Of a stretch of 64,000 nt of DNA, positions 1 to 64,000 are shown piece after piece. The DNA comes from Patescibacteria group bacterium (GTDB taxonomy: Bacteria; Patescibacteriota; Patescibacteriia; Magasanikbacterales; GWA2-37-8), in the NCBI GenBank assembly GCA_041661385.1, contig JBAZUP010000001.1:418560-482559 (forward strand), read 5' to 3'. How positions within the stretch are numbered: the stretch's first letter is position 1; each line of letters starts with the position of its first letter. The translations under genes were made by a program, and so were the position numbers. Under the pieces are notes generated by a model. It was not told where the DNA came from. It ran no database searches and saw nothing but the letters and a program-made list of their open reading frames with translations.

Positions 1-384
1 TTTTTTTAACGAGCTGATTAATTTTTCAACATTATTTTTAATGACATTGTAAGTGATGACGAGCTCCGCGTTTAAATCTGAAAGGTGTGCTTTTTCAGGA
101 AGTAGATCAAAAAAAACAGCACCACCACCTACGAATGGTTCAAAATAGTTACTCTTTTCCGAATCAAAACCTTCTGGCGGATATAGATTCATCCTTCGGA
201 ACTGTTCAAGGAGTTGTCTTTTGCCACCAACCCATTTTACGAACGGTCTTGGTTTCTCTGCGATTAATCGCTCTACATCGTCAAAAAGATTTGATTTGTT
301 TGCCTGTCGAAAAACCCGATGAGCGTAAATCTCATTTATATCGTACTTTTTTTGGATGATTTTTACTGCTTCCTTAGTAGTCAT
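1..384 (-). CDS. DNA adenine methyltransferase (Dam/D12 class), N-terminal part; gene runs off window start
   Basis: Minus-strand translation from ATG at 384 gives MTTKEAVKIIQKKYDINEIYAHRVF...FVKWVGGKRQLL...YFEPFVGGGAVFFDL, matching the Dam family N-terminal motifs (KWxGGK, EPFxGGGAV). Not in the ORF track because it is truncated by the window edge. Confidence 0.7.
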   Translation of the reverse strand, partial: MTTKEAVKIIQKKYDINEIYAHRVFRQANKSNLFDDVERLIAEKPRPFVKWVGGKRQLLEQFRRMNLYPPEGFDSEKSNYFEPFVGGGAVFFDLLPEKAHLSDLNAELVITYNVIKNNVEKLISSLKK

Positions 385-570
385 AATTTTATACCAAAAA
401 AATATCGAACAAAAAGCTAAATATATTTTTGATATAAAATGCTTATCTTAGCCCTATAGGAATACCTGTATTTTACCATAACTTAAGCGTAAATCCAATA
501 CTAATTAAATAGATCTATCAACCTTGACTAAAACCAATTTTTTCACTATAATTCACCGCATTGCAAACCT

Positions 571-662
571 GGAGAGGTGGCCGAGTTGGTCGAAGGCACC
601 ACACTGCTAACGTGGCAGGGCCTCAAAAACCCTCGAGAGTTCGAATCTCTCCCTCTCCGCCA
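571..662 (+). tRNA. tRNA-Ser (anticodon GCU), class II with long variable arm, CCA encoded
   Basis: GGAGAGG acceptor pairs with CCTCTCC, then discriminator G and CCA. D-arm GCCGAGTTGGTCGAAGGC. Anticodon loop CTGCTAA (GCT). Long extra arm. T-arm GAGAG-TTCGAAT-CTCTC. Confidence 0.8.
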
Positions 663-670
663 AAAATATG

Positions 671-700
671 AACCCACTAGTGTGGGTTTTTATTTTTGTC
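671..700 (+). terminator. Rho-independent terminator after tRNA-Ser
   Basis: Hairpin aacccactagtgtgggtt followed by a T-run. Confidence 0.5.
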
Positions 701-932
701 TGAAAGCGAAAGGAGAGATGAGAACGCCGGAGCCTTGTCCGAGGAGTTATGCCGACGACGAGAACGGCGAGGCGGTGGCCAGCCCGAGGAGGCGGAAGCC
801 GACGAGAGGCGCGGCCGAATCGCTTTATTATTCACTTAAATACTTATCCACAACCCCTTTCTTGACATATTAGTTAGAAATATATAACATTAAGTTAGAA
901 ATAACTAACTTTATTATTAACCCCTCATATAT

Positions 933-1364
933 ATGATTGGCAAAGCAGCTTGGTTCCAAAGACGTAAATACAGCGGTTGGGGCATTACCCCTAAAACCTG
1001 GCAAGGTTGGGCATATGCATTTTTTATTGCTGCGCCGGTTGCCATTTTCCAGGCCCTACCCTATTGGTCGAACGAAGTGCGAGTCGCCGCGACCGGAGTA
1101 TGGGTCGCTGTAGTCGCACTCGACGTTATCCATATCATGGCGAACATGAACCACGACGAACGAGAATATAAAATTGACGCGATTTCGGAAAGAAACTCCG
1201 CCTGGGTTATGGTTGTAGTAATAGCGATGGGTGTCGCCTATCAGGCCTATGGCAATACCAACGGCAAAGGCGCTGAGATTGATCCGTTTCTTTTGATTAC
1301 CCTTGGAGCTGGTGTTGTCGCCAAAGCAATCTCAAATATTTATTATTCCCGGAAATCTTTATAA
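933..1364 (+). CDS. Small integral membrane protein (hypothetical), paired with the downstream XRE regulator
   Basis: 143-aa ORF with 3-4 hydrophobic segments, followed immediately by an HTH regulator gene. Confidence 0.5.
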
Positions 1365-1369
1365 ACGAT

Positions 1370-1561
1370 ATGCCTAACCGAATAAAAGAACTGCGGGGCA
1401 AACTAAACCTGACGCAAGAAGAACTGGCTGATAAAGTTGGTGTACGTCGCGAGACAATTGTGTTTCTGGAAAAAGAGAAATATAATCCTTCGCTTGAGCT
1501 GGCGCATAAAGTAGCGGAAATTCTTGGCACATCAATTGATGATTTGTTTTATAAAAAATAA
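1370..1561 (+). CDS. XRE/Cro-C1 family helix-turn-helix transcriptional regulator
   Basis: 63-aa protein. [49 protein letters not shown] is a textbook HTH_3 motif. Confidence 0.85.
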
Positions 1562-1580
1562 AAAACATTTATAATTTTAT

Positions 1581-1608
1581 AGCGCGGCCGCAGCCGCGCT
1601 ATTTTTTA
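1581..1608 (+). terminator. Rho-independent terminator
   Basis: GC hairpin agcgcggccgcagccgcgct followed by TTTTTT. Confidence 0.6.
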
Positions 1609-1640
1609 TCAAAAAAAGCGCTCACATATCACTGGCATAT

Positions 1641-2078
1641 ATTCTCGCTATCGCTCAAACACCACGCCTGCGCGGGATACATCTCGCTGTCGCTCAATCA
1701 ATTCATTCTTTTTCCTAAACTTCTATTTCCTTAGCCCTGCCGGCGGCATCACTTTTCATAACTGAAAAGTAATCAAAAGGTTTTGAGGGGCCGGCAGAAC
1801 TCGCGCCGCGAGGCGCTCAAACAGCTGGCGGCCCCCAAACCCCCATTGGGAAATTGTTTGGCCAACAATTCGGAGTCCGAGCCTATATGTAGTGAGTTGC
1901 AAACTGCCCGGCGAAATTAGATTTTTTCAATGTTGTATTGCTGATTTGAAAAAATCGTTTTGATTTCGCCGAGGCATTTGCCGAACGAAGTGTCAGCTCG
2001 GCAGTTTTTGACACCTTTTTGCTGCCAAAAAGGTGTGCCAGTCCGGCGAGGACTGTCTTTGAGCGATAGCGAGAAAAT
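1641..2078. repeat. GC-rich, highly palindromic element bounded by ~20-bp terminal inverted repeats (MITE-like or structured ncRNA)
   Basis: attctcgctatcgctcaaac at 1641-1660 is the reverse complement of tttgagcgatagcgagaaaat at 2058-2078. A degenerate direct copy sits at 1681-1700. The interior holds several nested perfect hairpins, e.g. acacctttttg/caaaaaggtgt and cagtcc/ggactg. Local GC is clearly above the window average. Confidence 0.4.
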
Positions 2079-2206
2079 AGGCCGCGCCAAGCAATATTAT
2101 GCGTTACCAATAACGACCTGACGGGTAGTATGTAGTAGTGATGCACCCAAGTTAGCTTTACTCACGTATTATTAACATCAGGTTAACGTATTTAATACTA
2201 AAACTT

Positions 2207-2947
2207 ATGAAAATACAGATAAAAAAAGTAAACAAAATCTTATACTTCGCGATTATAACGGCCGCGAGTACTTCGCTTATCGCTATTACTGCCGCTAGCG
2301 CTCAAACCGGCAATGGCGGAATGATGGGCGGACGAGGATTTAGAGGCAATTTCCAAAATACTACCAACGTTAATGTTGGAACTCAAGGTGGCTGGTCACC
2401 AAGTTCTACCATGATGCGCGGCGGCTTTAAACGTCAGCCCGGTGTGTTTGGCACAATTACCGCCATTAACGGTACCAATATTACCATTTCAGATAACCGC
2501 AGCGGCCCAACCGGAACGATTGCAACCTTTAATATCGATTCCTCCGCCGCAACTTTCGTGAAAATTGTCGCACCGACTTCTTCAACTCCCCCAACCCAAA
2601 CTTCCATCACTATTTCTGACCTTGCCGTCGGCAATACTATTTCGGTAAAAGGAACCGTGAATGGCGCAACTGTGACTGCGACTGAAATCTATTTACGCGA
2701 AGGAAACTTCCCCGGTATTGGAATGATGCGCGGAAGATTTGAAGACAATGATACAGTTTCTTCCACCGCTGGAAAACTACGCTGGGAAAATCAAAATGGA
2801 AATTCTACCTCTACTTTTAGAAGACACCAATTTGACACTAGCACGCCACCTTTCATGAATTTTAATTCGAATTCCGAGTTTCACATTAATATGTGGGGAA
2901 GAATGATGAACGCGATGGGAAATTTTTTCGGAAGATTTTTTAGATAA
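2207..2947 (+). CDS. Secreted Gly/Thr/Asn-rich protein (signal peptide), hypothetical
   Basis: N-terminal signal peptide with an AQT cleavage-site-like motif. Low-complexity sequence with repeated MMRG/GGMMGG motifs. Confidence 0.5.
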   Translation: MKIQIKKVNKILYFAIITAASTSLIAITAASAQTGNGGMMGGRGFRGNFQNTTNVNVGTQGGWSPSSTMMRGGFKRQPGVFGTITAINGTNITISDNRSGPTGTIATFNIDSSAATFVKIVAPTSSTPPTQTSITISDLAVGNTISVKGTVNGATVTATEIYLREGNFPGIGMMRGRFEDNDTVSSTAGKLRWENQNGNSTSTFRRHQFDTSTPPFMNFNSNSEFHINMWGRMMNAMGNFFGRFFR

Positions 2948-3070
2948 TTTATTTTGTCTCTTCGACATCGGAACATGGTAGCAGGGCTGAACACGACACT
3001 TCTATACAAACTGTCGCCTCAACTTCTTCCAATTCCCTGTCGAAGAGCAATTAAATTAAAAACAAAAAAA

Positions 3071-3107
3071 CCATCCTGGATTGCCCTCCTCTGGATGGTC
3101 TTTTTTA
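3071..3107. terminator. Bidirectional rho-independent terminator between convergent genes
   Basis: Hairpin ccatcc...ggatgg flanked by an A-run and a T-run. Confidence 0.5.
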
Positions 3108-3111
3108 TTTA

Positions 3112-3714
3112 TTATTCTTTTACTTCTGCTTTAGCCGGCTCGACAAAAGCTTTTTCATCATTAAACTTTTCTTTCCATTCTTCAGGATTTCCATAATCGG
3201 CAAAATCTTTATACCAGTTATGACTTTGCGGCGGCCGGCGCGCGGCTTTAATTGGGCACCAATACCGTTCAGTGCGTGCGGCGATTTCGGATCCGTACGA
3301 AAATAAACCGTTCCCATAGCTGCAATACAAACAATTTACTTTCTGGATTAAGTTTAAATAATCCAAAAACTTCCGGTCAAAAACAAAGTGGTCTTTTCTT
3401 TTTACCCGGGGAATGCGGTACAGCGGCAAAGCAACCAAATTATAAATAGTTAAAAAGAAATCCAGGATTAATAGCGGAAAAATCATTACATAAATAAACG
3501 GCAGCGATAAAAGATGGCGGATGTCCTGCGGAATCGCGTAACGCCAGGTGGGAATTTTGAAAGATTTGTTCCGAAGTTTGAATTGTTCAATAAAGACAAC
3601 CCGCTTTTTGTTGAACGAAAAACCATACTGCTCCGCGAGACGCGCGTATTCTTTTTTAAGCGCCTCATTCATCTCTTCAATTTTTGCCAGTATTTTTTTA
3701 ATTTCCGATTCCAT
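3112..3714 (-). CDS. Hypothetical membrane protein with N-terminal coiled-coil and conserved Cys-rich C-terminal module
   Basis: 200 aa with a central double hydrophobic segment and a C-terminal CLYCSYGNG...ERYWCPIK motif. Family not recognised. Confidence 0.45.
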   Translation of the reverse strand: MESEIKKILAKIEEMNEALKKEYARLAEQYGFSFNKKRVVFIEQFKLRNKSFKIPTWRYAIPQDIRHLLSLPFIYVMIFPLLILDFFLTIYNLVALPLYRIPRVKRKDHFVFDRKFLDYLNLIQKVNCLYCSYGNGLFSYGSEIAARTERYWCPIKAARRPPQSHNWYKDFADYGNPEEWKEKFNDEKAFVEPAKAEVKE

Positions 3715-3766
3715 ATTCTTTCATAATTAACGAGCGCCTTTGAGAAGGTGCCCGAAAAAAGTTTTT

Positions 3767-4318
3767 TTAGATGGCGTGAATCTCTTTTTCTTTTGCTTCA
3801 CCAATCTTCTTCACTTCTTCATTATATTCTTTTACCATTTTATCAAGCTCCTCTTGAAAGCTATATTTATCATCTTCGGTAATCGACTTTGCCTTTTCTT
3901 CTTCGGCAATAAGCGCCCGAACCTCTTCACGAATTTTTCGGATCGAGATCCTAGCCGATTCTAATTTCTGATGCAAAATTTTGGCAAGTTCAGTACGACG
4001 CTCGGAAGTAAGCTCGGGAAGACAAAGTCGAACCATTTTGCCGTCATTTACCGGATTAATACCAAGGCCTGAATCACGCACGCCTTTTTCAATGGCGCCC
4101 AGCATGCTCTTGTCCCAAGGTTCAATAGTGATGGTCTTTGGGTCGGCTACCATAATTGTACCAACCGCTTTGAGCGGCTGATAACTGCCATAAGCCTCGA
4201 CAGTGATGCTGTCTACCATGGCAGCGGTCGCCCGACCAGTGCGCAGTTGTGAAATGTCGGTCTTTAAGAATTCAATCGCCTGTTTAAAATCCTCCTTAGA
4301 ATTATTTATGTTCATCAT
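3767..4318 (-). CDS. frr: Ribosome recycling factor
   Basis: 183 aa. RRF-family sequence (TGRATAAMVDSITVEAYGS...LPELTSERRTELAK) along the full length. Confidence 0.9.
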   Translation of the reverse strand: MMNINNSKEDFKQAIEFLKTDISQLRTGRATAAMVDSITVEAYGSYQPLKAVGTIMVADPKTITIEPWDKSMLGAIEKGVRDSGLGINPVNDGKMVRLCLPELTSERRTELAKILHQKLESARISIRKIREEVRALIAEEEKAKSITEDDKYSFQEELDKMVKEYNEEVKKIGEAKEKEIHAI

Positions 4319-4319
4319 A

Positions 4320-5420
4320 TTATTGTGCTGATGTAAAAGCTATATATAAAAGATTTACCAAATCTGGATGCACAAAGAGCGAGACCGGAATTGCCGCGCT
4401 CGGCAATTTGCGGTTAAACCATGTACTACCACCATCTAGTGATTTATAAAGCTTGGAACTGGCCACCTGAGTTGAAACGCCCGTAATTGAATTGGCGCCG
4501 GTACTGGTAAAGGTTGTACCCGTATAGAATAATTCTTTTGGATTCTTGGGGTTCACCGCCAAATTATAAATATTTACAGTTCCTGGAGAAGTAACTAATT
4601 TAATTTCGCTCCAAGAATCGCCGGCATTTGTAGAGTGAAAAATGCCGTATTTAGAAAGCCAATACAAACTGTCTTTGGTGCTAGGGTCTAGGACCAAGCG
4701 GAAAAAAGTCACGCCCTCGGTAAATTTAGTAAGGTCACTTGTAACATCCACCCAATTTTCACCATTATCATCGGACCGTGAAATACCGCGATTGGCGCTA
4801 GCGACAAATACTCGGCCCGGCACTTTTGGATCCGTAACCAAATCGCGCAAGGTCAAATTAAAATTCTTTATCGCTCTCCAACTAGTACCGCCGTTTAAAC
4901 TTTGTAAAATAGTTCCATTTTCAATGGCGGTAAAAACAACATTGCGATTACCATAATCAACAGCAACAGAAACGAGCTTCGATCCGCTCTGAGAATAATT
5001 TACCTGCGTCCAAGTTCGTGAGCAATCATTGGTGCGATAGGTAGCGACACCATCGATCGCAAAAATTGTGCATTTGTCCGTCGGATCAACAGCCACTCCA
5101 TAAACAAATTTTCCCTGAAAGAACGGTACTGTTTGCCAACTGTCACCCTTATCATAACTGTAATACAACCCTTGTCCACGAGTCGCCATATACAGCGCGT
5201 TTACATCATTTGGATCAGAAAAAATCCGGTAGACTTTTACTGTAGCAAGACTTTTCATTCCTTGCGCAGTAGGAAAAATATTTATTTCGGTCCAATTTTC
5301 TCCCTTATCAGGGGAACGAAAAATACCAAGGTTGACAGGGGCCGTACTGCTCACGCTTAGACACCCCGCGCCAACAAGAAATAACGAGGCGATAGCCGAC
5401 AAGATTATTTTTCTTTTCAT
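4320..5420 (-). CDS. BNR/Asp-box repeat lipoprotein (Ycf48/sialidase-like beta-propeller)
   Basis: Lipobox LVGAGC after a signal peptide. Seven S-x-D-x-G-x-x-W Asp-box motifs (SPDKGENW, SYDKGDSW, LNGGTSW, SDDNGENW, TNAGDSW, SLDGGSTW and others). Confidence 0.7.
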   Translation of the reverse strand: MKRKIILSAIASLFLVGAGCLSVSSTAPVNLGIFRSPDKGENWTEINIFPTAQGMKSLATVKVYRIFSDPNDVNALYMATRGQGLYYSYDKGDSWQTVPFFQGKFVYGVAVDPTDKCTIFAIDGVATYRTNDCSRTWTQVNYSQSGSKLVSVAVDYGNRNVVFTAIENGTILQSLNGGTSWRAIKNFNLTLRDLVTDPKVPGRVFVASANRGISRSDDNGENWVDVTSDLTKFTEGVTFFRLVLDPSTKDSLYWLSKYGIFHSTNAGDSWSEIKLVTSPGTVNIYNLAVNPKNPKELFYTGTTFTSTGANSITGVSTQVASSKLYKSLDGGSTWFNRKLPSAAIPVSLFVHPDLVNLLYIAFTSAQ

Positions 5421-5441
5421 AATGTTACTTTTTAAAAAAAC

Positions 5442-6386
5442 TTATTTAATTTTTAGTAAAGCTTCTTCAATCGCAAGTCGAGGGTGAGCATTTTCTTTCA
5501 ATAATTTTTTTACTCGCGACCAACCGTCGATTATTTTTACAAGTTCAGTACCGGTGAAACTAACTGGGGAAAAAATTCCCGGCTCCGAAGCGTATTCTGT
5601 CGCGCCATGTTTTTTGAGAAGCCAATCGCGGCTCCAGCCGATCCACTGATCAAGAATACCCTGCCAGGCTTCGCGGCCGCGTTCGCCATCATCTTTGTCG
5701 CCGTACAATTCTTCAACTAACTTAATTTTTTTATAAAACGGTGCGCCGGAAAGCTGTTGAAAAATGCTAAATAAATTTTCGTAGGCGATTTTATTTTCCT
5801 CATTTAAAAAATTTATCGCTTTGCCGGGCTTGCCGGATGCGCGCCTCGAAAAAATTTCCGCTTCTTCGCTTTTTACTCCGCGTGCGCGCAAACCATTTTC
5901 AATCTCCCTAGTGCTAACCAGTGAAAAATAAAACAACTGTAACCGCGAACGAATGGTAGCAAGTAAATTTGCTTCATTCTTAATAATCAAAAAGAAAAAA
6001 GTGTTTTGCGGCGGTTCTTCCAAAATTTTTAAAAGAGCATTTCCTGATTCGTCATTAAAAAGCTCTGCACCATCAATAATAACAACTCGCTTTCCCCCAC
6101 CCCAAGTAGAATTTTGCAATCTTCCTTTCAGATCTCGCGACTGTTCAATCGTAATAACTTTTTTTAATTTGCCGGTTTTCTCATCTTCTCCCCGTTCGAG
6201 GTAAATATAGTCGGGCTGCATTGATAATTTTTCGACTGTTGTGCCAAGAAGTTTCGCGGCAACGACACTCGCCAAAGCTTTTTTACCAACCTGTGCCGGC
6301 CCAATAAAACCATAGGCATGACTAAGACGGCCTTCCTTTAAGGCATTCTCAAAAAAACGAAGTATTTGCTCATGTCCAATAATCAC
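5442..6386 (-). CDS. holB: DNA polymerase III delta-prime subunit (AAA+ clamp loader)
   Basis: 314 aa with Walker A-like GPAQVGKK and a DExx-like region. Overall HolB/DnaX N-domain architecture. Confidence 0.7.
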   Translation of the reverse strand: MIIGHEQILRFFENALKEGRLSHAYGFIGPAQVGKKALASVVAAKLLGTTVEKLSMQPDYIYLERGEDEKTGKLKKVITIEQSRDLKGRLQNSTWGGGKRVVIIDGAELFNDESGNALLKILEEPPQNTFFFLIIKNEANLLATIRSRLQLFYFSLVSTREIENGLRARGVKSEEAEIFSRRASGKPGKAINFLNEENKIAYENLFSIFQQLSGAPFYKKIKLVEELYGDKDDGERGREAWQGILDQWIGWSRDWLLKKHGATEYASEPGIFSPVSFTGTELVKIIDGWSRVKKLLKENAHPRLAIEEALLKIK

Positions 6387-6421
6387 AGCAAGGTCTAAAA
6401 GCTGTGCTTAGTGTAACAAAA

Positions 6422-7519
6422 TCAATGAAGATTGGCAATCGCGCTCCAAGTTTCTTTAGCGGTCTTTTCCCAGCTAAAAAAAGCCGCACGTTCTTTGCCT
6501 TCTTGGCTATATTTTATCTGTTCGCCGGTGTTATTAATTATTTTTATAACCGCCTCAGCTAGAGAGTTGTTATCTAACGGATCGACATAACAAGCGGCGC
6601 CATGCCCGATTTCCTTTAAGGCTTCAATGTTCGAAGAAACGGTCGGTACCCCAAGTGAAAATGCCTCTAAAAGCGGCAGGCCAAAACCTTCGTAAAGAGA
6701 TGGAAAAACAAAAACACCCGCATTTTTCATTAGACCGGCGAGTTTTTCTTTTTCAAGAAAATTAAAAGTAATAATATCTTCTTTGTAGGGGCACTGCTTG
6801 ATCGCTTTTTTAATATGATGATAACCAACCCCCGGATTCCCAACCAACACAAGCTGCAAGTCGACGCTCTTTTTTATTATAGTAAAAGCTTCAATAATCT
6901 GCCGGGTGTTTTTTTTGGTCTCCAGGCGCCCGACACTGATAATATATTTTTTTGTAACACCGAGTTCTTTTTCGTTAAAATTGGCAGGTACAACTAACGG
7001 TTGAAAAGCAATCGGAATAACTGCTACTCTTTTTGCCACGTTTAATCCGTACAATCTGCCCAGTTCATTTTTATTAAATTCAGTAGAAGTAATAAGCAGC
7101 GTGGATTTTTTTATAATTTGCTTATTCATCCATTTAAGATAGGTTCGGCTCAGCATTCCGTACGCTCCCGGATAAACTAAAAAAGCGCTATCGTGAATCA
7201 TGGTCACCGTAACTTTCGGACAGATGAGTGGAACAATTTGTCCGGGCGAGAAGAAAACATCCGGATTTTTATGAAATAAAAAATGTATTGATAAACGAAT
7301 TTGGTTCCAAAATTTTCCAAATGGCCAGTGTAATATTTTTACTTTCCAGTTTGGAGGCAGATCTTTCAGCTCATCAATAAGCGGTTTGTTAGAATACAAA
7401 ATAACCGTTTCTGTTGCCGGAATCGTTTTCTTTAATGCCTGTATTAAAAAGAAGCAATAACCCTCCACTCCGGTCCTCTCCTTTTTATTGGCATGGGCGG
7501 CTTCGATGCCGATAACCAT
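6422..7519 (-). CDS. Glycosyltransferase family 4 (GT-B, group 1)
   Basis: C-terminal EGFGLPLLEAFSLGVPTV is the GT4 E-x7-E region. Length 365 aa. Confidence 0.75.
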   Translation of the reverse strand: MVIGIEAAHANKKERTGVEGYCFFLIQALKKTIPATETVILYSNKPLIDELKDLPPNWKVKILHWPFGKFWNQIRLSIHFLFHKNPDVFFSPGQIVPLICPKVTVTMIHDSAFLVYPGAYGMLSRTYLKWMNKQIIKKSTLLITSTEFNKNELGRLYGLNVAKRVAVIPIAFQPLVVPANFNEKELGVTKKYIISVGRLETKKNTRQIIEAFTIIKKSVDLQLVLVGNPGVGYHHIKKAIKQCPYKEDIITFNFLEKEKLAGLMKNAGVFVFPSLYEGFGLPLLEAFSLGVPTVSSNIEALKEIGHGAACYVDPLDNNSLAEAVIKIINNTGEQIKYSQEGKERAAFFSWEKTAKETWSAIANLH

Positions 7520-7536
7520 AGTGAATATTTTTAATC

Positions 7537-8544
7537 CTATTTTGTTGCTAGAATACTTCGCTTGTAACTGTCTAAATTTTCAAGAGCAATACCGGTGCCT
7601 TTGGCAACACAAAGTAACGGTTCGTCAGCTACATAAGTTGGCACACCGGTCGCCTCGGCAATAAGCGCATCAAGATTTCGTAGCAAAGCAGATCCACCGG
7701 AAAGAATAATACCTTTATCCATAATGTCAGACGAAAGTTCAGGCGGAGTTTTGTGCAAAACATCTTTCACAGCATTTACCAAAAGCTCCAGATCGTGTTG
7801 CAACGCCTCGGTCGTATCATCAGAATTTACCGTGACAACACGCGGCAAGCCTGTGACCATATCGCGTCCTTTTATTTCCATGGTCAGCGGCTTATCCATA
7901 TACATCGCCGAACCCACCGTCAATTTTATATCTTCGGCGCTACGCTCACCAATTGCCAAATTGTACTTGTGACGTATATATTCTACCACAGATTGATCAA
8001 ATTTGTTGCCTCCGATACGAACCGAACCGGAAGAAACTATACCGCCAAGTGAAATAACAGCGATTTCGGCAGTGCCACCACCAATATCAATAATCATGTG
8101 ACCCGAAGCCGCACCAATTGGAATATCGGCGCCAATTGCGGCGACAATCGGTTCTTTAATAATATAAGCGGCCCTTGCGCCTGCCGCGATAGTCGCATCA
8201 ATAACCGCGCGGCGTTCGGTGGAAGTAATACCACCCGGCACCGCGACCATTACTTCCGGACGAAACAAACGTACACCACCCATAGCTTTATTAATAAAAT
8301 ATCGAAGCATTGCTTCGGTGGTGTTGTAGTTGGCGATAACTCCATCTTTGAGCGGTCGCTCGGCAATAATAGTATCAGGAGTGCGGCCAAGCATATCTTT
8401 TGCTTCGAGACCAACCGCAAGAACTTTTCCATCCGCTTTAGAAATTGCAACAACACTCGGCTCATTTACAACAATCCCCTTCTTCGGAATATATACTAAG
8501 ACATTTGTTGTCCCCAAATCAATTCCAATTTTCTTGATGAACAT
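7537..8544 (-). CDS. mreB: Rod shape-determining actin homolog MreB
   Basis: 335 aa. GIDLGTTNVLVY phosphate-1 motif and MreB-like sequence throughout. Confidence 0.9.
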   Translation of the reverse strand: MFIKKIGIDLGTTNVLVYIPKKGIVVNEPSVVAISKADGKVLAVGLEAKDMLGRTPDTIIAERPLKDGVIANYNTTEAMLRYFINKAMGGVRLFRPEVMVAVPGGITSTERRAVIDATIAAGARAAYIIKEPIVAAIGADIPIGAASGHMIIDIGGGTAEIAVISLGGIVSSGSVRIGGNKFDQSVVEYIRHKYNLAIGERSAEDIKLTVGSAMYMDKPLTMEIKGRDMVTGLPRVVTVNSDDTTEALQHDLELLVNAVKDVLHKTPPELSSDIMDKGIILSGGSALLRNLDALIAEATGVPTYVADEPLLCVAKGTGIALENLDSYKRSILATK

Positions 8545-8550
8545 ATCAAT

Positions 8551-9984
8551 TTATTTTATTATTCCGATTTCAAAATACCTGTCTTCGCGTAAGTCCGACA
8601 CCTGGTCATAATTTGAATCGCCAAACTTTTCTGACGATTCTGGAGGAAGTGCGGTAGTAAGTTTTTTACCAAAATTTAGGCCTAATGTCAATCTGGTATT
8701 TATCGTACCGGATTGTTTTTGCACCAATAAAGAATAGCTTCCATCATCCACATTTTTTTTAATATTATCCGGTAAAATATAGGTAAAAGATAATGCTGCT
8801 TGTTTGCCGGGCTCAACCGCGAGATACGTTCCAAACCAATGTTTGCCGTTTTCATCTCCCTCCGCCGGTTTTGCATTTTTAACTCCGTTAACTGTTAACT
8901 CCGTTGAACCGGTTACACTAATTATTTTACTGCCTGCCGGAACAAAAATTCTTACATAATCTCGATAGCGGGTAGTGCGCCAGGTAAACCCTCCGGTATG
9001 GTGATAGTGCATCGTAGCTGAAGCAACGAGCTTGCCTGAAGTAGTCGGACTAATATCGTAAGAAAGAGTGCGTTGAATAGCGACATCGGTCTTTAAAGCG
9101 CCAAGATTGGCATCCGTCCAGAGTAAAAAATCACCGGTACTTGTCCGCACTGACCCATCCCAACGTTCTGAAATAATATGTTCTTGCTCATCGGGATAAA
9201 TCGAATACAGCATGATCTGTTTTTCATTAAGCATTTTTGCGATCAACCTTAAATAATCATTCCAATGCGTAAAACTAGTCGTAACCAAACGCGGCAAAAG
9301 AGCTTTACTTAAATCGCCTAGTAATTTTTTCCGATCACTAAAATCTTGCCCGCGCGCTTTGTATCCGTATTCAACTTCGTATTCCAATTTCTCGGTAAAA
9401 TTCTCACTGGTAAATTCTACTCCGTCTGCTTTTACCGGACCGGTAATTTTCAAAATTTCTTCAAACAAAGTCGGAGTAACAGCTATAACGCCGTCAATAT
9501 GTTCCGCTTCCGCTCCCCGTTCACTTTTGTACAATTCGAGCGCGAGCCTCGCGTCAGTCGGAAAATCCGGTGACCAATTACTATCGCGTAACTGCATTTT
9601 TTTTATTCCTAAATATTTAGCAAGCGCCGGCGGCGGATCAATACCAACTTCCGCGGCGGCATTATCTAAATTTTCCGTACCTTCAACTTTAATAATATCT
9701 GGTTTGCCGCGATTTACATTGAACAAAGCATATGAACCAATAAAACCGCCGCCCGGACGAATTTCCGTATTATTTAGAAAAAGTACCAGATAAGTGCGCG
9801 GCGCTTCCATGCCAAAAGCCTTTTGAACCATGAGAGTCGTTGAAGCGCTTTGTCCGGCCGGCATTGCTTTTTGAATTATTGTTTCCTGCAAATTACCTTG
9901 TTTATAAGAACTGCGTAACAAAACTCCGCCGCCTATGGTAATGGTGAGAAAACCCAAAATTAAAATAAGGGCGGTCATTCTCAT
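8551..9984 (-). CDS. DUF4012-family membrane-anchored protein (envelope polysaccharide loci)
   Basis: N-terminal TM anchor. The LNNTEIRPGGGFIGSY motif is characteristic of DUF4012. The gene sits between GT genes. Confidence 0.55.
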   Translation of the reverse strand: MRMTALILILGFLTITIGGGVLLRSSYKQGNLQETIIQKAMPAGQSASTTLMVQKAFGMEAPRTYLVLFLNNTEIRPGGGFIGSYALFNVNRGKPDIIKVEGTENLDNAAAEVGIDPPPALAKYLGIKKMQLRDSNWSPDFPTDARLALELYKSERGAEAEHIDGVIAVTPTLFEEILKITGPVKADGVEFTSENFTEKLEYEVEYGYKARGQDFSDRKKLLGDLSKALLPRLVTTSFTHWNDYLRLIAKMLNEKQIMLYSIYPDEQEHIISERWDGSVRTSTGDFLLWTDANLGALKTDVAIQRTLSYDISPTTSGKLVASATMHYHHTGGFTWRTTRYRDYVRIFVPAGSKIISVTGSTELTVNGVKNAKPAEGDENGKHWFGTYLAVEPGKQAALSFTYILPDNIKKNVDDGSYSLLVQKQSGTINTRLTLGLNFGKKLTTALPPESSEKFGDSNYDQVSDLREDRYFEIGIIK

Positions 9985-11468
9985 ATGGCGCGTTTTTTTA
10001 CCGAGACATTAAAACCCAAATAGCGGCCAAACATTAAGTGCGTGACAGCGTCAAGACAGGGCAAAGAAGAAAACAACACCAGTGATACCGGAGTAAGTGC
10101 CCACTGCAAAATCATAAACAAATATTGATACCGACGATGCTGTTCGGGGCGAGGCGGAAGAAGCAACATGCCGATAATCATGGAGACAAATAAACCCGCC
10201 ATAGCAAGTGTCATGAGAGTTTCGAGCACATGTGGAGTGTTAAAAAAAAGCGCGCTTTGCCGAACCTGATCTTCAGCCACCCAAAGCGGCAACCTGCCGA
10301 GCACAGTAATAATAATCGCGACCACTCCCCAGCTCCATTTGCCTTCCCACTCATGAAACAACATGACAAATTTTTTGAAGCGGCTTATTTCTTTATGTTT
10401 TTCAAATTCCCAAAGCAAATAAGAAATATTTTCAGTGCCCCAGGCCCAGCGCCGTTGTTGAAAATACAAATTTTTTAAACTTTTTAAAATACTTTCATCA
10501 CGCACTGTATCCATTGAAACCGGTAAATACAAAGGCGTTACTTCGTAATCTCCGCCATAGGCAAGCCAACATTGATAAAAAATACGCGAATCCTCACTGA
10601 TGATATTTTTGGCATGGCCGCCCGCATCAATTGCCGCCTTAAAACTCATGCTATGTGAAGAAAAAGTGACAAGGTTATCAAGGCGAGCCAGGCTGAACAA
10701 CATCCAAAAAGTGGTACCAAAAGCCATGATTCGGAGTATCGCCGGCGAATCCCAAAGATTGTTATTGTACAAAGTGATAGGCTGAAACGAGCTGTGAGTC
10801 GGATTCGGATGTGAAAGATACATGTAAGTCAGATGAGCAAAATATTCCGGATGCGCCACGGTATCAATATCAAAAACCGACATTATTATATTTTCATATT
10901 GCCAATTTTTTGCATCCGCGTATTTTTTAAATTCCCATTCCGCATAATGAATGTTTGATCCTTTCCCGGCGATTTCGCCGGGCAAATTATCGGGATGGGT
11001 AAAAAATATCAGGTCCGCAAATTTGCCGGAAAAATGTTTTTTTATTTCCGCTTGCACTCCCTGCCAGTGTTCCAGCTTGCGCGCCTCACCGGAAATAACT
11101 ATATATAATTTCTCGGCTGGATATGCAGATTTGAGCAGCGCTCCAAGCGTCGCTTCTACTACGTCAAAATCTTCATTATACAAAGGTAAAAAAACAACAT
11201 TGATTTTTTCACTCCAGGCCGGAAATTCTTTTTTTAATTTATCGAACCAACTTACTTTTATCGCCAAACGAAATCGGTTCCAAGATAGAACCGTATAAAA
11301 AGAAAAATAAGCGACTCGAAGCACCCAATAAACATCAAAAATTATTATCAGGTAAATCATCCAAAGCGGACGAACAAAACTGAGCACCAAACCAACAAAA
11401 AGCGTGAGCCAAATGCTAAGGCCGGGTAAAATTTCGTATAATCGATATTTATGAAATGGTGTTAGCAT
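9981..11468 (-). CDS. Processive family-2 glycosyltransferase (cellulose/chitin/hyaluronan-synthase-like, membrane-embedded)
   Basis: GT-A domain with DxD-like FDIDTV, an ED motif (ISEDSRIF) and QQRRWAWG (the QxxRW processivity motif). Multiple TM helices at both ends. Confidence 0.65.
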   Translation of the reverse strand: MLTPFHKYRLYEILPGLSIWLTLFVGLVLSFVRPLWMIYLIIIFDVYWVLRVAYFSFYTVLSWNRFRLAIKVSWFDKLKKEFPAWSEKINVVFLPLYNEDFDVVEATLGALLKSAYPAEKLYIVISGEARKLEHWQGVQAEIKKHFSGKFADLIFFTHPDNLPGEIAGKGSNIHYAEWEFKKYADAKNWQYENIIMSVFDIDTVAHPEYFAHLTYMYLSHPNPTHSSFQPITLYNNNLWDSPAILRIMAFGTTFWMLFSLARLDNLVTFSSHSMSFKAAIDAGGHAKNIISEDSRIFYQCWLAYGGDYEVTPLYLPVSMDTVRDESILKSLKNLYFQQRRWAWGTENISYLLWEFEKHKEISRFKKFVMLFHEWEGKWSWGVVAIIITVLGRLPLWVAEDQVRQSALFFNTPHVLETLMTLAMAGLFVSMIIGMLLLPPRPEQHRRYQYLFMILQWALTPVSLVLFSSLPCLDAVTHLMFGRYLGFNVSVKKRAI

Positions 11469-11470
11469 AA

Positions 11471-11857
11471 TTACTTGTCATTTATCCCCCCAATACGCGG
11501 TTCAGCACTATAAACAGCGCTAATATATTGCCCAATCTGAGTATTTTTTAACTTTTTTACAATTTCCCCAAGATCATCGCCTTCGACAGCTATGACCGGA
11601 ATCTGAAGCGAATATGCAAGAACATTCGCGAAGGTACAAGCGAGGCGGGTAGCCGTAAATCTGCCGACCCCGACCCGAACTGCCATACCCTCGACATCGC
11701 CTAATTTAATTTTTTCAATTTGTAAAACTTTCTCAAAAGATTTTTCAAGATCTCCTTCATTTTCAGAATCAAAATTATGTTCGCGCCAATCCTTACCATC
11801 CTCAGAAACAAAAAAAACGATTTTATCCGTCGTTGTATTATTTACAAAAAAAAACAT
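11471..11857 (-). CDS. tsaB: TsaB/YeaZ-like protein, short (N-terminal ASKHA half only)
   Basis: VGVGRFTATRLACTFANVLAYSLQIPVIAV resembles the TsaB GPGSFTGLRIG...IPLIGV region. Only 128 aa. Confidence 0.45.
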   Translation of the reverse strand: MFFFVNNTTTDKIVFFVSEDGKDWREHNFDSENEGDLEKSFEKVLQIEKIKLGDVEGMAVRVGVGRFTATRLACTFANVLAYSLQIPVIAVEGDDLGEIVKKLKNTQIGQYISAVYSAEPRIGGINDK

Positions 11858-11859
11858 AT

Positions 11860-12486
11860 TTAACTGACCTCTAGTTCATTTACCACAAAAACATGTTTTG
11901 CTTCCAAAATTGCAAATAAAAATCTGTCACCAATATGACGACGGTCTTTAAACTCCTCTTCGGTCATAAAAGTATAACGAATTGTTTTTCCAAGATCGTC
12001 TTCGTAACGACGAATAATTTTAGAAACAATAAGCGGTTTTAGTTTACCAACAATCATAATGTCTGTGGTCGCATCTTTTTCACCGGTGAAAACTCCCGTC
12101 AAAAGAAAGAGTTTGATTTTACCACCCTTATGTTTAATTTCCTCAACCAACTCCTGCTCTTCCAATACTTCCGACTTGGTGAGAAGGGCCCTTAGCTCGG
12201 CAAAAAGCGGCGACAACTCATCAACTTGATAATATTTCGAACGTTCGGTTCCGGCTTCTTCACCCTGACTGTCTCCCGCGATTGAAGTGCGAATAATTCG
12301 CAGCTTCTGAAGGTTGGAAATTTCACGTCGTACGGCATTGAGCTGGGTCTTTATAAGCCGAGCGAGTTCTCGCACATAAAACGAGCGATCGGGCGACCTA
12401 AAAAAAACCTTTAATAACTTCAGACGAGTTTTTGAACCAAAAAAGTGTTCAAGCATAATTTTAATAAAATTCACCAATTTCGCCAC
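11860..12486 (-). CDS. Winged-helix (ArsR-like) DNA-binding domain fused to a minimal nucleotidyltransferase-like domain; putative regulator
   Basis: N-terminal TRLKLLKVF...YVRELARLI...LNAVRREISNL wHTH. C-terminal GVFTGEKDATTDIDIMIV resembles the NTase G[SG]...D.D motif. Confidence 0.4.
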   Translation of the reverse strand: MAKLVNFIKIMLEHFFGSKTRLKLLKVFFRSPDRSFYVRELARLIKTQLNAVRREISNLQKLRIIRTSIAGDSQGEEAGTERSKYYQVDELSPLFAELRALLTKSEVLEEQELVEEIKHKGGKIKLFLLTGVFTGEKDATTDIMIVGKLKPLIVSKIIRRYEDDLGKTIRYTFMTEEEFKDRRHIGDRFLFAILEAKHVFVVNELEVS

Positions 12487-12519
12487 GGATAAAATATGTG
12501 GCCAAATAGCGTCATTTTG

Positions 12520-12548
12520 TAGACTTACAAAATCGTTTATAGTATACT
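12520..12548 (+). promoter_or_regulatory. Sigma-70-type promoter for the 765-aa gene
   Basis: TAGACT, 17-nt spacer, TATACT. The -10 abuts the annotated ATG at 12549. Confidence 0.4.
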
Positions 12549-14846
12549 ATGTGCAGTATATCTCGTCAAAAACCTATGGACCAGATTCTTCGCCTCAATG
12601 AATTTTTTGTTGAAGGTGGAAAGCAAGATATCTCTCACGTTTTGCTGCATATCAATGAACCGTCTAGCCCTGAAGAAGCAAAAAAGGGCTACTTTTTTGC
12701 GTTATCGGAGACAAATAACGCCAGTGTTTCGTTTATCGCAAAGTTTCAGGATATAATTGACCGTGCCCAAACTGAATATTATGAGATTGCCGATGAATCC
12801 GGACGCGATGCTTTTGAATTAGTTCTTGAAAAAATGAATGGCGAGGCTTTTGTCCTTGAACATGAACAGGGTGAATTAAACAGCATTGTTGGCGCGATCA
12901 GGCAAAAAGAAATAATCTTCAGTTATTATGGCAATCCTCAGCTCCTACTTTTTTATCGCAACAAACAAGGCGGCTACGATAAAATGGATTTAGTAAAAGA
13001 CAGCGACAAAGATGAAAGTTCTGGTCAAATGTTTTCCCAGGTCATTCAAGGCAAACTAACACCGAACGATTATCTGTTCGTTGGCACTCCGCATATTGTG
13101 GATTTTTTTAGTCATGATCGGCTTGAAAAAATTATCACCAACCGCTCTGCCGAAGAAAGCGCCGCTCATATTGAAAAAGTTCTAAGCGAACTAAAAAACG
13201 GCTTTTCGTTTGGCGGACTCATTATTCATCTTTTTAGACAAGAACAACCGGAAGCCGCCAAAAAACTGCGCCCCGCCGCCGGATCAAGCAGCCAGTCACT
13301 CCAAAATTTGTTTACCCGCGAAAAAAATACCGCCAATACTCTTTCTCCTTCTATTTTACCAAAATTAGATCGTTTACGTGGTATTTTAAACAACAACGAT
13401 GCCCCTCCTCTGCCGGCCCAAAAATCTAATAATGATTTCCGAGGAACAGAAATTAAATCCGCGCACCTGAATACTCATCGGCCAAAAATGCGCGCCCCCT
13501 CCCCGAGTTTTGGCGATTACCTTATTTCAGCAGCAAAAATTATTTGGTCAGGCTTAAAAATCGTCGGCCGATTTCTTTTTCAAATTTTGTACCTTATTTA
13601 CGCCATTTTTTATAACATTTTCCGCACCATTATTTTGCTATTCATGGTAATAATAAATTATAAGAAACGCCGAAATACCATAATCGAAAACTGGAAAATG
13701 GCCTGGCGCGGCAGACGTGAAGATTTCCGGCACTTGCCACCGCTCACCAAATTTATGTTGCTTGGATCAATTTTAATTGCTTTATTCTTTGCAATCAGCC
13801 TCCTCTTTATTCAACACAATCGTAATGTTGCCGCGGAAAATGCCGCTTTTGAAAATTCGATCCGAGATATTCGAACCAAAATTGCCTCTGTAGAAAGCGC
13901 GGTAATATATAAAAATGACGAGCTGGCTTACGCTGAGTTTCAAAAAGCGACTGAAGCCATGTCAGCTGCGGTCTGCAAATCGGCAAATCAAAAAACAATT
14001 TGCAACGGCATCAGAAGTGAATTATCTGTACTTAGTACCAAGCTCCGAAAAATTACGATTGCGAATGTTTCGGAATTAACATCTTTCTCCGATTTGCCAA
14101 AAACTGGAGCAGAAAGAATAATACGAGCAAAAAACAAATTAATCGCTTACTCGCCTGCCACTTCCACTTTATTTACCTATGATCTTTCAACCGGTGAAGT
14201 AAAACTACTTCCGACCTACCCTTCAATCGCCGGTTTTAGCGAAGCCGCTGTACCAAAGGAAAATGATTATGTTCTTTTCTTATATAATAAAAAACAATTG
14301 ATGCGGCTTGATACAACGGACTGGTCCGTACAACTTGCCGAAATCTCGTTTGCTTCTGACAAATCGGAAATTACCGGCTTTGCAGTTTACAACCGCCGCC
14401 TTTATGCGCTCGACGCTATCAACAATACAATTTTACGCCACGATTCAATTAAGACCGGATTCGGCCAAGGACGAGAATGGCTTAAAGACAAAAGTGTTTC
14501 TCTGACAAATGGAACCGATCTTACTATCGATGGTGATGTTTTTATAACCAAAACCGACGGCAGTATCGTCAAATTTACATCCGGAGTTCCGCAGCCTTTT
14601 TCTTTAACCGGTTTAGATCCGGCATTATCCTCCGCTTCGCAAGCCTTCACCTATCTTGATATTCCAAATTTATATATTTTAGAACAGGCCCAAAAACGTT
14701 TAATTATTTTTGAAAAAAATGGCCATTTTATCGGCCAGTACACTAGCCCAACTTTCGTTTCACCGTCCGGATTTTCTGTTGACTATACCGCCAAAAATGT
14801 TTACTTGCTCGACTCGGGAAAACTTCTTAAATTTCCATTGCAATAA
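12549..14846 (+). CDS. Large hypothetical membrane protein (cytoplasmic N-domain, central TM segments, C-terminal extracytoplasmic beta-rich domain); true start probably ATG at 12576
   Basis: 765-aa ORF. TM helices around residues 330-420. No recognised catalytic motifs. The predicted -10 sits directly at the first ATG, so the in-frame ATG at 12576 is more plausible. Confidence 0.5.
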   Translation: MCSISRQKPMDQILRLNEFFVEGGKQDISHVLLHINEPSSPEEAKKGYFFALSETNNASVSFIAKFQDIIDRAQTEYYEIADESGRDAFELVLEKMNGEAFVLEHEQGELNSIVGAIRQKEIIFSYYGNPQLLLFYRNKQGGYDKMDLVKDSDKDESSGQMFSQVIQGKLTPNDYLFVGTPHIVDFFSHDRLEKIITNRSAEESAAHIEKVLSELKNGFSFGGLIIHLFRQEQPEAAKKLRPAAGSSSQSLQNLFTREKNTANTLSPSILPKLDRLRGILNNNDAPPLPAQKSNNDFRGTEIKSAHLNTHRPKMRAPSPSFGDYLISAAKIIWSGLKIVGRFLFQILYLIYAIFYNIFRTIILLFMVIINYKKRRNTIIENWKMAWRGRREDFRHLPPLTKFMLLGSILIALFFAISLLFIQHNRNVAAENAAFENSIRDIRTKIASVESAVIYKNDELAYAEFQKATEAMSAAVCKSANQKTICNGIRSELSVLSTKLRKITIANVSELTSFSDLPKTGAERIIRAKNKLIAYSPATSTLFTYDLSTGEVKLLPTYPSIAGFSEAAVPKENDYVLFLYNKKQLMRLDTTDWSVQLAEISFASDKSEITGFAVYNRRLYALDAINNTILRHDSIKTGFGQGREWLKDKSVSLTNGTDLTIDGDVFITKTDGSIVKFTSGVPQPFSLTGLDPALSSASQAFTYLDIPNLYILEQAQKRLIIFEKNGHFIGQYTSPTFVSPSGFSVDYTAKNVYLLDSGKLLKFPLQ

Positions 14847-14862
14847 TTTGCAAACAAAAAAA

Positions 14863-14889
14863 CCTTCCGATTGAGTCGGAAGGTTTTTT
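14863..14889. terminator. Bidirectional terminator between convergent genes
   Basis: ccttccga-ttgag-tcggaagg hairpin with flanking A-run and T-run. Confidence 0.6.
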
Positions 14890-14905
14890 AATTTCTTGCG
14901 AAAAA

Positions 14906-15280
14906 TTATTTCAAAGTGACTTTGCCGCCAGCTTCTTCAAGCTTTTTCTTCATGGCTTCAGCGTCATCTTTCTTTACGCCTTCTTTGATGGCTTTTGGAG
15001 CGGCATCAACGAGAGCTTTAGCATCAGCGAGACCAAGACCAGTAATTTCTTTTACAGCCTTAATAACGTTGATTTTGTTTGGACCTGCTTCGGTAAGTTC
15101 AACATTGAACTCGGATTTTTCTTCGGCAGCGGCTCCGGCAGCGGCTGGGGCAGCCATCATCATGGCTGGGGCGGCGGCGGAAACTCCAAACTTCTCTTCC
15201 ATCGCCTTAACAAGTTCGGCGAGTTCGAGTACTGTAAGTTTTTCAACTTCGGAAATGATTGTTTCTAATTTTGCACTCAT
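14906..15280 (-). CDS. rplL: 50S ribosomal protein L7/L12
   Basis: 124 aa. Ala-rich hinge and the conserved C-terminal domain ([24 protein letters not shown]). Confidence 0.9.
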
Positions 15281-15291
15281 AATATTATTAA

Positions 15292-15822
15292 TTAAGCTTT
15301 TTTAGTTTTATAGGCGTTAAGCACATTCATAAGACTGCGTAATACTCCGGCATTTACATTTACAAAACCAGAAATTGGCGCGTTCATTGTATGTACTAAC
15401 ATGGAAAGTAATTCTTGCTTGTTTGGAAGAGCGGACAAGCTCTTTACCATAGCAGCATCAATAAATTTTCCTTCCAAAATTCCTCCAAAGATTGAGACTA
15501 CATCATTTTTCTTGGCAAAAGCTGCTACCACTTTAGCAGGGGTGACTTCGTCAGACCCGATAAAGGTTGCAATACCACCTTGAAAAGAAGCAGTGTCGGT
15601 ATCCGAAAGACCCACGGCTTCGAGCGCGCGCTTTACCAAGGTTTTCTTGGCGGCAAGCACTGTAACGCCGACTTGGCGGGCATTCTTACGGAGTTCTTCG
15701 GTTTGAGCAACGGTAAGACCCTGAAAATTGGCAAAAACAACGCCTTTGGCGCCTTTTAAACCACTTGAGAGTGTCTCTACTGTTACTTGTTTTTGTTGTT
15801 TTGATTTGGGCATAAGATTCAT
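15292..15822 (-). CDS. rplJ: 50S ribosomal protein L10
   Basis: 176 aa. L10 family. Located immediately upstream of rplL. Confidence 0.9.
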
Positions 15823-15990
15823 ATCCGCTTGAAGCGGATTGTTAACTGACGCTCCGATAAACGGAGGCTAGTAACAAAAAAATCTGTGTTTCCACAGACT
15901 AACGTAATACAGTCGACCTTAACAAAAAGTTTCTGATTACCTCGGTAGGACATTAAGCCTTGCGGCACCTACTGTCTATGGTTAAAAAGA
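15823..15990 (-). promoter_or_regulatory. Putative L10 (rplJ) leader / autoregulatory 5'UTR
   Basis: ~170-nt untranslated region upstream of rplJ with hairpins (atccgcttgaagcggat; tctgtgtttccacagact). Position is typical of the L10-L12 autoregulatory leader. Confidence 0.35.
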
Positions 15991-16041
15991 GTATATCAAA
16001 CAAAAACCTGATTGTCAATAGTTCGATTTAAGGATAATTCC

Positions 16042-16728
16042 TTATTCAATAATTGTGCCGGTAATCGCCTTTCCTTCAATCGCCTTTTCAACCTCGGCAA
16101 GGTCAGTACCCATCGCAAACAACACCTTAAGATGCATTTTTTGGCCTTCCTTACACGCCACCGGATCAAACGGAGCGTTTGCTCCCGGCACCCAAATATC
16201 TCCGACAATTTCACGCATTTGACTCCAAGTAACTCGATCAAGCCGTTTAGCTTTTGGATTCATTTTTGGGTCTGAATCATAAATATGGCTGATATTAGAA
16301 AGATTTATCAAAGTATCTGATTCATATAACTCAGCAAATTTAACGGCATCAAAATCTGTGGAACATCCCGGCTTCCAACCGCTTACTACCAAGACCGGCT
16401 CAACCCACGGCAATTTTTCGTTAAAATCACGGGCTACTACCGGATGAGCGTATTCACGAAATATAGTCCTGATAAAATGCGCGTTCAGGCGCGTGGCATG
16501 AATACCAATCCAATCTATATCTTCTGGCATAAGATGACTAATCGCGAGCGCCGCCCGTTGGTAAGAACGCGCCGTGCTGCCACCGCCACAAACAATAATA
16601 AAACGATAGCCGTCTTTAATTTTCTTTACAATTAACTCCCTAAAACCAATTAAAAAATCGGTATTGAAACCGGTTTGAGGAATAATAAGCGACCCGCCGA
16701 GCGACAAAACTATAATCTTGTGATTCAT
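16042..16728 (-). CDS. pyrH: Amino-acid-kinase-fold enzyme, most like archaeal-type UMP kinase
   Basis: IVLSLGGSLI and IIVCGGGSTARSY glycine-rich motifs of the AAK/UMP kinase fold. 228 aa. Confidence 0.5.
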   Translation of the reverse strand: MNHKIIVLSLGGSLIIPQTGFNTDFLIGFRELIVKKIKDGYRFIIVCGGGSTARSYQRAALAISHLMPEDIDWIGIHATRLNAHFIRTIFREYAHPVVARDFNEKLPWVEPVLVVSGWKPGCSTDFDAVKFAELYESDTLINLSNISHIYDSDPKMNPKAKRLDRVTWSQMREIVGDIWVPGANAPFDPVACKEGQKMHLKVLFAMGTDLAEVEKAIEGKAITGTIIE

Positions 16729-16729
16729 A

Positions 16730-17206
16730 TTATAAAGCTTTTTTCATTAAAATTGTTTCAAACTTTGGCCCATTATTTTTATGAATTATTAATTTTCTAA
16801 TTTTTTTATAACCAAAGTGCTTATAAAAAAGAACCGCAAAAAGCGAAGAATGTACCTGCAAATATTTCAGCTTCAATTTTTTCGCTTCTTTTTCAATGAA
16901 ATTTATCAGCTCTCTCCCAACACCCTTACCCTGATGGAGGGGGTCAACGAAAAACTGTCTTATACGATTTTCATTTTCAGTAAGACAAATAACGCCAACA
17001 ATTTTATTTCCTAAAACTGCTACTTTATAATTTCGTTCCTTAGATTTTTTCAAAATTTTTACAGCACTGGCCCCGGAACATAAAAACTTAATCACGGCCG
17101 GAGAATAATATTTTTTATTAGTAACTTGTATGGCCCGACGAATAATTCTGGCAACATCATACTCATCTCCCTTTTTAAATTTCCGAACCTTAATTTTTTT
17201 AGCCAT
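16730..17206 (-). CDS. GNAT family N-acetyltransferase
   Basis: QGKGVGRELI acetyl-CoA binding motif (Q/RxxGxG/A). 158 aa. Confidence 0.7.
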   Translation of the reverse strand: MAKKIKVRKFKKGDEYDVARIIRRAIQVTNKKYYSPAVIKFLCSGASAVKILKKSKERNYKVAVLGNKIVGVICLTENENRIRQFFVDPLHQGKGVGRELINFIEKEAKKLKLKYLQVHSSLFAVLFYKHFGYKKIRKLIIHKNNGPKFETILMKKAL

Positions 17207-17372
17207 AGTTAAAAAGGCTTTTTGAAAAAACTTTTATTCTTACGGCTGAGTTTGGTGTGAGCAGAATTTTGTTTGAACAATTCCGGTCGACTAGAAAGCC
17301 AACGACTAGGCGTGCGATAACCGGTCTTTCCTTTTTGCGCTCGATTGGATGAATAATTTTTCATGTTACACG

Positions 17373-17720
17373 CTATTTACGACTCCCAAAAAATAGCTGT
17401 ATTAACCAACTTGCGATTGAAAGGCAAAGCGCTCCCCAAAAAGCGGCAGCAAAATCCGCCACTCCAAAACCTTTTACCACTGTAGAAACGAACCAGAACA
17501 GCAAAGCATTAATAACAAAAGTAAAAAGACCCAGGGTGATAATGTTTACCGGCAAAGTTAAAATAAGAATAATTGGCCGAATAAGAGCATTTACAAGCCC
17601 CAGCACCAGAGCAGCAACTAACGCCGCATAAAAATCGGCAATCTTGATTCCCGGCACAATGTAATAACCAATCGCCATGAGAGCGAGCGCGTTGAGTAGC
17701 CAACGAATTATAAATCGCAT
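17373..17720 (-). CDS. DUF360 / phage-holin-4-like four-TM membrane protein
   Basis: 115 aa with four hydrophobic helices. The layout (LLNALALMAIGYY...; IRPIILILTLPVNIITLGLF) is typical of Phage_holin_4_2 family. Confidence 0.5.
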   Translation of the reverse strand: MRFIIRWLLNALALMAIGYYIVPGIKIADFYAALVAALVLGLVNALIRPIILILTLPVNIITLGLFTFVINALLFWFVSTVVKGFGVADFAAAFWGALCLSIASWLIQLFFGSRK

Positions 17721-17723
17721 AAA

Positions 17724-18326
17724 TTAACGGACAATTAAATTAAATATGGTATCGATAATCGGCGAGATAAGTTGAAACATGAAAAAAATGAAAAACATCA
17801 AAATCATGAAGCCGTACCGGTCCAAAAAGTTTTTTATTTTATAGGCGCTGTCCGGCAAAATCGCATATAAAATTTTAGAGCCATCAAGCGGCGGAATCGG
17901 CACCAAATTAAATACCATCAGCATTATATTGATATAAATAATTATTACCAAATATTCGGAAATATAGCTGCCGGGAATGAAACGCAAAACCGCCCCAACG
18001 CTTACCGCGAGGAGCAAGTTGGCGAGCGGACCGGCAATACCAACTAAAGCCGGACCCCAACGTTGATTTTTTAAATTGTAAGGGTTATATGGCACGGGCT
18101 TTGCATAAGCAAACATAAACCGTCCACTCGTAAATATAAATAGCGTTATCGGTAAAATAATCGTACCCCATAAATCAATATGACTGCGCGGATCAAGGGT
18201 AAGACGGCCGGCATACCTCGCGGTTGGGTCGCCCAGTCGTTCCGCCATCCAACCGTGGGCATATTCATGCAAAATTGACGAGGGAATGACGATAATGAAG
18301 TAAAAAACGAGGCTGAGGAAGTCCAT
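17724..18326 (-). CDS. M50 family site-2 protease-like zinc metalloprotease
   Basis: HEYAHG (HExxH) inside the first TM helix plus a downstream LDG motif. Multi-pass membrane protein, 200 aa. Confidence 0.6.
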   Translation of the reverse strand: MDFLSLVFYFIIVIPSSILHEYAHGWMAERLGDPTARYAGRLTLDPRSHIDLWGTIILPITLFIFTSGRFMFAYAKPVPYNPYNLKNQRWGPALVGIAGPLANLLLAVSVGAVLRFIPGSYISEYLVIIIYINIMLMVFNLVPIPPLDGSKILYAILPDSAYKIKNFLDRYGFMILMFFIFFMFQLISPIIDTIFNLIVR

Positions 18327-18413
18327 GTTGACAAATCTTTAAAAATAGGCTAATATAATGGGGTTCTGTTTTTTAATTATATTCTAAACACCTAAAATAA
18401 GCAACCATTTTAT

Positions 18414-18590
18414 ATGTCGATGACCTGTTCAATTTGTACAAAAAAGGCCCAGCGCGCCAACTATGTGAGCCACTCCAATGTGAAAGCAGTCCGCCGCCAA
18501 AAACCAAATCTTCAACGCATGAATATCGACGGCAAAAGCGTGAAAATTTGCTCCAGCTGCCGACGCACTTTGGTAAAAGAATTGGCCTAA
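18414..18590 (+). CDS. rpmB: 50S ribosomal protein L28 (58 aa; below the ORF-track length cutoff)
   Basis: Manual translation gives MSMTCSICTKKAQRANYVSHSNVKAVRRQKPNLQRMNIDGKSVKICSSCRRTL, i.e. the L28 signature (C-x-x-C...SHSN...R...PNLQ...C-x-x-C). The overlapping track ORF 18434..18622 is in another frame. Confidence 0.75.
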   Translation: MSMTCSICTKKAQRANYVSHSNVKAVRRQKPNLQRMNIDGKSVKICSSCRRTLVKELA

Positions 18591-18600
18591 ATATACAAAA

Positions 18601-18640
18601 ATTAAAAAATCTCCTTAATTAAGGAGATTTTTTTGTGGCT
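18601..18640. terminator. Bidirectional rho-independent terminator
   Basis: aatctccttaattaaggagatt hairpin flanked by an A6 run and a T7 run. Confidence 0.65.
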
Positions 18641-18768
18641 CGACAATCGGCCTTAAAACCTATCCTTGAAAGGTAGGTGGTAAACCTCACGCAAAACCCA
18701 CGGGCTTTGCAAATTCGGTAAACCTATAAGAACGATTATAGAATAGTATCATGCCTAACTGCCGGGCC
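18606..18768 (-). ncRNA. Candidate small RNA (unknown family) in the rpmB/ndk convergent gap
   Basis: Minus-strand promoter (TTGACA at 18802..18797, 16-nt spacer, TATACT at 18780..18775) and the bidirectional terminator delimit a ~160-nt untranslated, hairpin-rich transcript. The sequence GUUUACC occurs twice. Confidence 0.3.
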
Positions 18769-18869
18769 ACAGGTAGTATATATCAGCAGCAAAACCTGTC
18801 AAACCTTTATTTTTACACAAAAAAATCACTCCTGTGGATAAGAAGTGATTTTTGAAATTATTTGAATTA

Positions 18870-19469
18870 TTATTCCAAAATTCCGTCAAGATTTACATCG
18901 TATAAAACTTCCTCTTGAATCTGTCGGTATTTAACGATTTCAGCGGGTTTAAACCAGATTGCAATCTCTCGCTCGGCTTCAGCTGGTTGATCTGAACAAT
19001 GAATCAGATTTCTAACCGCTCTTTCACTGCCGCTCGCTAAATCATAAGAATCCAAAGTAAAATCGCCGCGAATTGTACCGACGTCTGAGGTAAGAGGCTC
19101 TGTAGCACCGACAATTTTTTTAACGATACCAACTGCCGAAGCGCCTTCCCAAACCATTGCTACAACCGGACCACAAGACATAAAATTAACCAATTGGCGA
19201 ATTATATCCTTGCCGTATTCAAGCGCTGGTTTGTCTACCGGGAGACCGGCGAGCTTGCGACCACTAATAGTTTTAGTTCCTTTCGCTTCAAACCAAACAT
19301 CATCTTTATTATAATGAACCCAGAGTCTTTCCTCGTCGGCAACAAAAAATTTCATGGCGACCAGCTTAAGACCGGTGCGTTCAAATCTTTTTATTACCTC
19401 ACCGACTAGCGAACGCTGTACGCCATCGGGTTTGATTATTACGAATGTTCGTTCTTTTTTTGGATGCAT
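18870..19469 (-). CDS. ndk: Nucleoside diphosphate kinase with C-terminal extension
   Basis: FVIIKPDGVQR and NLIHCSD (NxxHxSD) motifs. 199 aa against a typical ~140. Confidence 0.9.
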   Translation of the reverse strand: MHPKKERTFVIIKPDGVQRSLVGEVIKRFERTGLKLVAMKFFVADEERLWVHYNKDDVWFEAKGTKTISGRKLAGLPVDKPALEYGKDIIRQLVNFMSCGPVVAMVWEGASAVGIVKKIVGATEPLTSDVGTIRGDFTLDSYDLASGSERAVRNLIHCSDQPAEAEREIAIWFKPAEIVKYRQIQEEVLYDVNLDGILE

Positions 19470-19516
19470 AAATATATATTAAAGTAGGCCTAGTATAGCA
19501 AAACCACCCCTCCCCG

Positions 19517-19873
19517 TCAATACAAAACCGAGAATCGAAAATTTAGTTTTTTATCCTTTCGGTTTACAACCACCATCAAACTAACCGGAATAAGTCCGAC
19601 ATTTCGAAGCCCTCGGCGTGAACAATAATGTAAAATTGTTTTATGAATTTTACGGCGTTTTTCACGGGTGACCGAAAGGTCATTTGCCATTGGGCCGGCC
19701 GAACGGGTTTTAACTTCAACAAAATAAAAATCGCTGTCTTTTTTGGCAACGATATCTATTTCTCCAACCGAAGCATTATAATTATTTTCAATAACCTGAA
19801 ATCCTTGTCGAACCAGAAATTTTGCGGCTTGTTCTTCGCCCCATTTACCGATCCCAGCGACTACCCTCCCCAT
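19517..19873 (-). CDS. yraN: YraN family (UPF0102) endonuclease
   Basis: GEEQAAKFLVRQGFQVIENNY...GEIDIVA...FVEVKTR matches the YraN signature. Confidence 0.75.
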   Translation of the reverse strand: MGRVVAGIGKWGEEQAAKFLVRQGFQVIENNYNASVGEIDIVAKKDSDFYFVEVKTRSAGPMANDLSVTREKRRKIHKTILHYCSRRGLRNVGLIPVSLMVVVNRKDKKLNFRFSVLY

Positions 19874-19887
19874 AGCAAAATATTTTT

Positions 19888-20283
19888 TTACGGAAGATAT
19901 TTTTCAATACGGGCTTTTTCGGCCTGTTCTGCCTTTACTTTCGGCACGCGCAAAATAACATATTTTAAAATAACACCAAGCCAAATGACAAATACCACAC
20001 CCCAAGCAAGAAACCAAACTCTATAACCCAACAGAGGCACGCTTTGCTGGCGGAAGAAAAATAAAACTAAACCGGCAATTCCCATTGAGGAAAATAAATC
20101 ACCAAATTTATCCAAGATTTTTTTATTCACACCATTTTTTACAAATTTTTCAGCAATCAAACAACCAAGGCCCACTCCTGCCAAAACTATAAGGCTAACT
20201 AACCAAAAATAATAAACATTTCGGACAGCGATTACCGGTTGTTTGAACCAATATGTTGAATAAAACAAATTCGAGAATTTCAT
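19888..20283 (-). CDS. Hypothetical membrane protein
   Basis: 131 aa with 3-4 TM helices. No recognised motif. Confidence 0.4.
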   Translation of the reverse strand: MKFSNLFYSTYWFKQPVIAVRNVYYFWLVSLIVLAGVGLGCLIAEKFVKNGVNKKILDKFGDLFSSMGIAGLVLFFFRQQSVPLLGYRVWFLAWGVVFVIWLGVILKYVILRVPKVKAEQAEKARIEKYLP

Positions 20284-20298
20284 ACTGACATTAAATAA

Positions 20299-20850
20299 TT
20301 AATACATTTTCTTAAAAATAGCGCAAAAATGATAATCTCCGACAACCACATTTTCTTGAAATGCGAGACCGGCCTTGCCGGCCGCCTCGTGTAAATCGGT
20401 CTCAGAAACCATTTGATCGGGAGTTGGACCAAGTGGTCCAAGTTTTTTTGACCAATCAACTACCACCGCATAACCATCTTTTTGAAGCAGGCGGGCCGCT
20501 TCTTTTAAAACTAACGTTTTATCTTTTACCAAAAACAGGATATTCACCATAAAACATGCATCCAAGCATTTTTCTGGAATTGGAGTTTTACCAATTGATT
20601 CAACATCAGACCAAATTGCCTGAACATTTCCGTATCCTTCGGCGCGACAGCGGCTTTTAATACTTTCTAAAATATCTTTTATAATTTCAACCGCATAGAC
20701 CACGCCTTGATCCCCGACAACTTTTGAAGCAGAAAAAACAAAATGACCAGTGCGACCACAACCTAAATCGGCTACCCGCATTCCGGGAGCTAAGTGAATT
20801 TTTTCGAATATGACTTCGGGGTTGATAAGCGCCCCACCAGAATGTGCCAT
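20299..20850 (-). CDS. Class I SAM-dependent methyltransferase
   Basis: Motif I VADLGCGRTG and an acidic motif II. Confidence 0.65.
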   Translation of the reverse strand: MAHSGGALINPEVIFEKIHLAPGMRVADLGCGRTGHFVFSASKVVGDQGVVYAVEIIKDILESIKSRCRAEGYGNVQAIWSDVESIGKTPIPEKCLDACFMVNILFLVKDKTLVLKEAARLLQKDGYAVVVDWSKKLGPLGPTPDQMVSETDLHEAAGKAGLAFQENVVVGDYHFCAIFKKMY

Positions 20851-20863
20851 GCAGTTTGTTAAA

Positions 20864-21106
20864 TTATTTAATTATCAATCTGCCGACTGTTGCTTGCATC
20901 AAGCCATCTTCCATATTAAAGATAAGCAAGAAAGCTATAAATATTCCAGCCAAACCCATAAGTTTATACATGAGCCTGCTGCCGCCTTCGGTGCCAAGGT
21001 GTGTTTCTGCCCAATCGTTGGTGCCAAAATTTTGTATTAGCCATTCGGTCTTTATGACCATGGCAAAACCAACCGCCAAGAGTAAAAAACCTATAGTATA
21101 TCGCAT
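20864..21106 (-). CDS. Small two-TM membrane protein (hypothetical)
   Basis: 80 aa with two hydrophobic helices. Preceded by a long structured 5' region. Confidence 0.4.
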   Translation of the reverse strand: MRYTIGFLLLAVGFAMVIKTEWLIQNFGTNDWAETHLGTEGGSRLMYKLMGLAGIFIAFLLIFNMEDGLMQATVGRLIIK

Positions 21107-21169
21107 AAATTTCTAAATAAAACTGCTAGAAATATACCATGATTACCCGAATGTGACAAGATATATTAT

Positions 21170-21290
21170 CTATTACAGATTCGAACTCGTCGCTGCGCTC
21201 CTCTCACGAAAACCTTCGGGTTTTCGTGGGCTTTCCTCAGCAAGAGAAAACTCCCGTTTTCTCCCTTTCCCGTTCAAATCTTCCTGCTAC
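21170..21290 (-). promoter_or_regulatory. Structured 5' leader / possible riboswitch-like element upstream of the small membrane protein gene
   Basis: Two perfect stem-loops with GNRA-like loops: GAGAAAAC-GGGA-GUUUUCUC and CACGAAAACC-CGAA-GGUUUUCGUG. A TTCGAAT T-loop-like element is also present but there is no tRNA fold. Confidence 0.3.
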
Positions 21291-21330
21291 AACACAAAAC
21301 AAATACAGACCGTAAGGTCTGTATTTGTTT
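21291..21330. terminator. Perfect 17-bp hairpin terminator downstream of tRNA-Leu
   Basis: caaaacaaatacagacc-gtaa-ggtctgtatttgttttg. Confidence 0.6.
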
Positions 21331-21331
21331 T

Positions 21332-21415
21332 GTGCCCAGGAGAAGATTCGAACTTCCATTCCCTTACGGGAGCTACCACCTCAAGGTAGTGCGTCTACCA
21401 ATTTCGCCACCTGGG
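21332..21415 (-). tRNA. tRNA-Leu (anticodon GAG), class II long variable arm
   Basis: Reverse complement reads GCCCAGG-TG-GCGAAATTGGTAGACGC-A-CTACC-TTGAGGT-GGTAG-(long arm)-GGAAG-TTCGAAT-CTTCC-CCTGGGC-A. The anticodon loop UUGAGGU gives GAG. Confidence 0.8.
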
Positions 21416-21507
21416 CATTATCTAAATTTACTTCAGCTTATGAACCAATTTCGCCCCGCCTGCAATGACTTGCGTCATAGCATGTCGGGCAGGCACCTGG
21501 GCATGAT

Positions 21508-22272
21508 TTAAAATTTACGATCCCGTCCGACTATCATATCAATCTTGCCTTGCGCCAATCTGATCTTCACTTTAATTTCTTTAGTTTTTTTACCATCAGC
21601 CTCCACCACAAACGGTTCTTCACCGGTAATTTCCATTTCTTCGAATGGAAAAATACTTGGATCCTCATAGTTATAGCCGAAGAAGCGGGCTTTTGTCAAG
21701 GGCCGAAGGAACGCTTCTAGCTTACCATCTTGAGGGTGAACGACTTCTAAATCCTTATCTTTTTTGTTTCGTTTCCAAAAAAACGGCTGAAGATTGCATA
21801 CTATGATTTCCATCTTGTCGGACGCGGTAACCTTAAAACGTTCATCATAAGCGACACTAACCTCGGCCGGGTGAACATGCAACTGAGAGATAAAATAACG
21901 GTTGTTTACCCAACCCACGTCTAATCGCTCCTTACGGCGGCGGGACAAAACATCACAAGCCTCCACCCCAACTGGAATACCAAGAACTCCGGCGATGGTG
22001 TTGTTTCCGCCAACCGGCAAGAACCCAAAAGTACACGGAACAGTCGCCGCACGCGATAAAACCTGCCCTAAAGTGGCATCATTCCCTACCACAACAATAG
22101 TTTTTGCTCCTCTTTTTACCTCGTCCTCAATGACAGTTTTCGCATCGGTATAATTATTGATACGCAAAATTTTTCCGGCGATGCCGAAATCGGTTAAACT
22201 AATCTCCATCGCCCTAACTAGCGATGTAAATTTTTTATGACGAAGAAAATTATCGTAGATGTAGACATACAT
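21508..22272 (-). CDS. Diacylglycerol-kinase-catalytic-domain family lipid kinase (YegS/BmrU-like)
   Basis: IVVVGNDATLGQVL corresponds to the GGDGT loop. C-terminal beta-sandwich region. 254 aa. Confidence 0.6.
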   Translation of the reverse strand: MYVYIYDNFLRHKKFTSLVRAMEISLTDFGIAGKILRINNYTDAKTVIEDEVKRGAKTIVVVGNDATLGQVLSRAATVPCTFGFLPVGGNNTIAGVLGIPVGVEACDVLSRRRKERLDVGWVNNRYFISQLHVHPAEVSVAYDERFKVTASDKMEIIVCNLQPFFWKRNKKDKDLEVVHPQDGKLEAFLRPLTKARFFGYNYEDPSIFPFEEMEITGEEPFVVEADGKKTKEIKVKIRLAQGKIDMIVGRDRKF

Positions 22273-22292
22273 AACCGGAAACTGAAAAGTGA

Positions 22293-22775
22293 CTAAGCGA
22301 GCGGAACAACCATTGTTTCATCGGATTTTTTAATTGGCATTCTTGCATTGCGCGCCGCTTTTACCTCCGCTTCTAACCCAGCCATCCAAACCTTGCCGCA
22401 AATAAGCGCGCCAGCTTCTATAATTAAAGTTTTTACTTCGATATCACCAAGCACCTTCGCGGTACCAGTGAGCTCCAAAACTTCTTTTACTTTCATGTTA
22501 CCTTTTACTTCTCCGGCAATTTTGGCACTGCCGGCACGGACGTTGGCCAAAATCTTTGCTCCCTGCTCAACCGAAAGGTGCCGACTGGTATGAACGCTTC
22601 CTGCAACCGAACCTTTTACAATGATATTTCCTTCGGAAGCAAAATCACCTTCAACATTTACCGACGGACCAACTACTGTTTCTACTTCATCATGAGCAGC
22701 AGCAGAAGCTTCGGCGGCGGCGCGATTTAACTCCAAATCGTTATTGGATCTAGTCGGGGTTTTTTGGAAAATCAT
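22293..22775 (-). CDS. Bactofilin (polymer-forming cytoskeletal protein)
   Basis: Repetitive beta-helix segments (VNVEGDFASEGNIIVKGSVAGSV..., GEVKGNMKV..., VLGDIEVKTLIIEAGA) typical of the bactofilin/DUF583 domain. Confidence 0.8.
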   Translation of the reverse strand: MIFQKTPTRSNNDLELNRAAAEASAAAHDEVETVVGPSVNVEGDFASEGNIIVKGSVAGSVHTSRHLSVEQGAKILANVRAGSAKIAGEVKGNMKVKEVLELTGTAKVLGDIEVKTLIIEAGALICGKVWMAGLEAEVKAARNARMPIKKSDETMVVPLA

Positions 22776-22856
22776 ATGTAAAATTAATATTTCTTTATTT
22801 ACTAATTATAACACACCCTTTAAAAAATTAAAAACCTATCTGAGTCAAAAATGTGT

Positions 22857-24482
22857 TCATACTTGGTGAACCGGAATCCAAAAACCAAATTCACTCCCCT
22901 TGCCGAGACCCGGGCTGTGCGCCCAAACTCGGCCGTGATGCGATTCAATAAATTTGGCACAAACGAACAAACCCAAACCAGTTCCATTTACATTCACTCC
23001 TTTTACATTGTTTCCACGGTAAAATTTTTGGAAGAAATTTGCTTCATCGATCTTTTCAAAACCCAAACCTCCATCTTTAACTCTAATCGAAACCCCATCG
23101 CCTTCGCTAATCGCTTCAACTTTTATAACTCCTACATCACAATATTTAATTGCATTGTCTATAAAATTAAATACTACGTGACGAATCTTTTCTTCATCAA
23201 ATATTACTTTGGCCAACTCCGGCGCTCGGTTCCAAACCAAAGTTAAATTCTTTTGTTTGGCTTTAACATCCAGTTCCTTCACAGCGCTATCAATTACATC
23301 ATTTATATCATGCGGGGCAAAATCATATTTTGTCCTACCTTGTTCAAGACGAGTAATATCAAGGAAACTATCTACCAATTTAACTAAGTGACCGTTACTT
23401 TCGTCAATATTTTTATATACTTCAGCCGCTTCTTTGGTAACTCCGCCATAAGCGCCATCTTTCAAAAGCTCAATATAGCCATTGGTAATGGATAATGGGG
23501 TGCGAAGCTGATGCGCGGCAATGGATAAAAAGTCGGTTTTTTGACGGTCTAACTCTTTAAGCTGGATGTTAGCAGTCTGGAGCTGACTGGTAAGTGCCTG
23601 CAGACGCTCACGTTGTTCTACCTCTTTTCGGACGCTTCTTATCAATAATAGCCCCGAGCTTAAAATTAATAAAAATACAAAAAATTTATAAATTCTTATT
23701 ATTAATGTTTCTGCACTAACTACTTCAACTAATACTGGAAATGCTAAAATAAAAACCAAAACTTCCGTTGAAATAATTTTTATATCTAAAAGATGGTATT
23801 TGATAATAGCAAAGGAAGTGAGGAGAATAAATGGAAAATAAAAAACTGATCCATATACTATAAAGTGCGAATTTGAAAAAAGTGCTGGCAACAAAAAATT
23901 AAAGAATATCACTAAAATAAAGGTTATAATAGTTCCAATTAATACGAGAAACAACGCCACACGTTTGCGTTTTTCTTTGGTGGTAATTATTTTTCTTATA
24001 AAAACAATTATACTTGCCAACACAAAACCTGCAGAAAACAAACCAAATAATAAAATTGCCGGTCCGTTTTCAATTTTCGTTATAATACCGTTAGAAGAAA
24101 CTGCTATTGCTCTCTTAAAAACAGCGGGCGTTAAGGTAAGAAGGGAGACCACGACGGTAATTGGAAATAGTAATAATTTATACAATCGAGAAAATTCATA
24201 ATTTGTTTCAGGAAAAACTAAAAAAAACTGGAATAAAAAGTAGACTTGCCATAAAGCAAAAAATATTACAAGTCGCAATACCCACAAACCAATTTCCGGT
24301 ATAAAAACATGATAGCTTAGATAATTGAGCGCACCCCAGATGCTAACCATTATAATAAAAAAGAAAAACGATTTACTGGTAATACTTTTCCGATCGCTCA
24401 AAAAAACAATCGCACCTAAAAGAAGCGATACTAAGACCGTCAAACCTACAGATAACAAATCAAGATTACCTAATATATCCAT
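22857..24482 (-). CDS. Sensor histidine kinase with N-terminal 7TM (7TMR-DISM-like) sensor and C-terminal HisKA+HATPase_c
   Basis: About eight hydrophobic helices, a coiled-coil, H-box LSIAAHQLRTPL, N/G boxes (VFNFIDNAIKY; DGGLGF; GTGLGL). Confidence 0.8.
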   Translation of the reverse strand: MDILGNLDLLSVGLTVLVSLLLGAIVFLSDRKSITSKSFFFFIIMVSIWGALNYLSYHVFIPEIGLWVLRLVIFFALWQVYFLFQFFLVFPETNYEFSRLYKLLLFPITVVVSLLTLTPAVFKRAIAVSSNGIITKIENGPAILLFGLFSAGFVLASIIVFIRKIITTKEKRKRVALFLVLIGTIITFILVIFFNFLLPALFSNSHFIVYGSVFYFPFILLTSFAIIKYHLLDIKIISTEVLVFILAFPVLVEVVSAETLIIRIYKFFVFLLILSSGLLLIRSVRKEVEQRERLQALTSQLQTANIQLKELDRQKTDFLSIAAHQLRTPLSITNGYIELLKDGAYGGVTKEAAEVYKNIDESNGHLVKLVDSFLDITRLEQGRTKYDFAPHDINDVIDSAVKELDVKAKQKNLTLVWNRAPELAKVIFDEEKIRHVVFNFIDNAIKYCDVGVIKVEAISEGDGVSIRVKDGGLGFEKIDEANFFQKFYRGNNVKGVNVNGTGLGLFVCAKFIESHHGRVWAHSPGLGKGSEFGFWIPVHQV

Positions 24483-24488
24483 AATATA

Positions 24489-25559
24489 TTATATGGCTGA
24501 TTCATAAGAAACAGACGGCGCAAGCCGTGAAGACGTAGCGGAGGGCGGACTAGCTTTTCCAACTCTAAGAATAAACAACGTATTTTTTTTACCGGCATCG
24601 CATTGAAAACAAATATCTTGATATGAATCTTTAATCATCTGTTGCTGGCTTACACTAATTTCTTCCGTTGCTTGCCCTTTTACCCGTTGGTATAAAAATA
24701 ACACGCCAGTTATAGGATGTGCAGAAACACCTTCTGCAGTACAGGCAAGCCAGACTCGTTGTAACGACCTACCAAGGGCAATAAAATCCTCTGGAGTGTC
24801 TCTTTCGGACAAAAATGCAACAAATGACGGGCTGGCTTGAAATAATTTGGCATTATCCTCGGCAATTTTTTTGGTAATTCCCAATTTATTAATAATTTTC
24901 ATTATCGGCCAAAAACTGGCAATCCGAAAAGCTATTTCCTGAGGTTTGGGCATTTCTAATGTCTTCACATAGAGTCCACTCTTCTTTTGTTTTTCGTCTT
25001 CTTCCGACCAAATAATATGTTTAAAAAAGAAACTGTGAATTACTTTAGTAGTTAGAACCGTCATTTCATTAGTAACCGAAGCAAGGCTTATTTTTTTTAT
25101 TTTTTTCTCATCGTCTATAAATTTTACTTCAATTCCAAGCTCACTATTGGCACTTAAAATTCTATCTTTTGTTTCGGGAGGAATTGATTCATTCCTATAT
25201 GGAAGCCTGTTGGTCACCCGTTTATCGACATATTTTGCGAAAACATCAGCATTAACCCCAGGATTTGTGACAAAAGTAACAATAGCAATCAACTCATTAT
25301 GACTGCCTTTTGGAAAAAGTTTAATTTGACACTCGTAGCCATTCTCACTAGCTATAATGCAAATATTTTCAAGCAACGCCCCATGCGCAACATGAGAACC
25401 GCATTGCTTGTAATTGTAAAATGGTAAATCTTTTTCTGGGTAATTATAAACAAAAAGGTCATCATTGCTAACCGAAAAATGCCAAGGCTGCGAATTGTCC
25501 CCCGAGGGAGCATAAACAGCTTTTGCTAAAATTTTTTCAATTACCTCCCTACTAATCAT
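24489..25559 (-). CDS. Nitroreductase-superfamily flavoenzyme, two-lobed (SagB/McbC-like dehydrogenase candidate)
   Basis: N-terminal APSGDNSQPWHF (nitroreductase SxxNxQPW motif). 356 aa, about twice a canonical nitroreductase, with a second NTR-like half (SPSFVAFL...LACTAEGVSAHPI). Overlaps the ThiF-like gene by 4 nt. Confidence 0.6.
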   Translation of the reverse strand: MISREVIEKILAKAVYAPSGDNSQPWHFSVSNDDLFVYNYPEKDLPFYNYKQCGSHVAHGALLENICIIASENGYECQIKLFPKGSHNELIAIVTFVTNPGVNADVFAKYVDKRVTNRLPYRNESIPPETKDRILSANSELGIEVKFIDDEKKIKKISLASVTNEMTVLTTKVIHSFFFKHIIWSEEDEKQKKSGLYVKTLEMPKPQEIAFRIASFWPIMKIINKLGITKKIAEDNAKLFQASPSFVAFLSERDTPEDFIALGRSLQRVWLACTAEGVSAHPITGVLFLYQRVKGQATEEISVSQQQMIKDSYQDICFQCDAGKKNTLFILRVGKASPPSATSSRLAPSVSYESAI

Positions 25560-26698
25560 ATACCTATGATTTGAAGAAACTTTTTAGTGTCTTTTAACCG
25601 TCGATTTTTATTTTTAGCATAATCCGCATCCAAAACTGCCTCCAAATTTATTTCGTACCGACCAGATTTGTAATTTTTATAACCATTTACTATATTCCGT
25701 GCCAAAAAAGCCAATGCGGTACCACACAAGTTGGCGGCGGTTCCCAGCTGAGGCCAAGAATATAAAGTTTTACCGACTTCCAAAACTGACTGCTGCATGC
25801 GGGTCGTGGCTATTTCTGCGCCGGCAATCCTAGCGGCAATACGCGGCAACTCACGCGGATCGATCGTTTTTAAATCATTTGATGTAATATTCATAGCTTT
25901 ACCGTTAAAAAGCGCAAGATTTGGTTGCAGGTCATACCGCTCAATGTCGATAAAGATATTGTCACCGTTGTCGGTTGCCATAATTACTGGAATTTTTTTA
26001 ATCTTTGCAATCTCTCGAATTTTAAATTTATAAAAAGGATTGTCCATTTCTTCAATCAATAAGTCTGCTCCTTTTAAGAAACTTTCAATATTTTTTTCGC
26101 TGATACCCTCATCATACAATTCCAACTTAATATATGGGTTTAATTCATATAATTGACGGGCGACCAGATGAGACTTGTCTTCCCCGATATTTTGCACTCC
26201 GGTTCGGACGCGATTAAGATTTGAACCGGACAACACGTCTAAATCAGCAATTTTAAATCTACGAGCACCACCGTTCATGACAATCGTTGAAGCAGCGTGA
26301 CTTCCTACACTCAAGCCAGCCAAAGCAATGGTTGCCTCATAAAATGCCTTCTGCTCTTTCTTGGTTATAAGATTACAATTTCGGCCGGTACGCATTTCAA
26401 AAAAATCTACTTCTTCTAAAACATGAAAAACAACGCTTAGCCATGGGAAGAAAAACCAATTTCCGCATTGCGACAAATCAGTTTGGTTTTTTTTATAATC
26501 ACTCACGAATTTTTCAAAATCTTTTTTATATTCTTTAATAAATCTGAACTTCGGATTTCGCAATAAAAACAAATCCTCAAGCTGAGTCATATATTCGTCC
26601 TTTACAACCAGACCCGGATACTCTTTCTTTATCTCCACTAATTCCTTCTTAAGTGTCTTTTTGTCGAGCTGCCGAGGTTTAATAAAAATATTTTTCAT
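25556..26698 (-). CDS. ThiF/MoeB/E1-like (HesA/MccB/PaaA-type) adenylyltransferase-fold enzyme
   Basis: Rossmann-type nucleotide-binding region ALAGLSVGSHAASTIVMNGGARRFKIADLDVLSGSNLNRV (E1 GxGxxG...D.D...NL.RQ pattern). 380 aa with an N-terminal extension. Confidence 0.7.
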   Translation of the reverse strand: MKNIFIKPRQLDKKTLKKELVEIKKEYPGLVVKDEYMTQLEDLFLLRNPKFRFIKEYKKDFEKFVSDYKKNQTDLSQCGNWFFFPWLSVVFHVLEEVDFFEMRTGRNCNLITKKEQKAFYEATIALAGLSVGSHAASTIVMNGGARRFKIADLDVLSGSNLNRVRTGVQNIGEDKSHLVARQLYELNPYIKLELYDEGISEKNIESFLKGADLLIEEMDNPFYKFKIREIAKIKKIPVIMATDNGDNIFIDIERYDLQPNLALFNGKAMNITSNDLKTIDPRELPRIAARIAGAEIATTRMQQSVLEVGKTLYSWPQLGTAANLCGTALAFLARNIVNGYKNYKSGRYEINLEAVLDADYAKNKNRRLKDTKKFLQIIGI

Positions 26699-26705
26699 AT
26701 ATTAA

Positions 26706-28256
26706 TTATGTCTTTTTTACCCATCGTTGTTTTGTGGCGGCGGCAAAATACGCAGTGTCCCCCTTCAGTCGCAAGTCCAGCTCCGGATGCGCTTTCATCT
26801 TGATGGTTTGGAAAAGGTGGTTATATTCAGAATTCTTTTTTCTAAGCGTCTCAATGATAATTTTTTGAATAAATCCTTCCATTGCTTTGTCGGGCTTGAT
26901 ATTTGTCTGTAATTCAATATGAATTAATAAACGTTGCTGTTGATCTTTTTTTAAATTTACAGTTTCCATTACAAATTTACCCGTACACAATTTACTTAAT
27001 TCCTTTGTTTCTAGTGCCATTTTTATATTTTCAGGATAAATATTCAAACCGTATAGTGTAACAGTAAAATCGGAACGGCCATATAAATACACAAAGGGTA
27101 AATGCCACATGAGTTGTCCGCCAACTAACTCACGTACTTTTTTAATATCATAACCGCCTGCTTTGAGTAATTCAATCATTTTTTCATAACTCAAAATATT
27201 TCCCCGGTCATGAATATTATACTTCAACAGCGGTATTTCTGTATTAAAAGAAGAAAAAATTAGTTCGTCATTTTCAATCTGAATATATTTAAAGAATGGA
27301 TAATACTGATTAAGTGACGGCGCATAACCTTCGCCAAATATTTTTTTACAAAGTTCCGCATTGTTTCCTACAGCTTTTCTTAATAAAATACTAAGCGGTA
27401 CCTCATGCCCCATCAGCGCTGCGTCAGCGGTACCATAAAGATTTACCGACGAGGTATAATAATTTGATTTTTTAATGCCAACTTTTTCATAAATATACGA
27501 TCTGAGGGTCTCACTTAATGATTCAGAAGCAAAAACAAACTTAATAACCTTGCTTTTCCAGTCTATTCCCCGCCTCTCCCCTTCATCCACGATATCTCTA
27601 ACAAAAGGCGGATATCCGCCTATTATTATTTGTTCAAACTCGCCGCCCATTTTTTCAACTATTCTTAAAATTTCTTCCTGGTTAATTCCTGGGGTAATAA
27701 TGGTTAGCGGCAAACCCTTTTGTGCTAAACGCATGCAACAATTTAGTGTAAAGGTGCCACCGATATAAATACCCATCGAAAAACCATTTATAAATAATGT
27801 TTTTCTTTTATTCGCACCAAGTATGTGTTTAATGAAAAACTCATAAAGATACGATGTTTCAGCTTCAACATTAAATGACCTCGGCCAGAAAAATGGTTGC
27901 CCTGATGAGCCTGAACTCGCCGAAATAATCGGCGCTTTCATTTTTCCGTCCCAGCAAAGATCAGATAATTTGTACTTTTTTAAATAATTTTCTTTATCTA
28001 CCCAGGGAACATGTTTAAGATCATCGATTTTTTTTATTTTATGATGATTTATTTTATTCTTCTTTAAGAAATCACGATATGCCGGAACCCTTTCCGCCAT
28101 TTGGTGAAATTGTTTTAAGGCCTTTTCAGCTCCGATTTTTTCATACATCGCCGGGTTATTTTCGGCAAAACCCTCAACTAAAAAATCTGAGTTCGTACTA
28201 AAAAAATCATTTAGACTTAAGCTACTATCGGAAAATAATTTTTTCTGATTAACCAT
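26706..28256 (-). CDS. PaaK / coenzyme F390 synthetase / CapK-like adenylate-forming enzyme
   Basis: ISASSGSSGQPFFWPRS corresponds to the PaaK-family SSGTTG P-loop. 516 aa with an overall ANL-like two-domain layout. Confidence 0.65.
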   Translation of the reverse strand: MVNQKKLFSDSSLSLNDFFSTNSDFLVEGFAENNPAMYEKIGAEKALKQFHQMAERVPAYRDFLKKNKINHHKIKKIDDLKHVPWVDKENYLKKYKLSDLCWDGKMKAPIISASSGSSGQPFFWPRSFNVEAETSYLYEFFIKHILGANKRKTLFINGFSMGIYIGGTFTLNCCMRLAQKGLPLTIITPGINQEEILRIVEKMGGEFEQIIIGGYPPFVRDIVDEGERRGIDWKSKVIKFVFASESLSETLRSYIYEKVGIKKSNYYTSSVNLYGTADAALMGHEVPLSILLRKAVGNNAELCKKIFGEGYAPSLNQYYPFFKYIQIENDELIFSSFNTEIPLLKYNIHDRGNILSYEKMIELLKAGGYDIKKVRELVGGQLMWHLPFVYLYGRSDFTVTLYGLNIYPENIKMALETKELSKLCTGKFVMETVNLKKDQQQRLLIHIELQTNIKPDKAMEGFIQKIIIETLRKKNSEYNHLFQTIKMKAHPELDLRLKGDTAYFAAATKQRWVKKT

Positions 28257-28264
28257 AAAATAAT

Positions 28265-29077
28265 TTACTTTGTGGCAACAGTAATTAACTGTGGCGAATT
28301 ATCATTATACGGACTTCCGTCCCAATCCCCGTAACATGCAACCTCCTTAAAACCAACTCCTTTGCATAAATCTGTAAATTCTTTATCAGTATATAACCTT
28401 ACTGAATATGGTGTAAGTTCTTCTCTTTTACCGTCTTTTGTTATAAGAGTCCATTCACCGTCTTCTCTTTTTGTGGTCGTATTATAGCGGCGTTTTAGCT
28501 CTAATTCTTTACCGGATAAAAGTTTTCGAACCTGAAAATTCAATAGTTCACCACTAACTAACCGCGGTACGGTTACATGCGTATGCATCAAAAATTTACC
28601 ACCCGGCTTCAGAGCCTCAAAAAATTTTCTGGCAACTTCTTCGTTTTCCTTGTCCGAATCAAAAAAACCAAATGAATAAAACATATTAATCACGGCATCG
28701 AATTCATTTCTGAATTTCAGGTGTCGCATGTCATTTTTTATGAAACGACAATTCTCAATCTTTTTCTCAGATCTTTTATCTTCATCTAATTTTAAAAATC
28801 TTTCATTAATATCTGCACCGGTAACATTAAAACCTGCCTCTGCAAGTGCTAGCGAGTGTCTACCGTAACCACAGGGACAATCTAAAATTTTTGCACCCTT
28901 ATTTAACCCACATAATTTTGCCACACCGGAAATTTCATGGGTGGTCCTTAGCTGCAGGTTCAATGGTGAATTAAGATGTCCTTCGACGGAATCATCAGCT
29001 TCCTTATACAAATCTCCAAAAAAACCTCCATCGCTTTCCCACCACTCTGTTTGTTCTGTTTGCATAACTTGACCCAT
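28265..29077 (-). CDS. Class I SAM-dependent methyltransferase
   Basis: ILDCPCGYGRHSLALAEAGFNVTGADI (motif I), FDAVINMF (motif II) and LKPGGKFLM (motif III). Confidence 0.7.
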   Translation of the reverse strand: MGQVMQTEQTEWWESDGGFFGDLYKEADDSVEGHLNSPLNLQLRTTHEISGVAKLCGLNKGAKILDCPCGYGRHSLALAEAGFNVTGADINERFLKLDEDKRSEKKIENCRFIKNDMRHLKFRNEFDAVINMFYSFGFFDSDKENEEVARKFFEALKPGGKFLMHTHVTVPRLVSGELLNFQVRKLLSGKELELKRRYNTTTKREDGEWTLITKDGKREELTPYSVRLYTDKEFTDLCKGVGFKEVACYGDWDGSPYNDNSPQLITVATK

Positions 29078-29128
29078 ATATCTCTTTTTATTAATAAATA
29101 TTTTTAAAAATTATAAACTAAACAAGAT

Positions 29129-30214
29129 TTATTTACTGGTGACTTTTTCATATTCGACATTTCTGTTTAAAAAAGCATTAGCAATAATAAGAGCTTCTTT
29201 TTCAAGTGTACTTCCCGAACTTTTACTTTTTTTCAAAATTAGATCTAGACTTTTGGGAATTTTTTTAAGATCATTCAAAATCCTTTCTTCGTTTGGATTT
29301 TCATTTATATACTGATCTACCACACTCACGATACCACCCGAATTGGCCAAATAGTCCGGAACATACAAAATACCCAATTGATTTAATTTTTCTGCGATTT
29401 CCGGACTTGCTAATTGGTTATTTGCTGACCCGACCACTGCTCGACATTTTAATTCACTAACAGATTTTTCATTTAAAACACCACTAAGTGCCGAAGGGGA
29501 AAAAATATCAACTTCTTGTTTGTGAATCTCCTCTGCCCCAACCACCTTAAGAAATGGAAACTCGGCTAAAATTTTCTTTATTTTTACATCATCAATATCG
29601 GAAATAATTATATTTTTTACATTACTCTTTATTAAAAGCCTTAGTAATTCAGAACCTGTTTTACCAATTCCTTGAATTGCAAAACTGCGTTCCTTTACCT
29701 CACTTGTTCCAAATATTGATGATAATACCGACTCAATACAATATTTAACACCGATTGCCGTGTAGTAACCCGAGTTTACACCCATTCCAATAATAAATTG
29801 ACTTGCTTTACGTAAAATATCTAAATCATCATTACTCACACCTACATCCGTACCAGTGACAAATTTACCATTTAATTCATTTACCTGTTTGGCGTATGTG
29901 GTAAAGAATTTGTTCCGGTCTTTAATTCCGTCTTTTGGTAATACCAGAGCGGCCTTCGCACCGCCGAAGGGCATGCCGGCCAAGGCTGATTTATATGACA
30001 TTAATTTTGACAAACGCAACGCATCGCGCAAGGCTTCTTCATCGGTAGCGTATCTCCACAACCGGGTTGCACCAAGTGAAGGAAAACCATTATTGAGACG
30101 GTGGATTGCAATATATCCCTTCAAGCCAACGGACTCATCTTCAACTAAATAGACACCATAGTTCTCGTCGTACTCTTCAAATTTTTCCAAATACGATTTA
30201 TCTAAAATTTTCAT
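29129..30214 (-). CDS. Glu/Leu/Phe/Val dehydrogenase family amino-acid dehydrogenase (leucine-dehydrogenase-like)
   Basis: PFGGAKAALVL (catalytic Lys region) and a C-terminal NAD Rossmann fold (GIGKTGSEL...). 361 aa. Confidence 0.75.
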   Translation of the reverse strand: MKILDKSYLEKFEEYDENYGVYLVEDESVGLKGYIAIHRLNNGFPSLGATRLWRYATDEEALRDALRLSKLMSYKSALAGMPFGGAKAALVLPKDGIKDRNKFFTTYAKQVNELNGKFVTGTDVGVSNDDLDILRKASQFIIGMGVNSGYYTAIGVKYCIESVLSSIFGTSEVKERSFAIQGIGKTGSELLRLLIKSNVKNIIISDIDDVKIKKILAEFPFLKVVGAEEIHKQEVDIFSPSALSGVLNEKSVSELKCRAVVGSANNQLASPEIAEKLNQLGILYVPDYLANSGGIVSVVDQYINENPNEERILNDLKKIPKSLDLILKKSKSSGSTLEKEALIIANAFLNRNVEYEKVTSK

Positions 30215-30217
30215 ACT

Positions 30218-31927
30218 TTACATTTCTTCGACAGTTTCAATAGTTAAAATTGCTAACATGTTTTTCAAAACCTGGCGCACCGCCTGAGAAAGAACCAAGC
30301 GCGCCGAAGATAATTCTTTTGATTCCGCGCCGACAACTTTGTGCTTATTATAGAAGTTATTATAGGCCTGCGCAAGTTCAAAGACATAGCGCGCGATGGC
30401 TGAAGGATTATAATTTTCCAGTGCTTTTTCAATCACGGTCTCAACCTCCCCCATCATCAAAACCAAAGCCTTTTCTTCGGGGGCAACCAAAGCGCCAAAT
30501 TCCTTTCCGGCGGATATTTTTTCTTTTTTAGCTTTCGCTTCCAAACTATTGATACGGGCGATGGTATATAAAATATACGGCCCGCTAAAACCTTCAAACG
30601 AAGTTGCTTCTTTTAGATCAAAAACTGTATTCTTTACCGCTTCATGTTTTTGCATATCGAATTTCAGCGCTGCCTGAGTTAATATATTTGATGTCGCAAT
30701 GATTTTTTTCTTGGCCCAATCGGCATGGCGCTGTTTTGTTTCTTCAACTATTAGATCAAAAATTTGATCTCGTAAACTTTCATATAAAATCACATTGCCG
30801 CTACGTGAGGACATTTTGCCCTCCGGCAAATTTACGAGCCCATAGCTGAGGTGGGTTAACTTTTGCTTAAACCCAATCAATTCCAAGATTTTATAAAGTT
30901 GTTTGAAATAAAACTTTTGCTCTTCACCGGTGATAACAATACTCTCGTCTACCGGATATTTACTAAATTTTTGTTCGGCCAAAGGAATATCACTGGTTAA
31001 ATAAAGACCGACGCCGTTTGATTTGCGTAAAAGCGCTATATCCAAATTATATTCCGACAAATCCACGATAATCGCACCGCCCTCACCAACTTTCGCTATT
31101 CCTTTTTTTAAAAGCTCATCTACTCTAGCCTGTCCCATTGCTTTAATATCTTTTTCATAAAAAACCGCCATGTGCTTTACCCCGAGCTCTTCAAATAATT
31201 CATCAAACTTGTCGATACTCCATTTTCTGGTCTTGATAAACAGCGGCCAGATTTTTTTATCATTTGCTTCCAATTGTTTTTGTATTTCTTGAACTTCAAC
31301 TTCGCATTCCTGATGATCTTTTAAATAATGGCTCGCTTCGGCGTAAATTTCGCCCAGCCATTTCTGCTTATTGGCAGGGGCTTTTTCATCACCGTGAAAT
31401 TTTTTGAGTCCCCAAAGACATTTGGCGACATGCGAACCAAAATCATTTAAATAATTCACCGGATAAACCTTAACACCAGTTTTTTCATATAACTTAACCA
31501 ATGTATTGCCGATACAGACATTCCGAAAATGACCAATATGAAACTCTTTGTGAGTATTATTGGATGGGTACTCGATCATCACTTTTTTACCTTTGCCAAT
31601 TTCGGTTGAACCAAAATCATCGGTATTTTTTATTACTGATTTGATAACAAAGTTTGCAACCTGTGAAGAATTTAAGAAAAAATTTACATAAGGACCAAAG
31701 GCGGCAACTTTTTCAACTGTTGAATCAGGTTTTAATACACTGGAAATTTTGCTTGCGAGTTCAGTTGCTACCTCGTTTGGTTTTTTACCGGCTACTTTGG
31801 CAATATTAAAACAAGCAAACGCTACGTCACCCATTTCTGGTTTTGGCGGTACTGAAAAAGCCGCAGGATTATCCACCCCGGCTTGTTTTAACAGCTTCTC
31901 AATTTCCTCCTGAATCCCTCGTAGCAT
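30218..31927 (-). CDS. argS: Arginine--tRNA ligase
   Basis: Class I HIGH motif (FHIGHFRN). ArgRS N-terminal Add-1 and C-terminal DALR anticodon-binding regions. 569 aa. Confidence 0.9.
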   Translation of the reverse strand: MLRGIQEEIEKLLKQAGVDNPAAFSVPPKPEMGDVAFACFNIAKVAGKKPNEVATELASKISSVLKPDSTVEKVAAFGPYVNFFLNSSQVANFVIKSVIKNTDDFGSTEIGKGKKVMIEYPSNNTHKEFHIGHFRNVCIGNTLVKLYEKTGVKVYPVNYLNDFGSHVAKCLWGLKKFHGDEKAPANKQKWLGEIYAEASHYLKDHQECEVEVQEIQKQLEANDKKIWPLFIKTRKWSIDKFDELFEELGVKHMAVFYEKDIKAMGQARVDELLKKGIAKVGEGGAIIVDLSEYNLDIALLRKSNGVGLYLTSDIPLAEQKFSKYPVDESIVITGEEQKFYFKQLYKILELIGFKQKLTHLSYGLVNLPEGKMSSRSGNVILYESLRDQIFDLIVEETKQRHADWAKKKIIATSNILTQAALKFDMQKHEAVKNTVFDLKEATSFEGFSGPYILYTIARINSLEAKAKKEKISAGKEFGALVAPEEKALVLMMGEVETVIEKALENYNPSAIARYVFELAQAYNNFYNKHKVVGAESKELSSARLVLSQAVRQVLKNMLAILTIETVEEM

Positions 31928-31975
31928 AGCTTAAAATGTATCTAAATTATAACATTTTCACTGGGGATTGTCACT

Positions 31976-32004
31976 CTTGACTCCCGTCTTGGGGTTTGAT
32001 ATGC
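31976..32004 (+). promoter_or_regulatory. Sigma-70-type promoter of a plus-strand sRNA
   Basis: TTGACT (31976-31981), 17-nt spacer, TATGCT (31999-32004). Confidence 0.45.
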
Positions 32005-32010
32005 TTTTGA

Positions 32011-32232
32011 GGCAATACCCCCTACCAAAAGAAGTCAGCACGGCCGGAATAAGGTTGTGCCCATTAGATCGTTGAGGATACTCACCCCCCGCAGGGCAGC
32101 TTTGATTGCCCTATCTTCACCTCCTATTTGGGACCCAATCAACCTAATTCATTTCATGAAAGCCGACTTCTCCTTGGTAGGGGGCAGTCTAACTATAAAC
32201 CCCCACGACTAATAATCGTGGGGGATTTTTTT
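32011..32232 (+). ncRNA. Candidate ~220-nt structured sRNA (family not identified; 6S-like closing-stem architecture)
   Basis: Begins just after the promoter. A long-range helix pairs ccccctaccaaaagaagtc (32017-32035) with gacttctccttggtaggggg (32164-32183), enclosing internal hairpins. Ends in terminator aaacccccacgactaataatcgtgggggattttttt (32197-32232). No ORF. Both flanking genes are on the opposite strand. Confidence 0.35.
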
Positions 32233-32263
32233 ATAAAAAATTAAAAAAAATGGGAAAAAAATA

Positions 32264-32295
32264 ACCCGGACGATTGTCCGGATTCTTTTTCCTTC
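32264..32295 (-). terminator. tyrS terminator
   Basis: Minus-strand hairpin ccggacaatcgtccgg followed by a U-run. Confidence 0.5.
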
Positions 32296-32355
32296 CTTGC
32301 TAATATTATAGCACATTATGCTTTTATCATTTAGCTGCGGGTGTGGATAAGTATC

Positions 32356-33549
32356 CTATTTAACTTTTACAAAAAATCTTTTTCCTTTTTGTATCACATT
32401 ACCTTTTTTTACTTTTGCATCAATCGATTCAACTTTTACATCATCAATTTTTACGCCGCCTTGTTCAACCGCACGGCGCGCGTCGGATTTACTAAGCGAA
32501 AGACCGCTTTCAACCAATACCGTGAGCAAATCGTAAGCAGTCGGTTTTATTTCTAGAATATCGGCAGGTTTTTCTTTGTCTTGAATAACGCTGGAAAAAT
32601 GATCCTGTCCTTTTTTAGCCGCCACCTCACCCAAAAATGTTTTGGTAATCTCAAAGGCCAATCGCAATTTTAAATCACGCGGATTTACGCCTTTCTTAAG
32701 CTCTGTTTTCAATTCTTTTATTTCTTCGGTCGGCACTTTGGTGCAAAGTTCGAAACCGTTCATTATAATTCCATCACCCCAACGCATTACCCGGCCAAAC
32801 ATATCTTCCGGAGTATCGGCGAACGCAATCATATTACCTTCGCTCTTGCCCATTTTTTTACCGCTTTCATCAGCAAGAAGTTTTGTCGTCAAAACAAATT
32901 TTTCTTTTTTCTTTAAATCTTTCATGAGGTCGCGGCCGGCGAGCATATTAAATGTTTGATCATTGCCGCCAATTTCACCATCTACATCCATGGCGACACT
33001 GTCGTAACCCTGAACCAAGGGGTACATAAATTCATGCAAATATATTGGCTTTTGTTCCGTCATTCTTTTTTCAAACATGTCGCGTTCGAGCATGCGTTGA
33101 ACGGTAAAATGCGAGGAAAGCTCGAGGACATCTTCAAAAGAAAGCTTGTTGTTCCAGGTGCTATTATATTTTATTTCCGCCGGATTTTCACCGCCAAAAT
33201 CTAAAATTGTCGATGCTTGAGCCTTATAATTCCGACTATTTTCTTTTACCTGTTCCGTAGTTAATTTTTGTCTCACTGCTGTTTTATCGGTTGGGTCGCC
33301 AATCATGCCGGTAAAATCACCGATTAAAAATATTACTTTATGGCCTAATTCCTGGAATTGGCTTAGTTTTAACATTTGGATTCCATTTCCAATGTGGAGG
33401 GTCGGAGCGGTTGGGTCAAAACCACAATACAAAGTAAGCTGCTTGCCGGATTTAAGCGCTTTTTCTAGAAACTCGCGGGTCGGGTAAACCGCTTCCACTC
33501 CCCGAGTCAGCAACTCCTCAATTTTTTTTGCATCAGTATTTACCTTCAT
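32356..33549 (-). CDS. tyrS: Tyrosine--tRNA ligase
   Basis: HIGH-like (TLHIGN) and KMSKS-like (KMGKS) motifs. C-terminal S4 domain. 397 aa. Confidence 0.85.
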   Translation of the reverse strand: MKVNTDAKKIEELLTRGVEAVYPTREFLEKALKSGKQLTLYCGFDPTAPTLHIGNGIQMLKLSQFQELGHKVIFLIGDFTGMIGDPTDKTAVRQKLTTEQVKENSRNYKAQASTILDFGGENPAEIKYNSTWNNKLSFEDVLELSSHFTVQRMLERDMFEKRMTEQKPIYLHEFMYPLVQGYDSVAMDVDGEIGGNDQTFNMLAGRDLMKDLKKKEKFVLTTKLLADESGKKMGKSEGNMIAFADTPEDMFGRVMRWGDGIIMNGFELCTKVPTEEIKELKTELKKGVNPRDLKLRLAFEITKTFLGEVAAKKGQDHFSSVIQDKEKPADILEIKPTAYDLLTVLVESGLSLSKSDARRAVEQGGVKIDDVKVESIDAKVKKGNVIQKGKRFFVKVK

Positions 33550-33572
33550 ATTCTTACAATTAAATAAATTGC

Positions 33573-34488
33573 TTATTCAACTACTAAATTTATGTATCTT
33601 GCATGTCTCCTCAAATCTCTAAAGACCTCTTGCTCAATTTGTCTAATACGTTCTTTATTAAGATTCAAAATATCCCCAATCTCACTTAAGATATGCTCGT
33701 GTTTAAAATCTTCCTCTTTTATATCGCTTAGCTTTTTATATTTGTCTCTAAAAAATTTGATATTTATTATTATCTGTATTAAATTCAAAAAAATCATAAC
33801 CTAAACCAAGCCTTAAAGTAATCACTAAAACTTTTTCTACTGACAAACTTTTTAAATATGGAGTTAAATATTTCTCAACAATTTCCTTATTATACAACAC
33901 TTCAATTAAATCTTTCTCATGGTCAACCGTTGATTCATCAATAATATCTAATTGCTTCTTATAATTAGTGCTTGTTTTTTGATTATCGAGTGGACTTTCT
34001 TCCTCTGGAGCATTACGACCGGAAGGACCAAATTCACCGTTATAACTCATGCTTATAACTTTGCCCCGTCTGGATTGAGTTAAAAATTTTGTTAAAACTC
34101 TTTGAAAATCCTGCTCAAGATGCAAACCTAAATATGAGCTAAATTTTGCCCCTCGATCTTTTTCCCATTTTGAATATATTTTGAGCAGCCGAATATTTCC
34201 TTCAGAAATTAGATCTTGTCGTAATTGTTCTTTGTCTATTCCTTGTTCATTTAAAACTTTTGATGCTAAATTTGAACCTAAACATTTATCGGCTATAAAT
34301 GCAATAAAATAATGCATCCTGAGCACAAGCTTGCTTTCTAGCTCCTCCTTTTGCTTTCCGCTTACAGTTATTAATTTCTCAATAATATTTTCAGCTTCAC
34401 TTTCACTAAGCTCAATCGACCCTTCATCAAGGTTGTCTTTCGCTACTTTACTGATTAGGTTTGGGTTATGCTGCCTAAATTCTCCCAT
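33573..34488 (-). pseudogene. Sigma-70 family RNA polymerase sigma factor interrupted by a 1-nt frameshift in an A6/T6 homopolymer (two ORFs 33748..34488 and 33573..33797)
   Basis: The upstream ORF carries region 2 (LISEGNIRLLKIYSKWEKDRGAKFSSYLGLHLEQDFQRVL) and region 3/4.1 (VLVITLRLGLGYD). The downstream ORF carries region 4.2 (EHILSEIGDILNLNKERIRQIEQEVFRDLRR). Removing one A from the run at 33749-33754 joins them in frame (..KYQIF-RDKYKKLSDIKEEDFKHEHILSEIG..). Confidence 0.6.
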
Positions 34489-34491
34489 AAA

Positions 34492-37224
34492 TTAATTTAA
34501 AGATTTTAATTGTGCTTCAAATTTTAACAATTTATCTTTTACTTCCAGTAACTTAGCTTTTTCTTTTTCTACTACGACCGCAGGCGCGCGGGAAACAAAA
34601 TCAGCGTTGCTAAGCTTCGCTTCAAGGCCGGTGATATATTTTGTAACCGAATCAATTTCATCTTTCAAGCGCTTTGTTTCTTTCCCCTTATCAACCACAC
34701 CTTCAAAATCAACCGCAATCTCCATACCACCGGCCAAAAAGACTTTTTTACCATTATGATTTTCCATTTTTTCAGTTATGACTAGTTTTTCTAAACGCGC
34801 TAATTTCTCAATGATTCCGGCATTTTCAATGACCAATTTCTGATTTTTTTCCGGAACAATGACTGCCGATAGTAATTTAACAGCATCAATTTTATTTTCA
34901 CTGCGCCAAGACCGGATCGCGGTAACAACATTTTTTATTATTTCAAATTGAACCGCAGAATCAAATTTTTTCCTGCCAACTTTTGGCCATTTTTCAACCA
35001 TTAACAGCGCGTCACTTTCATATACTTCTTCCCAAATAGTTTCGGTAACAAATGGCATGAACGGATGCCAAAGTTTTAAAACAGTATTCAATAAATAATT
35101 TAAAACTAAAGACTTGCCGCCTTCAATTTTCGCAATTTCCAAATACCAATCGGCGAGCTCGCCCCAAGTAAAGTCACGCAAAATTTCACCGGCCATTGAA
35201 TAATTATAATTTTCAATTTGCGCCGTAACATCTTTGATTACATTTTGCATTTTTTCTAGAATCCAGGCATCGGCATCTGTTTTTGGCGCCGGCATCTTGA
35301 TGTCCTCGGACGGTTTTTCAATATTAATTAGCATGAAGCGAGAAATATTCCAAAGCTTGTTGGTAAAATTTCTGAAACCGGCAATTTTTTCTTCGGACAA
35401 CTTGAGATCAATACCTGGCGTACTGCCCAGCACCAAAGAAAGTCGGGTCGCATCGGTACCAAACTTCTCAATCATATCAAGCGGGTTGATTACATTTCCG
35501 AGACTTTTACTCATTTTTCTGCCTTGCTCATCACGCACTAAACCATGCAAATAAACCGTCTCAAATGGAATACAACCAAGCGTATAGGTAGTCATGAGAA
35601 TCATTCTCGCCACCCAGAAAAACAAAATATCATGACCGGTTTCCAAAACAGAAGTCGGATGAAAATTTTCTAAATCCCCATTTTCATCTGGCCAGCCTAA
35701 AGTTGAAAAAGTCCAAAGCCCGGAAGAAAACCAAGTATCGAGCGTATCTTTATCTTGCACCCAACCCTCGCCTTCCGGCGCATTTATTCCACAATATATT
35801 TCTTCTTTGCGATACCAAACCGGCACCTGATGACCATACCAAATTTGCCGGCTGATGTTCCAGGGTCGTAAATTATCAATCCAATGGAAATATGTTTTTT
35901 CGAATTGATTCGGGATAATCGTGATCTGTTTACTATTAACCACCTTTTGCATCAATTCTTTTAAAGTTACAGATGCTCCAGATTTTACACCTTTAATTTT
36001 TGATTCCTTTAGCTTAAACTTTTTATTTACATCAATAAACCATTGTAATTTTGGCAATGGTTCTACAATGTCGTTAAATCGATCGGAAGTACCAATATTT
36101 TGAATAATATCTTCTTCTTTTTCGAGCAATTTATGAACGCGGAGATTTTCTAAAATAACGGCCCGAGCTTTCTCAACTTCTAAATCGGAATAGGCCCCGG
36201 CCCGATGAGTCATTTTTCCATCTTCACCGATAACTTGAATCAAATCAATCGGGTTGCCGGCGGCTTTTTGTTTTTCATACATGGCAAAGTCAACGGCGCT
36301 GTGAGCCGGCGTTACGCCAAGCGCGCCAGTACCATAATTCATGTCGATACCGTCGTCGGCAATAATTTTTACCTTAATTTTTTCTCCGACAAATTCCAAA
36401 TCATAGGTTTTTCCAATAAATTGTTTGTAGCGCTTATCATCGGGGTGAACTGCAACCGCGGTATCGCCAAGCTTAGTTTCGGGCCGAGTGGTCGCAATCG
36501 TAATTGGAAAATCCTTAGAATATTTAAAATAATATAATTTTCCCGGGCGTTCGACATAAACCAATTCATCGTCGCTACAGGTAGATTGCCCTTTTACCGA
36601 CCAATTTATAACTCTAAACCCCCGGTAAATAAGCCCATCATCAAACATTTTTTTAAATACCGCTCGGACGGCGCGATTTCGCTGATCATCTAAAGTAAAG
36701 GCTTCTCGGCTCCAATCTAAACTCGCGCCCATTTTTTTACATTGATTTACAATTGTATCATGCGACTCTTTGGCAAATTTTCTCACTTCATTAAGAAATG
36801 CTTCTCTTCCCATTTCTTGTTTCGGTTTTGCCATTTTCTTTTCTTTAATCAAAATGCTTTCAACTTTTGATTCCGTAGCTATCGCGGCATGATCGGTTCC
36901 GGGTATCCAAAGCGTGCGATCACCCTTCATGCGATGATAGCGCACCATAATATCTTCAATCGCGAGCATGGCAGCATGACCCATGTGCAGGGTTCCGGTA
37001 ACATTTGGCGGAGGTAAGACAATTGAAAAATATGACGCATCTTTTTCGGTTACGCCAGCCTTAACACAAACATCCGGATTAAAAAAACCGCTTTCTTCCC
37101 AGCGTTTCCCGATTTTTTCTTCGTAATTCTTGGCTTCAAAAGCCTTTGGCAGATCCTTCATATTACTCTTTATATATACCGGTCTAATAGGTAATAGTGT
37201 ACTGAAAAATGGCCAAAATGGCAA
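34492..37224 (-). CDS. valS: Valine--tRNA ligase
   Basis: HIGH (TLHMGHA), KMSKS (KMSKSLGN), an editing domain and a C-terminal coiled-coil. 910 aa. Confidence 0.9.
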   Translation of the reverse strand: MPFWPFFSTLLPIRPVYIKSNMKDLPKAFEAKNYEEKIGKRWEESGFFNPDVCVKAGVTEKDASYFSIVLPPPNVTGTLHMGHAAMLAIEDIMVRYHRMKGDRTLWIPGTDHAAIATESKVESILIKEKKMAKPKQEMGREAFLNEVRKFAKESHDTIVNQCKKMGASLDWSREAFTLDDQRNRAVRAVFKKMFDDGLIYRGFRVINWSVKGQSTCSDDELVYVERPGKLYYFKYSKDFPITIATTRPETKLGDTAVAVHPDDKRYKQFIGKTYDLEFVGEKIKVKIIADDGIDMNYGTGALGVTPAHSAVDFAMYEKQKAAGNPIDLIQVIGEDGKMTHRAGAYSDLEVEKARAVILENLRVHKLLEKEEDIIQNIGTSDRFNDIVEPLPKLQWFIDVNKKFKLKESKIKGVKSGASVTLKELMQKVVNSKQITIIPNQFEKTYFHWIDNLRPWNISRQIWYGHQVPVWYRKEEIYCGINAPEGEGWVQDKDTLDTWFSSGLWTFSTLGWPDENGDLENFHPTSVLETGHDILFFWVARMILMTTYTLGCIPFETVYLHGLVRDEQGRKMSKSLGNVINPLDMIEKFGTDATRLSLVLGSTPGIDLKLSEEKIAGFRNFTNKLWNISRFMLINIEKPSEDIKMPAPKTDADAWILEKMQNVIKDVTAQIENYNYSMAGEILRDFTWGELADWYLEIAKIEGGKSLVLNYLLNTVLKLWHPFMPFVTETIWEEVYESDALLMVEKWPKVGRKKFDSAVQFEIIKNVVTAIRSWRSENKIDAVKLLSAVIVPEKNQKLVIENAGIIEKLARLEKLVITEKMENHNGKKVFLAGGMEIAVDFEGVVDKGKETKRLKDEIDSVTKYITGLEAKLSNADFVSRAPAVVVEKEKAKLLEVKDKLLKFEAQLKSLN

Positions 37225-37269
37225 GTTTTACTCATATTTAAAGGATTATTACATACACAATTAATAGCA

Positions 37270-37298
37270 TTGACAAAATGTGGCGATTCTGGTAATAT
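37270..37298 (+). promoter_or_regulatory. Near-consensus sigma-70 promoter for the DHH phosphoesterase gene
   Basis: TTGACA (37270-37275), 17-nt spacer, TAATAT (37293-37298). Confidence 0.5.
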
Positions 37299-37389
37299 TA
37301 CCAGCTGTCTAAACGGGTGCAAACGCACTAATTATCAATGAACAATCAACAAAATGTTGCTGATTGCTCATTGCTAATTTTAGAAATAC

Positions 37390-38532
37390 ATGGCATTAAA
37401 CGATATTGAACAATTGAAAAAATTAATTGAGCCAAGCAAACACATTTTGCTGATTTTTAGCTCCAAAGATAATGGCGATGCCGTAGCAGCCGCCCTCGCC
37501 CTAAAAAATCTTTTTGAAAAACAGCACCGTTTGGCAGATATTGCCTGCAGTGAATTTGTCGCAAAAAAGCAATTTAGCTTTTTGCCGGAAATAAATTCCA
37601 TCCGAAGCTCGCTTACCAATTTACAAAAATTCATCATTAAGGTCGATGTTTCAAAAAACCCGATCGAGTCACTAAGTTATGATATAAAAGATTCGACCCT
37701 AAATATTTATCTTACTCCAAAAAATGGTCTAATAACTAAAAACGAGCTTCGTACCGCCCAGTCCACCTTTAAATATGATTTAATTATTACTCTAAATACT
37801 CCGGATTTGGAATCGCTCGGAAATATTTTCTTTAATAATACGGATTTATTCTACCGCACTCCGGTAGTAGCAATTGACCACGGCGCCAGCAACGAACGCT
37901 ATGGACAGGTAAATATTATTGATTTGTCCGCCACCTCAACCTCGGAAATCGTTTACAAAATTGTAAAAGATGCCGGTGAAAATTACTTTGATGAAAAAAT
38001 TTCTACCGCTATTCTTACCGGTATGACCATTGCCACCGGCAGTTTTAAACAACCGAACCTCTCACCTACCACCCTACAAATCGCAAGCAGCCTCATGGCA
38101 CGCGGCGCCGACCGAGAAAAAATTATTCAAAATCTTTACCACACCCGTTCAATTGCGACTTTAAAACTTTGGGGTGAAGCCTTGACCCATCTTCAAATTA
38201 ATCCGCGCCTTGGCTTCGTCTCGACCACTCTTACCCGAGATAATTTTATTCGCTCTGGCGGTTCACCAGACGATTTGCATGGTATTATTGAGGAATTAAT
38301 AAGTAATTCGCCGGAAGCAAAAGTTTTTGCCTTGCTTTATGAAATTGATAATGGTGAGAAAAAAATCGGCGTGCTAGTCGCAGCCGAAAAAAACTTCGAT
38401 GCTATGCATTTGGCGAGACCGCTTCAACCTGAAGGCAATCGTCATTTGGCAAAAATACTTATTAGAGGAAAAACTTTGGCCGAAGCCGAAACACTGGTGC
38501 TTAAGACAATTTCGGACGCAATGCCAAATTAA
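37390..38532 (+). CDS. DHH/DHHA1 family phosphoesterase (NrnA-like nanoRNase / pAp phosphatase)
   Basis: D-x-D-like LLIFSSKDNGDAV near the N-terminus. The AIDHGAS motif has a DHG variant of the DHH motif. C-terminal DHHA1-like GGSPDDLHG. Confidence 0.65.
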   Translation: MALNDIEQLKKLIEPSKHILLIFSSKDNGDAVAAALALKNLFEKQHRLADIACSEFVAKKQFSFLPEINSIRSSLTNLQKFIIKVDVSKNPIESLSYDIKDSTLNIYLTPKNGLITKNELRTAQSTFKYDLIITLNTPDLESLGNIFFNNTDLFYRTPVVAIDHGASNERYGQVNIIDLSATSTSEIVYKIVKDAGENYFDEKISTAILTGMTIATGSFKQPNLSPTTLQIASSLMARGADREKIIQNLYHTRSIATLKLWGEALTHLQINPRLGFVSTTLTRDNFIRSGGSPDDLHGIIEELISNSPEAKVFALLYEIDNGEKKIGVLVAAEKNFDAMHLARPLQPEGNRHLAKILIRGKTLAEAETLVLKTISDAMPN

Positions 38533-38535
38533 AAA

Positions 38536-38560
38536 ATCTCCCGAAGCAGGAGATTTTTTT
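38536..38560 (+). terminator. Rho-independent terminator
   Basis: tctcc-cgaagc-aggaga hairpin followed by T7. Confidence 0.6.
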
Positions 38561-38621
38561 GTTATCTTAAATTTATTTCAGAATCTATACGAATCAAACT
38601 CCGCATGACAACCTTTATAAA

Positions 38622-40208
38622 CTAAATTAGCGGTACGCCCGTCATTTCTGGTGGTTGTTCAATATCTAGTAATTTTAATACTGTTGGAGCGATATCAGCA
38701 AGCACACCAACCGGCGCGAGCAAGCTTAAATCTCCTTCTGGCGGATCTCCGCCCGGACCAGCTTGACCCCTAAAATCATCGCCGATAATAACACATGGTA
38801 CCGGATTTACCGAATGCTCCTTATCCATTTCAGTAGTTTGTAAATTTAATAATTCTTCGGCATTGCCATGATCAGCGGTAAAAATAACGACCCCTTCATG
38901 AGCGAGAGTGTGTTTTACTACTTCGCCTAACCCAATATCGGCCGCTTCGCACGCCGCGATGGTTGCCGGAAGATTGCCAGTATGACCAACCATATCGGCG
39001 TTCGCAAAATTTATTACCACAAAATCATAATTGCCGCTGTCGATTGCTTTAATCGCTTCTTTTGTTACTCCGGGTGCGGACATTTCCGGCAACTCCGCGT
39101 AGCTGCCAATTCTCGGCGAAGGAACTAAAACTCGATCTTCACCAGGAAATTGCTCTTCAACCGTACCGTTTAGAAAAAATGTAACGTGGCCATATTTTTC
39201 GGTTTCCGCGATATGTATCTGTTTTAAATTATTTTTACTTATTACTTCGGCAAGACAATTGTGAACAACAATAGGTTCATAAGCAACCACGACCGGAATA
39301 TTTTTTTCATATTCCATCATGGTTACAAAAAATAAATTCTCGATTCGATCTCTTTCAAAACCGGTAAAAGCCGGCAACACAAAAGCTTTGGTAAGTTCAC
39401 GCGCCCGATCCGGCCGAAAATTAAAAAATATCGCGGCATCGTTTTTTTCAATTGAACCAACTGGGGCGCCTTTCATATCGGTAATCACCGTCGGAACAAA
39501 TTCTTCATCGTAAACTTTTTCATTATAAGAATCCATTACTGCCTGTTCGGGGTCAGCCGATTTCTTTTCCGACTGGCCGAGCGCCATGGCGTGATAAGCT
39601 CTTTCTACACGCTGCCAGCGGTTGTCGCGATCGAGCGCGTAAAACCGGCCCGAAATAGTCGCGATTTGCCCCACTTGCAAGGTGGCCAATTTTTGCCTTA
39701 GATCTTTTATTAAACTCACTCCAAGATTAAAACCACAATCGCGACCGTCCAAAATGGCGTGCACATAAACTTGCTTATTTAATCCGTTACGTTTGCATAG
39801 TTCAAGCAAGGCATAAAGATGATCCATGCTAGAGTGAACATTTCCCGAGCTAAGCATGCCAATAAGATGCAAAGAAGAATGATTTGTTTTCGCATGTTCA
39901 ATCGCCCGAAGGAAGGCCTGATTTTCAAAAAAACTTCCATCAGCAATAGATTGGTTGATACGCGGACAAGATTGATAATAGACGCGGCCAGCGCCAATAT
40001 TCAAGTGGCCGACTTCAGAATTGCCGATTTCTCCAAACAAAAGACCCACTTCATTTCCGGAAGCGTAAAGTGTCATTGCCGGATAATTTTTGAGGTATTC
40101 CGAAAAATTCGGGGTCTTGGCCTTGGTAATAGCATTTCCTTCGCTCGGTGGAGCTACTCCCCAACCGTCAAAAATTGTCAGCACTACCGGCCGGTAATGT
40201 TTCGCCAT
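38622..40208 (-). CDS. gpmI: 2,3-bisphosphoglycerate-independent phosphoglycerate mutase (copy 1)
   Basis: TIFDGWG and GNSEVGHLNIGAGR (catalytic Ser) near the N-terminus. C-terminal metal-binding DHGN. 528 aa. Confidence 0.85.
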   Translation of the reverse strand: MAKHYRPVVLTIFDGWGVAPPSEGNAITKAKTPNFSEYLKNYPAMTLYASGNEVGLLFGEIGNSEVGHLNIGAGRVYYQSCPRINQSIADGSFFENQAFLRAIEHAKTNHSSLHLIGMLSSGNVHSSMDHLYALLELCKRNGLNKQVYVHAILDGRDCGFNLGVSLIKDLRQKLATLQVGQIATISGRFYALDRDNRWQRVERAYHAMALGQSEKKSADPEQAVMDSYNEKVYDEEFVPTVITDMKGAPVGSIEKNDAAIFFNFRPDRARELTKAFVLPAFTGFERDRIENLFFVTMMEYEKNIPVVVAYEPIVVHNCLAEVISKNNLKQIHIAETEKYGHVTFFLNGTVEEQFPGEDRVLVPSPRIGSYAELPEMSAPGVTKEAIKAIDSGNYDFVVINFANADMVGHTGNLPATIAACEAADIGLGEVVKHTLAHEGVVIFTADHGNAEELLNLQTTEMDKEHSVNPVPCVIIGDDFRGQAGPGGDPPEGDLSLLAPVGVLADIAPTVLKLLDIEQPPEMTGVPLI

Positions 40209-40290
40209 ATTCGAAATAAGTGAGGAAATATTTAAATGTATTAAATTATTTCCGAACTACAAAGAATTGAAGTTTAACTGGTTAATATTT

Positions 40291-41853
40291 TTAAAACAGT
40301 GGTTTTCCTGTCATTTCTCTAGGCGCTTTAATATCCATAAGTTTTAAGATTGTCGGCGCCACATCACACAGTCTACCCGCTCTAAGATTTTTTTTCAACT
40401 TTAGCCTCTTAAAATCTTTTGTATCAGACACAATGATAAACGGAACAGGATTTATTGAATGTTCCGAATCAGTTTCTCCGGTTTTGGAATTTATCATTTC
40501 TTCGGCATTACCATGATCGGCAGTAATGACACAAATTGCCCCCGCCTTAATAGTAGCACTAACGATTTTTCCTAAAACTTCATCAAGCGCCCTTACCGCT
40601 TTTTTCCCGGCTTCAAGATTTCCAGTATGACCAATCATATCGGCATTCGCAAAATTTACGGCAATAAACTCATATTCATTTTTTTCAATGGCTTTTATCA
40701 CGTGACTTCCAAGTTCTCGCGATTTCATTTCCGGTTTATTTACAAAATTCTTTAAATGATCTGATTCAATTTTTACCCATTGCTCATCACAAAAATGCTG
40801 GGCATAACCGCCATTCAAAAAATAGGTAACATGCGCGAATTTCTCTGATTCCGCAATATATAGCTGATGTTTTGGGCAAAGTACCGCCACCAAACTATTC
40901 TTCACGTCACGACTCGGAAATGCCGTAAAAATACCGGCCAGATCCGGACCAAAATCTGTCATCGCTACGAAGCGATTGTTTTTGGGAACATGAGCGCGGT
41001 GAAATGCTCCCGGATTAGATTTTTCAAAATCCTTTTGCACCAACGATTTTGTAAGTTGGCGGGCCCGGTCGCTGCGTAAATTAAAAAAGAAAAACACGTC
41101 ATTATCTTTGACCGTGGCAACCGGTTTATTATTTTCGGTAATAACCGTCGGTGAAATGAACTCATCGCTTTCTTCGGAATTATAAGCCATTGAGATTGCC
41201 TCTTCTGCTCCACTCGCCATTTTTCCTTTTCCGCACACAATAGCATTATAAGCGGCTTCAGTTCGCTCCCAAACTTTATTGCGGTCCATCGCGTAAAACC
41301 TACCCATCACGGTCGCAATTTTTTCATTACCGTGAAAATGAGCTTCCAATTTATTTAAGTGTGACAGAGCATCATGCTGACCGGAATCTCGTCCATCGGT
41401 AAATAGATGTAAAAATACTTTTTTTACACCTTCTTTATGGAATAAATCGAGTAACGCATAAACATGTTCCGGACAAGAATGAGCACTATTATGATTCGAC
41501 AAAAGACCCATCACATGCACGCTTGTTTGATATTTTTTTACGTGATGTATCGCCTGCTGAAAAGCATTATTTTTGAAAAAAGAATCATCTTTGATAGCAT
41601 CGGAAACATAAATCGCATCCTGTTTTACCACCCGACCGGCGCCGATATTCAAGTGCCCAGCTTCGCTATTTCCTTCCTGCCCTTTTCGAAGCCCGACCGC
41701 CTCACCGCTTGCTTCCAATTCTGAACTTGGATAATCCTTGAGCCATTTATAAAAATTCGGCGCGGTTTGCGGCGTTATGGCGCTGGCCTTACAATTTTTT
41801 GCCGGCATCCCCCAACCATCCAAAATAATAAGCAGAGTCGTTTGCTTTGGCAT
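40291..41853 (-). CDS. gpmI: 2,3-bisphosphoglycerate-independent phosphoglycerate mutase (divergent tandem paralog, copy 2)
   Basis: ILDGWG and GNSEAGHLNIGAGR. ADHGN near the C-terminus. 520 aa. Clearly diverged from copy 1 but has the same architecture. Confidence 0.8.
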   Translation of the reverse strand: MPKQTTLLIILDGWGMPAKNCKASAITPQTAPNFYKWLKDYPSSELEASGEAVGLRKGQEGNSEAGHLNIGAGRVVKQDAIYVSDAIKDDSFFKNNAFQQAIHHVKKYQTSVHVMGLLSNHNSAHSCPEHVYALLDLFHKEGVKKVFLHLFTDGRDSGQHDALSHLNKLEAHFHGNEKIATVMGRFYAMDRNKVWERTEAAYNAIVCGKGKMASGAEEAISMAYNSEESDEFISPTVITENNKPVATVKDNDVFFFFNLRSDRARQLTKSLVQKDFEKSNPGAFHRAHVPKNNRFVAMTDFGPDLAGIFTAFPSRDVKNSLVAVLCPKHQLYIAESEKFAHVTYFLNGGYAQHFCDEQWVKIESDHLKNFVNKPEMKSRELGSHVIKAIEKNEYEFIAVNFANADMIGHTGNLEAGKKAVRALDEVLGKIVSATIKAGAICVITADHGNAEEMINSKTGETDSEHSINPVPFIIVSDTKDFKRLKLKKNLRAGRLCDVAPTILKLMDIKAPREMTGKPLF

Positions 41854-41854
41854 A

Positions 41855-43102
41855 TTAAAATCCTAATTCTAGCTCAATCTCCATAAGACGATTGTATTTT
41901 TCAACTCGCTCCGAACGGGAAAGCGAGCCAGTTTTTATAAATTCCGCGTTTACCGCAACCGCCAAATCGGCAATAAAAGTATCTGATGTTTCTCCGCTAC
42001 GGTGTGAAATAATTACTTTATAACCATTTTGTTTTGCCAGTTTTATTGCCGCAATTGTCTCCGTCAAAGTTCCAATCTGATTTAATTTTATGAGTACCGC
42101 ATTACCAACTTTTTCTTTTATTCCTTTTTGAATTCTATCAACGTTCGTTACAAAAAGATCATCCCCAACCAAAGCCACTTTATTACCAAGTTCTTTGGTT
42201 AATTTTTTCCAATTCGTCCAATCATCTTCCGATAAACCATCTTCAATCAAAATCAAAGGATATTTTTTTAGCCAATCTTTATAATTCGCTACTAGTCGAT
42301 CCGCTTGCCAGCTCTGTTTTTTGCTGACGAAATAATAATTGCCTTTTTTATAAAATTCAGATGCCGCGACATCAAGACCCAAAAAAACATCCTTTCCGGC
42401 TTCCCAACCGGCTTCTTTTATTGCCTGAACCAAAAGCTGTAAAGCTCTTTCATTGTTTTGCAAAGTTGGAGCAAATCCGCCTTCATCGCCGACTGAGGTG
42501 GTAAATCCTTTTTGACTAAGAATTTGCGCGAGGGCATGAAAAATTTGCGAGCCCATTCTTACTCGTTCGCGAAATAATTTTGCCCTGGGGATTATCATGA
42601 ATTCCTGAATTGTTAATCCGTTATCGGCATGTCGACCGCCATTTAAAATATTCATGGTTGGAACCGGCAATCGAAATTCCTTTTCTTTCAAACGAAAAGT
42701 GGAACGAACATATTTATAAAGTGGAACTCCCCGGTTTGCGGCAGACGCTCTTGCCGCAGCTAGTGATACGGCCAAAATCGCATTGGCGCCAAGCCTTGAT
42801 TTGCTGGGTGTGCCATCGAGTAATATCATTTTTTCATCAATCTCTTCTTGGTTCTCTACGTCGATACCTTTTAGGGCTGGGCCGATTTTTGTGACAACAT
42901 TTTTTACCGCTCGCAAAACCCCTTTTCCGCCATAGCGTTTACCGCCGTCTCTTAGTTCAAGGGCCTCATGGCTGCCGGTAGAGGCGCCAGACGGAACCTT
43001 GGCACTACCGGTAACACCATTTACAAGCATGACTGTAGCTTCAACCGTCGGATTACCTCTTGAATCGAGGATTTCTCTTGCACTAATATTTTTTATTTTC
43101 AT
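41855..43102 (-). CDS. eno: Enolase
   Basis: ILDSRGNPTVE N-terminus and SHRSGETED-like (SHRSGETSD) active-site motif. 415 aa. Confidence 0.95.
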   Translation of the reverse strand: MKIKNISAREILDSRGNPTVEATVMLVNGVTGSAKVPSGASTGSHEALELRDGGKRYGGKGVLRAVKNVVTKIGPALKGIDVENQEEIDEKMILLDGTPSKSRLGANAILAVSLAAARASAANRGVPLYKYVRSTFRLKEKEFRLPVPTMNILNGGRHADNGLTIQEFMIIPRAKLFRERVRMGSQIFHALAQILSQKGFTTSVGDEGGFAPTLQNNERALQLLVQAIKEAGWEAGKDVFLGLDVAASEFYKKGNYYFVSKKQSWQADRLVANYKDWLKKYPLILIEDGLSEDDWTNWKKLTKELGNKVALVGDDLFVTNVDRIQKGIKEKVGNAVLIKLNQIGTLTETIAAIKLAKQNGYKVIISHRSGETSDTFIADLAVAVNAEFIKTGSLSRSERVEKYNRLMEIELELGF

Positions 43103-43201
43103 ATCAAATGATAGATAATGTCTGAATATTGATGCTCCAAGTATAACATAAAAAAATGTATTAAAAAAGGGGCTTTTAACCCCTTTTTAAACTATATTAT
43201 C

Positions 43202-44095
43202 TTACCAGCGCGGTGTCAAAATTTTGTAGGTAATACTGACATTCATGACAATATCCTGGCTTCCGGATGCTACTTCGGCCGGACCGCCATAACCACCGCC
43301 GCCGCCAATTCCATCGACTTTTGCATAGCTACTATAAATCGGCATTGGGGAATTTTCGTAGTCGGAATAAGAAATTACTTCTCCAAGCTGAACGCCGAGC
43401 ATTTGAGCTAATTGCACAGATTTTTTCTTGGCATCGAGCAAGGCTTTGGCGCGCGCTTCTGATTTTAGATTTTCTGTATCATCGATGGTAAAACTTAATC
43501 CACCGACTTGGTTCGCTCCATATTTGCCAGGTAAAGATAAAATATCACTAATCTTGTTCAAATCGCGAATTTTAACTGTGACATTATTGTTTACCCGATA
43601 ACCCTTAAAGGTTGTGCCTTTTTGAGTGTAGTCATATTCCGGATTGATGGAGTAATTACTTTGCATGTCTTTTGCGTCAATTCCTTGTTTTTTTAGATCG
43701 GCAACAACTTGATCCATTACTTTTTTATTTTCGGTTTGGGCTTTAGCAACGTCGGTATTCAAATTTGAAAAACCGATTGTCGTGACCGCGATATCATTAC
43801 TGCCGGTAATTTTGGCAGTTCCAACCACCGAAATCATACGCTCCATGGTGTCGGCGTGGCCAATGGTGTCATATTTTTTTATGTTGTTGCGCATTAAAGT
43901 GCCAACATAAAAAGTTAAATAAACAATCAGTACTCCAACTAGGGTCATTAGAATTTGTTTTCCAAAGTGCCCGTGACCGTGACAACATTTTCCAGCCTCA
44001 TGATGATTATTCATACCTGGAGTTGCCGAAGCATTATCGCCGGCAGATTCAATTTTTTTAAAACCGATAGGCATATTTTTTCCTCCTGAACCCAA
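43202..44095 (-). CDS. SIMPL-domain (DUF541) membrane-anchored protein
   Basis: N-terminal His/Cys-rich stretch and a TM anchor. The SIMPL-like core has conserved spacing of YSINPEYDY...GYRVNNNVTVKIRDLNK...VGGLSF. Confidence 0.6.
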   Translation of the reverse strand: MGSGGKNMPIGFKKIESAGDNASATPGMNNHHEAGKCCHGHGHFGKQILMTLVGVLIVYLTFYVGTLMRNNIKKYDTIGHADTMERMISVVGTAKITGSNDIAVTTIGFSNLNTDVAKAQTENKKVMDQVVADLKKQGIDAKDMQSNYSINPEYDYTQKGTTFKGYRVNNNVTVKIRDLNKISDILSLPGKYGANQVGGLSFTIDDTENLKSEARAKALLDAKKKSVQLAQMLGVQLGEVISYSDYENSPMPIYSSYAKVDGIGGGGGYGGPAEVASGSQDIVMNVSITYKILTPRW

Positions 44096-44148
44096 ACGGG
44101 TTCTTAAATATAATTAAAAATTTATTAAATAATATTCACTTCCGGAAT

Positions 44149-45321
44149 CTATTTTAACGCTTTTAAGCCCGGCAACTTATCTCCCGATAAAAATTCCAGC
44201 ATTGCGCCTCCACCGGTCGAAACCAAATCAATATCCGTCATCGCTCGAATTTTTTCCAAGATTTGCACAGTTTCTCCGCCGCCGCAAACCCCGAGCGCGT
44301 GACCTTTGGAGCGAGCTGCGAACAACCTCGCGAGTGAAAAAGTGCCATATTGGTAAGGATGCTGTTCAAACATACCAAGCGCGCCATTCCATACCAAAGT
44401 TTTCGCTTTTTTCAGATATTTCGCAAATAAATGCACAGATTCCGGACCAATATCATAAATCGCTTCATTTTTACCGACCGATAATTCCGAAACTTTTACT
44501 ACTCTAACTTTATTTCCTTTGGCATCACCCACAATTACATCCACCGGCAAAATTACTTTTCTATTTTCACAATATCGCTTAACTTCTTTTTCTAAACCTT
44601 TACTATAAATTGATTTTCCGATCGGTTTCTTTAGTGAAGCGAGATAGGTGTTAAAAATTCCTCCGCCCACCAAAATATAATCGGCAATCGGTAATAATTT
44701 TTTTAATACCGGAATTTTTGTTTCTGCTTTAGCGCCGCCAAGCATCACGAGGAGCGGCCGCTTTGGCCGGCGTAGCACATTAGATAAAACGGTAATTTCT
44801 TCAAAAAGTAACAAACCGGCATAAGATGGAACATATTTCGCAACCCCCGAAACCGAGGCAGCCCGACGATGAGCAACTGCAAAGCCATCGAGAACAAAGA
44901 TATCACAAAGGCTCGCGAGCACTTTTGATAAATGCTGGCCTTCCGTTTCTTCATCTTTTAAAAAACGAATATTTTCGAGCATCGCAACCGAACCATTTGG
45001 CATAGCAGAAACTGCCGCCTGGGTATTTCTCCAATCTTGCCCTTTGGTAATCGGCAATAATTTAACTTTTCTTTGTAATAAATCTTCGAGACGATGCACG
45101 ACCGGTTTTAAACTATGTTTTGAATCTATTCCGTTTGGCCGACCAAGATGACTAACAAGTACCACTCGAGCGCCCTGATTTAACAAATATTCAATGGTAG
45201 GTAAACTCCGAGATAATTTATAATCACTAACCACTTTTCCTTTGTGAATAGAAACGTTGAAATCCACTCGAACTAACACTTTTTTGCCGGTAAGGTTTTT
45301 TATTTGTCGCACCGATTTCAT
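44149..45321 (-). CDS. pgk: Phosphoglycerate kinase
   Basis: VLVRVDFNV N-terminal motif, hinge and C-terminal nucleotide-binding domain. 390 aa. Confidence 0.9.
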   Translation of the reverse strand: MKSVRQIKNLTGKKVLVRVDFNVSIHKGKVVSDYKLSRSLPTIEYLLNQGARVVLVSHLGRPNGIDSKHSLKPVVHRLEDLLQRKVKLLPITKGQDWRNTQAAVSAMPNGSVAMLENIRFLKDEETEGQHLSKVLASLCDIFVLDGFAVAHRRAASVSGVAKYVPSYAGLLLFEEITVLSNVLRRPKRPLLVMLGGAKAETKIPVLKKLLPIADYILVGGGIFNTYLASLKKPIGKSIYSKGLEKEVKRYCENRKVILPVDVIVGDAKGNKVRVVKVSELSVGKNEAIYDIGPESVHLFAKYLKKAKTLVWNGALGMFEQHPYQYGTFSLARLFAARSKGHALGVCGGGETVQILEKIRAMTDIDLVSTGGGAMLEFLSGDKLPGLKALK

Positions 45322-45470
45322 AAGCGAAATGAATGAGGGAAACGAAAGCTTGCTTCTGTTTCCGAGTGAATGAGCCTATATGGCGAAGCCTGATATAAAA
45401 AAATAATGATTACTTCTCTTGTAATCATTATACCACATTTTATCGCTGTCAAAAAATTTGCGAAGCCCAT

Positions 45471-46520
45471 TTATCTGCCGCTAATCTCTGCGTATCCTTC
45501 ATCATCCGGCCAAATATAATTTTCAAAAACCCACTCTGAAATATCTCTGGCTTCGGTAAATCTTTTTTCGTTTGAGGCGGCACCCAAAATCACAGTCCGA
45601 AGGACATGCGATTTTTCGCCGGGAATCCTAACCACAAAATTATAACCAGACTGATCGATGAAGCCGGTTTTTCCGGCAAGAACATCTTTATCAAAATTAT
45701 TTGGAATCCAATTAATTAAAAGCCAGTCCGTGCTCCAAACATGATGTTTAGTTTTATTATTTAGAGGTACGGCAAAGTATTCACCCATTTTCAAAGTTTC
45801 AGAAATTTTATCCACTTTTAATGCCGCCTTCAGCAAACGCAAAACATCTACCGCCTTACCCATATTTCTTTCGTCGAGTCCGGTTGATTCTACAAACTGT
45901 AGTGAATTAAGCCCCAGTGCTTCCGCTTTCTCGTTCATTTTTTTTACAAAATCTTCTTCGTTAAGGCCAGTCACTCGCGCCAGGGCGCGAATCGCGCTGT
46001 TGGACGAACCGATAAGCGCTACTTTCCATAAATCATCTAAAATATATTTTTCTCCTTCATTAAGATGATGGCTGGACGGATCGGTATCATTCTCCGATAT
46101 TATTGTCGAAGAATTCCAATCGAGATTAAGATCATTTAAAACCAAAGCTGACATGAGTTTGGTAATACTCGCAAGCGATCTGACTTCATCAATATTTTTT
46201 TTATACAAAATTGTATTACTTTTATCGTCTACAACAACTACTACTGCGGCGCTAAGATTGCCGGGGTAGACTGCCAGGCTGTTTTTTAATAATGGCGTTG
46301 CCGGTCGGCTAACCGGTAAAACCGGCAGCAGTTCGTCTCCGCCTTTTTTATATGGCTCAGCTTGGGCGACTTGTGTTTGGTCAACAATTTTTTCAACCGG
46401 TTTGGCGGTAATTGTAACGGATCCCAAAAATACCAGACCAACGCCTAGCACCATGACCCCAACTGATGAAAGATAATCCGATAATTTTTTTGATATCACA
46501 TTATTCTTTTTCGGACCCAA
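45471..46520 (-). CDS. Serine-type D-Ala-D-Ala carboxypeptidase (S11, PBP5/DacA-like)
   Basis: SxxK (SITK), SxN (SSNS) and KTG (GKTGF) motifs in the correct order. N-terminal TM/signal segment. Confidence 0.75.
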   Translation of the reverse strand: MGPKKNNVISKKLSDYLSSVGVMVLGVGLVFLGSVTITAKPVEKIVDQTQVAQAEPYKKGGDELLPVLPVSRPATPLLKNSLAVYPGNLSAAVVVVVDDKSNTILYKKNIDEVRSLASITKLMSALVLNDLNLDWNSSTIISENDTDPSSHHLNEGEKYILDDLWKVALIGSSNSAIRALARVTGLNEEDFVKKMNEKAEALGLNSLQFVESTGLDERNMGKAVDVLRLLKAALKVDKISETLKMGEYFAVPLNNKTKHHVWSTDWLLINWIPNNFDKDVLAGKTGFIDQSGYNFVVRIPGEKSHVLRTVILGAASNEKRFTEARDISEWVFENYIWPDDEGYAEISGR

Positions 46521-47061
46521 CCACGATTTGATTTAAAGTATTATTAATAAATTCATGATTGTGCAATGTTTCGTATTCGGGCAGTTCGGCCAAATTTGAA
46601 ACGCCAAGGTGCTGTAAATATTCCATGGTTACCTCGTAGGCCGGTAATAAATTATTTTCCGTTCCGGCTTCTTTGATTAAACCGCGAATTAATAAATTAC
46701 GTAAAATTAGACTGCAGTTCACACCGCGAATCTGCTCAATCTCCGGCTTCGTTAGCGGACCGCAATAAGAAATAACAGTAAGAGTCTCGAGTTGCGGCCG
46801 GGTAAGCTCACCGCTAATTTCTGTTTTAATAAAATGTTCGGCCACCGTGCGATTTTCCGGGTGCGCGACCAATTGAAATTCGCTATTGGTTTGAAACAAA
46901 ACTACTCCCGAAGAATTAGTGTCGTATTTTCCCTGCAATACTTTCAATTCCTTTTCAACCGCATCTTCATCAATCGCTAAAACTTTCGCAATTTTTTTTA
47001 TTGAAAGCGGTTTAGAGGCAACAAATAAAATTGATTCGATTTGAGAAATTAGAGCCGGCAT
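46501..47061 (-). CDS. scpB: Segregation and condensation protein B
   Basis: Tandem winged-helix ScpB family sequence. 186 aa. Directly downstream of scpA. Confidence 0.8.
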   Translation of the reverse strand: MPALISQIESILFVASKPLSIKKIAKVLAIDEDAVEKELKVLQGKYDTNSSGVVLFQTNSEFQLVAHPENRTVAEHFIKTEISGELTRPQLETLTVISYCGPLTKPEIEQIRGVNCSLILRNLLIRGLIKEAGTENNLLPAYEVTMEYLQHLGVSNLAELPEYETLHNHEFINNTLNQIVVGSEKE

Positions 47062-47062
47062 A

Positions 47063-47755
47063 CTAAACTTTATTTATCATCATATCGTTAAAAGAATTTT
47101 TTTGATTCACGGATATTTTTTCTTGCTTCAGTAATTCGAGAAGCGCGAGAAAACTGACGATAACTTCACTGCGGTTGGAATCTGAATTAAAAATATCTTT
47201 GAAACTGAGTTGGTTTAATTTTTTCAGACTTTCGTAAATTGATTTAATTTTTTGTTGTACCGATACGGTATGATCAATTCTAACTTCCGGCAACGGATTA
47301 ATCGGCTTTAATCTTTTTAAAAGCAATACAAAAGAATTTTTTAATTCTACGGCTGTGGCGTTCTGCGGAGCGGTAAACCCGGTTAAGACCGGCGCCGGCT
47401 CAACGCGTCCATATGCCATTTTTCCCTCGCCCCACAATTTTTCCACAAACTTACTGGCATCCGCGTAGCGCTTATAAAATTTCAGCTGCTCACTAAGGCT
47501 TAGCCCTTCTTCTTCGGGCGGGTACAGGTACGGCAAAAGCTGGCGCGATTTTATATAAACCAAACGCGTCGCTATTACCAAGAAATCTGCCAATTCATCG
47601 GACCGATTTTCATCCATTCCGGACAAAAATTGAAAAAACTGGTCCGTTACATCAGATAAAGAAACATCCGTAATGGCAAGTTTTTCATTCTCAATGAGCT
47701 GTAACAACAAATCCAACGGCCCTTCAAATTTTTCCAGCTTGAGTTCCTTGGGCAT
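47063..47755 (-). CDS. scpA: Segregation and condensation protein A (kleisin)
   Basis: LKLEKFEGPLDLLLQLIENEKL N-terminal ScpA signature. 230 aa. Confidence 0.8.
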   Translation of the reverse strand: MPKELKLEKFEGPLDLLLQLIENEKLAITDVSLSDVTDQFFQFLSGMDENRSDELADFLVIATRLVYIKSRQLLPYLYPPEEEGLSLSEQLKFYKRYADASKFVEKLWGEGKMAYGRVEPAPVLTGFTAPQNATAVELKNSFVLLLKRLKPINPLPEVRIDHTVSVQQKIKSIYESLKKLNQLSFKDIFNSDSNRSEVIVSFLALLELLKQEKISVNQKNSFNDMMINKV

Positions 47756-47763
47756 AAACCTCT

Positions 47764-49167
47764 TTATTTTTTCTTCACTTCAATATTTGCATCATCCAAT
47801 GCTTTTTTTGGTACTGCAGAAGGTGCGCCCATCATTAGGTCGCGGGCATCGCCGGTTTTTGGTACCGCGATAACTTCTCTGATATTCGGTTCATTTGCTA
47901 AAATTGCAATTACTCGGTCAATCCCGAGCGCAATACCGCCATGGGGAGGAGCGCCAAAATCAAATGCCTCGAGCATGTGACCAAACTGATCCTGAATCTG
48001 CTCATCCTTGAAACCCATAACCTCAAAAACTTTTTTCAAAGCTCCGGATTGGTGGTTGCGGATGCTTCCCCCGCCGGCCTCGAAACCATTTAAAGCAATA
48101 TCGTATTGGGTAGTTAAAATATCGCCGATATTTTCTTTTTTCATAAGCAACTCCATATGCTCCGGTTTTGGACTTGAAAATGGATTGTGGCTAAAGGTCC
48201 AGCCGCCTTCATCGGTTTTTTCAAAAAATGGAAAATCAACCACCCAACAAAAAGCGAGCAGATCCGGATCATTTTTATCTTTCCGAAGATCCGGTTTGTC
48301 GGATTTATATTTTTCCATCGCTTCCTGATAAGTCAAACGTGGAAAAGGCATTTCTTGAATTTTTTTATGCGGCGTTACTGTCTGAACAAGTTTAATCAGC
48401 ATTTCTTCAATTACCGCCATTACATCTTCGCGTTCAACAAACGACATTTCGAGGTCTAACTGAGTAAATTCCGGCTGCCGATCACCGCGCTGATCTTCAT
48501 CTCTAAAACATCTTGCTACTTGGAAATATCTTTCCATTCCCGCCACCATCATGAGCTGTTTAAACTGCTGAGGCGATTGCGGTAAGACATAAAACTGGCC
48601 TGGATAAGTGCGGGATGGCACCAAAAACTCCCGCGCCCCTTCAGGGGTACCCTTGGTCAAAATTGGCGTTTCAATTTCCAAAAAATTATCCGCCAATAAA
48701 TGCTGGCGCATAAATTGAGTTACTGCGTTGCGCAAAACAATATTTTTTTTCATTCTTTCTGAACGCAAATCTAGATATCGATATTTAAGACGCAGTTCTT
48801 CATTTATACCTTTAGTATCTTTATCTATTTCAAATGGCGGAGTTTGCGCAGTGTTCAAAACTGTTAAAGTCTTAATTAAAATTTCAACCGTGCCGGTTGG
48901 CATCTCGGTATTTTTTTGTTTTTCACCGCGCTCTTGCACCACACCCGTAATCGAAAGCACCCATTCCGGCCTCACCTCTTTTAGAGTTTCAACCGAAACG
49001 GGATCCATTTGACTTGGCACGCCGACGCACTGCAAAATTCCCCCGCGATCGCGCAGATCAAGAAAAACAATTTTACCCATATTTCGACGGGCGTTTATCC
49101 AACCTTTTATGGTTACTTCTGTACCTACCAATTTAGGTGTTTCCACCGACAAAGTTCGTTTTGACAT
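47764..49167 (-). CDS. aspS: Aspartate--tRNA ligase, short (archaeal/non-GAD) type
   Basis: N-terminal OB fold. Class II motifs 1-3, including FRDEDQRGDRQPEFTQLD and a C-terminal GGIALGIDR. 467 aa. Confidence 0.9.
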   Translation of the reverse strand: MSKRTLSVETPKLVGTEVTIKGWINARRNMGKIVFLDLRDRGGILQCVGVPSQMDPVSVETLKEVRPEWVLSITGVVQERGEKQKNTEMPTGTVEILIKTLTVLNTAQTPPFEIDKDTKGINEELRLKYRYLDLRSERMKKNIVLRNAVTQFMRQHLLADNFLEIETPILTKGTPEGAREFLVPSRTYPGQFYVLPQSPQQFKQLMMVAGMERYFQVARCFRDEDQRGDRQPEFTQLDLEMSFVEREDVMAVIEEMLIKLVQTVTPHKKIQEMPFPRLTYQEAMEKYKSDKPDLRKDKNDPDLLAFCWVVDFPFFEKTDEGGWTFSHNPFSSPKPEHMELLMKKENIGDILTTQYDIALNGFEAGGGSIRNHQSGALKKVFEVMGFKDEQIQDQFGHMLEAFDFGAPPHGGIALGIDRVIAILANEPNIREVIAVPKTGDARDLMMGAPSAVPKKALDDANIEVKKK

Positions 49168-49399
49168 ATATAAATAATCACATGAATTGCTGCCCTAGTT
49201 TAACAAACAAACCAAATCTTCGCAACCCCATAACCAAACAAAAAACCGCCCAAGCAACAGAGCGATTTTAATAGTAATTTTTTAGGGAAATGGAAATCAT
49301 TAGACACTATAAAAAAGCCGACTCATATTGTTATTTGATTGACTCGGGCGATATTTTCGCCTCCTCTTCGCTTTTGAAAATAGCGACCGGTATTTGGAA

Positions 49400-52333
49400 T
49401 TACTTACCTATTATTTCCTTCAAACCCCAAAAGGTTGAGCCGCCCTCGTGTATTAACGAATTAATTAAAGAATAAACACCCAACTTTGTTGATTTGTTTT
49501 TGTATAAAAAATCAAGTGTTTTAAACCACTCAGTATCAACATGAAATGGTTTTTTGTTTTTTCTAACCCCACCAATTAATAAGTGGAGGTTGGCGATTAC
49601 TAAGGTGTCATCAGGAGATACTTCTGCCAGTTTATTTATCATCATCGTCAGGCCATAATCCCAATCGAACGTACCACCAATTTTTTCTAACGTTAACCTA
49701 ACGGTTCTTGCAAGCCAAGCAATATCAAAAATCTCTTTTTCGTTTTCCAGCCAATAACCGAACTGGTTCAAGCACTTATTCTTGTTATTTTTTAAAACCC
49801 ACTCCCATATTTCATTTAATCGTTTTACGGCGAATGAATTTTTTTTAAGATGTTCTGTTGCTTGTGTATTCCTACCCGTAATAAACATTCTCCCAATAAA
49901 ACTGATAAAATTAGATTGCTTGTCAGTATTGTCTGCCCAAAATAATTTAAACAAGCGGTGATTAAAATCAAACTCCTCATAATGCATAAAGGCTAAAGCC
50001 ATATGCGTCGAGATACTCTCATCCGGGTCCCTAAAATATCTCCTTCCTTCATCCTTAATATTTAAATTGAGACCCTTCTCATAAAGTTCTTGAAATTTGG
50101 TCTCGAAAAACATTTCCTTATAGAGGTTATTAGATAGATAACCTTCCCACGCAGCTAAATACATGATCTCTTTTCCTATGGCCGATGTAAATACGCTAGG
50201 GATAAGAGCTAGTGCCCAATCTCTTTCCTGATAATATATTGCTGGTAAATAATGACCGAACATGAACATTATCGCTCTCGTTTTTTCATTTATTAAAACA
50301 TTTTCGTAGAGATCCTTTACATCCTTAGAAAGATTACTCTTTTTAGATTTACCAAACTTAACATCCAGTATTACAAAATTTATAAAAGCTTGAAATGCCT
50401 TGCCTCGCACTGAATTAATCGCCGTTGTATAAGGATCACCTATTTCATAATCATTATTACCAGGTGATTTAGTTCTAATTTTTGCGGTTTCGATAATTTC
50501 ATCTTTTGGAGCAGGGTCATTTTGCGAAAGCAAAAATTGGATAATGTAAAAAAAAACATCTCTTAATGCAGAAAAATCGCCGACTAATTCAATATTTCCA
50601 TCCTGTAATAGTACTCTCATTAGATTGGCCGTCGCACTATAAACTGCATTCCAATTTGCAAGCCAACCCCTACGTTTTCTCTCGTCCACTTCAAGAATCT
50701 CTTCAACGGGTCTTTTTGAAATTGCAATGGATAAATTCAGTACATTTAATAGACTTCCTCTGACAAACTTTTTTTCATTAATTAAGGAAGTTATTTTCTG
50801 AATAAATGCGTAGGTATAATGGGGATCAATATATTTGTGGTCGAAAAATAACTGAGCACTGTGAAGAAACTCCTCAGTTCTAACTTCAAATTCCTTCTTT
50901 AAACGCTCAGCCACTCCGTCACCATCAATCGGATGAAGAAAATCACCCTGACCATACTTCTCTACCAGATTCGCCGGAGCCCAATCTGATCTTAATAATT
51001 GAATAATTTCAGGAACAGTCTTAGACCAGTCAGTTTCGTTCCCGGGGGCTTTCGGTACAAGGGTACCGGAAACAATTTCACCTATAGTTGGCTGGGGATT
51101 GTAATTTTCATTTAGTTTTCCGAAGACCTCCTGCGATTTTATTTTCTCGTCTTCGGTAAGAAATGGAAATGCGGACGATAAAATATCACTACCGTGAATA
51201 TTTAGATCTTCTTCAGCTTTAAACCTATCAATTACCTTTGAAACATAAAGACGCTGATCAGCCGAGCTCAAGAATGAAAAACATGCTTGTATAAGCCTTT
51301 CGTATTCTGCGCCAAAAATTAAATCGCCTGGATCTTCGTAATCAAAAATTCGAAATAGCTCATTTCTAATATTAACCTTAAATATTTCTGGACATAATGA
51401 GAAAACATATAATTTGAGTCGCCATACAGTCCTGCTATCTGGGAGAATGTTAATATATTTACCATACATACCCATTACATAATCCTTGTTTGAAATATTT
51501 TTTTCAAAAACTTTTTTTAACAAAATTGTAACTGTTGCGGCAAGTTCTCGAACATCGTCCCTAAAAGAAATATGTTTTTGCCGATGGGAAGTTATAGTAA
51601 AAAAATCGACGTCGTAAAAATGGAATGAATCTTCTATAGAAAAAATTTTTCCTTTCTGCTTACTACCCAACAAAACTATCCTTGCAAAAACGTTAATAAC
51701 AACCGCAAGAGCTTTCTCGAGATAAGATGAGTCAATATTATTTATATAGCCAAATATATCAATGTGAGACAGGTCATTAAGATAAAAAGGATTATCGGAA
51801 AATCCCGGACCCTTATTATTTAGGTCTTCCTTTGTCCGAATTGAAAATATCGCATCAATTAAAATCAACAGATTTTCATTATCACCGGCTTTTGAAAGCG
51901 TTTCAAGCATTTTCTGATATTCAATTCCCCACCTGCTATAATTACCCATTAGAGTAACCCACTTTTCACTATAAATTTTCGGAACTAGTCGCGCTAATTG
52001 GTCTGGTGGTAATTTTTCGGCAATCCAAAGAAATTGATCCACAACCTCAGGATTAAAAGTATCTGGTGATATTGGAATTTGTAAAACTAAATCTACTACT
52101 TTTTCTGGTACTTTTTGCGCCATACGAACCAGATAATTAAGTTCTGGCATTCTGTACGAATATACTGATAAATTTTCTGCCTTACTTTTAATAGGATCCA
52201 TGAACCCATTTTCCCACAGCCAATCAAGCCAGCGTTCATCGGCTTGAGAATAAAAATATTGGTGAGAATCAAAATTCAGATCTATAATATCCTTAACCTT
52301 TTTTAGATCTAAATTTGATGGGTTAGAAGTCAT
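49400..52333 (-). CDS. Large hypothetical protein (977 aa), predominantly alpha-helical, no recognised domain
   Basis: Long uninterrupted ORF with no Walker, HExxH, nuclease or other catalytic signature that I can see. Noticeably more AT-rich than the flanking housekeeping genes. Forms a pair with the upstream 187-aa gene, separated by a 5-nt gap. Confidence 0.5.
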   Translation of the reverse strand: MTSNPSNLDLKKVKDIIDLNFDSHQYFYSQADERWLDWLWENGFMDPIKSKAENLSVYSYRMPELNYLVRMAQKVPEKVVDLVLQIPISPDTFNPEVVDQFLWIAEKLPPDQLARLVPKIYSEKWVTLMGNYSRWGIEYQKMLETLSKAGDNENLLILIDAIFSIRTKEDLNNKGPGFSDNPFYLNDLSHIDIFGYINNIDSSYLEKALAVVINVFARIVLLGSKQKGKIFSIEDSFHFYDVDFFTITSHRQKHISFRDDVRELAATVTILLKKVFEKNISNKDYVMGMYGKYINILPDSRTVWRLKLYVFSLCPEIFKVNIRNELFRIFDYEDPGDLIFGAEYERLIQACFSFLSSADQRLYVSKVIDRFKAEEDLNIHGSDILSSAFPFLTEDEKIKSQEVFGKLNENYNPQPTIGEIVSGTLVPKAPGNETDWSKTVPEIIQLLRSDWAPANLVEKYGQGDFLHPIDGDGVAERLKKEFEVRTEEFLHSAQLFFDHKYIDPHYTYAFIQKITSLINEKKFVRGSLLNVLNLSIAISKRPVEEILEVDERKRRGWLANWNAVYSATANLMRVLLQDGNIELVGDFSALRDVFFYIIQFLLSQNDPAPKDEIIETAKIRTKSPGNNDYEIGDPYTTAINSVRGKAFQAFINFVILDVKFGKSKKSNLSKDVKDLYENVLINEKTRAIMFMFGHYLPAIYYQERDWALALIPSVFTSAIGKEIMYLAAWEGYLSNNLYKEMFFETKFQELYEKGLNLNIKDEGRRYFRDPDESISTHMALAFMHYEEFDFNHRLFKLFWADNTDKQSNFISFIGRMFITGRNTQATEHLKKNSFAVKRLNEIWEWVLKNNKNKCLNQFGYWLENEKEIFDIAWLARTVRLTLEKIGGTFDWDYGLTMMINKLAEVSPDDTLVIANLHLLIGGVRKNKKPFHVDTEWFKTLDFLYKNKSTKLGVYSLINSLIHEGGSTFWGLKEIIGK

Positions 52334-52338
52334 ATTTT

Positions 52339-52902
52339 TTAACTATTTGTTGAAGTATCAACTTTAGCAGTTTCGGGCACATTTTTTAAAATGCGATCAA
52401 TTTCTAGATGGATATCAATCTGATGCGTTAAAGCGCTAAGCATTACATTTTCAAAATCTGAAACTAAGTTTTCGAAGTCTTTCTCACTAAATGAAGCATA
52501 ATCAGTGTTGTTTTTTTCCACATTTCCATGATGTGCAAGACCGTTTAATTTCCCATATATAATACCCATATCCCGAATGGTTATGGGAGTCGCGTGAACT
52601 GATCCAAATTTCTTTAGAGCCTCTGCTTTATTTGTTGGGATATCCTCCACATTAGGACTATAAAATGGATACAGAATTTCACGAAGAGAGTTTGCGGCCT
52701 GTGCCATCCAATCCGGATTGGCTTTTAAATTTTTTTGTGACACAAAAAAAGCACCCCTGAGCATATCAGAAGGCTTTGTTTTCAACCTGTATAAATCATG
52801 GAGATCATCTAACCGTCTACACAGGTCTTCTTGCTTGGGACTTAAAGCTACAGGCGATAAATCAAATTCGCCTACAGCTTTCGGCAGCTCTGAATTAACC
52901 AT
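52339..52902 (-). CDS. Hypothetical protein (187 aa) co-oriented with and directly upstream of the 977-aa gene
   Basis: ORF with no recognised motif. Tight operonic spacing. Confidence 0.45.
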   Translation of the reverse strand: MVNSELPKAVGEFDLSPVALSPKQEDLCRRLDDLHDLYRLKTKPSDMLRGAFFVSQKNLKANPDWMAQAANSLREILYPFYSPNVEDIPTNKAEALKKFGSVHATPITIRDMGIIYGKLNGLAHHGNVEKNNTDYASFSEKDFENLVSDFENVMLSALTHQIDIHLEIDRILKNVPETAKVDTSTNS

Positions 52903-53117
52903 AAATTAACATTGTCATGAACCAAGCTTACACCTTTGTCTGCAATAAATAAAGACTTCCGATGTGCTCAGACTACATATGATCTGGCTAATTCAGACCT
53001 ATTAAATTTGCACTAAGACAGTGCACGCTATAGGTTTTGCGAAGCTTAGTTATCTACAGGTCCAAACATATAAAAAACAAACCACTTTTGAGAGGCCTGT
53101 TAAATTAATAATGTTTC

Positions 53118-53285
53118 TTAACCCACGATCTCATTAATTGATTGATCAACAATAATTTGCGGATTCTCTTTTATCAAATCGAATATGAATTGTTTTAAAG
53201 TTTCCTTTTTGAACGTCAACGCAATAATTTTTAGATAATTCGTCTTTCCATCATCTTCATATACAAGTATCAACGATTTATACAT
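53118..53285 (-). CDS. Possible small protein (55 aa) downstream of the 92-aa membrane protein gene
   Basis: Manual ORF MYKSLILVYEDDGKTNYLKIIALTFKKETLKQFIFDLIKENPQIIVDQSINEIVG. No homology known to me. Could be spurious. Confidence 0.2.
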   Translation of the reverse strand: MYKSLILVYEDDGKTNYLKIIALTFKKETLKQFIFDLIKENPQIIVDQSINEIVG

Positions 53286-53293
53286 TCCACCAA

Positions 53294-53572
53294 TTAAACC
53301 TTTTTGTATTTTACTATTTTTTTTATTTCCACGATTCTTCTTATTACAAACAAATGGACATATTTAACTCCATTATTTTCTATAATTAGATATGCCCCTT
53401 TTGTTAAAGCTAGGATATATGCAACTGCAAAACCAAACATCAGCAGAGAAAATCCTAGGGCATCTCTAACTCCATTTGTATTTGTGATTACCGAAATGTT
53501 AATCACCCAGAACAACAAAAGAACAATAATTGTTATTTTTATTTCATTAGTCAGACTCGACTTATATTTCAT
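53294..53572 (-). CDS. Small three-TM membrane protein (immunity-like cassette member)
   Basis: 92 aa, strongly hydrophobic. Located in the array downstream of the RHS toxin genes. Confidence 0.35.
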   Translation of the reverse strand: MKYKSSLTNEIKITIIVLLLFWVINISVITNTNGVRDALGFSLLMFGFAVAYILALTKGAYLIIENNGVKYVHLFVIRRIVEIKKIVKYKKV

Positions 53573-53589
53573 AATGGGTTTTGTACAGC

Positions 53590-54399
53590 TTATTGTTTCT
53601 GTACAGAATTTCTAGCAACTTCAACAAGATATGCTTTATAACCTAAGCTCCAATAAGCCAACAGCCAAATAAATCCTGTTAAACCAAACCAGCCGGCCAC
53701 AAACATTATCACAATTTTATCTAAGGTCAACAGAATGCCAGTTAGAATTATAAATATTTTATTTCCGCGATAAATTACTACTCCTAGAATAAAGTAAATA
53801 ATCAATGAAACCACTAAAAAAAGAGTTATGGGCGTTTTTAACAAAGCAACATAACCTACGGTTATAATAACGGACAAAAATATCACCATAGCACTTTGTT
53901 TTCGATATGATTTCCAAACAGACAAAGAATTGTAATTTTTTATTTGGAACTCCTTTTCTTCTTGTGACATTTTGAATGTCCCGGATTTAATCGGGCTTTG
54001 TTCACTTCCTACCTGGTTAAATCTGCCTTTAAGATGTTTATGGAAGAAAATCCAAACAATCAGAATAAGCATTAACTCGAATATATTAAAAGAAATATAT
54101 CCATTGTGACCAGCAAAAAAGTTCGCCAGGGTGTCAAAAACAATTACCAAAACAGAATAACCAAAAACAATATTTGTCCAAATTAATATCTTTTCAACCA
54201 TTTTTACCAGCTTATAAAGATAAAAACCTGATATAATTAAATCTATTGTATGCACGACCCCAGCAGCAACATTTGTAAGAACATTTCCATAGAAATCTGC
54301 ACCTCTCATCAAACCCGATATACCAAGAAGATCAATAAGAATATTCAAACCCAATAGAACTAAGATAAACCAGATAAATGTAGATTTTTTTTTATTCAT
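53590..54399 (-). CDS. Multi-pass membrane protein (269 aa), candidate immunity protein for the orphan RHS toxin
   Basis: About six TM helices. Immediately downstream of the orphan RHS-CT cassette and the 80-aa protein. Confidence 0.4.
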   Translation of the reverse strand: MNKKKSTFIWFILVLLGLNILIDLLGISGLMRGADFYGNVLTNVAAGVVHTIDLIISGFYLYKLVKMVEKILIWTNIVFGYSVLVIVFDTLANFFAGHNGYISFNIFELMLILIVWIFFHKHLKGRFNQVGSEQSPIKSGTFKMSQEEKEFQIKNYNSLSVWKSYRKQSAMVIFLSVIITVGYVALLKTPITLFLVVSLIIYFILGVVIYRGNKIFIILTGILLTLDKIVIMFVAGWFGLTGFIWLLAYWSLGYKAYLVEVARNSVQKQ

Positions 54400-54403
54400 A
54401 AAA

Positions 54404-54646
54404 TTAGCTTCTTGTTTGTATATAGGTTGCTATTAAAGTAAGCACAATGATGAACACTCCAATAAACATTATTATCCATTTGGTAATCCTGTCTTTATCC
54501 GAGCTGTCCAACCCACCCACGGAACCAGCGCCAAATGGGCCGAACCACCACGCTACTTTTTTAGCTACCTTAATTACACTTTCAAGCTGCGATGCGAAAA
54601 TGATTAAAACACCTAGTGCAAGGACTGAAAGATTTATAAGCTTCAT
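54404..54646 (-). CDS. Small two-TM membrane protein (80 aa), candidate immunity protein
   Basis: Overlaps the stop of the orphan RHS-CT ORF by 4 nt (translational coupling). Hydrophobic. Confidence 0.4.
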   Translation of the reverse strand: MKLINLSVLALGVLIIFASQLESVIKVAKKVAWWFGPFGAGSVGGLDSSDKDRITKWIIMFIGVFIIVLTLIATYIQTRS

Positions 54647-55683
54647 AATTTGGTCTTTTTTGGACTTACAATTTTTGACTCAACATGATCAATTATGCTT
54701 TTTCCAGTGGTAAGCTGACTAGCCTTATCCAGAGTATTATAAATTATCTTACCAGTTTTTTCAGTGAGATATTTAAGAGTTGATTGACCCACTCCAGCAG
54801 ATTTAGCGTTCCGATATATTTTATATGCAGGCGATACTTTGGAAACATACGTGGGAACGTCTTTTGCAGAGAAGAACAATAGATCCCCTCCTGTTGCAGC
54901 AGAATCAAACAACGTATTATCTTTCAAAATTGAATTCGAGAACTCGCGATATGGTCCCTGCGTGTTTGAACGAGATGGTTCCCGATCCATGAAGGAACCA
55001 ACAATGTTTTCAGCTGCATTTGATGAATCGGCAAATGCACTATCTAAGTTGCCTAAAGATCCTGCTGTTAGCAAGGCGGCTGCCTGAGGCTGTCCTACGG
55101 CTAATGCTCCCCCAGCGAAGATTGCTTGTGGTACGGCTGCAAGTCCGTCTAAGACGGTTTTTCCAACTTGAAGCGCTCCCACACCAAATGTTTTTGCAGC
55201 GAACTCACCCGCTTCATCAACGTAATTCAAGGGGTTGTTTAGAGCATAGGAATAGCTATTCATATGCTGGGGGTTAGAGAGATAACTTTGTAGATCCATT
55301 TTTGTATACCTTCTAATCTGATCAGAGTCTCCAACTGCCAGAAATGCTGGATCCTGGGATAGGAGCTGACATCTCGAACCATCCTGATATCGAGCTCCCA
55401 TATAGTTCAAACCGGTATCCATGTCGTACTCATGTCCAGTAAATTTCTTTGGTTCGTTTAACCCGTTTGTCTGTTCATCAATCCGTATACCACCATATGG
55501 ATAGTAATCTGTCAACTCCGCAATGGTCCCGGTCACTGTGGTCATAATATTTGACCCACCTAAGTGGTCAGTATGAACGTTATATACACTAGAACTAGCA
55601 TTAGACCCTTTTACCGTAGCGACAAGCGTATCACCAAGATAAAATTGCTTCATGGTTGTTGTGCCACTGACCGTGTATGCCAT
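54643..55683 (-). CDS. Orphan RHS repeat-associated core domain plus alternative C-terminal toxin domain (displaced rhs-CT cassette)
   Basis: HTDHLGGSNIMTTVTG...DYYPYGGIRIDE...NYMGARYQDGSRCQLLSQDP...NSYSYALNNPLNYVDEAGEF is the canonical RHS core (xxHxDHLGS...YYPFG...ARYYDP...R..S.DP...N.Y.Y..NNP...D). It is followed by a ~190-aa unrelated C-terminal region with a Gly/Ala-rich stretch (FGVGALQVGK...AIFAGGALAVG). Confidence 0.7.
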   Translation of the reverse strand: MAYTVSGTTTMKQFYLGDTLVATVKGSNASSSVYNVHTDHLGGSNIMTTVTGTIAELTDYYPYGGIRIDEQTNGLNEPKKFTGHEYDMDTGLNYMGARYQDGSRCQLLSQDPAFLAVGDSDQIRRYTKMDLQSYLSNPQHMNSYSYALNNPLNYVDEAGEFAAKTFGVGALQVGKTVLDGLAAVPQAIFAGGALAVGQPQAAALLTAGSLGNLDSAFADSSNAAENIVGSFMDREPSRSNTQGPYREFSNSILKDNTLFDSAATGGDLLFFSAKDVPTYVSKVSPAYKIYRNAKSAGVGQSTLKYLTEKTGKIIYNTLDKASQLTTGKSIIDHVESKIVSPKKTKL

Positions 55684-55696
55684 AGCTCGAATAATA

Positions 55697-56044
55697 CTAG
55701 TCGATCAACCACCCAAGATAATAAAACTGAACAAATATCATTATTACCTGCATTAAAAACAATAATGACCCGACTAATGCTGACTTAATTTTATTATATT
55801 GCCTAAGCTCATTTACGGTTAATATAATATTTACTCCAACTAAAATCAAAAGTGGATAATAAATTATGAAATTTTCTATTTGGCTACGCCAAGGCCCGTG
55901 ATTAATGCCATTTGCATACCAAACTGATTCGGGTGGTAGAAATATATAATACGATTCAAACCAATATATTATAAATGGTAAAAGCCATGCGACTAAAGTT
56001 AAGATATATAAAATTAAATCTTGCCGCTTAAATTTGGTTAGCAT
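55697..56044 (-). CDS. Membrane protein (115 aa), candidate cognate immunity protein of the main RHS toxin
   Basis: Starts 2 nt after the stop of the giant RHS gene. Three TM helices with periplasm-facing loops. Confidence 0.45.
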   Translation of the reverse strand: MLTKFKRQDLILYILTLVAWLLPFIIYWFESYYIFLPPESVWYANGINHGPWRSQIENFIIYYPLLILVGVNIILTVNELRQYNKIKSALVGSLLFLMQVIMIFVQFYYLGWLID

Positions 56045-56045
56045 A

Positions 56046-59000
56046 TTATTTCTTAGTTGCTTTTATAATAGATTTGATTATCGACACGGCATTCTTAATA
56101 TCCGTAACAATATTTCTGTTATAATTTGGGTTATTTAATTGTGCTTGTACCCTCTGCCCATAAGATGTGACGCCTTTGGCTGGGCTATAGTTATATCTAC
56201 TCGCAGTGAGTGCCGTACTATCGGACCGACCTTGCTCTTTTGCAATATTACGAACTCCGGCATCGATGTTTTTTGCTGGATCGCGAGCTAGCTCTGCTTT
56301 GTTATAACCATATTCTTTTCCGATCTTGCCACTTACCTGCATTACCCCAACACCGCCACTACCAACATTTGGAAATAACTGCTCACGACCAAGTACTTCA
56401 TCCGGCTGTAAGTGCGATTGCTCTTCGTACATAATCGCATTAGTAAGATTGGAACTAACTCCATATTTAGTACTTGCATCATTAACAGTTGTTTGATTTT
56501 GCTGAATTGCTTCCAACGCGCGCTCATGACCACCAAAAACTTCTCCAGTTTTCATCATAAACCCACTAACACCAGAATACCCGCTCCAGTCGTAAAATCC
56601 ATACCACCAAAATCTACCATCTGGATCTTTATTTACAACTGGATTATTACCGGCATATGCATACGCATTCATAGCTTGCGGATTTAATAGTGCATCTTTA
56701 CCATCCGAAGTTAGTCCGATTTCCCCAAATACTGGATCTTGTGACACAAACTGCCCGCGTGCTGAATCATAATATCTCGCATTAAGATATGACAAACTAT
56801 TATCATCTGTAAACTGACCGATAAATTTGCGCTTATCGCTAGCAGTACCGGCATTTATTCGCTCGGCACCGTATGGATAATAATCGACCGCCTGAATAAT
56901 ATTTGCACCTGAATCCGTAATAATATTTGTGCTTCCAAGTTGGTCGGAATGAACAAAATGTGTTGAAGATACACTACCGTTTTTCTCAACTGTTGCCAAG
57001 AGATCACTACCAACGAATATATATTTTGTGGATGTGTTTCCTACTATACTGTAGTATCTATTGGAATATGTTGTGGTTGTTCCACCCGTTCCAAGTTTAC
57101 GATACATCACCCTGTTACCGTCTTGGTCATACAGGTAGGTTGAAGTAACCCTGTTTGCAGTGGATGTTGCGAGTTGATTGCGATAGTCCCAAGTATACAG
57201 TATGCTCGCCGAAGACGATGTCATGTTGCCATTCTTGTCATAGCTAAATGTTGTTGTGCCGACAGCTGTTACCGCATCCGGATTGGCATAACTAGAACCC
57301 TGGTAACCCAAATAGCTATAATCCCCAACGTCACTGCGATTAGTGATATTTCCTAGTGCATCATAAGCATAGGTTTGAGTGTAATCACCACTTTTTACAG
57401 CATCGGTGACTTTAGCCGAGAGCAAACGGTTCAAATTATCATAGCTGTAGATATTAAGCTTGCTGGTACTGGTTGAAGAATTATCTAAAATTTGAGTAAT
57501 GTTACCAACCTTGTCGTAAGCGTAACTCAAGTTCTGTATAGCATTGCCTGGTGCATAGAAATAATCACGGCCATTGGTCCAAGCCCCCTCATTACCAAGG
57601 TTATCCCAGAATTTGATACGCCAGAAGTATTTCATGCCATTATTTGGAATTGCTGGGCCAGCATAGGCAATATTTGGTGTTCTTGCACCGACAGCAATGC
57701 TAGGAGAAAGTGTTTGTGAGCCAGAATCCCAGAGTGGCGCGGAGAAATCGGCCCCGCTTTGAGTAACTTGTATTCTATAATTAGTCGCTGAGGTGGAAGT
57801 GTTAGCTGATTCATACAGCGCGCTGAATTGTGGGGTAGAAGTAATCTTGGTCGCCTGCTTTGGCCAGAAATGAACATTATCAAACCAGATTGTATTCGTT
57901 GACGAACCTAAATAGAACATCAAACGAACATTTGAATCACCCTGTGATGGCGTAATTTCAAATTGGTAAGTCTTCCATGCTGGATTTAACAGGAATGTGT
58001 TATACGAAAGATCTGAATATGCATCATGGTTCTGGTTAATTGCGACCGCTTCAGTGGTACTAACGGTTCCTTTGGCATCAAAGGATAAAATATAGGTCGT
58101 TGAAGTCGCGACTGCAGTATTTTGCGCAAGTTGCACCTGCCAGGCTTGCCCACCATAATTAACTATTGTTTTATTTGAGCAGCCGCCATCGGTTGTACTG
58201 GTAGTACAATCAACTGAATTTGTTGACTGGCCTGTGCCACCGTTTGACCAAGCATACCAATTGTTCATGCTCGTTTCAAAACTTTGGTTCTTGATCATAT
58301 TCAAGCCGTCTGGAATAACTTCCACGTCATCAAACCAAATGGTACTGGTGCTAGCACCTAGATAATAGAATACCCGTGCCAGTTCATCTGTACCATTACT
58401 GGTGAATGAATATGTATATTGCTTCCAATTTGGTGTAATACTGACACCAGTTGCAAGGCCATAATCCGACCAGGGGCTATGGTCTTGATTAATACCAAAG
58501 GTAATCGTTGTAGTAGCGTTGGCTTTGGCCCTAAACTTCACAGTGTAATTCATTCCATTATCTACGCGTAAATCTTGCCAGAGCTGTGAATCCCAAACAT
58601 TGCCGCCAGTCGGTACAGTGACCTGTTGTGAACAATTACCAGTATATGAAGCAGTGCAATCAAGTGTGGCAGTGCCTGTTGCAGACCAATACTTCCAAAC
58701 GCTAAGCAATGCTCCCTCAAAACTATCATCATAAATTATGCTTTGAGTAATAGCCAGACCGTTTACAGTCATATTCCGTGGAGCAGTCGGACCACCAGCT
58801 ACACCCGAAGAAGAAGTATTGATTAGATAATATGCACCCGGCATTAGTCCCTCACCATAGTAACCAACGCTGCTGGTTGGCAACGACGTATTTTTGTTAA
58901 TGAGACGATAGAGCCGATTCGCATCATATGTAAATGTAGTTGTGACTCCAGATGGATATGTGATTTGTGCAGTCTGACCGAGGGGTGAATAAATAATATT

Positions 59001-62000
59001 GCTTACCAGTGTCTTGAAACTACCGTCACTGTTTTCCTTGTAATTCACTGCCTGCGGTCGGTTCGCTGAATTATACACATACTGCACTTGTGAGTTATCC
59101 GGGTAGGTGATGTTGGTGTTATTTCCTAGTCGATCATAACTGTATTGAGTTACATAATTAACATTATTTATCTTCTTCGTTTCTTGCTTCAAATGTCCAT
59201 TACCGTCATAAACATTATTAACAATCGCGCCAGTTGAAGTGACCGAACAGAATTTACCAACACCATAAGTGCACCTATCATAACCATAAGTAACTTCAGT
59301 ACCGCTCTTGCCGGTATAATCTTCTGTTAATACTCGATTTAACTTGTCGTAAGTATAATTAACGGTTTGCTTATTTGGATCAACTTTTTGAGTTAGGTTG
59401 CCATTATTATCATAAACAAAAGTTGAGGTACCAAAAGTAGTATCACCTGAAGAGTGTAGATCTTCCACACCAACACGTCTACCAAGACCATCATAAGCAA
59501 AACTACGGACATTACTCAATGAATCTGTGACGCTGATCAAATTTCCAAGTCCGTTGTATGTGTAATTTGTGGTATAGGTGCTACCGTTATTTATTTCCTC
59601 AACTTTAACTAAATTGTCGTAGGCATCTTTATATAGATTCTTACTATTTCCATTAGCATCAGTTGCGGTCAGTTTCCAACGGTCATAAGAGTTGGTGGAA
59701 GTTCCAACCGAATCAATTGTTACAACAAGACGTAGCAGAGGATCATATAAATATGTTTTATATAATGACTGAGTGGTTGTCGCAGTTGTTGAAGCTGAAC
59801 CAGATGAGAAATACGGTAGAGATTCTTTTTCAATCGGACCACGCGATCCATATACGAAATCGGTGACTGAGTAATTACCCGAATCATCAACTCTTTGTCG
59901 TTTCTGAATTGTTCGGTCTAATCCATCGGTATACGCATAACTATCGGTAGTGGTTGCGTTATTTAAATAATCAGTTTGCTTAATTTGCCAACCAATTGAT
60001 TGTGGCGTGTACAAATATTCTGTTGATGTAACCAAGGTTGATGTGGTAGTGAGATCTGGTTTTAAAATCGCAACTACCCTATCTAAACCGTCAAATACTG
60101 TCTGATACTTAAGGTTATTTTGGTCGATTACCTGTTTAGGTTTACCATTTGAATAGTCATAAGACTTTATAACCTTGTAAGACAACGCATCGGTTGTGGT
60201 TGTTGGGTAAAGGTTATAGCTGTCATAGTTGTAGGTCGTTGTATTGCCCAAAGCATCGATATCACTGGTTACAAGGCCATAAGAATTGTATATTTTTTGA
60301 TTATTTATATAAGTCGTGCTGGTTTGCCATGATTCCTGCTTGGTCATATTTCCTTTTAAAACTACGCCGATGGTCGAGGTGTCATAATAATATCTGTCCT
60401 GTTTTACTTTAAGAGTGTTATAGTCGGAAACTAAAACTGATGACGGTAAACCAAGAATGTATGAGCTGGTATTAATTGCAAAGGTGTAATCAGTCGTGTA
60501 CGAATCTGTTCCCGTATCACTAAATGTGCCATCGTCATTCCCACTTACCTCGCCCCAATCTATTTGTTGCAACAAATTTCCGGTGCTGGTCGTGTTATAT
60601 GTGAAACTTTGAGCTTTATCTTTATGGGAAGCATTACCATCATATGTATAATCGACACTTTGCGTTTCAAAAACAAATCGCGAACTAGTACTTAAAACAG
60701 CTTCATCCCATTTATTAATATTTTTTGTAAAAAGACTTCCGTTTATATCGTATGTTTCGACACGATATGGCTTGTTGATTTTATAATAGCTATCATTATA
60801 TTCCCCATGCGATGAGTCGCTTGTATCACCCTGGTGATAATAGGTGCTTACATAATTCCCAAAACTGTCCGTCTTGGTAACTTTGTTAAATCCAGCAAAT
60901 TTACGATCTAAAGTGTTACCATAATATAATTTTCCACCTTCATATTTGAACGAGGATGAGTTAGTTGTACCCAAACCATCAAGGTTCCGAATTTGTAAAA
61001 CCGTATTTAAAACCATTGGCAAATTTGGGTTAGCTAAGTTTGAGCCAGTTCTATAAAAAGTAGTGGCCTGATAATCGACCAGGGTTATCCCGCCTGAGCT
61101 ATGTTTTACAGAAATCAATAAATCAGATGCTCTTTTGGTATTATTTAAATAAACATAATTTTGAATATAATCCTGTCTATACGCATTCCAACCATTTTTT
61201 AAAATATCTGGCAATCCATCTCCATTAATATCCATTATTCTTACACCTAGATCGTAAGTAGAGTTTGCAAAATTTTGCGGAGAACTCCACGAATTATCTG
61301 ATTGAAAACCAGTTCCAGTGTTTATATAACCACCGTTTTCCGGATTATCACTAGTATTATAATTAATTAATCCCCGGACTATAATGTCGTCAAGTCCATC
61401 ACCATTAATATCAGAAATTCTCGCACCGTAATCGACAGATTGATCCCATGGACCCATTGGATTATATATTTTAACCGGCTGACTAATAGAACTATCGCAC
61501 ACCCAACCGTGGCCATTGTTTAAACAAATACTTTTTTGATAACCTCCAGATGTATTGGTGCCTTGAATAATATCAACCAAACCATCACCATTTACATCGC
61601 CAAAAACGGTACCGTTGTCAATTACTGGAAGTGACCACTGTGGATCTGGAGAAACAAACAAACTACCATTATTTATGGCTACATAAGCAACCCAATGAAT
61701 AGAATCCGAACGGTATATATCAAGCAGACCATCCCCGTTTAAATCTACAAATCTAGTACCCAGGTCCCAACTATTATTTACCATATCGACAACCGGAAAC
61801 GAACCAGGAGGAGAAAAATTACTATCTATTGGTCCAAAATTTGTACCAGTGTTTGAGAAAGCCCATGAAGTTGGGGTTTGCTGAGCAATCCAAGACCCTA
61901 TGATATCGCTTAGTCCGTCACCATTATAATCAGCCACTCTTGATCCCATGTCGAAATTTGAAACACCAGAAGCATCATAAAATGCTCTAAACGAACCAAA

Positions 62001-63398
62001 AGTAGTGCTAGTAGTCCAAGTCCCATCACCATTATTAAAATAGACTAAACTTGTTGATGCTGCACCACCTGAAGATTGCCAAGAAGAAAGCACATCCTGA
62101 AGACCATCTCCGTTCGCATCTCCGAATTGATTACATACATTAATTCCTGCCTTAGTTAACCAGTTTCCATCTTGCGTCCAACCTGGAGTCGAAGTTGAAT
62201 AACTAAAAGTGGTAGTAGGTATCCTGGTTACAACCCCTAGATCATCCTGACCCTGCTCAGAAATCGTTGATAATAATGACCTATAGCCATTAGCCCCCGT
62301 TATATATTGCAAAAAATATTTTCTCAACCAACTCCCACTAATATTTACATCAATTTCATAAATTCTATAATTTGAAACTACCTTAAACCCCGTTTTATAT
62401 TGTTGCAGAGCATCACTGCGACTTTCTCTTAAGAAATTGACGGTGAATATCCCCTGCGTTGTGCTATTGACGGTATAGGTAATAGCCGAGGGATAAATTT
62501 GACCGCCATCTTTAAAATATTCGTATTTAATAAAATTATCATTCGTATCTCGTACTTCCTGTAGCATCCATTTATAAATATGACTTGTACTACTGGCGTC
62601 AAACTGCTGTGTTGACGTGTCCACTCCAAACTTATATATTGTTCCTTTTTTATCAGTTACAACCCAAGTACTTGAAGAATATGTGTATTTTAGAAAATCG
62701 CCATTTTCAACTTTTGCTTGATAAGTGGTGGTATTTATCTGAACTAGTTCATCACTTAAACTTGAAAAAAATGTCGAGGTTGCCGAATATAACCGGTCTA
62801 CCCCATATCGATTAATTAATTGAATATACGGAATATTTACACTCCAACCATAGCCAAAAACACTGGAATTGTCCGTGTCTTGACTGTTATAACGAAGTTT
62901 TATATCCGGTTGGAAACCGTTTCTTCCTGGCGGTATAATTATTGGATATTCATTAATAAAGGCACCCGAGCTTAAATCTACCCCTGGTAAATGAAATGTA
63001 TTTACCGGCTCAAGAAAACTCGCTGACACTGCCGAACCAGAAGTAAGCGTATTTTGTGTTATTGATTTTTTACTTACAGTGTTATCCTTAGCCGGCAAAC
63101 TATCTAAAGTTGATGGTTCGGTCGCCACATTATCAGGCACAATTGTCGTGGAATCAACGGGAGCTGTTGGTGTAATTTCCACAACTGGATCAGGATTAAT
63201 AATAGTAGTTTCAATTGGCTGGGGAGTTAGATCAGGCAAAGACACCAACGTATCTACACTTACTGTGAGTGAATCAGGTGTCGTTATTACAGGCTCATCA
63301 ACAGCCAAGACATTGGGTGCTGATAAAATAAAAAACGAAGTTAGCGCAACTGCGAATAACTTCGTCGTAATAAAACGATATCGTTTGTTTCCCTCCAT
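56046..63398 (-). CDS. Giant secreted RHS/YD-repeat polymorphic toxin, Tc-toxin (TcB-TcC)/teneurin-like: signal peptide, SpvB domain, FG-GAP-type propeller repeats, tandem CBM-like modules, YD repeats, RHS core, C-terminal lytic-transglycosylase-like toxin domain
   Basis: The track ORF is 56046..63506 with a TTG start inside a terminator hairpin, so the in-frame ATG near 63398 (MEGNKRYRF... signal peptide ...SAPNVLA) is the more likely start. SpvB motif IIIPPGRNGFQPDIKLRYNSQDTDNSSVFGYGWSVNIPYI. Six or more D-x-N-G-D-G-L-x-D repeats. YD repeats (YTYNGLGN, YAYDGLGR, YDNNGN, YSYDRLGN, YAYDKVGN, YLYDQDGN and others). RHS core ...VHSDQLGSTNIITD...YYPYGAE...ARYYDSARGQFVSQDP...AYAGNNPVVNKDPDGRF. C-terminal ~190 aa carry EEQS ... 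GVMQV ... RYNYSP, resembling SLT motifs I-III. Confidence 0.85.
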   Translation of the reverse strand: MEGNKRYRFITTKLFAVALTSFFILSAPNVLAVDEPVITTPDSLTVSVDTLVSLPDLTPQPIETTIINPDPVVEITPTAPVDSTTIVPDNVATEPSTLDSLPAKDNTVSKKSITQNTLTSGSAVSASFLEPVNTFHLPGVDLSSGAFINEYPIIIPPGRNGFQPDIKLRYNSQDTDNSSVFGYGWSVNIPYIQLINRYGVDRLYSATSTFFSSLSDELVQINTTTYQAKVENGDFLKYTYSSSTWVVTDKKGTIYKFGVDTSTQQFDASSTSHIYKWMLQEVRDTNDNFIKYEYFKDGGQIYPSAITYTVNSTTQGIFTVNFLRESRSDALQQYKTGFKVVSNYRIYEIDVNISGSWLRKYFLQYITGANGYRSLLSTISEQGQDDLGVVTRIPTTTFSYSTSTPGWTQDGNWLTKAGINVCNQFGDANGDGLQDVLSSWQSSGGAASTSLVYFNNGDGTWTTSTTFGSFRAFYDASGVSNFDMGSRVADYNGDGLSDIIGSWIAQQTPTSWAFSNTGTNFGPIDSNFSPPGSFPVVDMVNNSWDLGTRFVDLNGDGLLDIYRSDSIHWVAYVAINNGSLFVSPDPQWSLPVIDNGTVFGDVNGDGLVDIIQGTNTSGGYQKSICLNNGHGWVCDSSISQPVKIYNPMGPWDQSVDYGARISDINGDGLDDIIVRGLINYNTSDNPENGGYINTGTGFQSDNSWSSPQNFANSTYDLGVRIMDINGDGLPDILKNGWNAYRQDYIQNYVYLNNTKRASDLLISVKHSSGGITLVDYQATTFYRTGSNLANPNLPMVLNTVLQIRNLDGLGTTNSSSFKYEGGKLYYGNTLDRKFAGFNKVTKTDSFGNYVSTYYHQGDTSDSSHGEYNDSYYKINKPYRVETYDINGSLFTKNINKWDEAVLSTSSRFVFETQSVDYTYDGNASHKDKAQSFTYNTTSTGNLLQQIDWGEVSGNDDGTFSDTGTDSYTTDYTFAINTSSYILGLPSSVLVSDYNTLKVKQDRYYYDTSTIGVVLKGNMTKQESWQTSTTYINNQKIYNSYGLVTSDIDALGNTTTYNYDSYNLYPTTTTDALSYKVIKSYDYSNGKPKQVIDQNNLKYQTVFDGLDRVVAILKPDLTTTSTLVTSTEYLYTPQSIGWQIKQTDYLNNATTTDSYAYTDGLDRTIQKRQRVDDSGNYSVTDFVYGSRGPIEKESLPYFSSGSASTTATTTQSLYKTYLYDPLLRLVVTIDSVGTSTNSYDRWKLTATDANGNSKNLYKDAYDNLVKVEEINNGSTYTTNYTYNGLGNLISVTDSLSNVRSFAYDGLGRRVGVEDLHSSGDTTFGTSTFVYDNNGNLTQKVDPNKQTVNYTYDKLNRVLTEDYTGKSGTEVTYGYDRCTYGVGKFCSVTSTGAIVNNVYDGNGHLKQETKKINNVNYVTQYSYDRLGNNTNITYPDNSQVQYVYNSANRPQAVNYKENSDGSFKTLVSNIIYSPLGQTAQITYPSGVTTTFTYDANRLYRLINKNTSLPTSSVGYYGEGLMPGAYYLINTSSSGVAGGPTAPRNMTVNGLAITQSIIYDDSFEGALLSVWKYWSATGTATLDCTASYTGNCSQQVTVPTGGNVWDSQLWQDLRVDNGMNYTVKFRAKANATTTITFGINQDHSPWSDYGLATGVSITPNWKQYTYSFTSNGTDELARVFYYLGASTSTIWFDDVEVIPDGLNMIKNQSFETSMNNWYAWSNGGTGQSTNSVDCTTSTTDGGCSNKTIVNYGGQAWQVQLAQNTAVATSTTYILSFDAKGTVSTTEAVAINQNHDAYSDLSYNTFLLNPAWKTYQFEITPSQGDSNVRLMFYLGSSTNTIWFDNVHFWPKQATKITSTPQFSALYESANTSTSATNYRIQVTQSGADFSAPLWDSGSQTLSPSIAVGARTPNIAYAGPAIPNNGMKYFWRIKFWDNLGNEGAWTNGRDYFYAPGNAIQNLSYAYDKVGNITQILDNSSTSTSKLNIYSYDNLNRLLSAKVTDAVKSGDYTQTYAYDALGNITNRSDVGDYSYLGYQGSSYANPDAVTAVGTTTFSYDKNGNMTSSSASILYTWDYRNQLATSTANRVTSTYLYDQDGNRVMYRKLGTGGTTTTYSNRYYSIVGNTSTKYIFVGSDLLATVEKNGSVSSTHFVHSDQLGSTNIITDSGANIIQAVDYYPYGAERINAGTASDKRKFIGQFTDDNSLSYLNARYYDSARGQFVSQDPVFGEIGLTSDGKDALLNPQAMNAYAYAGNNPVVNKDPDGRFWWYGFYDWSGYSGVSGFMMKTGEVFGGHERALEAIQQNQTTVNDASTKYGVSSNLTNAIMYEEQSHLQPDEVLGREQLFPNVGSGGVGVMQVSGKIGKEYGYNKAELARDPAKNIDAGVRNIAKEQGRSDSTALTASRYNYSPAKGVTSYGQRVQAQLNNPNYNRNIVTDIKNAVSIIKSIIKATKK

Positions 63399-63492
63399 AT
63401 ATTTAATAAATTTTCTTGTTCTAGATGAACAAATAACTGACCATAATATATACCCTTTTAAAACAACCTTGCAACTTAGGCTGTGGATAACA

Positions 63493-63517
63493 AAAAACCG
63501 CCCCAAAAGGCGGTTTT
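63493..63517 (-). terminator. Terminator of the upstream 145-aa gene
   Basis: Minus-strand hairpin aaccgcc-tttt-ggggcggtt followed by a U-run. Confidence 0.55.
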
Positions 63518-63527
63518 AGGCTTAATT

Positions 63528-63965
63528 TTATTTCATGAGTTTAGTAGTCGCCACAATCTGGAAAAGCGCATCCGCCCTAACGACAGTTTTCATATCGTCT
63601 ATCTTTTGCCTTTTTGCCAAATTTAGACCGGTTTTTTCAATCAGTTCACGATTTTTTGCATTCATTTGGAAAGGTATTCCATATTCAAGTCCGCCCGTCG
63701 CCGGATCAACAAACATAATGCGCGTATTATTTATGAAAGCGATATATTTTGTTTGGTACTGCTGACGTTCGAGATTATAATCCACCACCACCACATAGGT
63801 GATACCGTTTAAAGTCATTCGATTTCCGCCAAACGCATAATAACCGTCAAAATTATTTTGCGACATGGCGCGATTGTATAAAATTAAATCTTCTTCCCAT
63901 TTATCACAGCCGGGTTTAGTATAATTATCACAAACTAAATCTTTGGGAGCATTCTTTTTTTCCAA
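63528..63965 (-). CDS. Hypothetical protein (145 aa; annotated start is TTG)
   Basis: ORF with no recognised motifs. Located upstream of the RHS toxin gene and separated from it by a terminator. Confidence 0.35.
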   Translation of the reverse strand: MEKKNAPKDLVCDNYTKPGCDKWEEDLILYNRAMSQNNFDGYYAFGGNRMTLNGITYVVVVDYNLERQQYQTKYIAFINNTRIMFVDPATGGLEYGIPFQMNAKNRELIEKTGLNLAKRQKIDDMKTVVRADALFQIVATTKLMK

Positions 63966-64000
63966 TAAATATGCATCCTTTGTTTTTGCTGAAAAATACA

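Follow-up and report, generated by a model that had tools for sequence, protein, structure and literature searches.

We found that a 64-kb stretch (hereafter the window) of the 778,751-bp contig JBAZUP010000001.1, from the Patescibacteria metagenome-assembled genome GCA_041661385.1, encodes a 2450-aa polymorphic toxin whose SpvB domain, propeller and RHS/YD repeats are, judged by profile similarity, homologous to the BC cocoon of Tc toxins. The joint explanation that we consider best, with a probability of roughly 55%, is that of a Sec-exported BC cocoon of the TcdB/TcaC class, with a glycan-binding cassette on its exterior, a cargo that attacks peptidoglycan, an adjacent immunity gene and an orphan cassette that permits switching of the cargo.

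Architecture and integrity of the toxin gene

The gene is read from an uninterrupted minus-strand ORF of 7.4 kb that runs from a TTG at 63506 to the stop codon at 56046; the ATG at 63398 is its likely start, and the predicted product has a size of ~266 kDa (Table 1). Its parts are arranged in the order signal peptide, SpvB/TcB domain, six-blade FG-GAP propeller, RHS/YD shell, 443-aa insert, shell again, Rhs core and cargo. The initial annotation had assigned the feature to 57900..63398, which is too short, since it ends at about residue 1833, the end of the second carbohydrate-binding module (CBM), and thereby omits the last 617 residues, namely, the Ig module, 220 aa of further shell, the core and the cargo. 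Upstream of the start, the terminator hairpin of the preceding gene is followed by a promoter-like site, thus the toxin gene appears to begin its own transcription unit, with a promoter assigned by position only, since promoter-like sites are overall no commoner in the region than expected by chance. The preceding gene extends past the window end, and the window contains ~0.6 kb upstream of the toxin.

Since the gene comes from a metagenome-assembled genome, and repeats abound in RHS genes, the ORF might be an assembly chimera, a possibility already raised in the initial annotation, or a decaying pseudogene fusing unrelated pieces. However, the ORF is intact, and the protein is identical to the Patescibacteria MAG protein MFA6105431.1 / MFA6490492.1, found on two contigs and in three archives (NCBI, JGI and ENA). 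Moreover, a CBM-CBM-Ig insert occupies this site in eight independent homologs, and P0002 (60% identity) together with six others agrees in architecture and in the residue at which the insert begins. We therefore rejected an artefact, the chance of which we regard as negligible.

Table 1. Features of the toxin locus, with positions in the window
Feature	Residues	Positions	Strand	Basis or remark
Intrinsic terminator of preceding gene, strong hairpin		63517..63494	-	Upstream of toxin start
Promoter-like TTGCAA-18-TATATT		63474..63445	-	Between terminator and toxin start
Whole toxin gene, fused TcB-like/TcC-like RHS polymorphic toxin	1-2450	56046..63398	-	ORF list and translation
Putative signal peptide (MEGNKRYRF..FILSAPNVLA/VD)	1-32	63303..63398	-	By eye from translation
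Acidic Pro/Thr/Val-rich low-complexity linker	33-139	62982..63302	-	Translation; pI 4.05
SpvB/TcB N-terminal domain	~140-425	62124..62981	-	Pfam SpvB, family profile
Six-blade FG-GAP (integrin-like) beta-propeller	~426-790	61029..62123	-	Motifs, Pfam, profile
RHS/YD-repeat shell, part one	~791-1507	58878..61028	-	Pfam RHS_repeat, TIGR01643
Inserted cassette, 443 aa	1508-1950	57549..58877	-	Homolog gap, Pfam, AF2 model
Cassette: disordered linker	1508-1555
Cassette: CBM_4_9 a	1556-1697
Cassette: CBM_4_9 b	1698-1845
Cassette: Ig/FN3-like module	1846-1950
RHS/YD shell, part two	1951-2172	56883..57548	-	Pfam, homolog alignment, AF2 model
Rhs-associated core with aspartyl autoprotease motif	2173-2262	56613..56882	-	TIGR03696, 54.4 bits
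Predicted cargo, SLT/GH23 lysozyme-like lytic transglycosylase domain (188 aa, 20.7 kDa, pI 9.2)	2263-2450	56049..56612	-	Pfam, profile, AF2/Foldseek
Toxin stop codon		56046-56048	-
Candidate immunity gene, 115 aa, three predicted TM helices		55697..56044	-	Begins 2 nt past toxin stop
Orphan Rhs C-terminal cassette, 346 aa		54643..55683	-	Rhs core (aa 60-159), TIGR03696 56.8 bits, then unrelated ~185-aa C-terminal domain
Two-TM ORF, 80 aa, overlapping orphan stop; candidate orphan immunity gene		54404..54646	-	Position

Relationship to the Tc-toxin BC cocoon

The TcB-like nature of the N-terminal half, proposed from the sequence at the outset, was borne out by profile comparison. The SpvB domain is recognised by Pfam (E 1e-14, 54.9 bits against a cut-off of 22) and by a family profile compared with SpvB 6p0x (E 1.7e-7), while the propeller harbors six DxNGDGxxD motifs in the translation and matches FG-GAP_3 (E 7.6e-16). 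Positions 334-815 of the family profile align with TcdB1 335-796 (E 3e-29) and also match YenB (E 3e-25), collinear over the propeller, which is the counterpart of the TcB 'gate' and, with 32-46% identity to homologs, the least conserved structural part. The acidic linker preceding these domains is weakly conserved (9-32% identity). The putative leader agrees with the Sec-type leader of the TcdB/TcaC class.

The RHS part turned out to be TcC-like, as had also been suggested. Pfam RHS_repeat is matched in eight stretches (E 2.6e-29), a sub-threshold DUF6443 match lies near the B/C junction (aa 1138-1214), and the family profile matches TcdB2-TccC3 with an E-value of 1e-58. In an AF2 model of residues 1100-2270, built on a 33-sequence alignment and with an overall pLDDT of 78.6, the shell segment 1100-1507 consists of beta-hairpins throughout (pLDDT 82-94). 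Foldseek matches of this model include Rhs, Tc (TcB-TcC) and teneurin shells, SGS1 and tandem CBM22; among these matches, the TcdB2-TccC3 entries have the top query TM-scores (0.43-0.47, e.g. 4o9x), and YenC has a target TM-score of 0.56. The comparison with YenB/YenC and teneurin shells proposed in the initial annotation yielded matches to all three.

The RHS shell ends in an Rhs core, placed by NCBIfam at aa 2173-2261, which by its sequence has the two catalytic aspartates and a PxxxxDxxG cleavage motif as in Tc BC cocoons; D2221, D2258 and G2261 are invariant in the 33 aligned sequences. Autocleavage is predicted after R2262, that is, between NNPVVNKDPDGR and the following F (DPDGR/F motif). 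Natural tcB-tcC fusions are known, and the cleavage signature is an Arg at P-1 and an Asp at P-3 (Song et al. 2021, PMC7861908). The BC cocoons with which we compared the protein, TcdB2-TccC3 (4O9X, 6H6G), YenB/YenC2 (4IGL) and the Burkholderia pseudomallei fusion ABA52082.1, share with it the SpvB domain, the propeller gate, the RHS shell, the aspartyl-protease core and this signature.

TcdB/TcaC is a catalogued class of polymorphic toxins with the architecture signal peptide-SpvB-propeller-RHS-toxin (Zhang et al. 2012, Biol Direct, PMC3482391, Table 1). The window gene agrees with this class, as set out there, in its signal peptide, SpvB domain, integrin-like beta-propeller and RHS repeats, in its variable C-terminal toxin, and in being linked to an orphan cassette and to a candidate immunity gene; it is an expected member of the class and a natural TcB-TcC fusion rather than a new type of machine. 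In what the survey sets out on this class, Patescibacteria are not among the lineages listed, and neither a lectin-type cassette inserted in the shell nor an SLT cargo is described.

Cargo and downstream cassettes

The initial annotation overlooked the cargo as well as the immunity-like and orphan cassettes behind it. The C-terminal 188 residues are, according to sequence profiles and a structural model, an SLT/GH23 lysozyme-like domain. By single-sequence statistics this assignment is modest: Pfam SLT matches aa 2305-2407 with an E-value of 1.2e-5 (25.3 bits against a cut-off of 21.3), and all Foldseek E-values are at least 0.018. A profile of the cargo, however, matches MltC (E 3e-6), with the Glu and the AYN motif correctly placed, and also g-type lysozyme (E 0.013), where the catalytic Glu is aligned too; 16 homologs retain the motifs YEEQSH, GVGVMQV and YN. 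The AF2 model of the cargo (pLDDT 81) has Tse3, MltE, MltC, EtgA, g-lysozyme, a lysozyme-like chitinase domain, Slt and MltF among its listed Foldseek matches, the sole other fold listed being the T7 DNA ejectosome tunnel at rank 49. The cargo thus resembles MltC, MltE, Slt70 and the Pseudomonas aeruginosa T6SS muramidase effector Tse3, with Tse3, MltE and MltC as best fold matches. It differs from Tse3 and the family-1 transglycosylases in its proposed delivery as an encapsulated Rhs cargo instead of by T6SS, in having EEQS rather than ES, and in an identity below 26%. It has no hydrophobic leader helix, such as is found in 40 of the 119 family cargos.

Relatives retain the shell and exchange the cargo, as judged from their sequences: cargo identity to homologs is 16-21%, versus 32-68% in the SpvB domain, propeller and RHS shell, and ten homolog cargos represent ten different toxin or enzyme families. 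Cargos in the family include barnase-type RNase, Tox-GHH, Tox-REase-7, Ntox44, Ntox21, M15, VanY, NlpC/P60 and LysM.

The candidate immunity protein encoded directly after the toxin has a conserved loop, WYxxGxNHGPWR, which is predicted to face outward. In locus L031 a homolog of it (33% identity, E 8e-20) directly follows a BC toxin with the same SLT cargo (53% identity). In locus L081 we considered the 161-aa ORF directly after an SLT orphan as a further homolog and rejected it for lack of homology; a weaker homolog lies nearby. The orphan cassette of the window is 40% identical to the toxin up to the cleavage motif and unrelated beyond it, and orphan cassettes are present in 23 of 80 related loci. 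The SLT cargo, the immunity-like gene and the orphan cassettes together therefore indicate an interbacterial polymorphic toxin.

A putative carbohydrate-binding cassette inserted in the shell

Domain annotation, called for in the initial annotation, assigned SpvB, FG-GAP_3, RHS_repeat and CBM_4_9 rather than unrelated folds, and the proposal of two CBM4/9/22-type modules followed by an FN3-like segment was upheld. Pfam CBM_4_9 is matched in two stretches (E 6.5e-26, 91.8 bits against a cut-off of 25.9) and Ig_Rha78A_N at aa 1853-1941 (E 7e-7); the first CBM matches the CBM4 of Thermotoga maritima laminarinase 16A (1gui, E 2.9e-13), and the AF2 model matches the tandem CBM22 structure 4xup (Foldseek E 5e-13). 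The two CBMs share 37% identity, each contains one Cys pair, and the WFDDV and WFDNV endings noted earlier are both present in the translation. In the AF2 model, the linker has a pLDDT of 25-44, and the modules have values of 47-91 per ten-residue block, mostly 70-90.

Of 119 homologs, 43 have nothing at the cassette site, residue ~1507 joining ~1951, and the other 76 have 200-1128 aa there, 45 of them with detectable Ig-like modules. Precomputed whole-protein Pfam lists contain PF13385 and PF10102, which we take to be LamG-type and DUF2341 domains, respectively, in some homologs. A second insertion hot spot of the family, at about aa 2065-2173, is empty in the window toxin. We infer that the insertion point coincides exactly with a hairpin turn of the TcC-like half and that the cassette is attached there by a flexible linker of ~48 residues. 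It is most likely displayed on the shell exterior, because its 48 kDa together with the 21-kDa cargo should exceed one lumen, because its linker is disordered, and because there is a precedent in mosquito SGS1 (PDB 8FJP), an Rhs/YD cocoon with beta-propellers that carries an exterior CBM and lectin-CRD formed from shell-inserted segments (PMC9935623). SGS1, which is among the fold matches, shares with the window toxin a single-chain Rhs shell decorated with CBM/lectin modules, but it is eukaryotic, encloses transmembrane helices instead of an enzyme, and has a CBM like CBM61 rather than CBM4/9/22. Since the site is empty in many homologs and variously filled in the others, the cassette is an accessory module, probably an adhesive one. 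Its identity to P0002 is 74-75%, compared with 46-68% for SpvB, propeller and shell and about 20% for the cargo, which indicates that the insert is under constraint.

What such a cassette binds can be read in more than one way. CPR bacteria are episymbionts in contact with their hosts, and the cassette might bind wall or S-layer glycans of the producer itself, so that the cocoon stays on the surface and acts on contact only, like WapA. That the cassette is conserved and not diversifying between the window protein and P0002 agrees with this, as does the lack of a sortase motif or TM segment in the translation that could serve as another anchor; in addition, Sec-exported Rhs/WapA toxins of monoderms are wall-associated (Streptococcus suis WapA, PMC12704120). 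WapA of Bacillus subtilis and S. suis likewise combines Sec-dependent, TcA- and T6SS-independent export with an RHS shell, a polymorphic toxin with immunity gene and an extra surface-binding region, but differs in its N-terminal wall-binding repeats, the involvement of sortase, the lack of SpvB domain and propeller, and a binding region that lies at a terminus and not within the shell (PMC12704120). On the other hand, the 43 insert-free homologs have no alternative anchor at the cassette site, and since insert content differs widely by lineage, variable targets fit better than a conserved wall of the producer. The ligands for which CBM4/9/22 modules are known are beta-glucan and xylan, which also speaks against binding to the producer; to our knowledge, these families have no peptidoglycan ligands. 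We thus consider retention on the producer rather unlikely.

Alternatively, the cassette might be directed at beta-glucan or xylan of plants, algae or fungi, or at biofilm matrix, which would fix the toxin to particles or a eukaryotic surface. Indeed, the best solved relatives are a laminarinase CBM4 and a xylanase CBM22, and the insecticidal Vip3 and Cry toxins, with their CBM-like domains, are among the Foldseek matches. However, the predicted cargo is a lytic enzyme of the peptidoglycan type, the linked immunity-like gene points to a bacterial target, and the cargos of the family are typical antibacterial polymorphic toxins, making a non-bacterial target improbable. We therefore favor a cassette that acts as an adhesin for other bacteria.

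The gene neighbourhood and the question of TcA

More than 500 relatives of the toxin were found, mostly in Patescibacteria, and we surveyed the neighbours of 80 related loci, the best related locus in the genome-contig scan being 45% identical. No TcA-sized or TcA-family ORF is present in the 64-kb window, which covers ~56 kb downstream and ~0.6 kb upstream of the toxin; the rest of the window contains housekeeping genes, with no ORF above 977 aa in the ~56 kb downstream. Neither a conserved nor a TcA-like neighbour was found across the 80 loci: the commonest neighbour cluster occurs in only 14 of them, in variable positions, and none of ten large neighbour ORFs scanned is TcA-like. Two of these ten have no match; the large neighbours include RpoC, an ABC ATPase, a UvrA-like ATPase, a ClpB-type AAA+ protein, a Wzy-type O-antigen ligase, a polysaccharide deacetylase with Ig and CBM_4_9 domains, a CotH/beta-helix protein and an LCAT-type lipase. 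An ORF of ~1170-1220 aa with no Pfam match lies upstream in four loci (five-locus cluster).

These observations bear on whether the protein is a canonical Tc BC component whose propeller docks on a TcA pentamer encoded in another part of the genome, its CBMs merely adding avidity. It has kept a TcB-type propeller, collinear with the gate region of TcdB1 and YenB, ~715 kb of the contig lies outside the window, and there are known cases of tcC genes that lie apart from tcA and tcB (PMC7861908). However, besides lacking a TcA-like neighbour, the protein bears a putative Sec signal peptide, unlike the classical Tc subunits, and by profile offsets has about 300 fewer residues between propeller and TcC-like part than Tc BCs. 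The cargos of the family are 125-230 aa, against 201-400 aa in Tc BCs, the window cargo and the candidate immunity gene are of an antibacterial type, in contrast to an anti-eukaryotic enzyme, and the immunity and orphan cassettes point to interbacterial use; together with its 443-aa CBM/Ig insert, this sets the window toxin apart from the Tc BCs. We therefore regard dependence on a distant TcA as very improbable.

The initial annotation had suggested a self-contained toxin in which lectin-like modules may provide target binding in place of TcA. The absence of a TcA-like gene, both in the window and in the 80 loci, agrees with the first part of this claim. Nevertheless, we rejected the second, because the 43 of 119 close homologs that have no insert equally have no TcA; the modules are accordingly not the source of TcA-independence, and the cassette is an optional accessory, not a substitute delivery device.

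Proposed mechanism and implications

Under the Sec-exported cocoon that we favor, the shell would close after export around its own cleaved, basic 21-kDa cargo, and the two CBM4/9/22-type beta-sandwiches and the Ig-like module, as probable glycan-binding adhesion modules, would enrich the cocoon at the envelope of the bacterium under attack, either host or competitor. The cargo is predicted to attack peptidoglycan, and since this substrate lies outside the cytoplasmic membrane, the window toxin would need no TcA-type membrane translocator. The producer would probably be protected by the adjacent three-TM protein with its predicted outward loop, and the toxin could acquire a different cargo by recombining with the orphan cassette downstream. 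Relatives that carry nucleases must cross a membrane, thus the family has an unexplained translocation step.

In the literature we found only passing mentions of Rhs or Tc toxins in Patescibacteria/CPR. The locus suggests that these bacteria carry Tc-type cocoons with Sec-type export and no TcA injector nearby, loaded with predicted wall-degrading enzymes, and that the RHS shell has defined plug-in sites for binding modules. If the modules set target specificity, the family would offer a tractable system in which to study how an RHS cocoon releases its cargo without TcA, as well as a natural scaffold whose 'address' and 'payload' can be exchanged separately.

Patescibacteria are ultra-small bacteria that live attached to other microbes. 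One may tentatively go further and suppose, with less confidence than in the mechanism above, that a large family of compact, Sec-secreted, TcA-independent BC cocoons is the main contact weapon of Patescibacteria and a few other lineages, in which the cassettes set host or prey range and the cargo is swapped. By analogy with phage receptor-binding modules, the two fixed hot spots in the TcC half would take interchangeable lectin, Ig or LamG cassettes, and orphan cassettes would swap the cargo end independently. If this is true, the tandem CBMs would direct a cargo that cleaves peptidoglycan against the host bacterium's wall, linking Tc-type encapsulation to the episymbiotic lifestyle.

Finally, an exhaustive search of representative proteins with the CBM pair returned 2588 matches. 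The seven closest non-Rhs relatives that we scanned are multi-CBM proteins, none with a Pfam glycoside-hydrolase domain and two with a UbiA membrane domain.

Gene structure and domain organization

The toxin gene lies in an uninterrupted open reading frame (ORF) on the minus strand (63506..56046), which holds the whole region of the initial annotation. Past the end of the preceding gene (63528) lies a ten-pair terminator hairpin (63517..63494), and downstream of the hairpin a promoter-like sequence, TTGCAA-18-TATATT (63474..63445). Since this terminator and the promoter-like site stand just upstream, the ATG at 63398, also the end coordinate of the initial annotation, is the likely start, giving a product of 2450 aa. 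The identical public protein (MFA6105431.1 and MFA6490492.1; longest contig carrying it, 778,751 bp) is recorded as 'carbohydrate binding domain-containing protein [Patescibacteria group bacterium]' by NCBI and as 'RHS repeat-associated protein' by JGI.

We determined the domain order using Pfam, NCBIfam and PDB sequence searches. The first CBM_4_9 module matches the CBM4 of T. maritima laminarinase 16A (E 2.9e-13); the two modules are 37% identical to each other, and each has one Cys pair. The initial annotation had described a TcB-like part fused to an RHS shell with two inserted sugar-binding modules, and was correct on these domains, including the WFDDV and WFDNV endings; its coordinates end at about aa 1833, leaving out the last quarter of the gene together with the payload. 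The protein fits the polymorphic-toxin class definition given by Zhang et al. (2012, PMC3482391).

Features of the toxin protein and of its surroundings in the window
Feature	Protein position (aa)	Window position	Strand	Support
Signal peptide	1-32
Acidic Pro/Thr linker	33-139
SpvB/TcB N-domain	~140-425
Six FG-GAP blades (propeller)	~426-790	61029..62123
RHS/YD repeats	after propeller, before CBM modules
Two CBM_4_9 modules				E 6.5e-26
Ig/FN3-like module	after CBMs			Ig_Rha78A_N, E 7e-7
Further RHS repeats	between Ig/FN3-like module and Rhs core
Second insertion hot spot	~2065-2173	~56880..57206
Rhs core				TIGR03696, 54.4 bits
SLT domain	C-terminal			25.3 bits (cut-off 21.3)
Orphan Rhs C-terminal cassette + 80-aa ORF		54404..55683	minus
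Low-GC stretch		49400..54399	minus	GC 0.34-0.35 (~0.40 elsewhere)
Tandem phosphoglycerate mutase genes		38622..41853	minus

Homology to the B and C subunits of Tc toxins

Run against PDB sequences, a family profile built from 33 members matched the TcdB2-TccC3 fusion (E 1e-58), TcdB1 (E 3e-29; profile 334-815 to TcdB1 335-796, the propeller region), YenB (E 3e-25), TccC2 and YenC2 (E 1e-27 to 1e-22) and SpvB (E 1.7e-7). Natural tcB-tcC fusions are on record (Song et al. 2021, PMC7861908). In an AlphaFold2 model of aa 1100-2270 (mean pLDDT 78.6) the shell consists entirely of beta-hairpins; its structural matches include T6SS Rhs shells, teneurins, SGS1 and YenC (target TM 0.56), and the highest query TM-scores belong to TcdB2-TccC3 entries (0.43-0.47, e.g. 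4o9x). According to the profile alignment offsets, the propeller is ~300 residues closer to the TcC-like part than in TcdB2-TccC3, which makes for a more compact cocoon of TcB- and TcC-like parts (BC). We regard the protein as a polymorphic toxin of the BC type, compact and decorated, with no TcA, the separate translocator of Tc toxins, encoded nearby.

In the Rhs core, D2221 and D2258 are invariant, and the cleavage-site sequence, NNPVVNKDPDGR with F following the cleavage point, agrees with the PxxxxDxxG motif and with the pairing of a P-1 Arg with a P-3 Asp described by Song et al. (2021, PMC7861908). The predicted cleavage would free a 188-aa cargo (20.7 kDa, pI 9.2) within an acidic shell (pI 4.7). 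Among CBM-bearing homologs, no structural part is less conserved than the TcB-like propeller (32-46% identity versus 42-68% for SpvB/RHS), which would be unexpected were the propeller merely a passive lid.

Modular insertion hot spots

The most interesting aspect of the protein is its modular insertion hot spots. We anchored the 119 best homologs on the shell segments flanking the insert (aa 1508-1950). In 43 of them, the positions equivalent to ~1507 and ~1951 abut with 0-2 residues between them (5 in one), while the remaining 76 carry an insert of 200-1128 aa at exactly the same site; one further homolog has 34 residues there. An Ig-like module occurs in 45 of the 76 inserts, and the CBM-CBM-Ig cassette in eight of the 120 proteins listed (the query and seven homologs). 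The precomputed Pfam lists of other homologs contain PF13385 and PF10102, which we take to be a LamG-type domain and DUF2341, respectively, with no place given within those proteins. In the model, shell strands (aa 1498-1505 and 1953-1961) flank the insert, which starts with a segment of ~48 residues with a pLDDT of 25-44; this places the insert at a hairpin turn, held by a flexible tether. Identity to P0002, the closest homolog, is 74-75% over the cassette, 46-68% over the SpvB domain, propeller and RHS shell, and about 20% over the cargo; thus, the cassette has been constrained and the cargo replaced.

Mosquito SGS1, whose structure has been solved, has a CBM and a lectin-CRD inserted in the sequence of its Rhs/YD shell and displayed outside (PMC9935623). 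Because of this precedent and the flexible tether, and because a 48-kDa cassette plus a 21-kDa cargo are implausible in one lumen, we infer that the cassette is displayed outside the shell. An exhaustive search with the CBM pair returned 2588 related CBM regions. The closest non-Rhs relatives scanned (seven proteins) are multi-CBM, two of them also with an N-terminal UbiA membrane domain, and Pfam found no glycoside-hydrolase domain in these seven, a pattern that fits adhesion better than the targeting of an enzyme. The strongest non-Rhs matches, P0136 (2994 aa) and P0139 (1978 aa), have an odd architecture, in which an N-terminal UbiA prenyltransferase membrane domain precedes 12-19 tandem CBM_4_9-like modules.

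The second hot spot, which immediately precedes the Rhs core within the TcC-like shell, is empty in the query and holds an extra 150-700 aa in 27 of the 119 homologs (P0023, P0068, P0086, P0101 and others). Some homologs are also extended at the N-terminus, by 400-700 aa. Downstream of P0005, a homolog in a Falkowbacteria MAG, an orphan fragment (L002:17798-21154) equivalent to query aa 1429-1980 spans the shell strands and the complete CBM-CBM-Ig cassette, and is followed by a core-containing piece. As this fragment carries the whole cassette, recombination may swap not only the cargo but also the binding cassette.

Family distribution and search for TcA

We found at least 513 loci of the family in species-representative genomes, mostly of Patescibacteria (Saccharibacteria, Parcubacteria lineages, Doudnabacteria, Gracilibacteria and Microgenomates), but also of Acidobacteriota, Methylocystis, Niastella and Methanoperedens. 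In the literature on CPR bacteria we found only a passing remark on TccC-annotated proteins (PMC6851277).

The window extends ~56 kb past the 3' end of the gene, and apart from the toxin none of its ORFs is longer than 977 aa. In the flanks (up to 10 kb) of 80 related loci we found no conserved neighbour; the largest shared family occurs at 14 loci, and shared families sit at variable positions. Ten of the largest neighbouring ORFs were scanned, and none belongs to the TcA families: they encode RpoC, ABC and UvrA-like ATPases, a ClpB-type AAA+ protein, a Wzy-type O-antigen ligase, a polysaccharide deacetylase with Ig and CBM_4_9 domains, a CotH/beta-helix protein, an LCAT-type lipase and two proteins without a match. 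Therefore, TcA-independence belongs to the family, insert-less members included, and is not conferred by the CBMs. The initial annotation had proposed that the lectin-like modules may provide target binding in place of a separate TcA; its observation is confirmed, but this interpretation is partly supported, since insert-less family members are equally TcA-less.

At four of the 80 loci (L017, L038, L042 and L064; a 5-locus cluster), an ORF of ~1160-1220 aa lies just upstream of the BC gene on the same strand; the one member scanned (L064) has no Pfam match, and the ORF is absent from the visible part of the window. In a Saccharibacteria locus (L065:2242-6207), the BC toxin gene is immediately preceded by one encoding a CBM_4_9, six Big_7 Ig domains and a polysaccharide deacetylase, a further case of CBM_4_9 on a probable envelope-modifying protein.

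The SLT cargo and its putative immunity protein

We identified 15 homologs of the cargo domain, four of which are named RHS repeat-associated protein by JGI. Where the N-terminus is present and reaches beyond the cargo, an Rhs core directly precedes the domain; the remaining homologs are short fragments. The motifs YEEQSH, GGVGVMQVS, KNIDAG and YN are kept. The cargo profile matches MltC (E 3e-6), g-type lysozyme (E 0.013) and Slt70 (E 0.2), with the catalytic Glu and the AYN motif lining up. The AF2 model of the cargo is helical (pLDDT 81), and its structural matches have modest E-values (0.018 upwards). Among the matches listed, the top ones are the lysozyme-like Tse3 (a T6SS muramidase effector), MltE and MltC, with EtgA, g-lysozymes, a lysozyme-like chitinase domain, Slt and MltF lower; the sole other entry is the T7 DNA ejectosome tunnel (rank 49). 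From the conserved motifs, profile and fold matches, we conclude that the cargo is a predicted peptidoglycan glycan-strand-cleaving enzyme.

The cargos of ten homologs, each taken from beyond the DPxG motif, represent ten different families: barnase-type RNase, Tox-GHH, Tox-REase-7, Ntox44, Ntox21, DUF4258, Peptidase_M15_3, VanY/M15_4, NlpC/P60 and a LysM-containing domain. In 40 of the 119 family cargos (e.g. P0064, P0102 and P0112), a Gly/Ala/Val-rich hydrophobic helix (19-residue Kyte-Doolittle mean >= 1.6) lies within ~80 residues past the cleavage motif, and might be a self-translocation leader for cytoplasm-acting cargos without TcA; it is absent from the SLT cargo of the query.

A 115-aa ORF with three predicted TM helices begins two nt past the toxin stop codon. 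An insert-less BC protein at locus L031 has the same SLT cargo (53% identity), and the equivalent place after its gene is taken by an ORF homologous to the 115-aa one (33% identity, E 8e-20) and sharing its loop motif WYxxGxNHGPWR. This recurrence of both partners supports a putative toxin/immunity pair. At L081, the locus of a third SLT cassette, the next ORF downstream is unrelated to the 115-aa ORF, with a weaker homolog nearby, so the immunity assignment stays inferential.

The orphan cassette of the window (346 aa; Rhs core 56.8 bits) shares 40% identity with the main gene as far as the cleavage motif; beyond it the sequence is unrelated and starts with a Gly/Ala-rich hydrophobic stretch. 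With the overlapping 80-aa two-TM ORF that follows, it looks like a spare toxin/immunity pair. Of the 80 related loci, 23 have such orphan cassettes, with a maximum of four at one locus.

Proposed mechanism

Judging from its leader, the protein would be exported by Sec, a route established for Rhs/WapA toxins in Gram-positives (PMC12704120). A BC-type cocoon would then fold, as the homology indicates, autoproteolysis would occur after R2262 in the recognized motif, and the basic lysozyme-like cargo would become encapsulated. The CBM-CBM-Ig cassette, whose fold is shown, would sit outside and serve as a glycan-binding adhesion unit. Released at the target wall, the cargo would cut peptidoglycan without membrane translocation, consistent with its lack of the hydrophobic leader found in 40 of the 119 family cargos, and the 115-aa membrane protein would give self-protection, in line with the co-occurrence.

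Genomic surroundings

The low-GC stretch just downstream of the toxin locus contains ORFs of 977 aa, 187 aa and 269 aa (multi-TM), none of them matching a Pfam or NCBIfam family. Elsewhere the window carries housekeeping genes, with Val-, Arg- and Asp/Lys/Asn-class tRNA synthetases, enolase, two phosphoglycerate mutases and ScpA. The two mutases are tandem cofactor-independent paralogs (528 and 520 aa) adjoining enolase.
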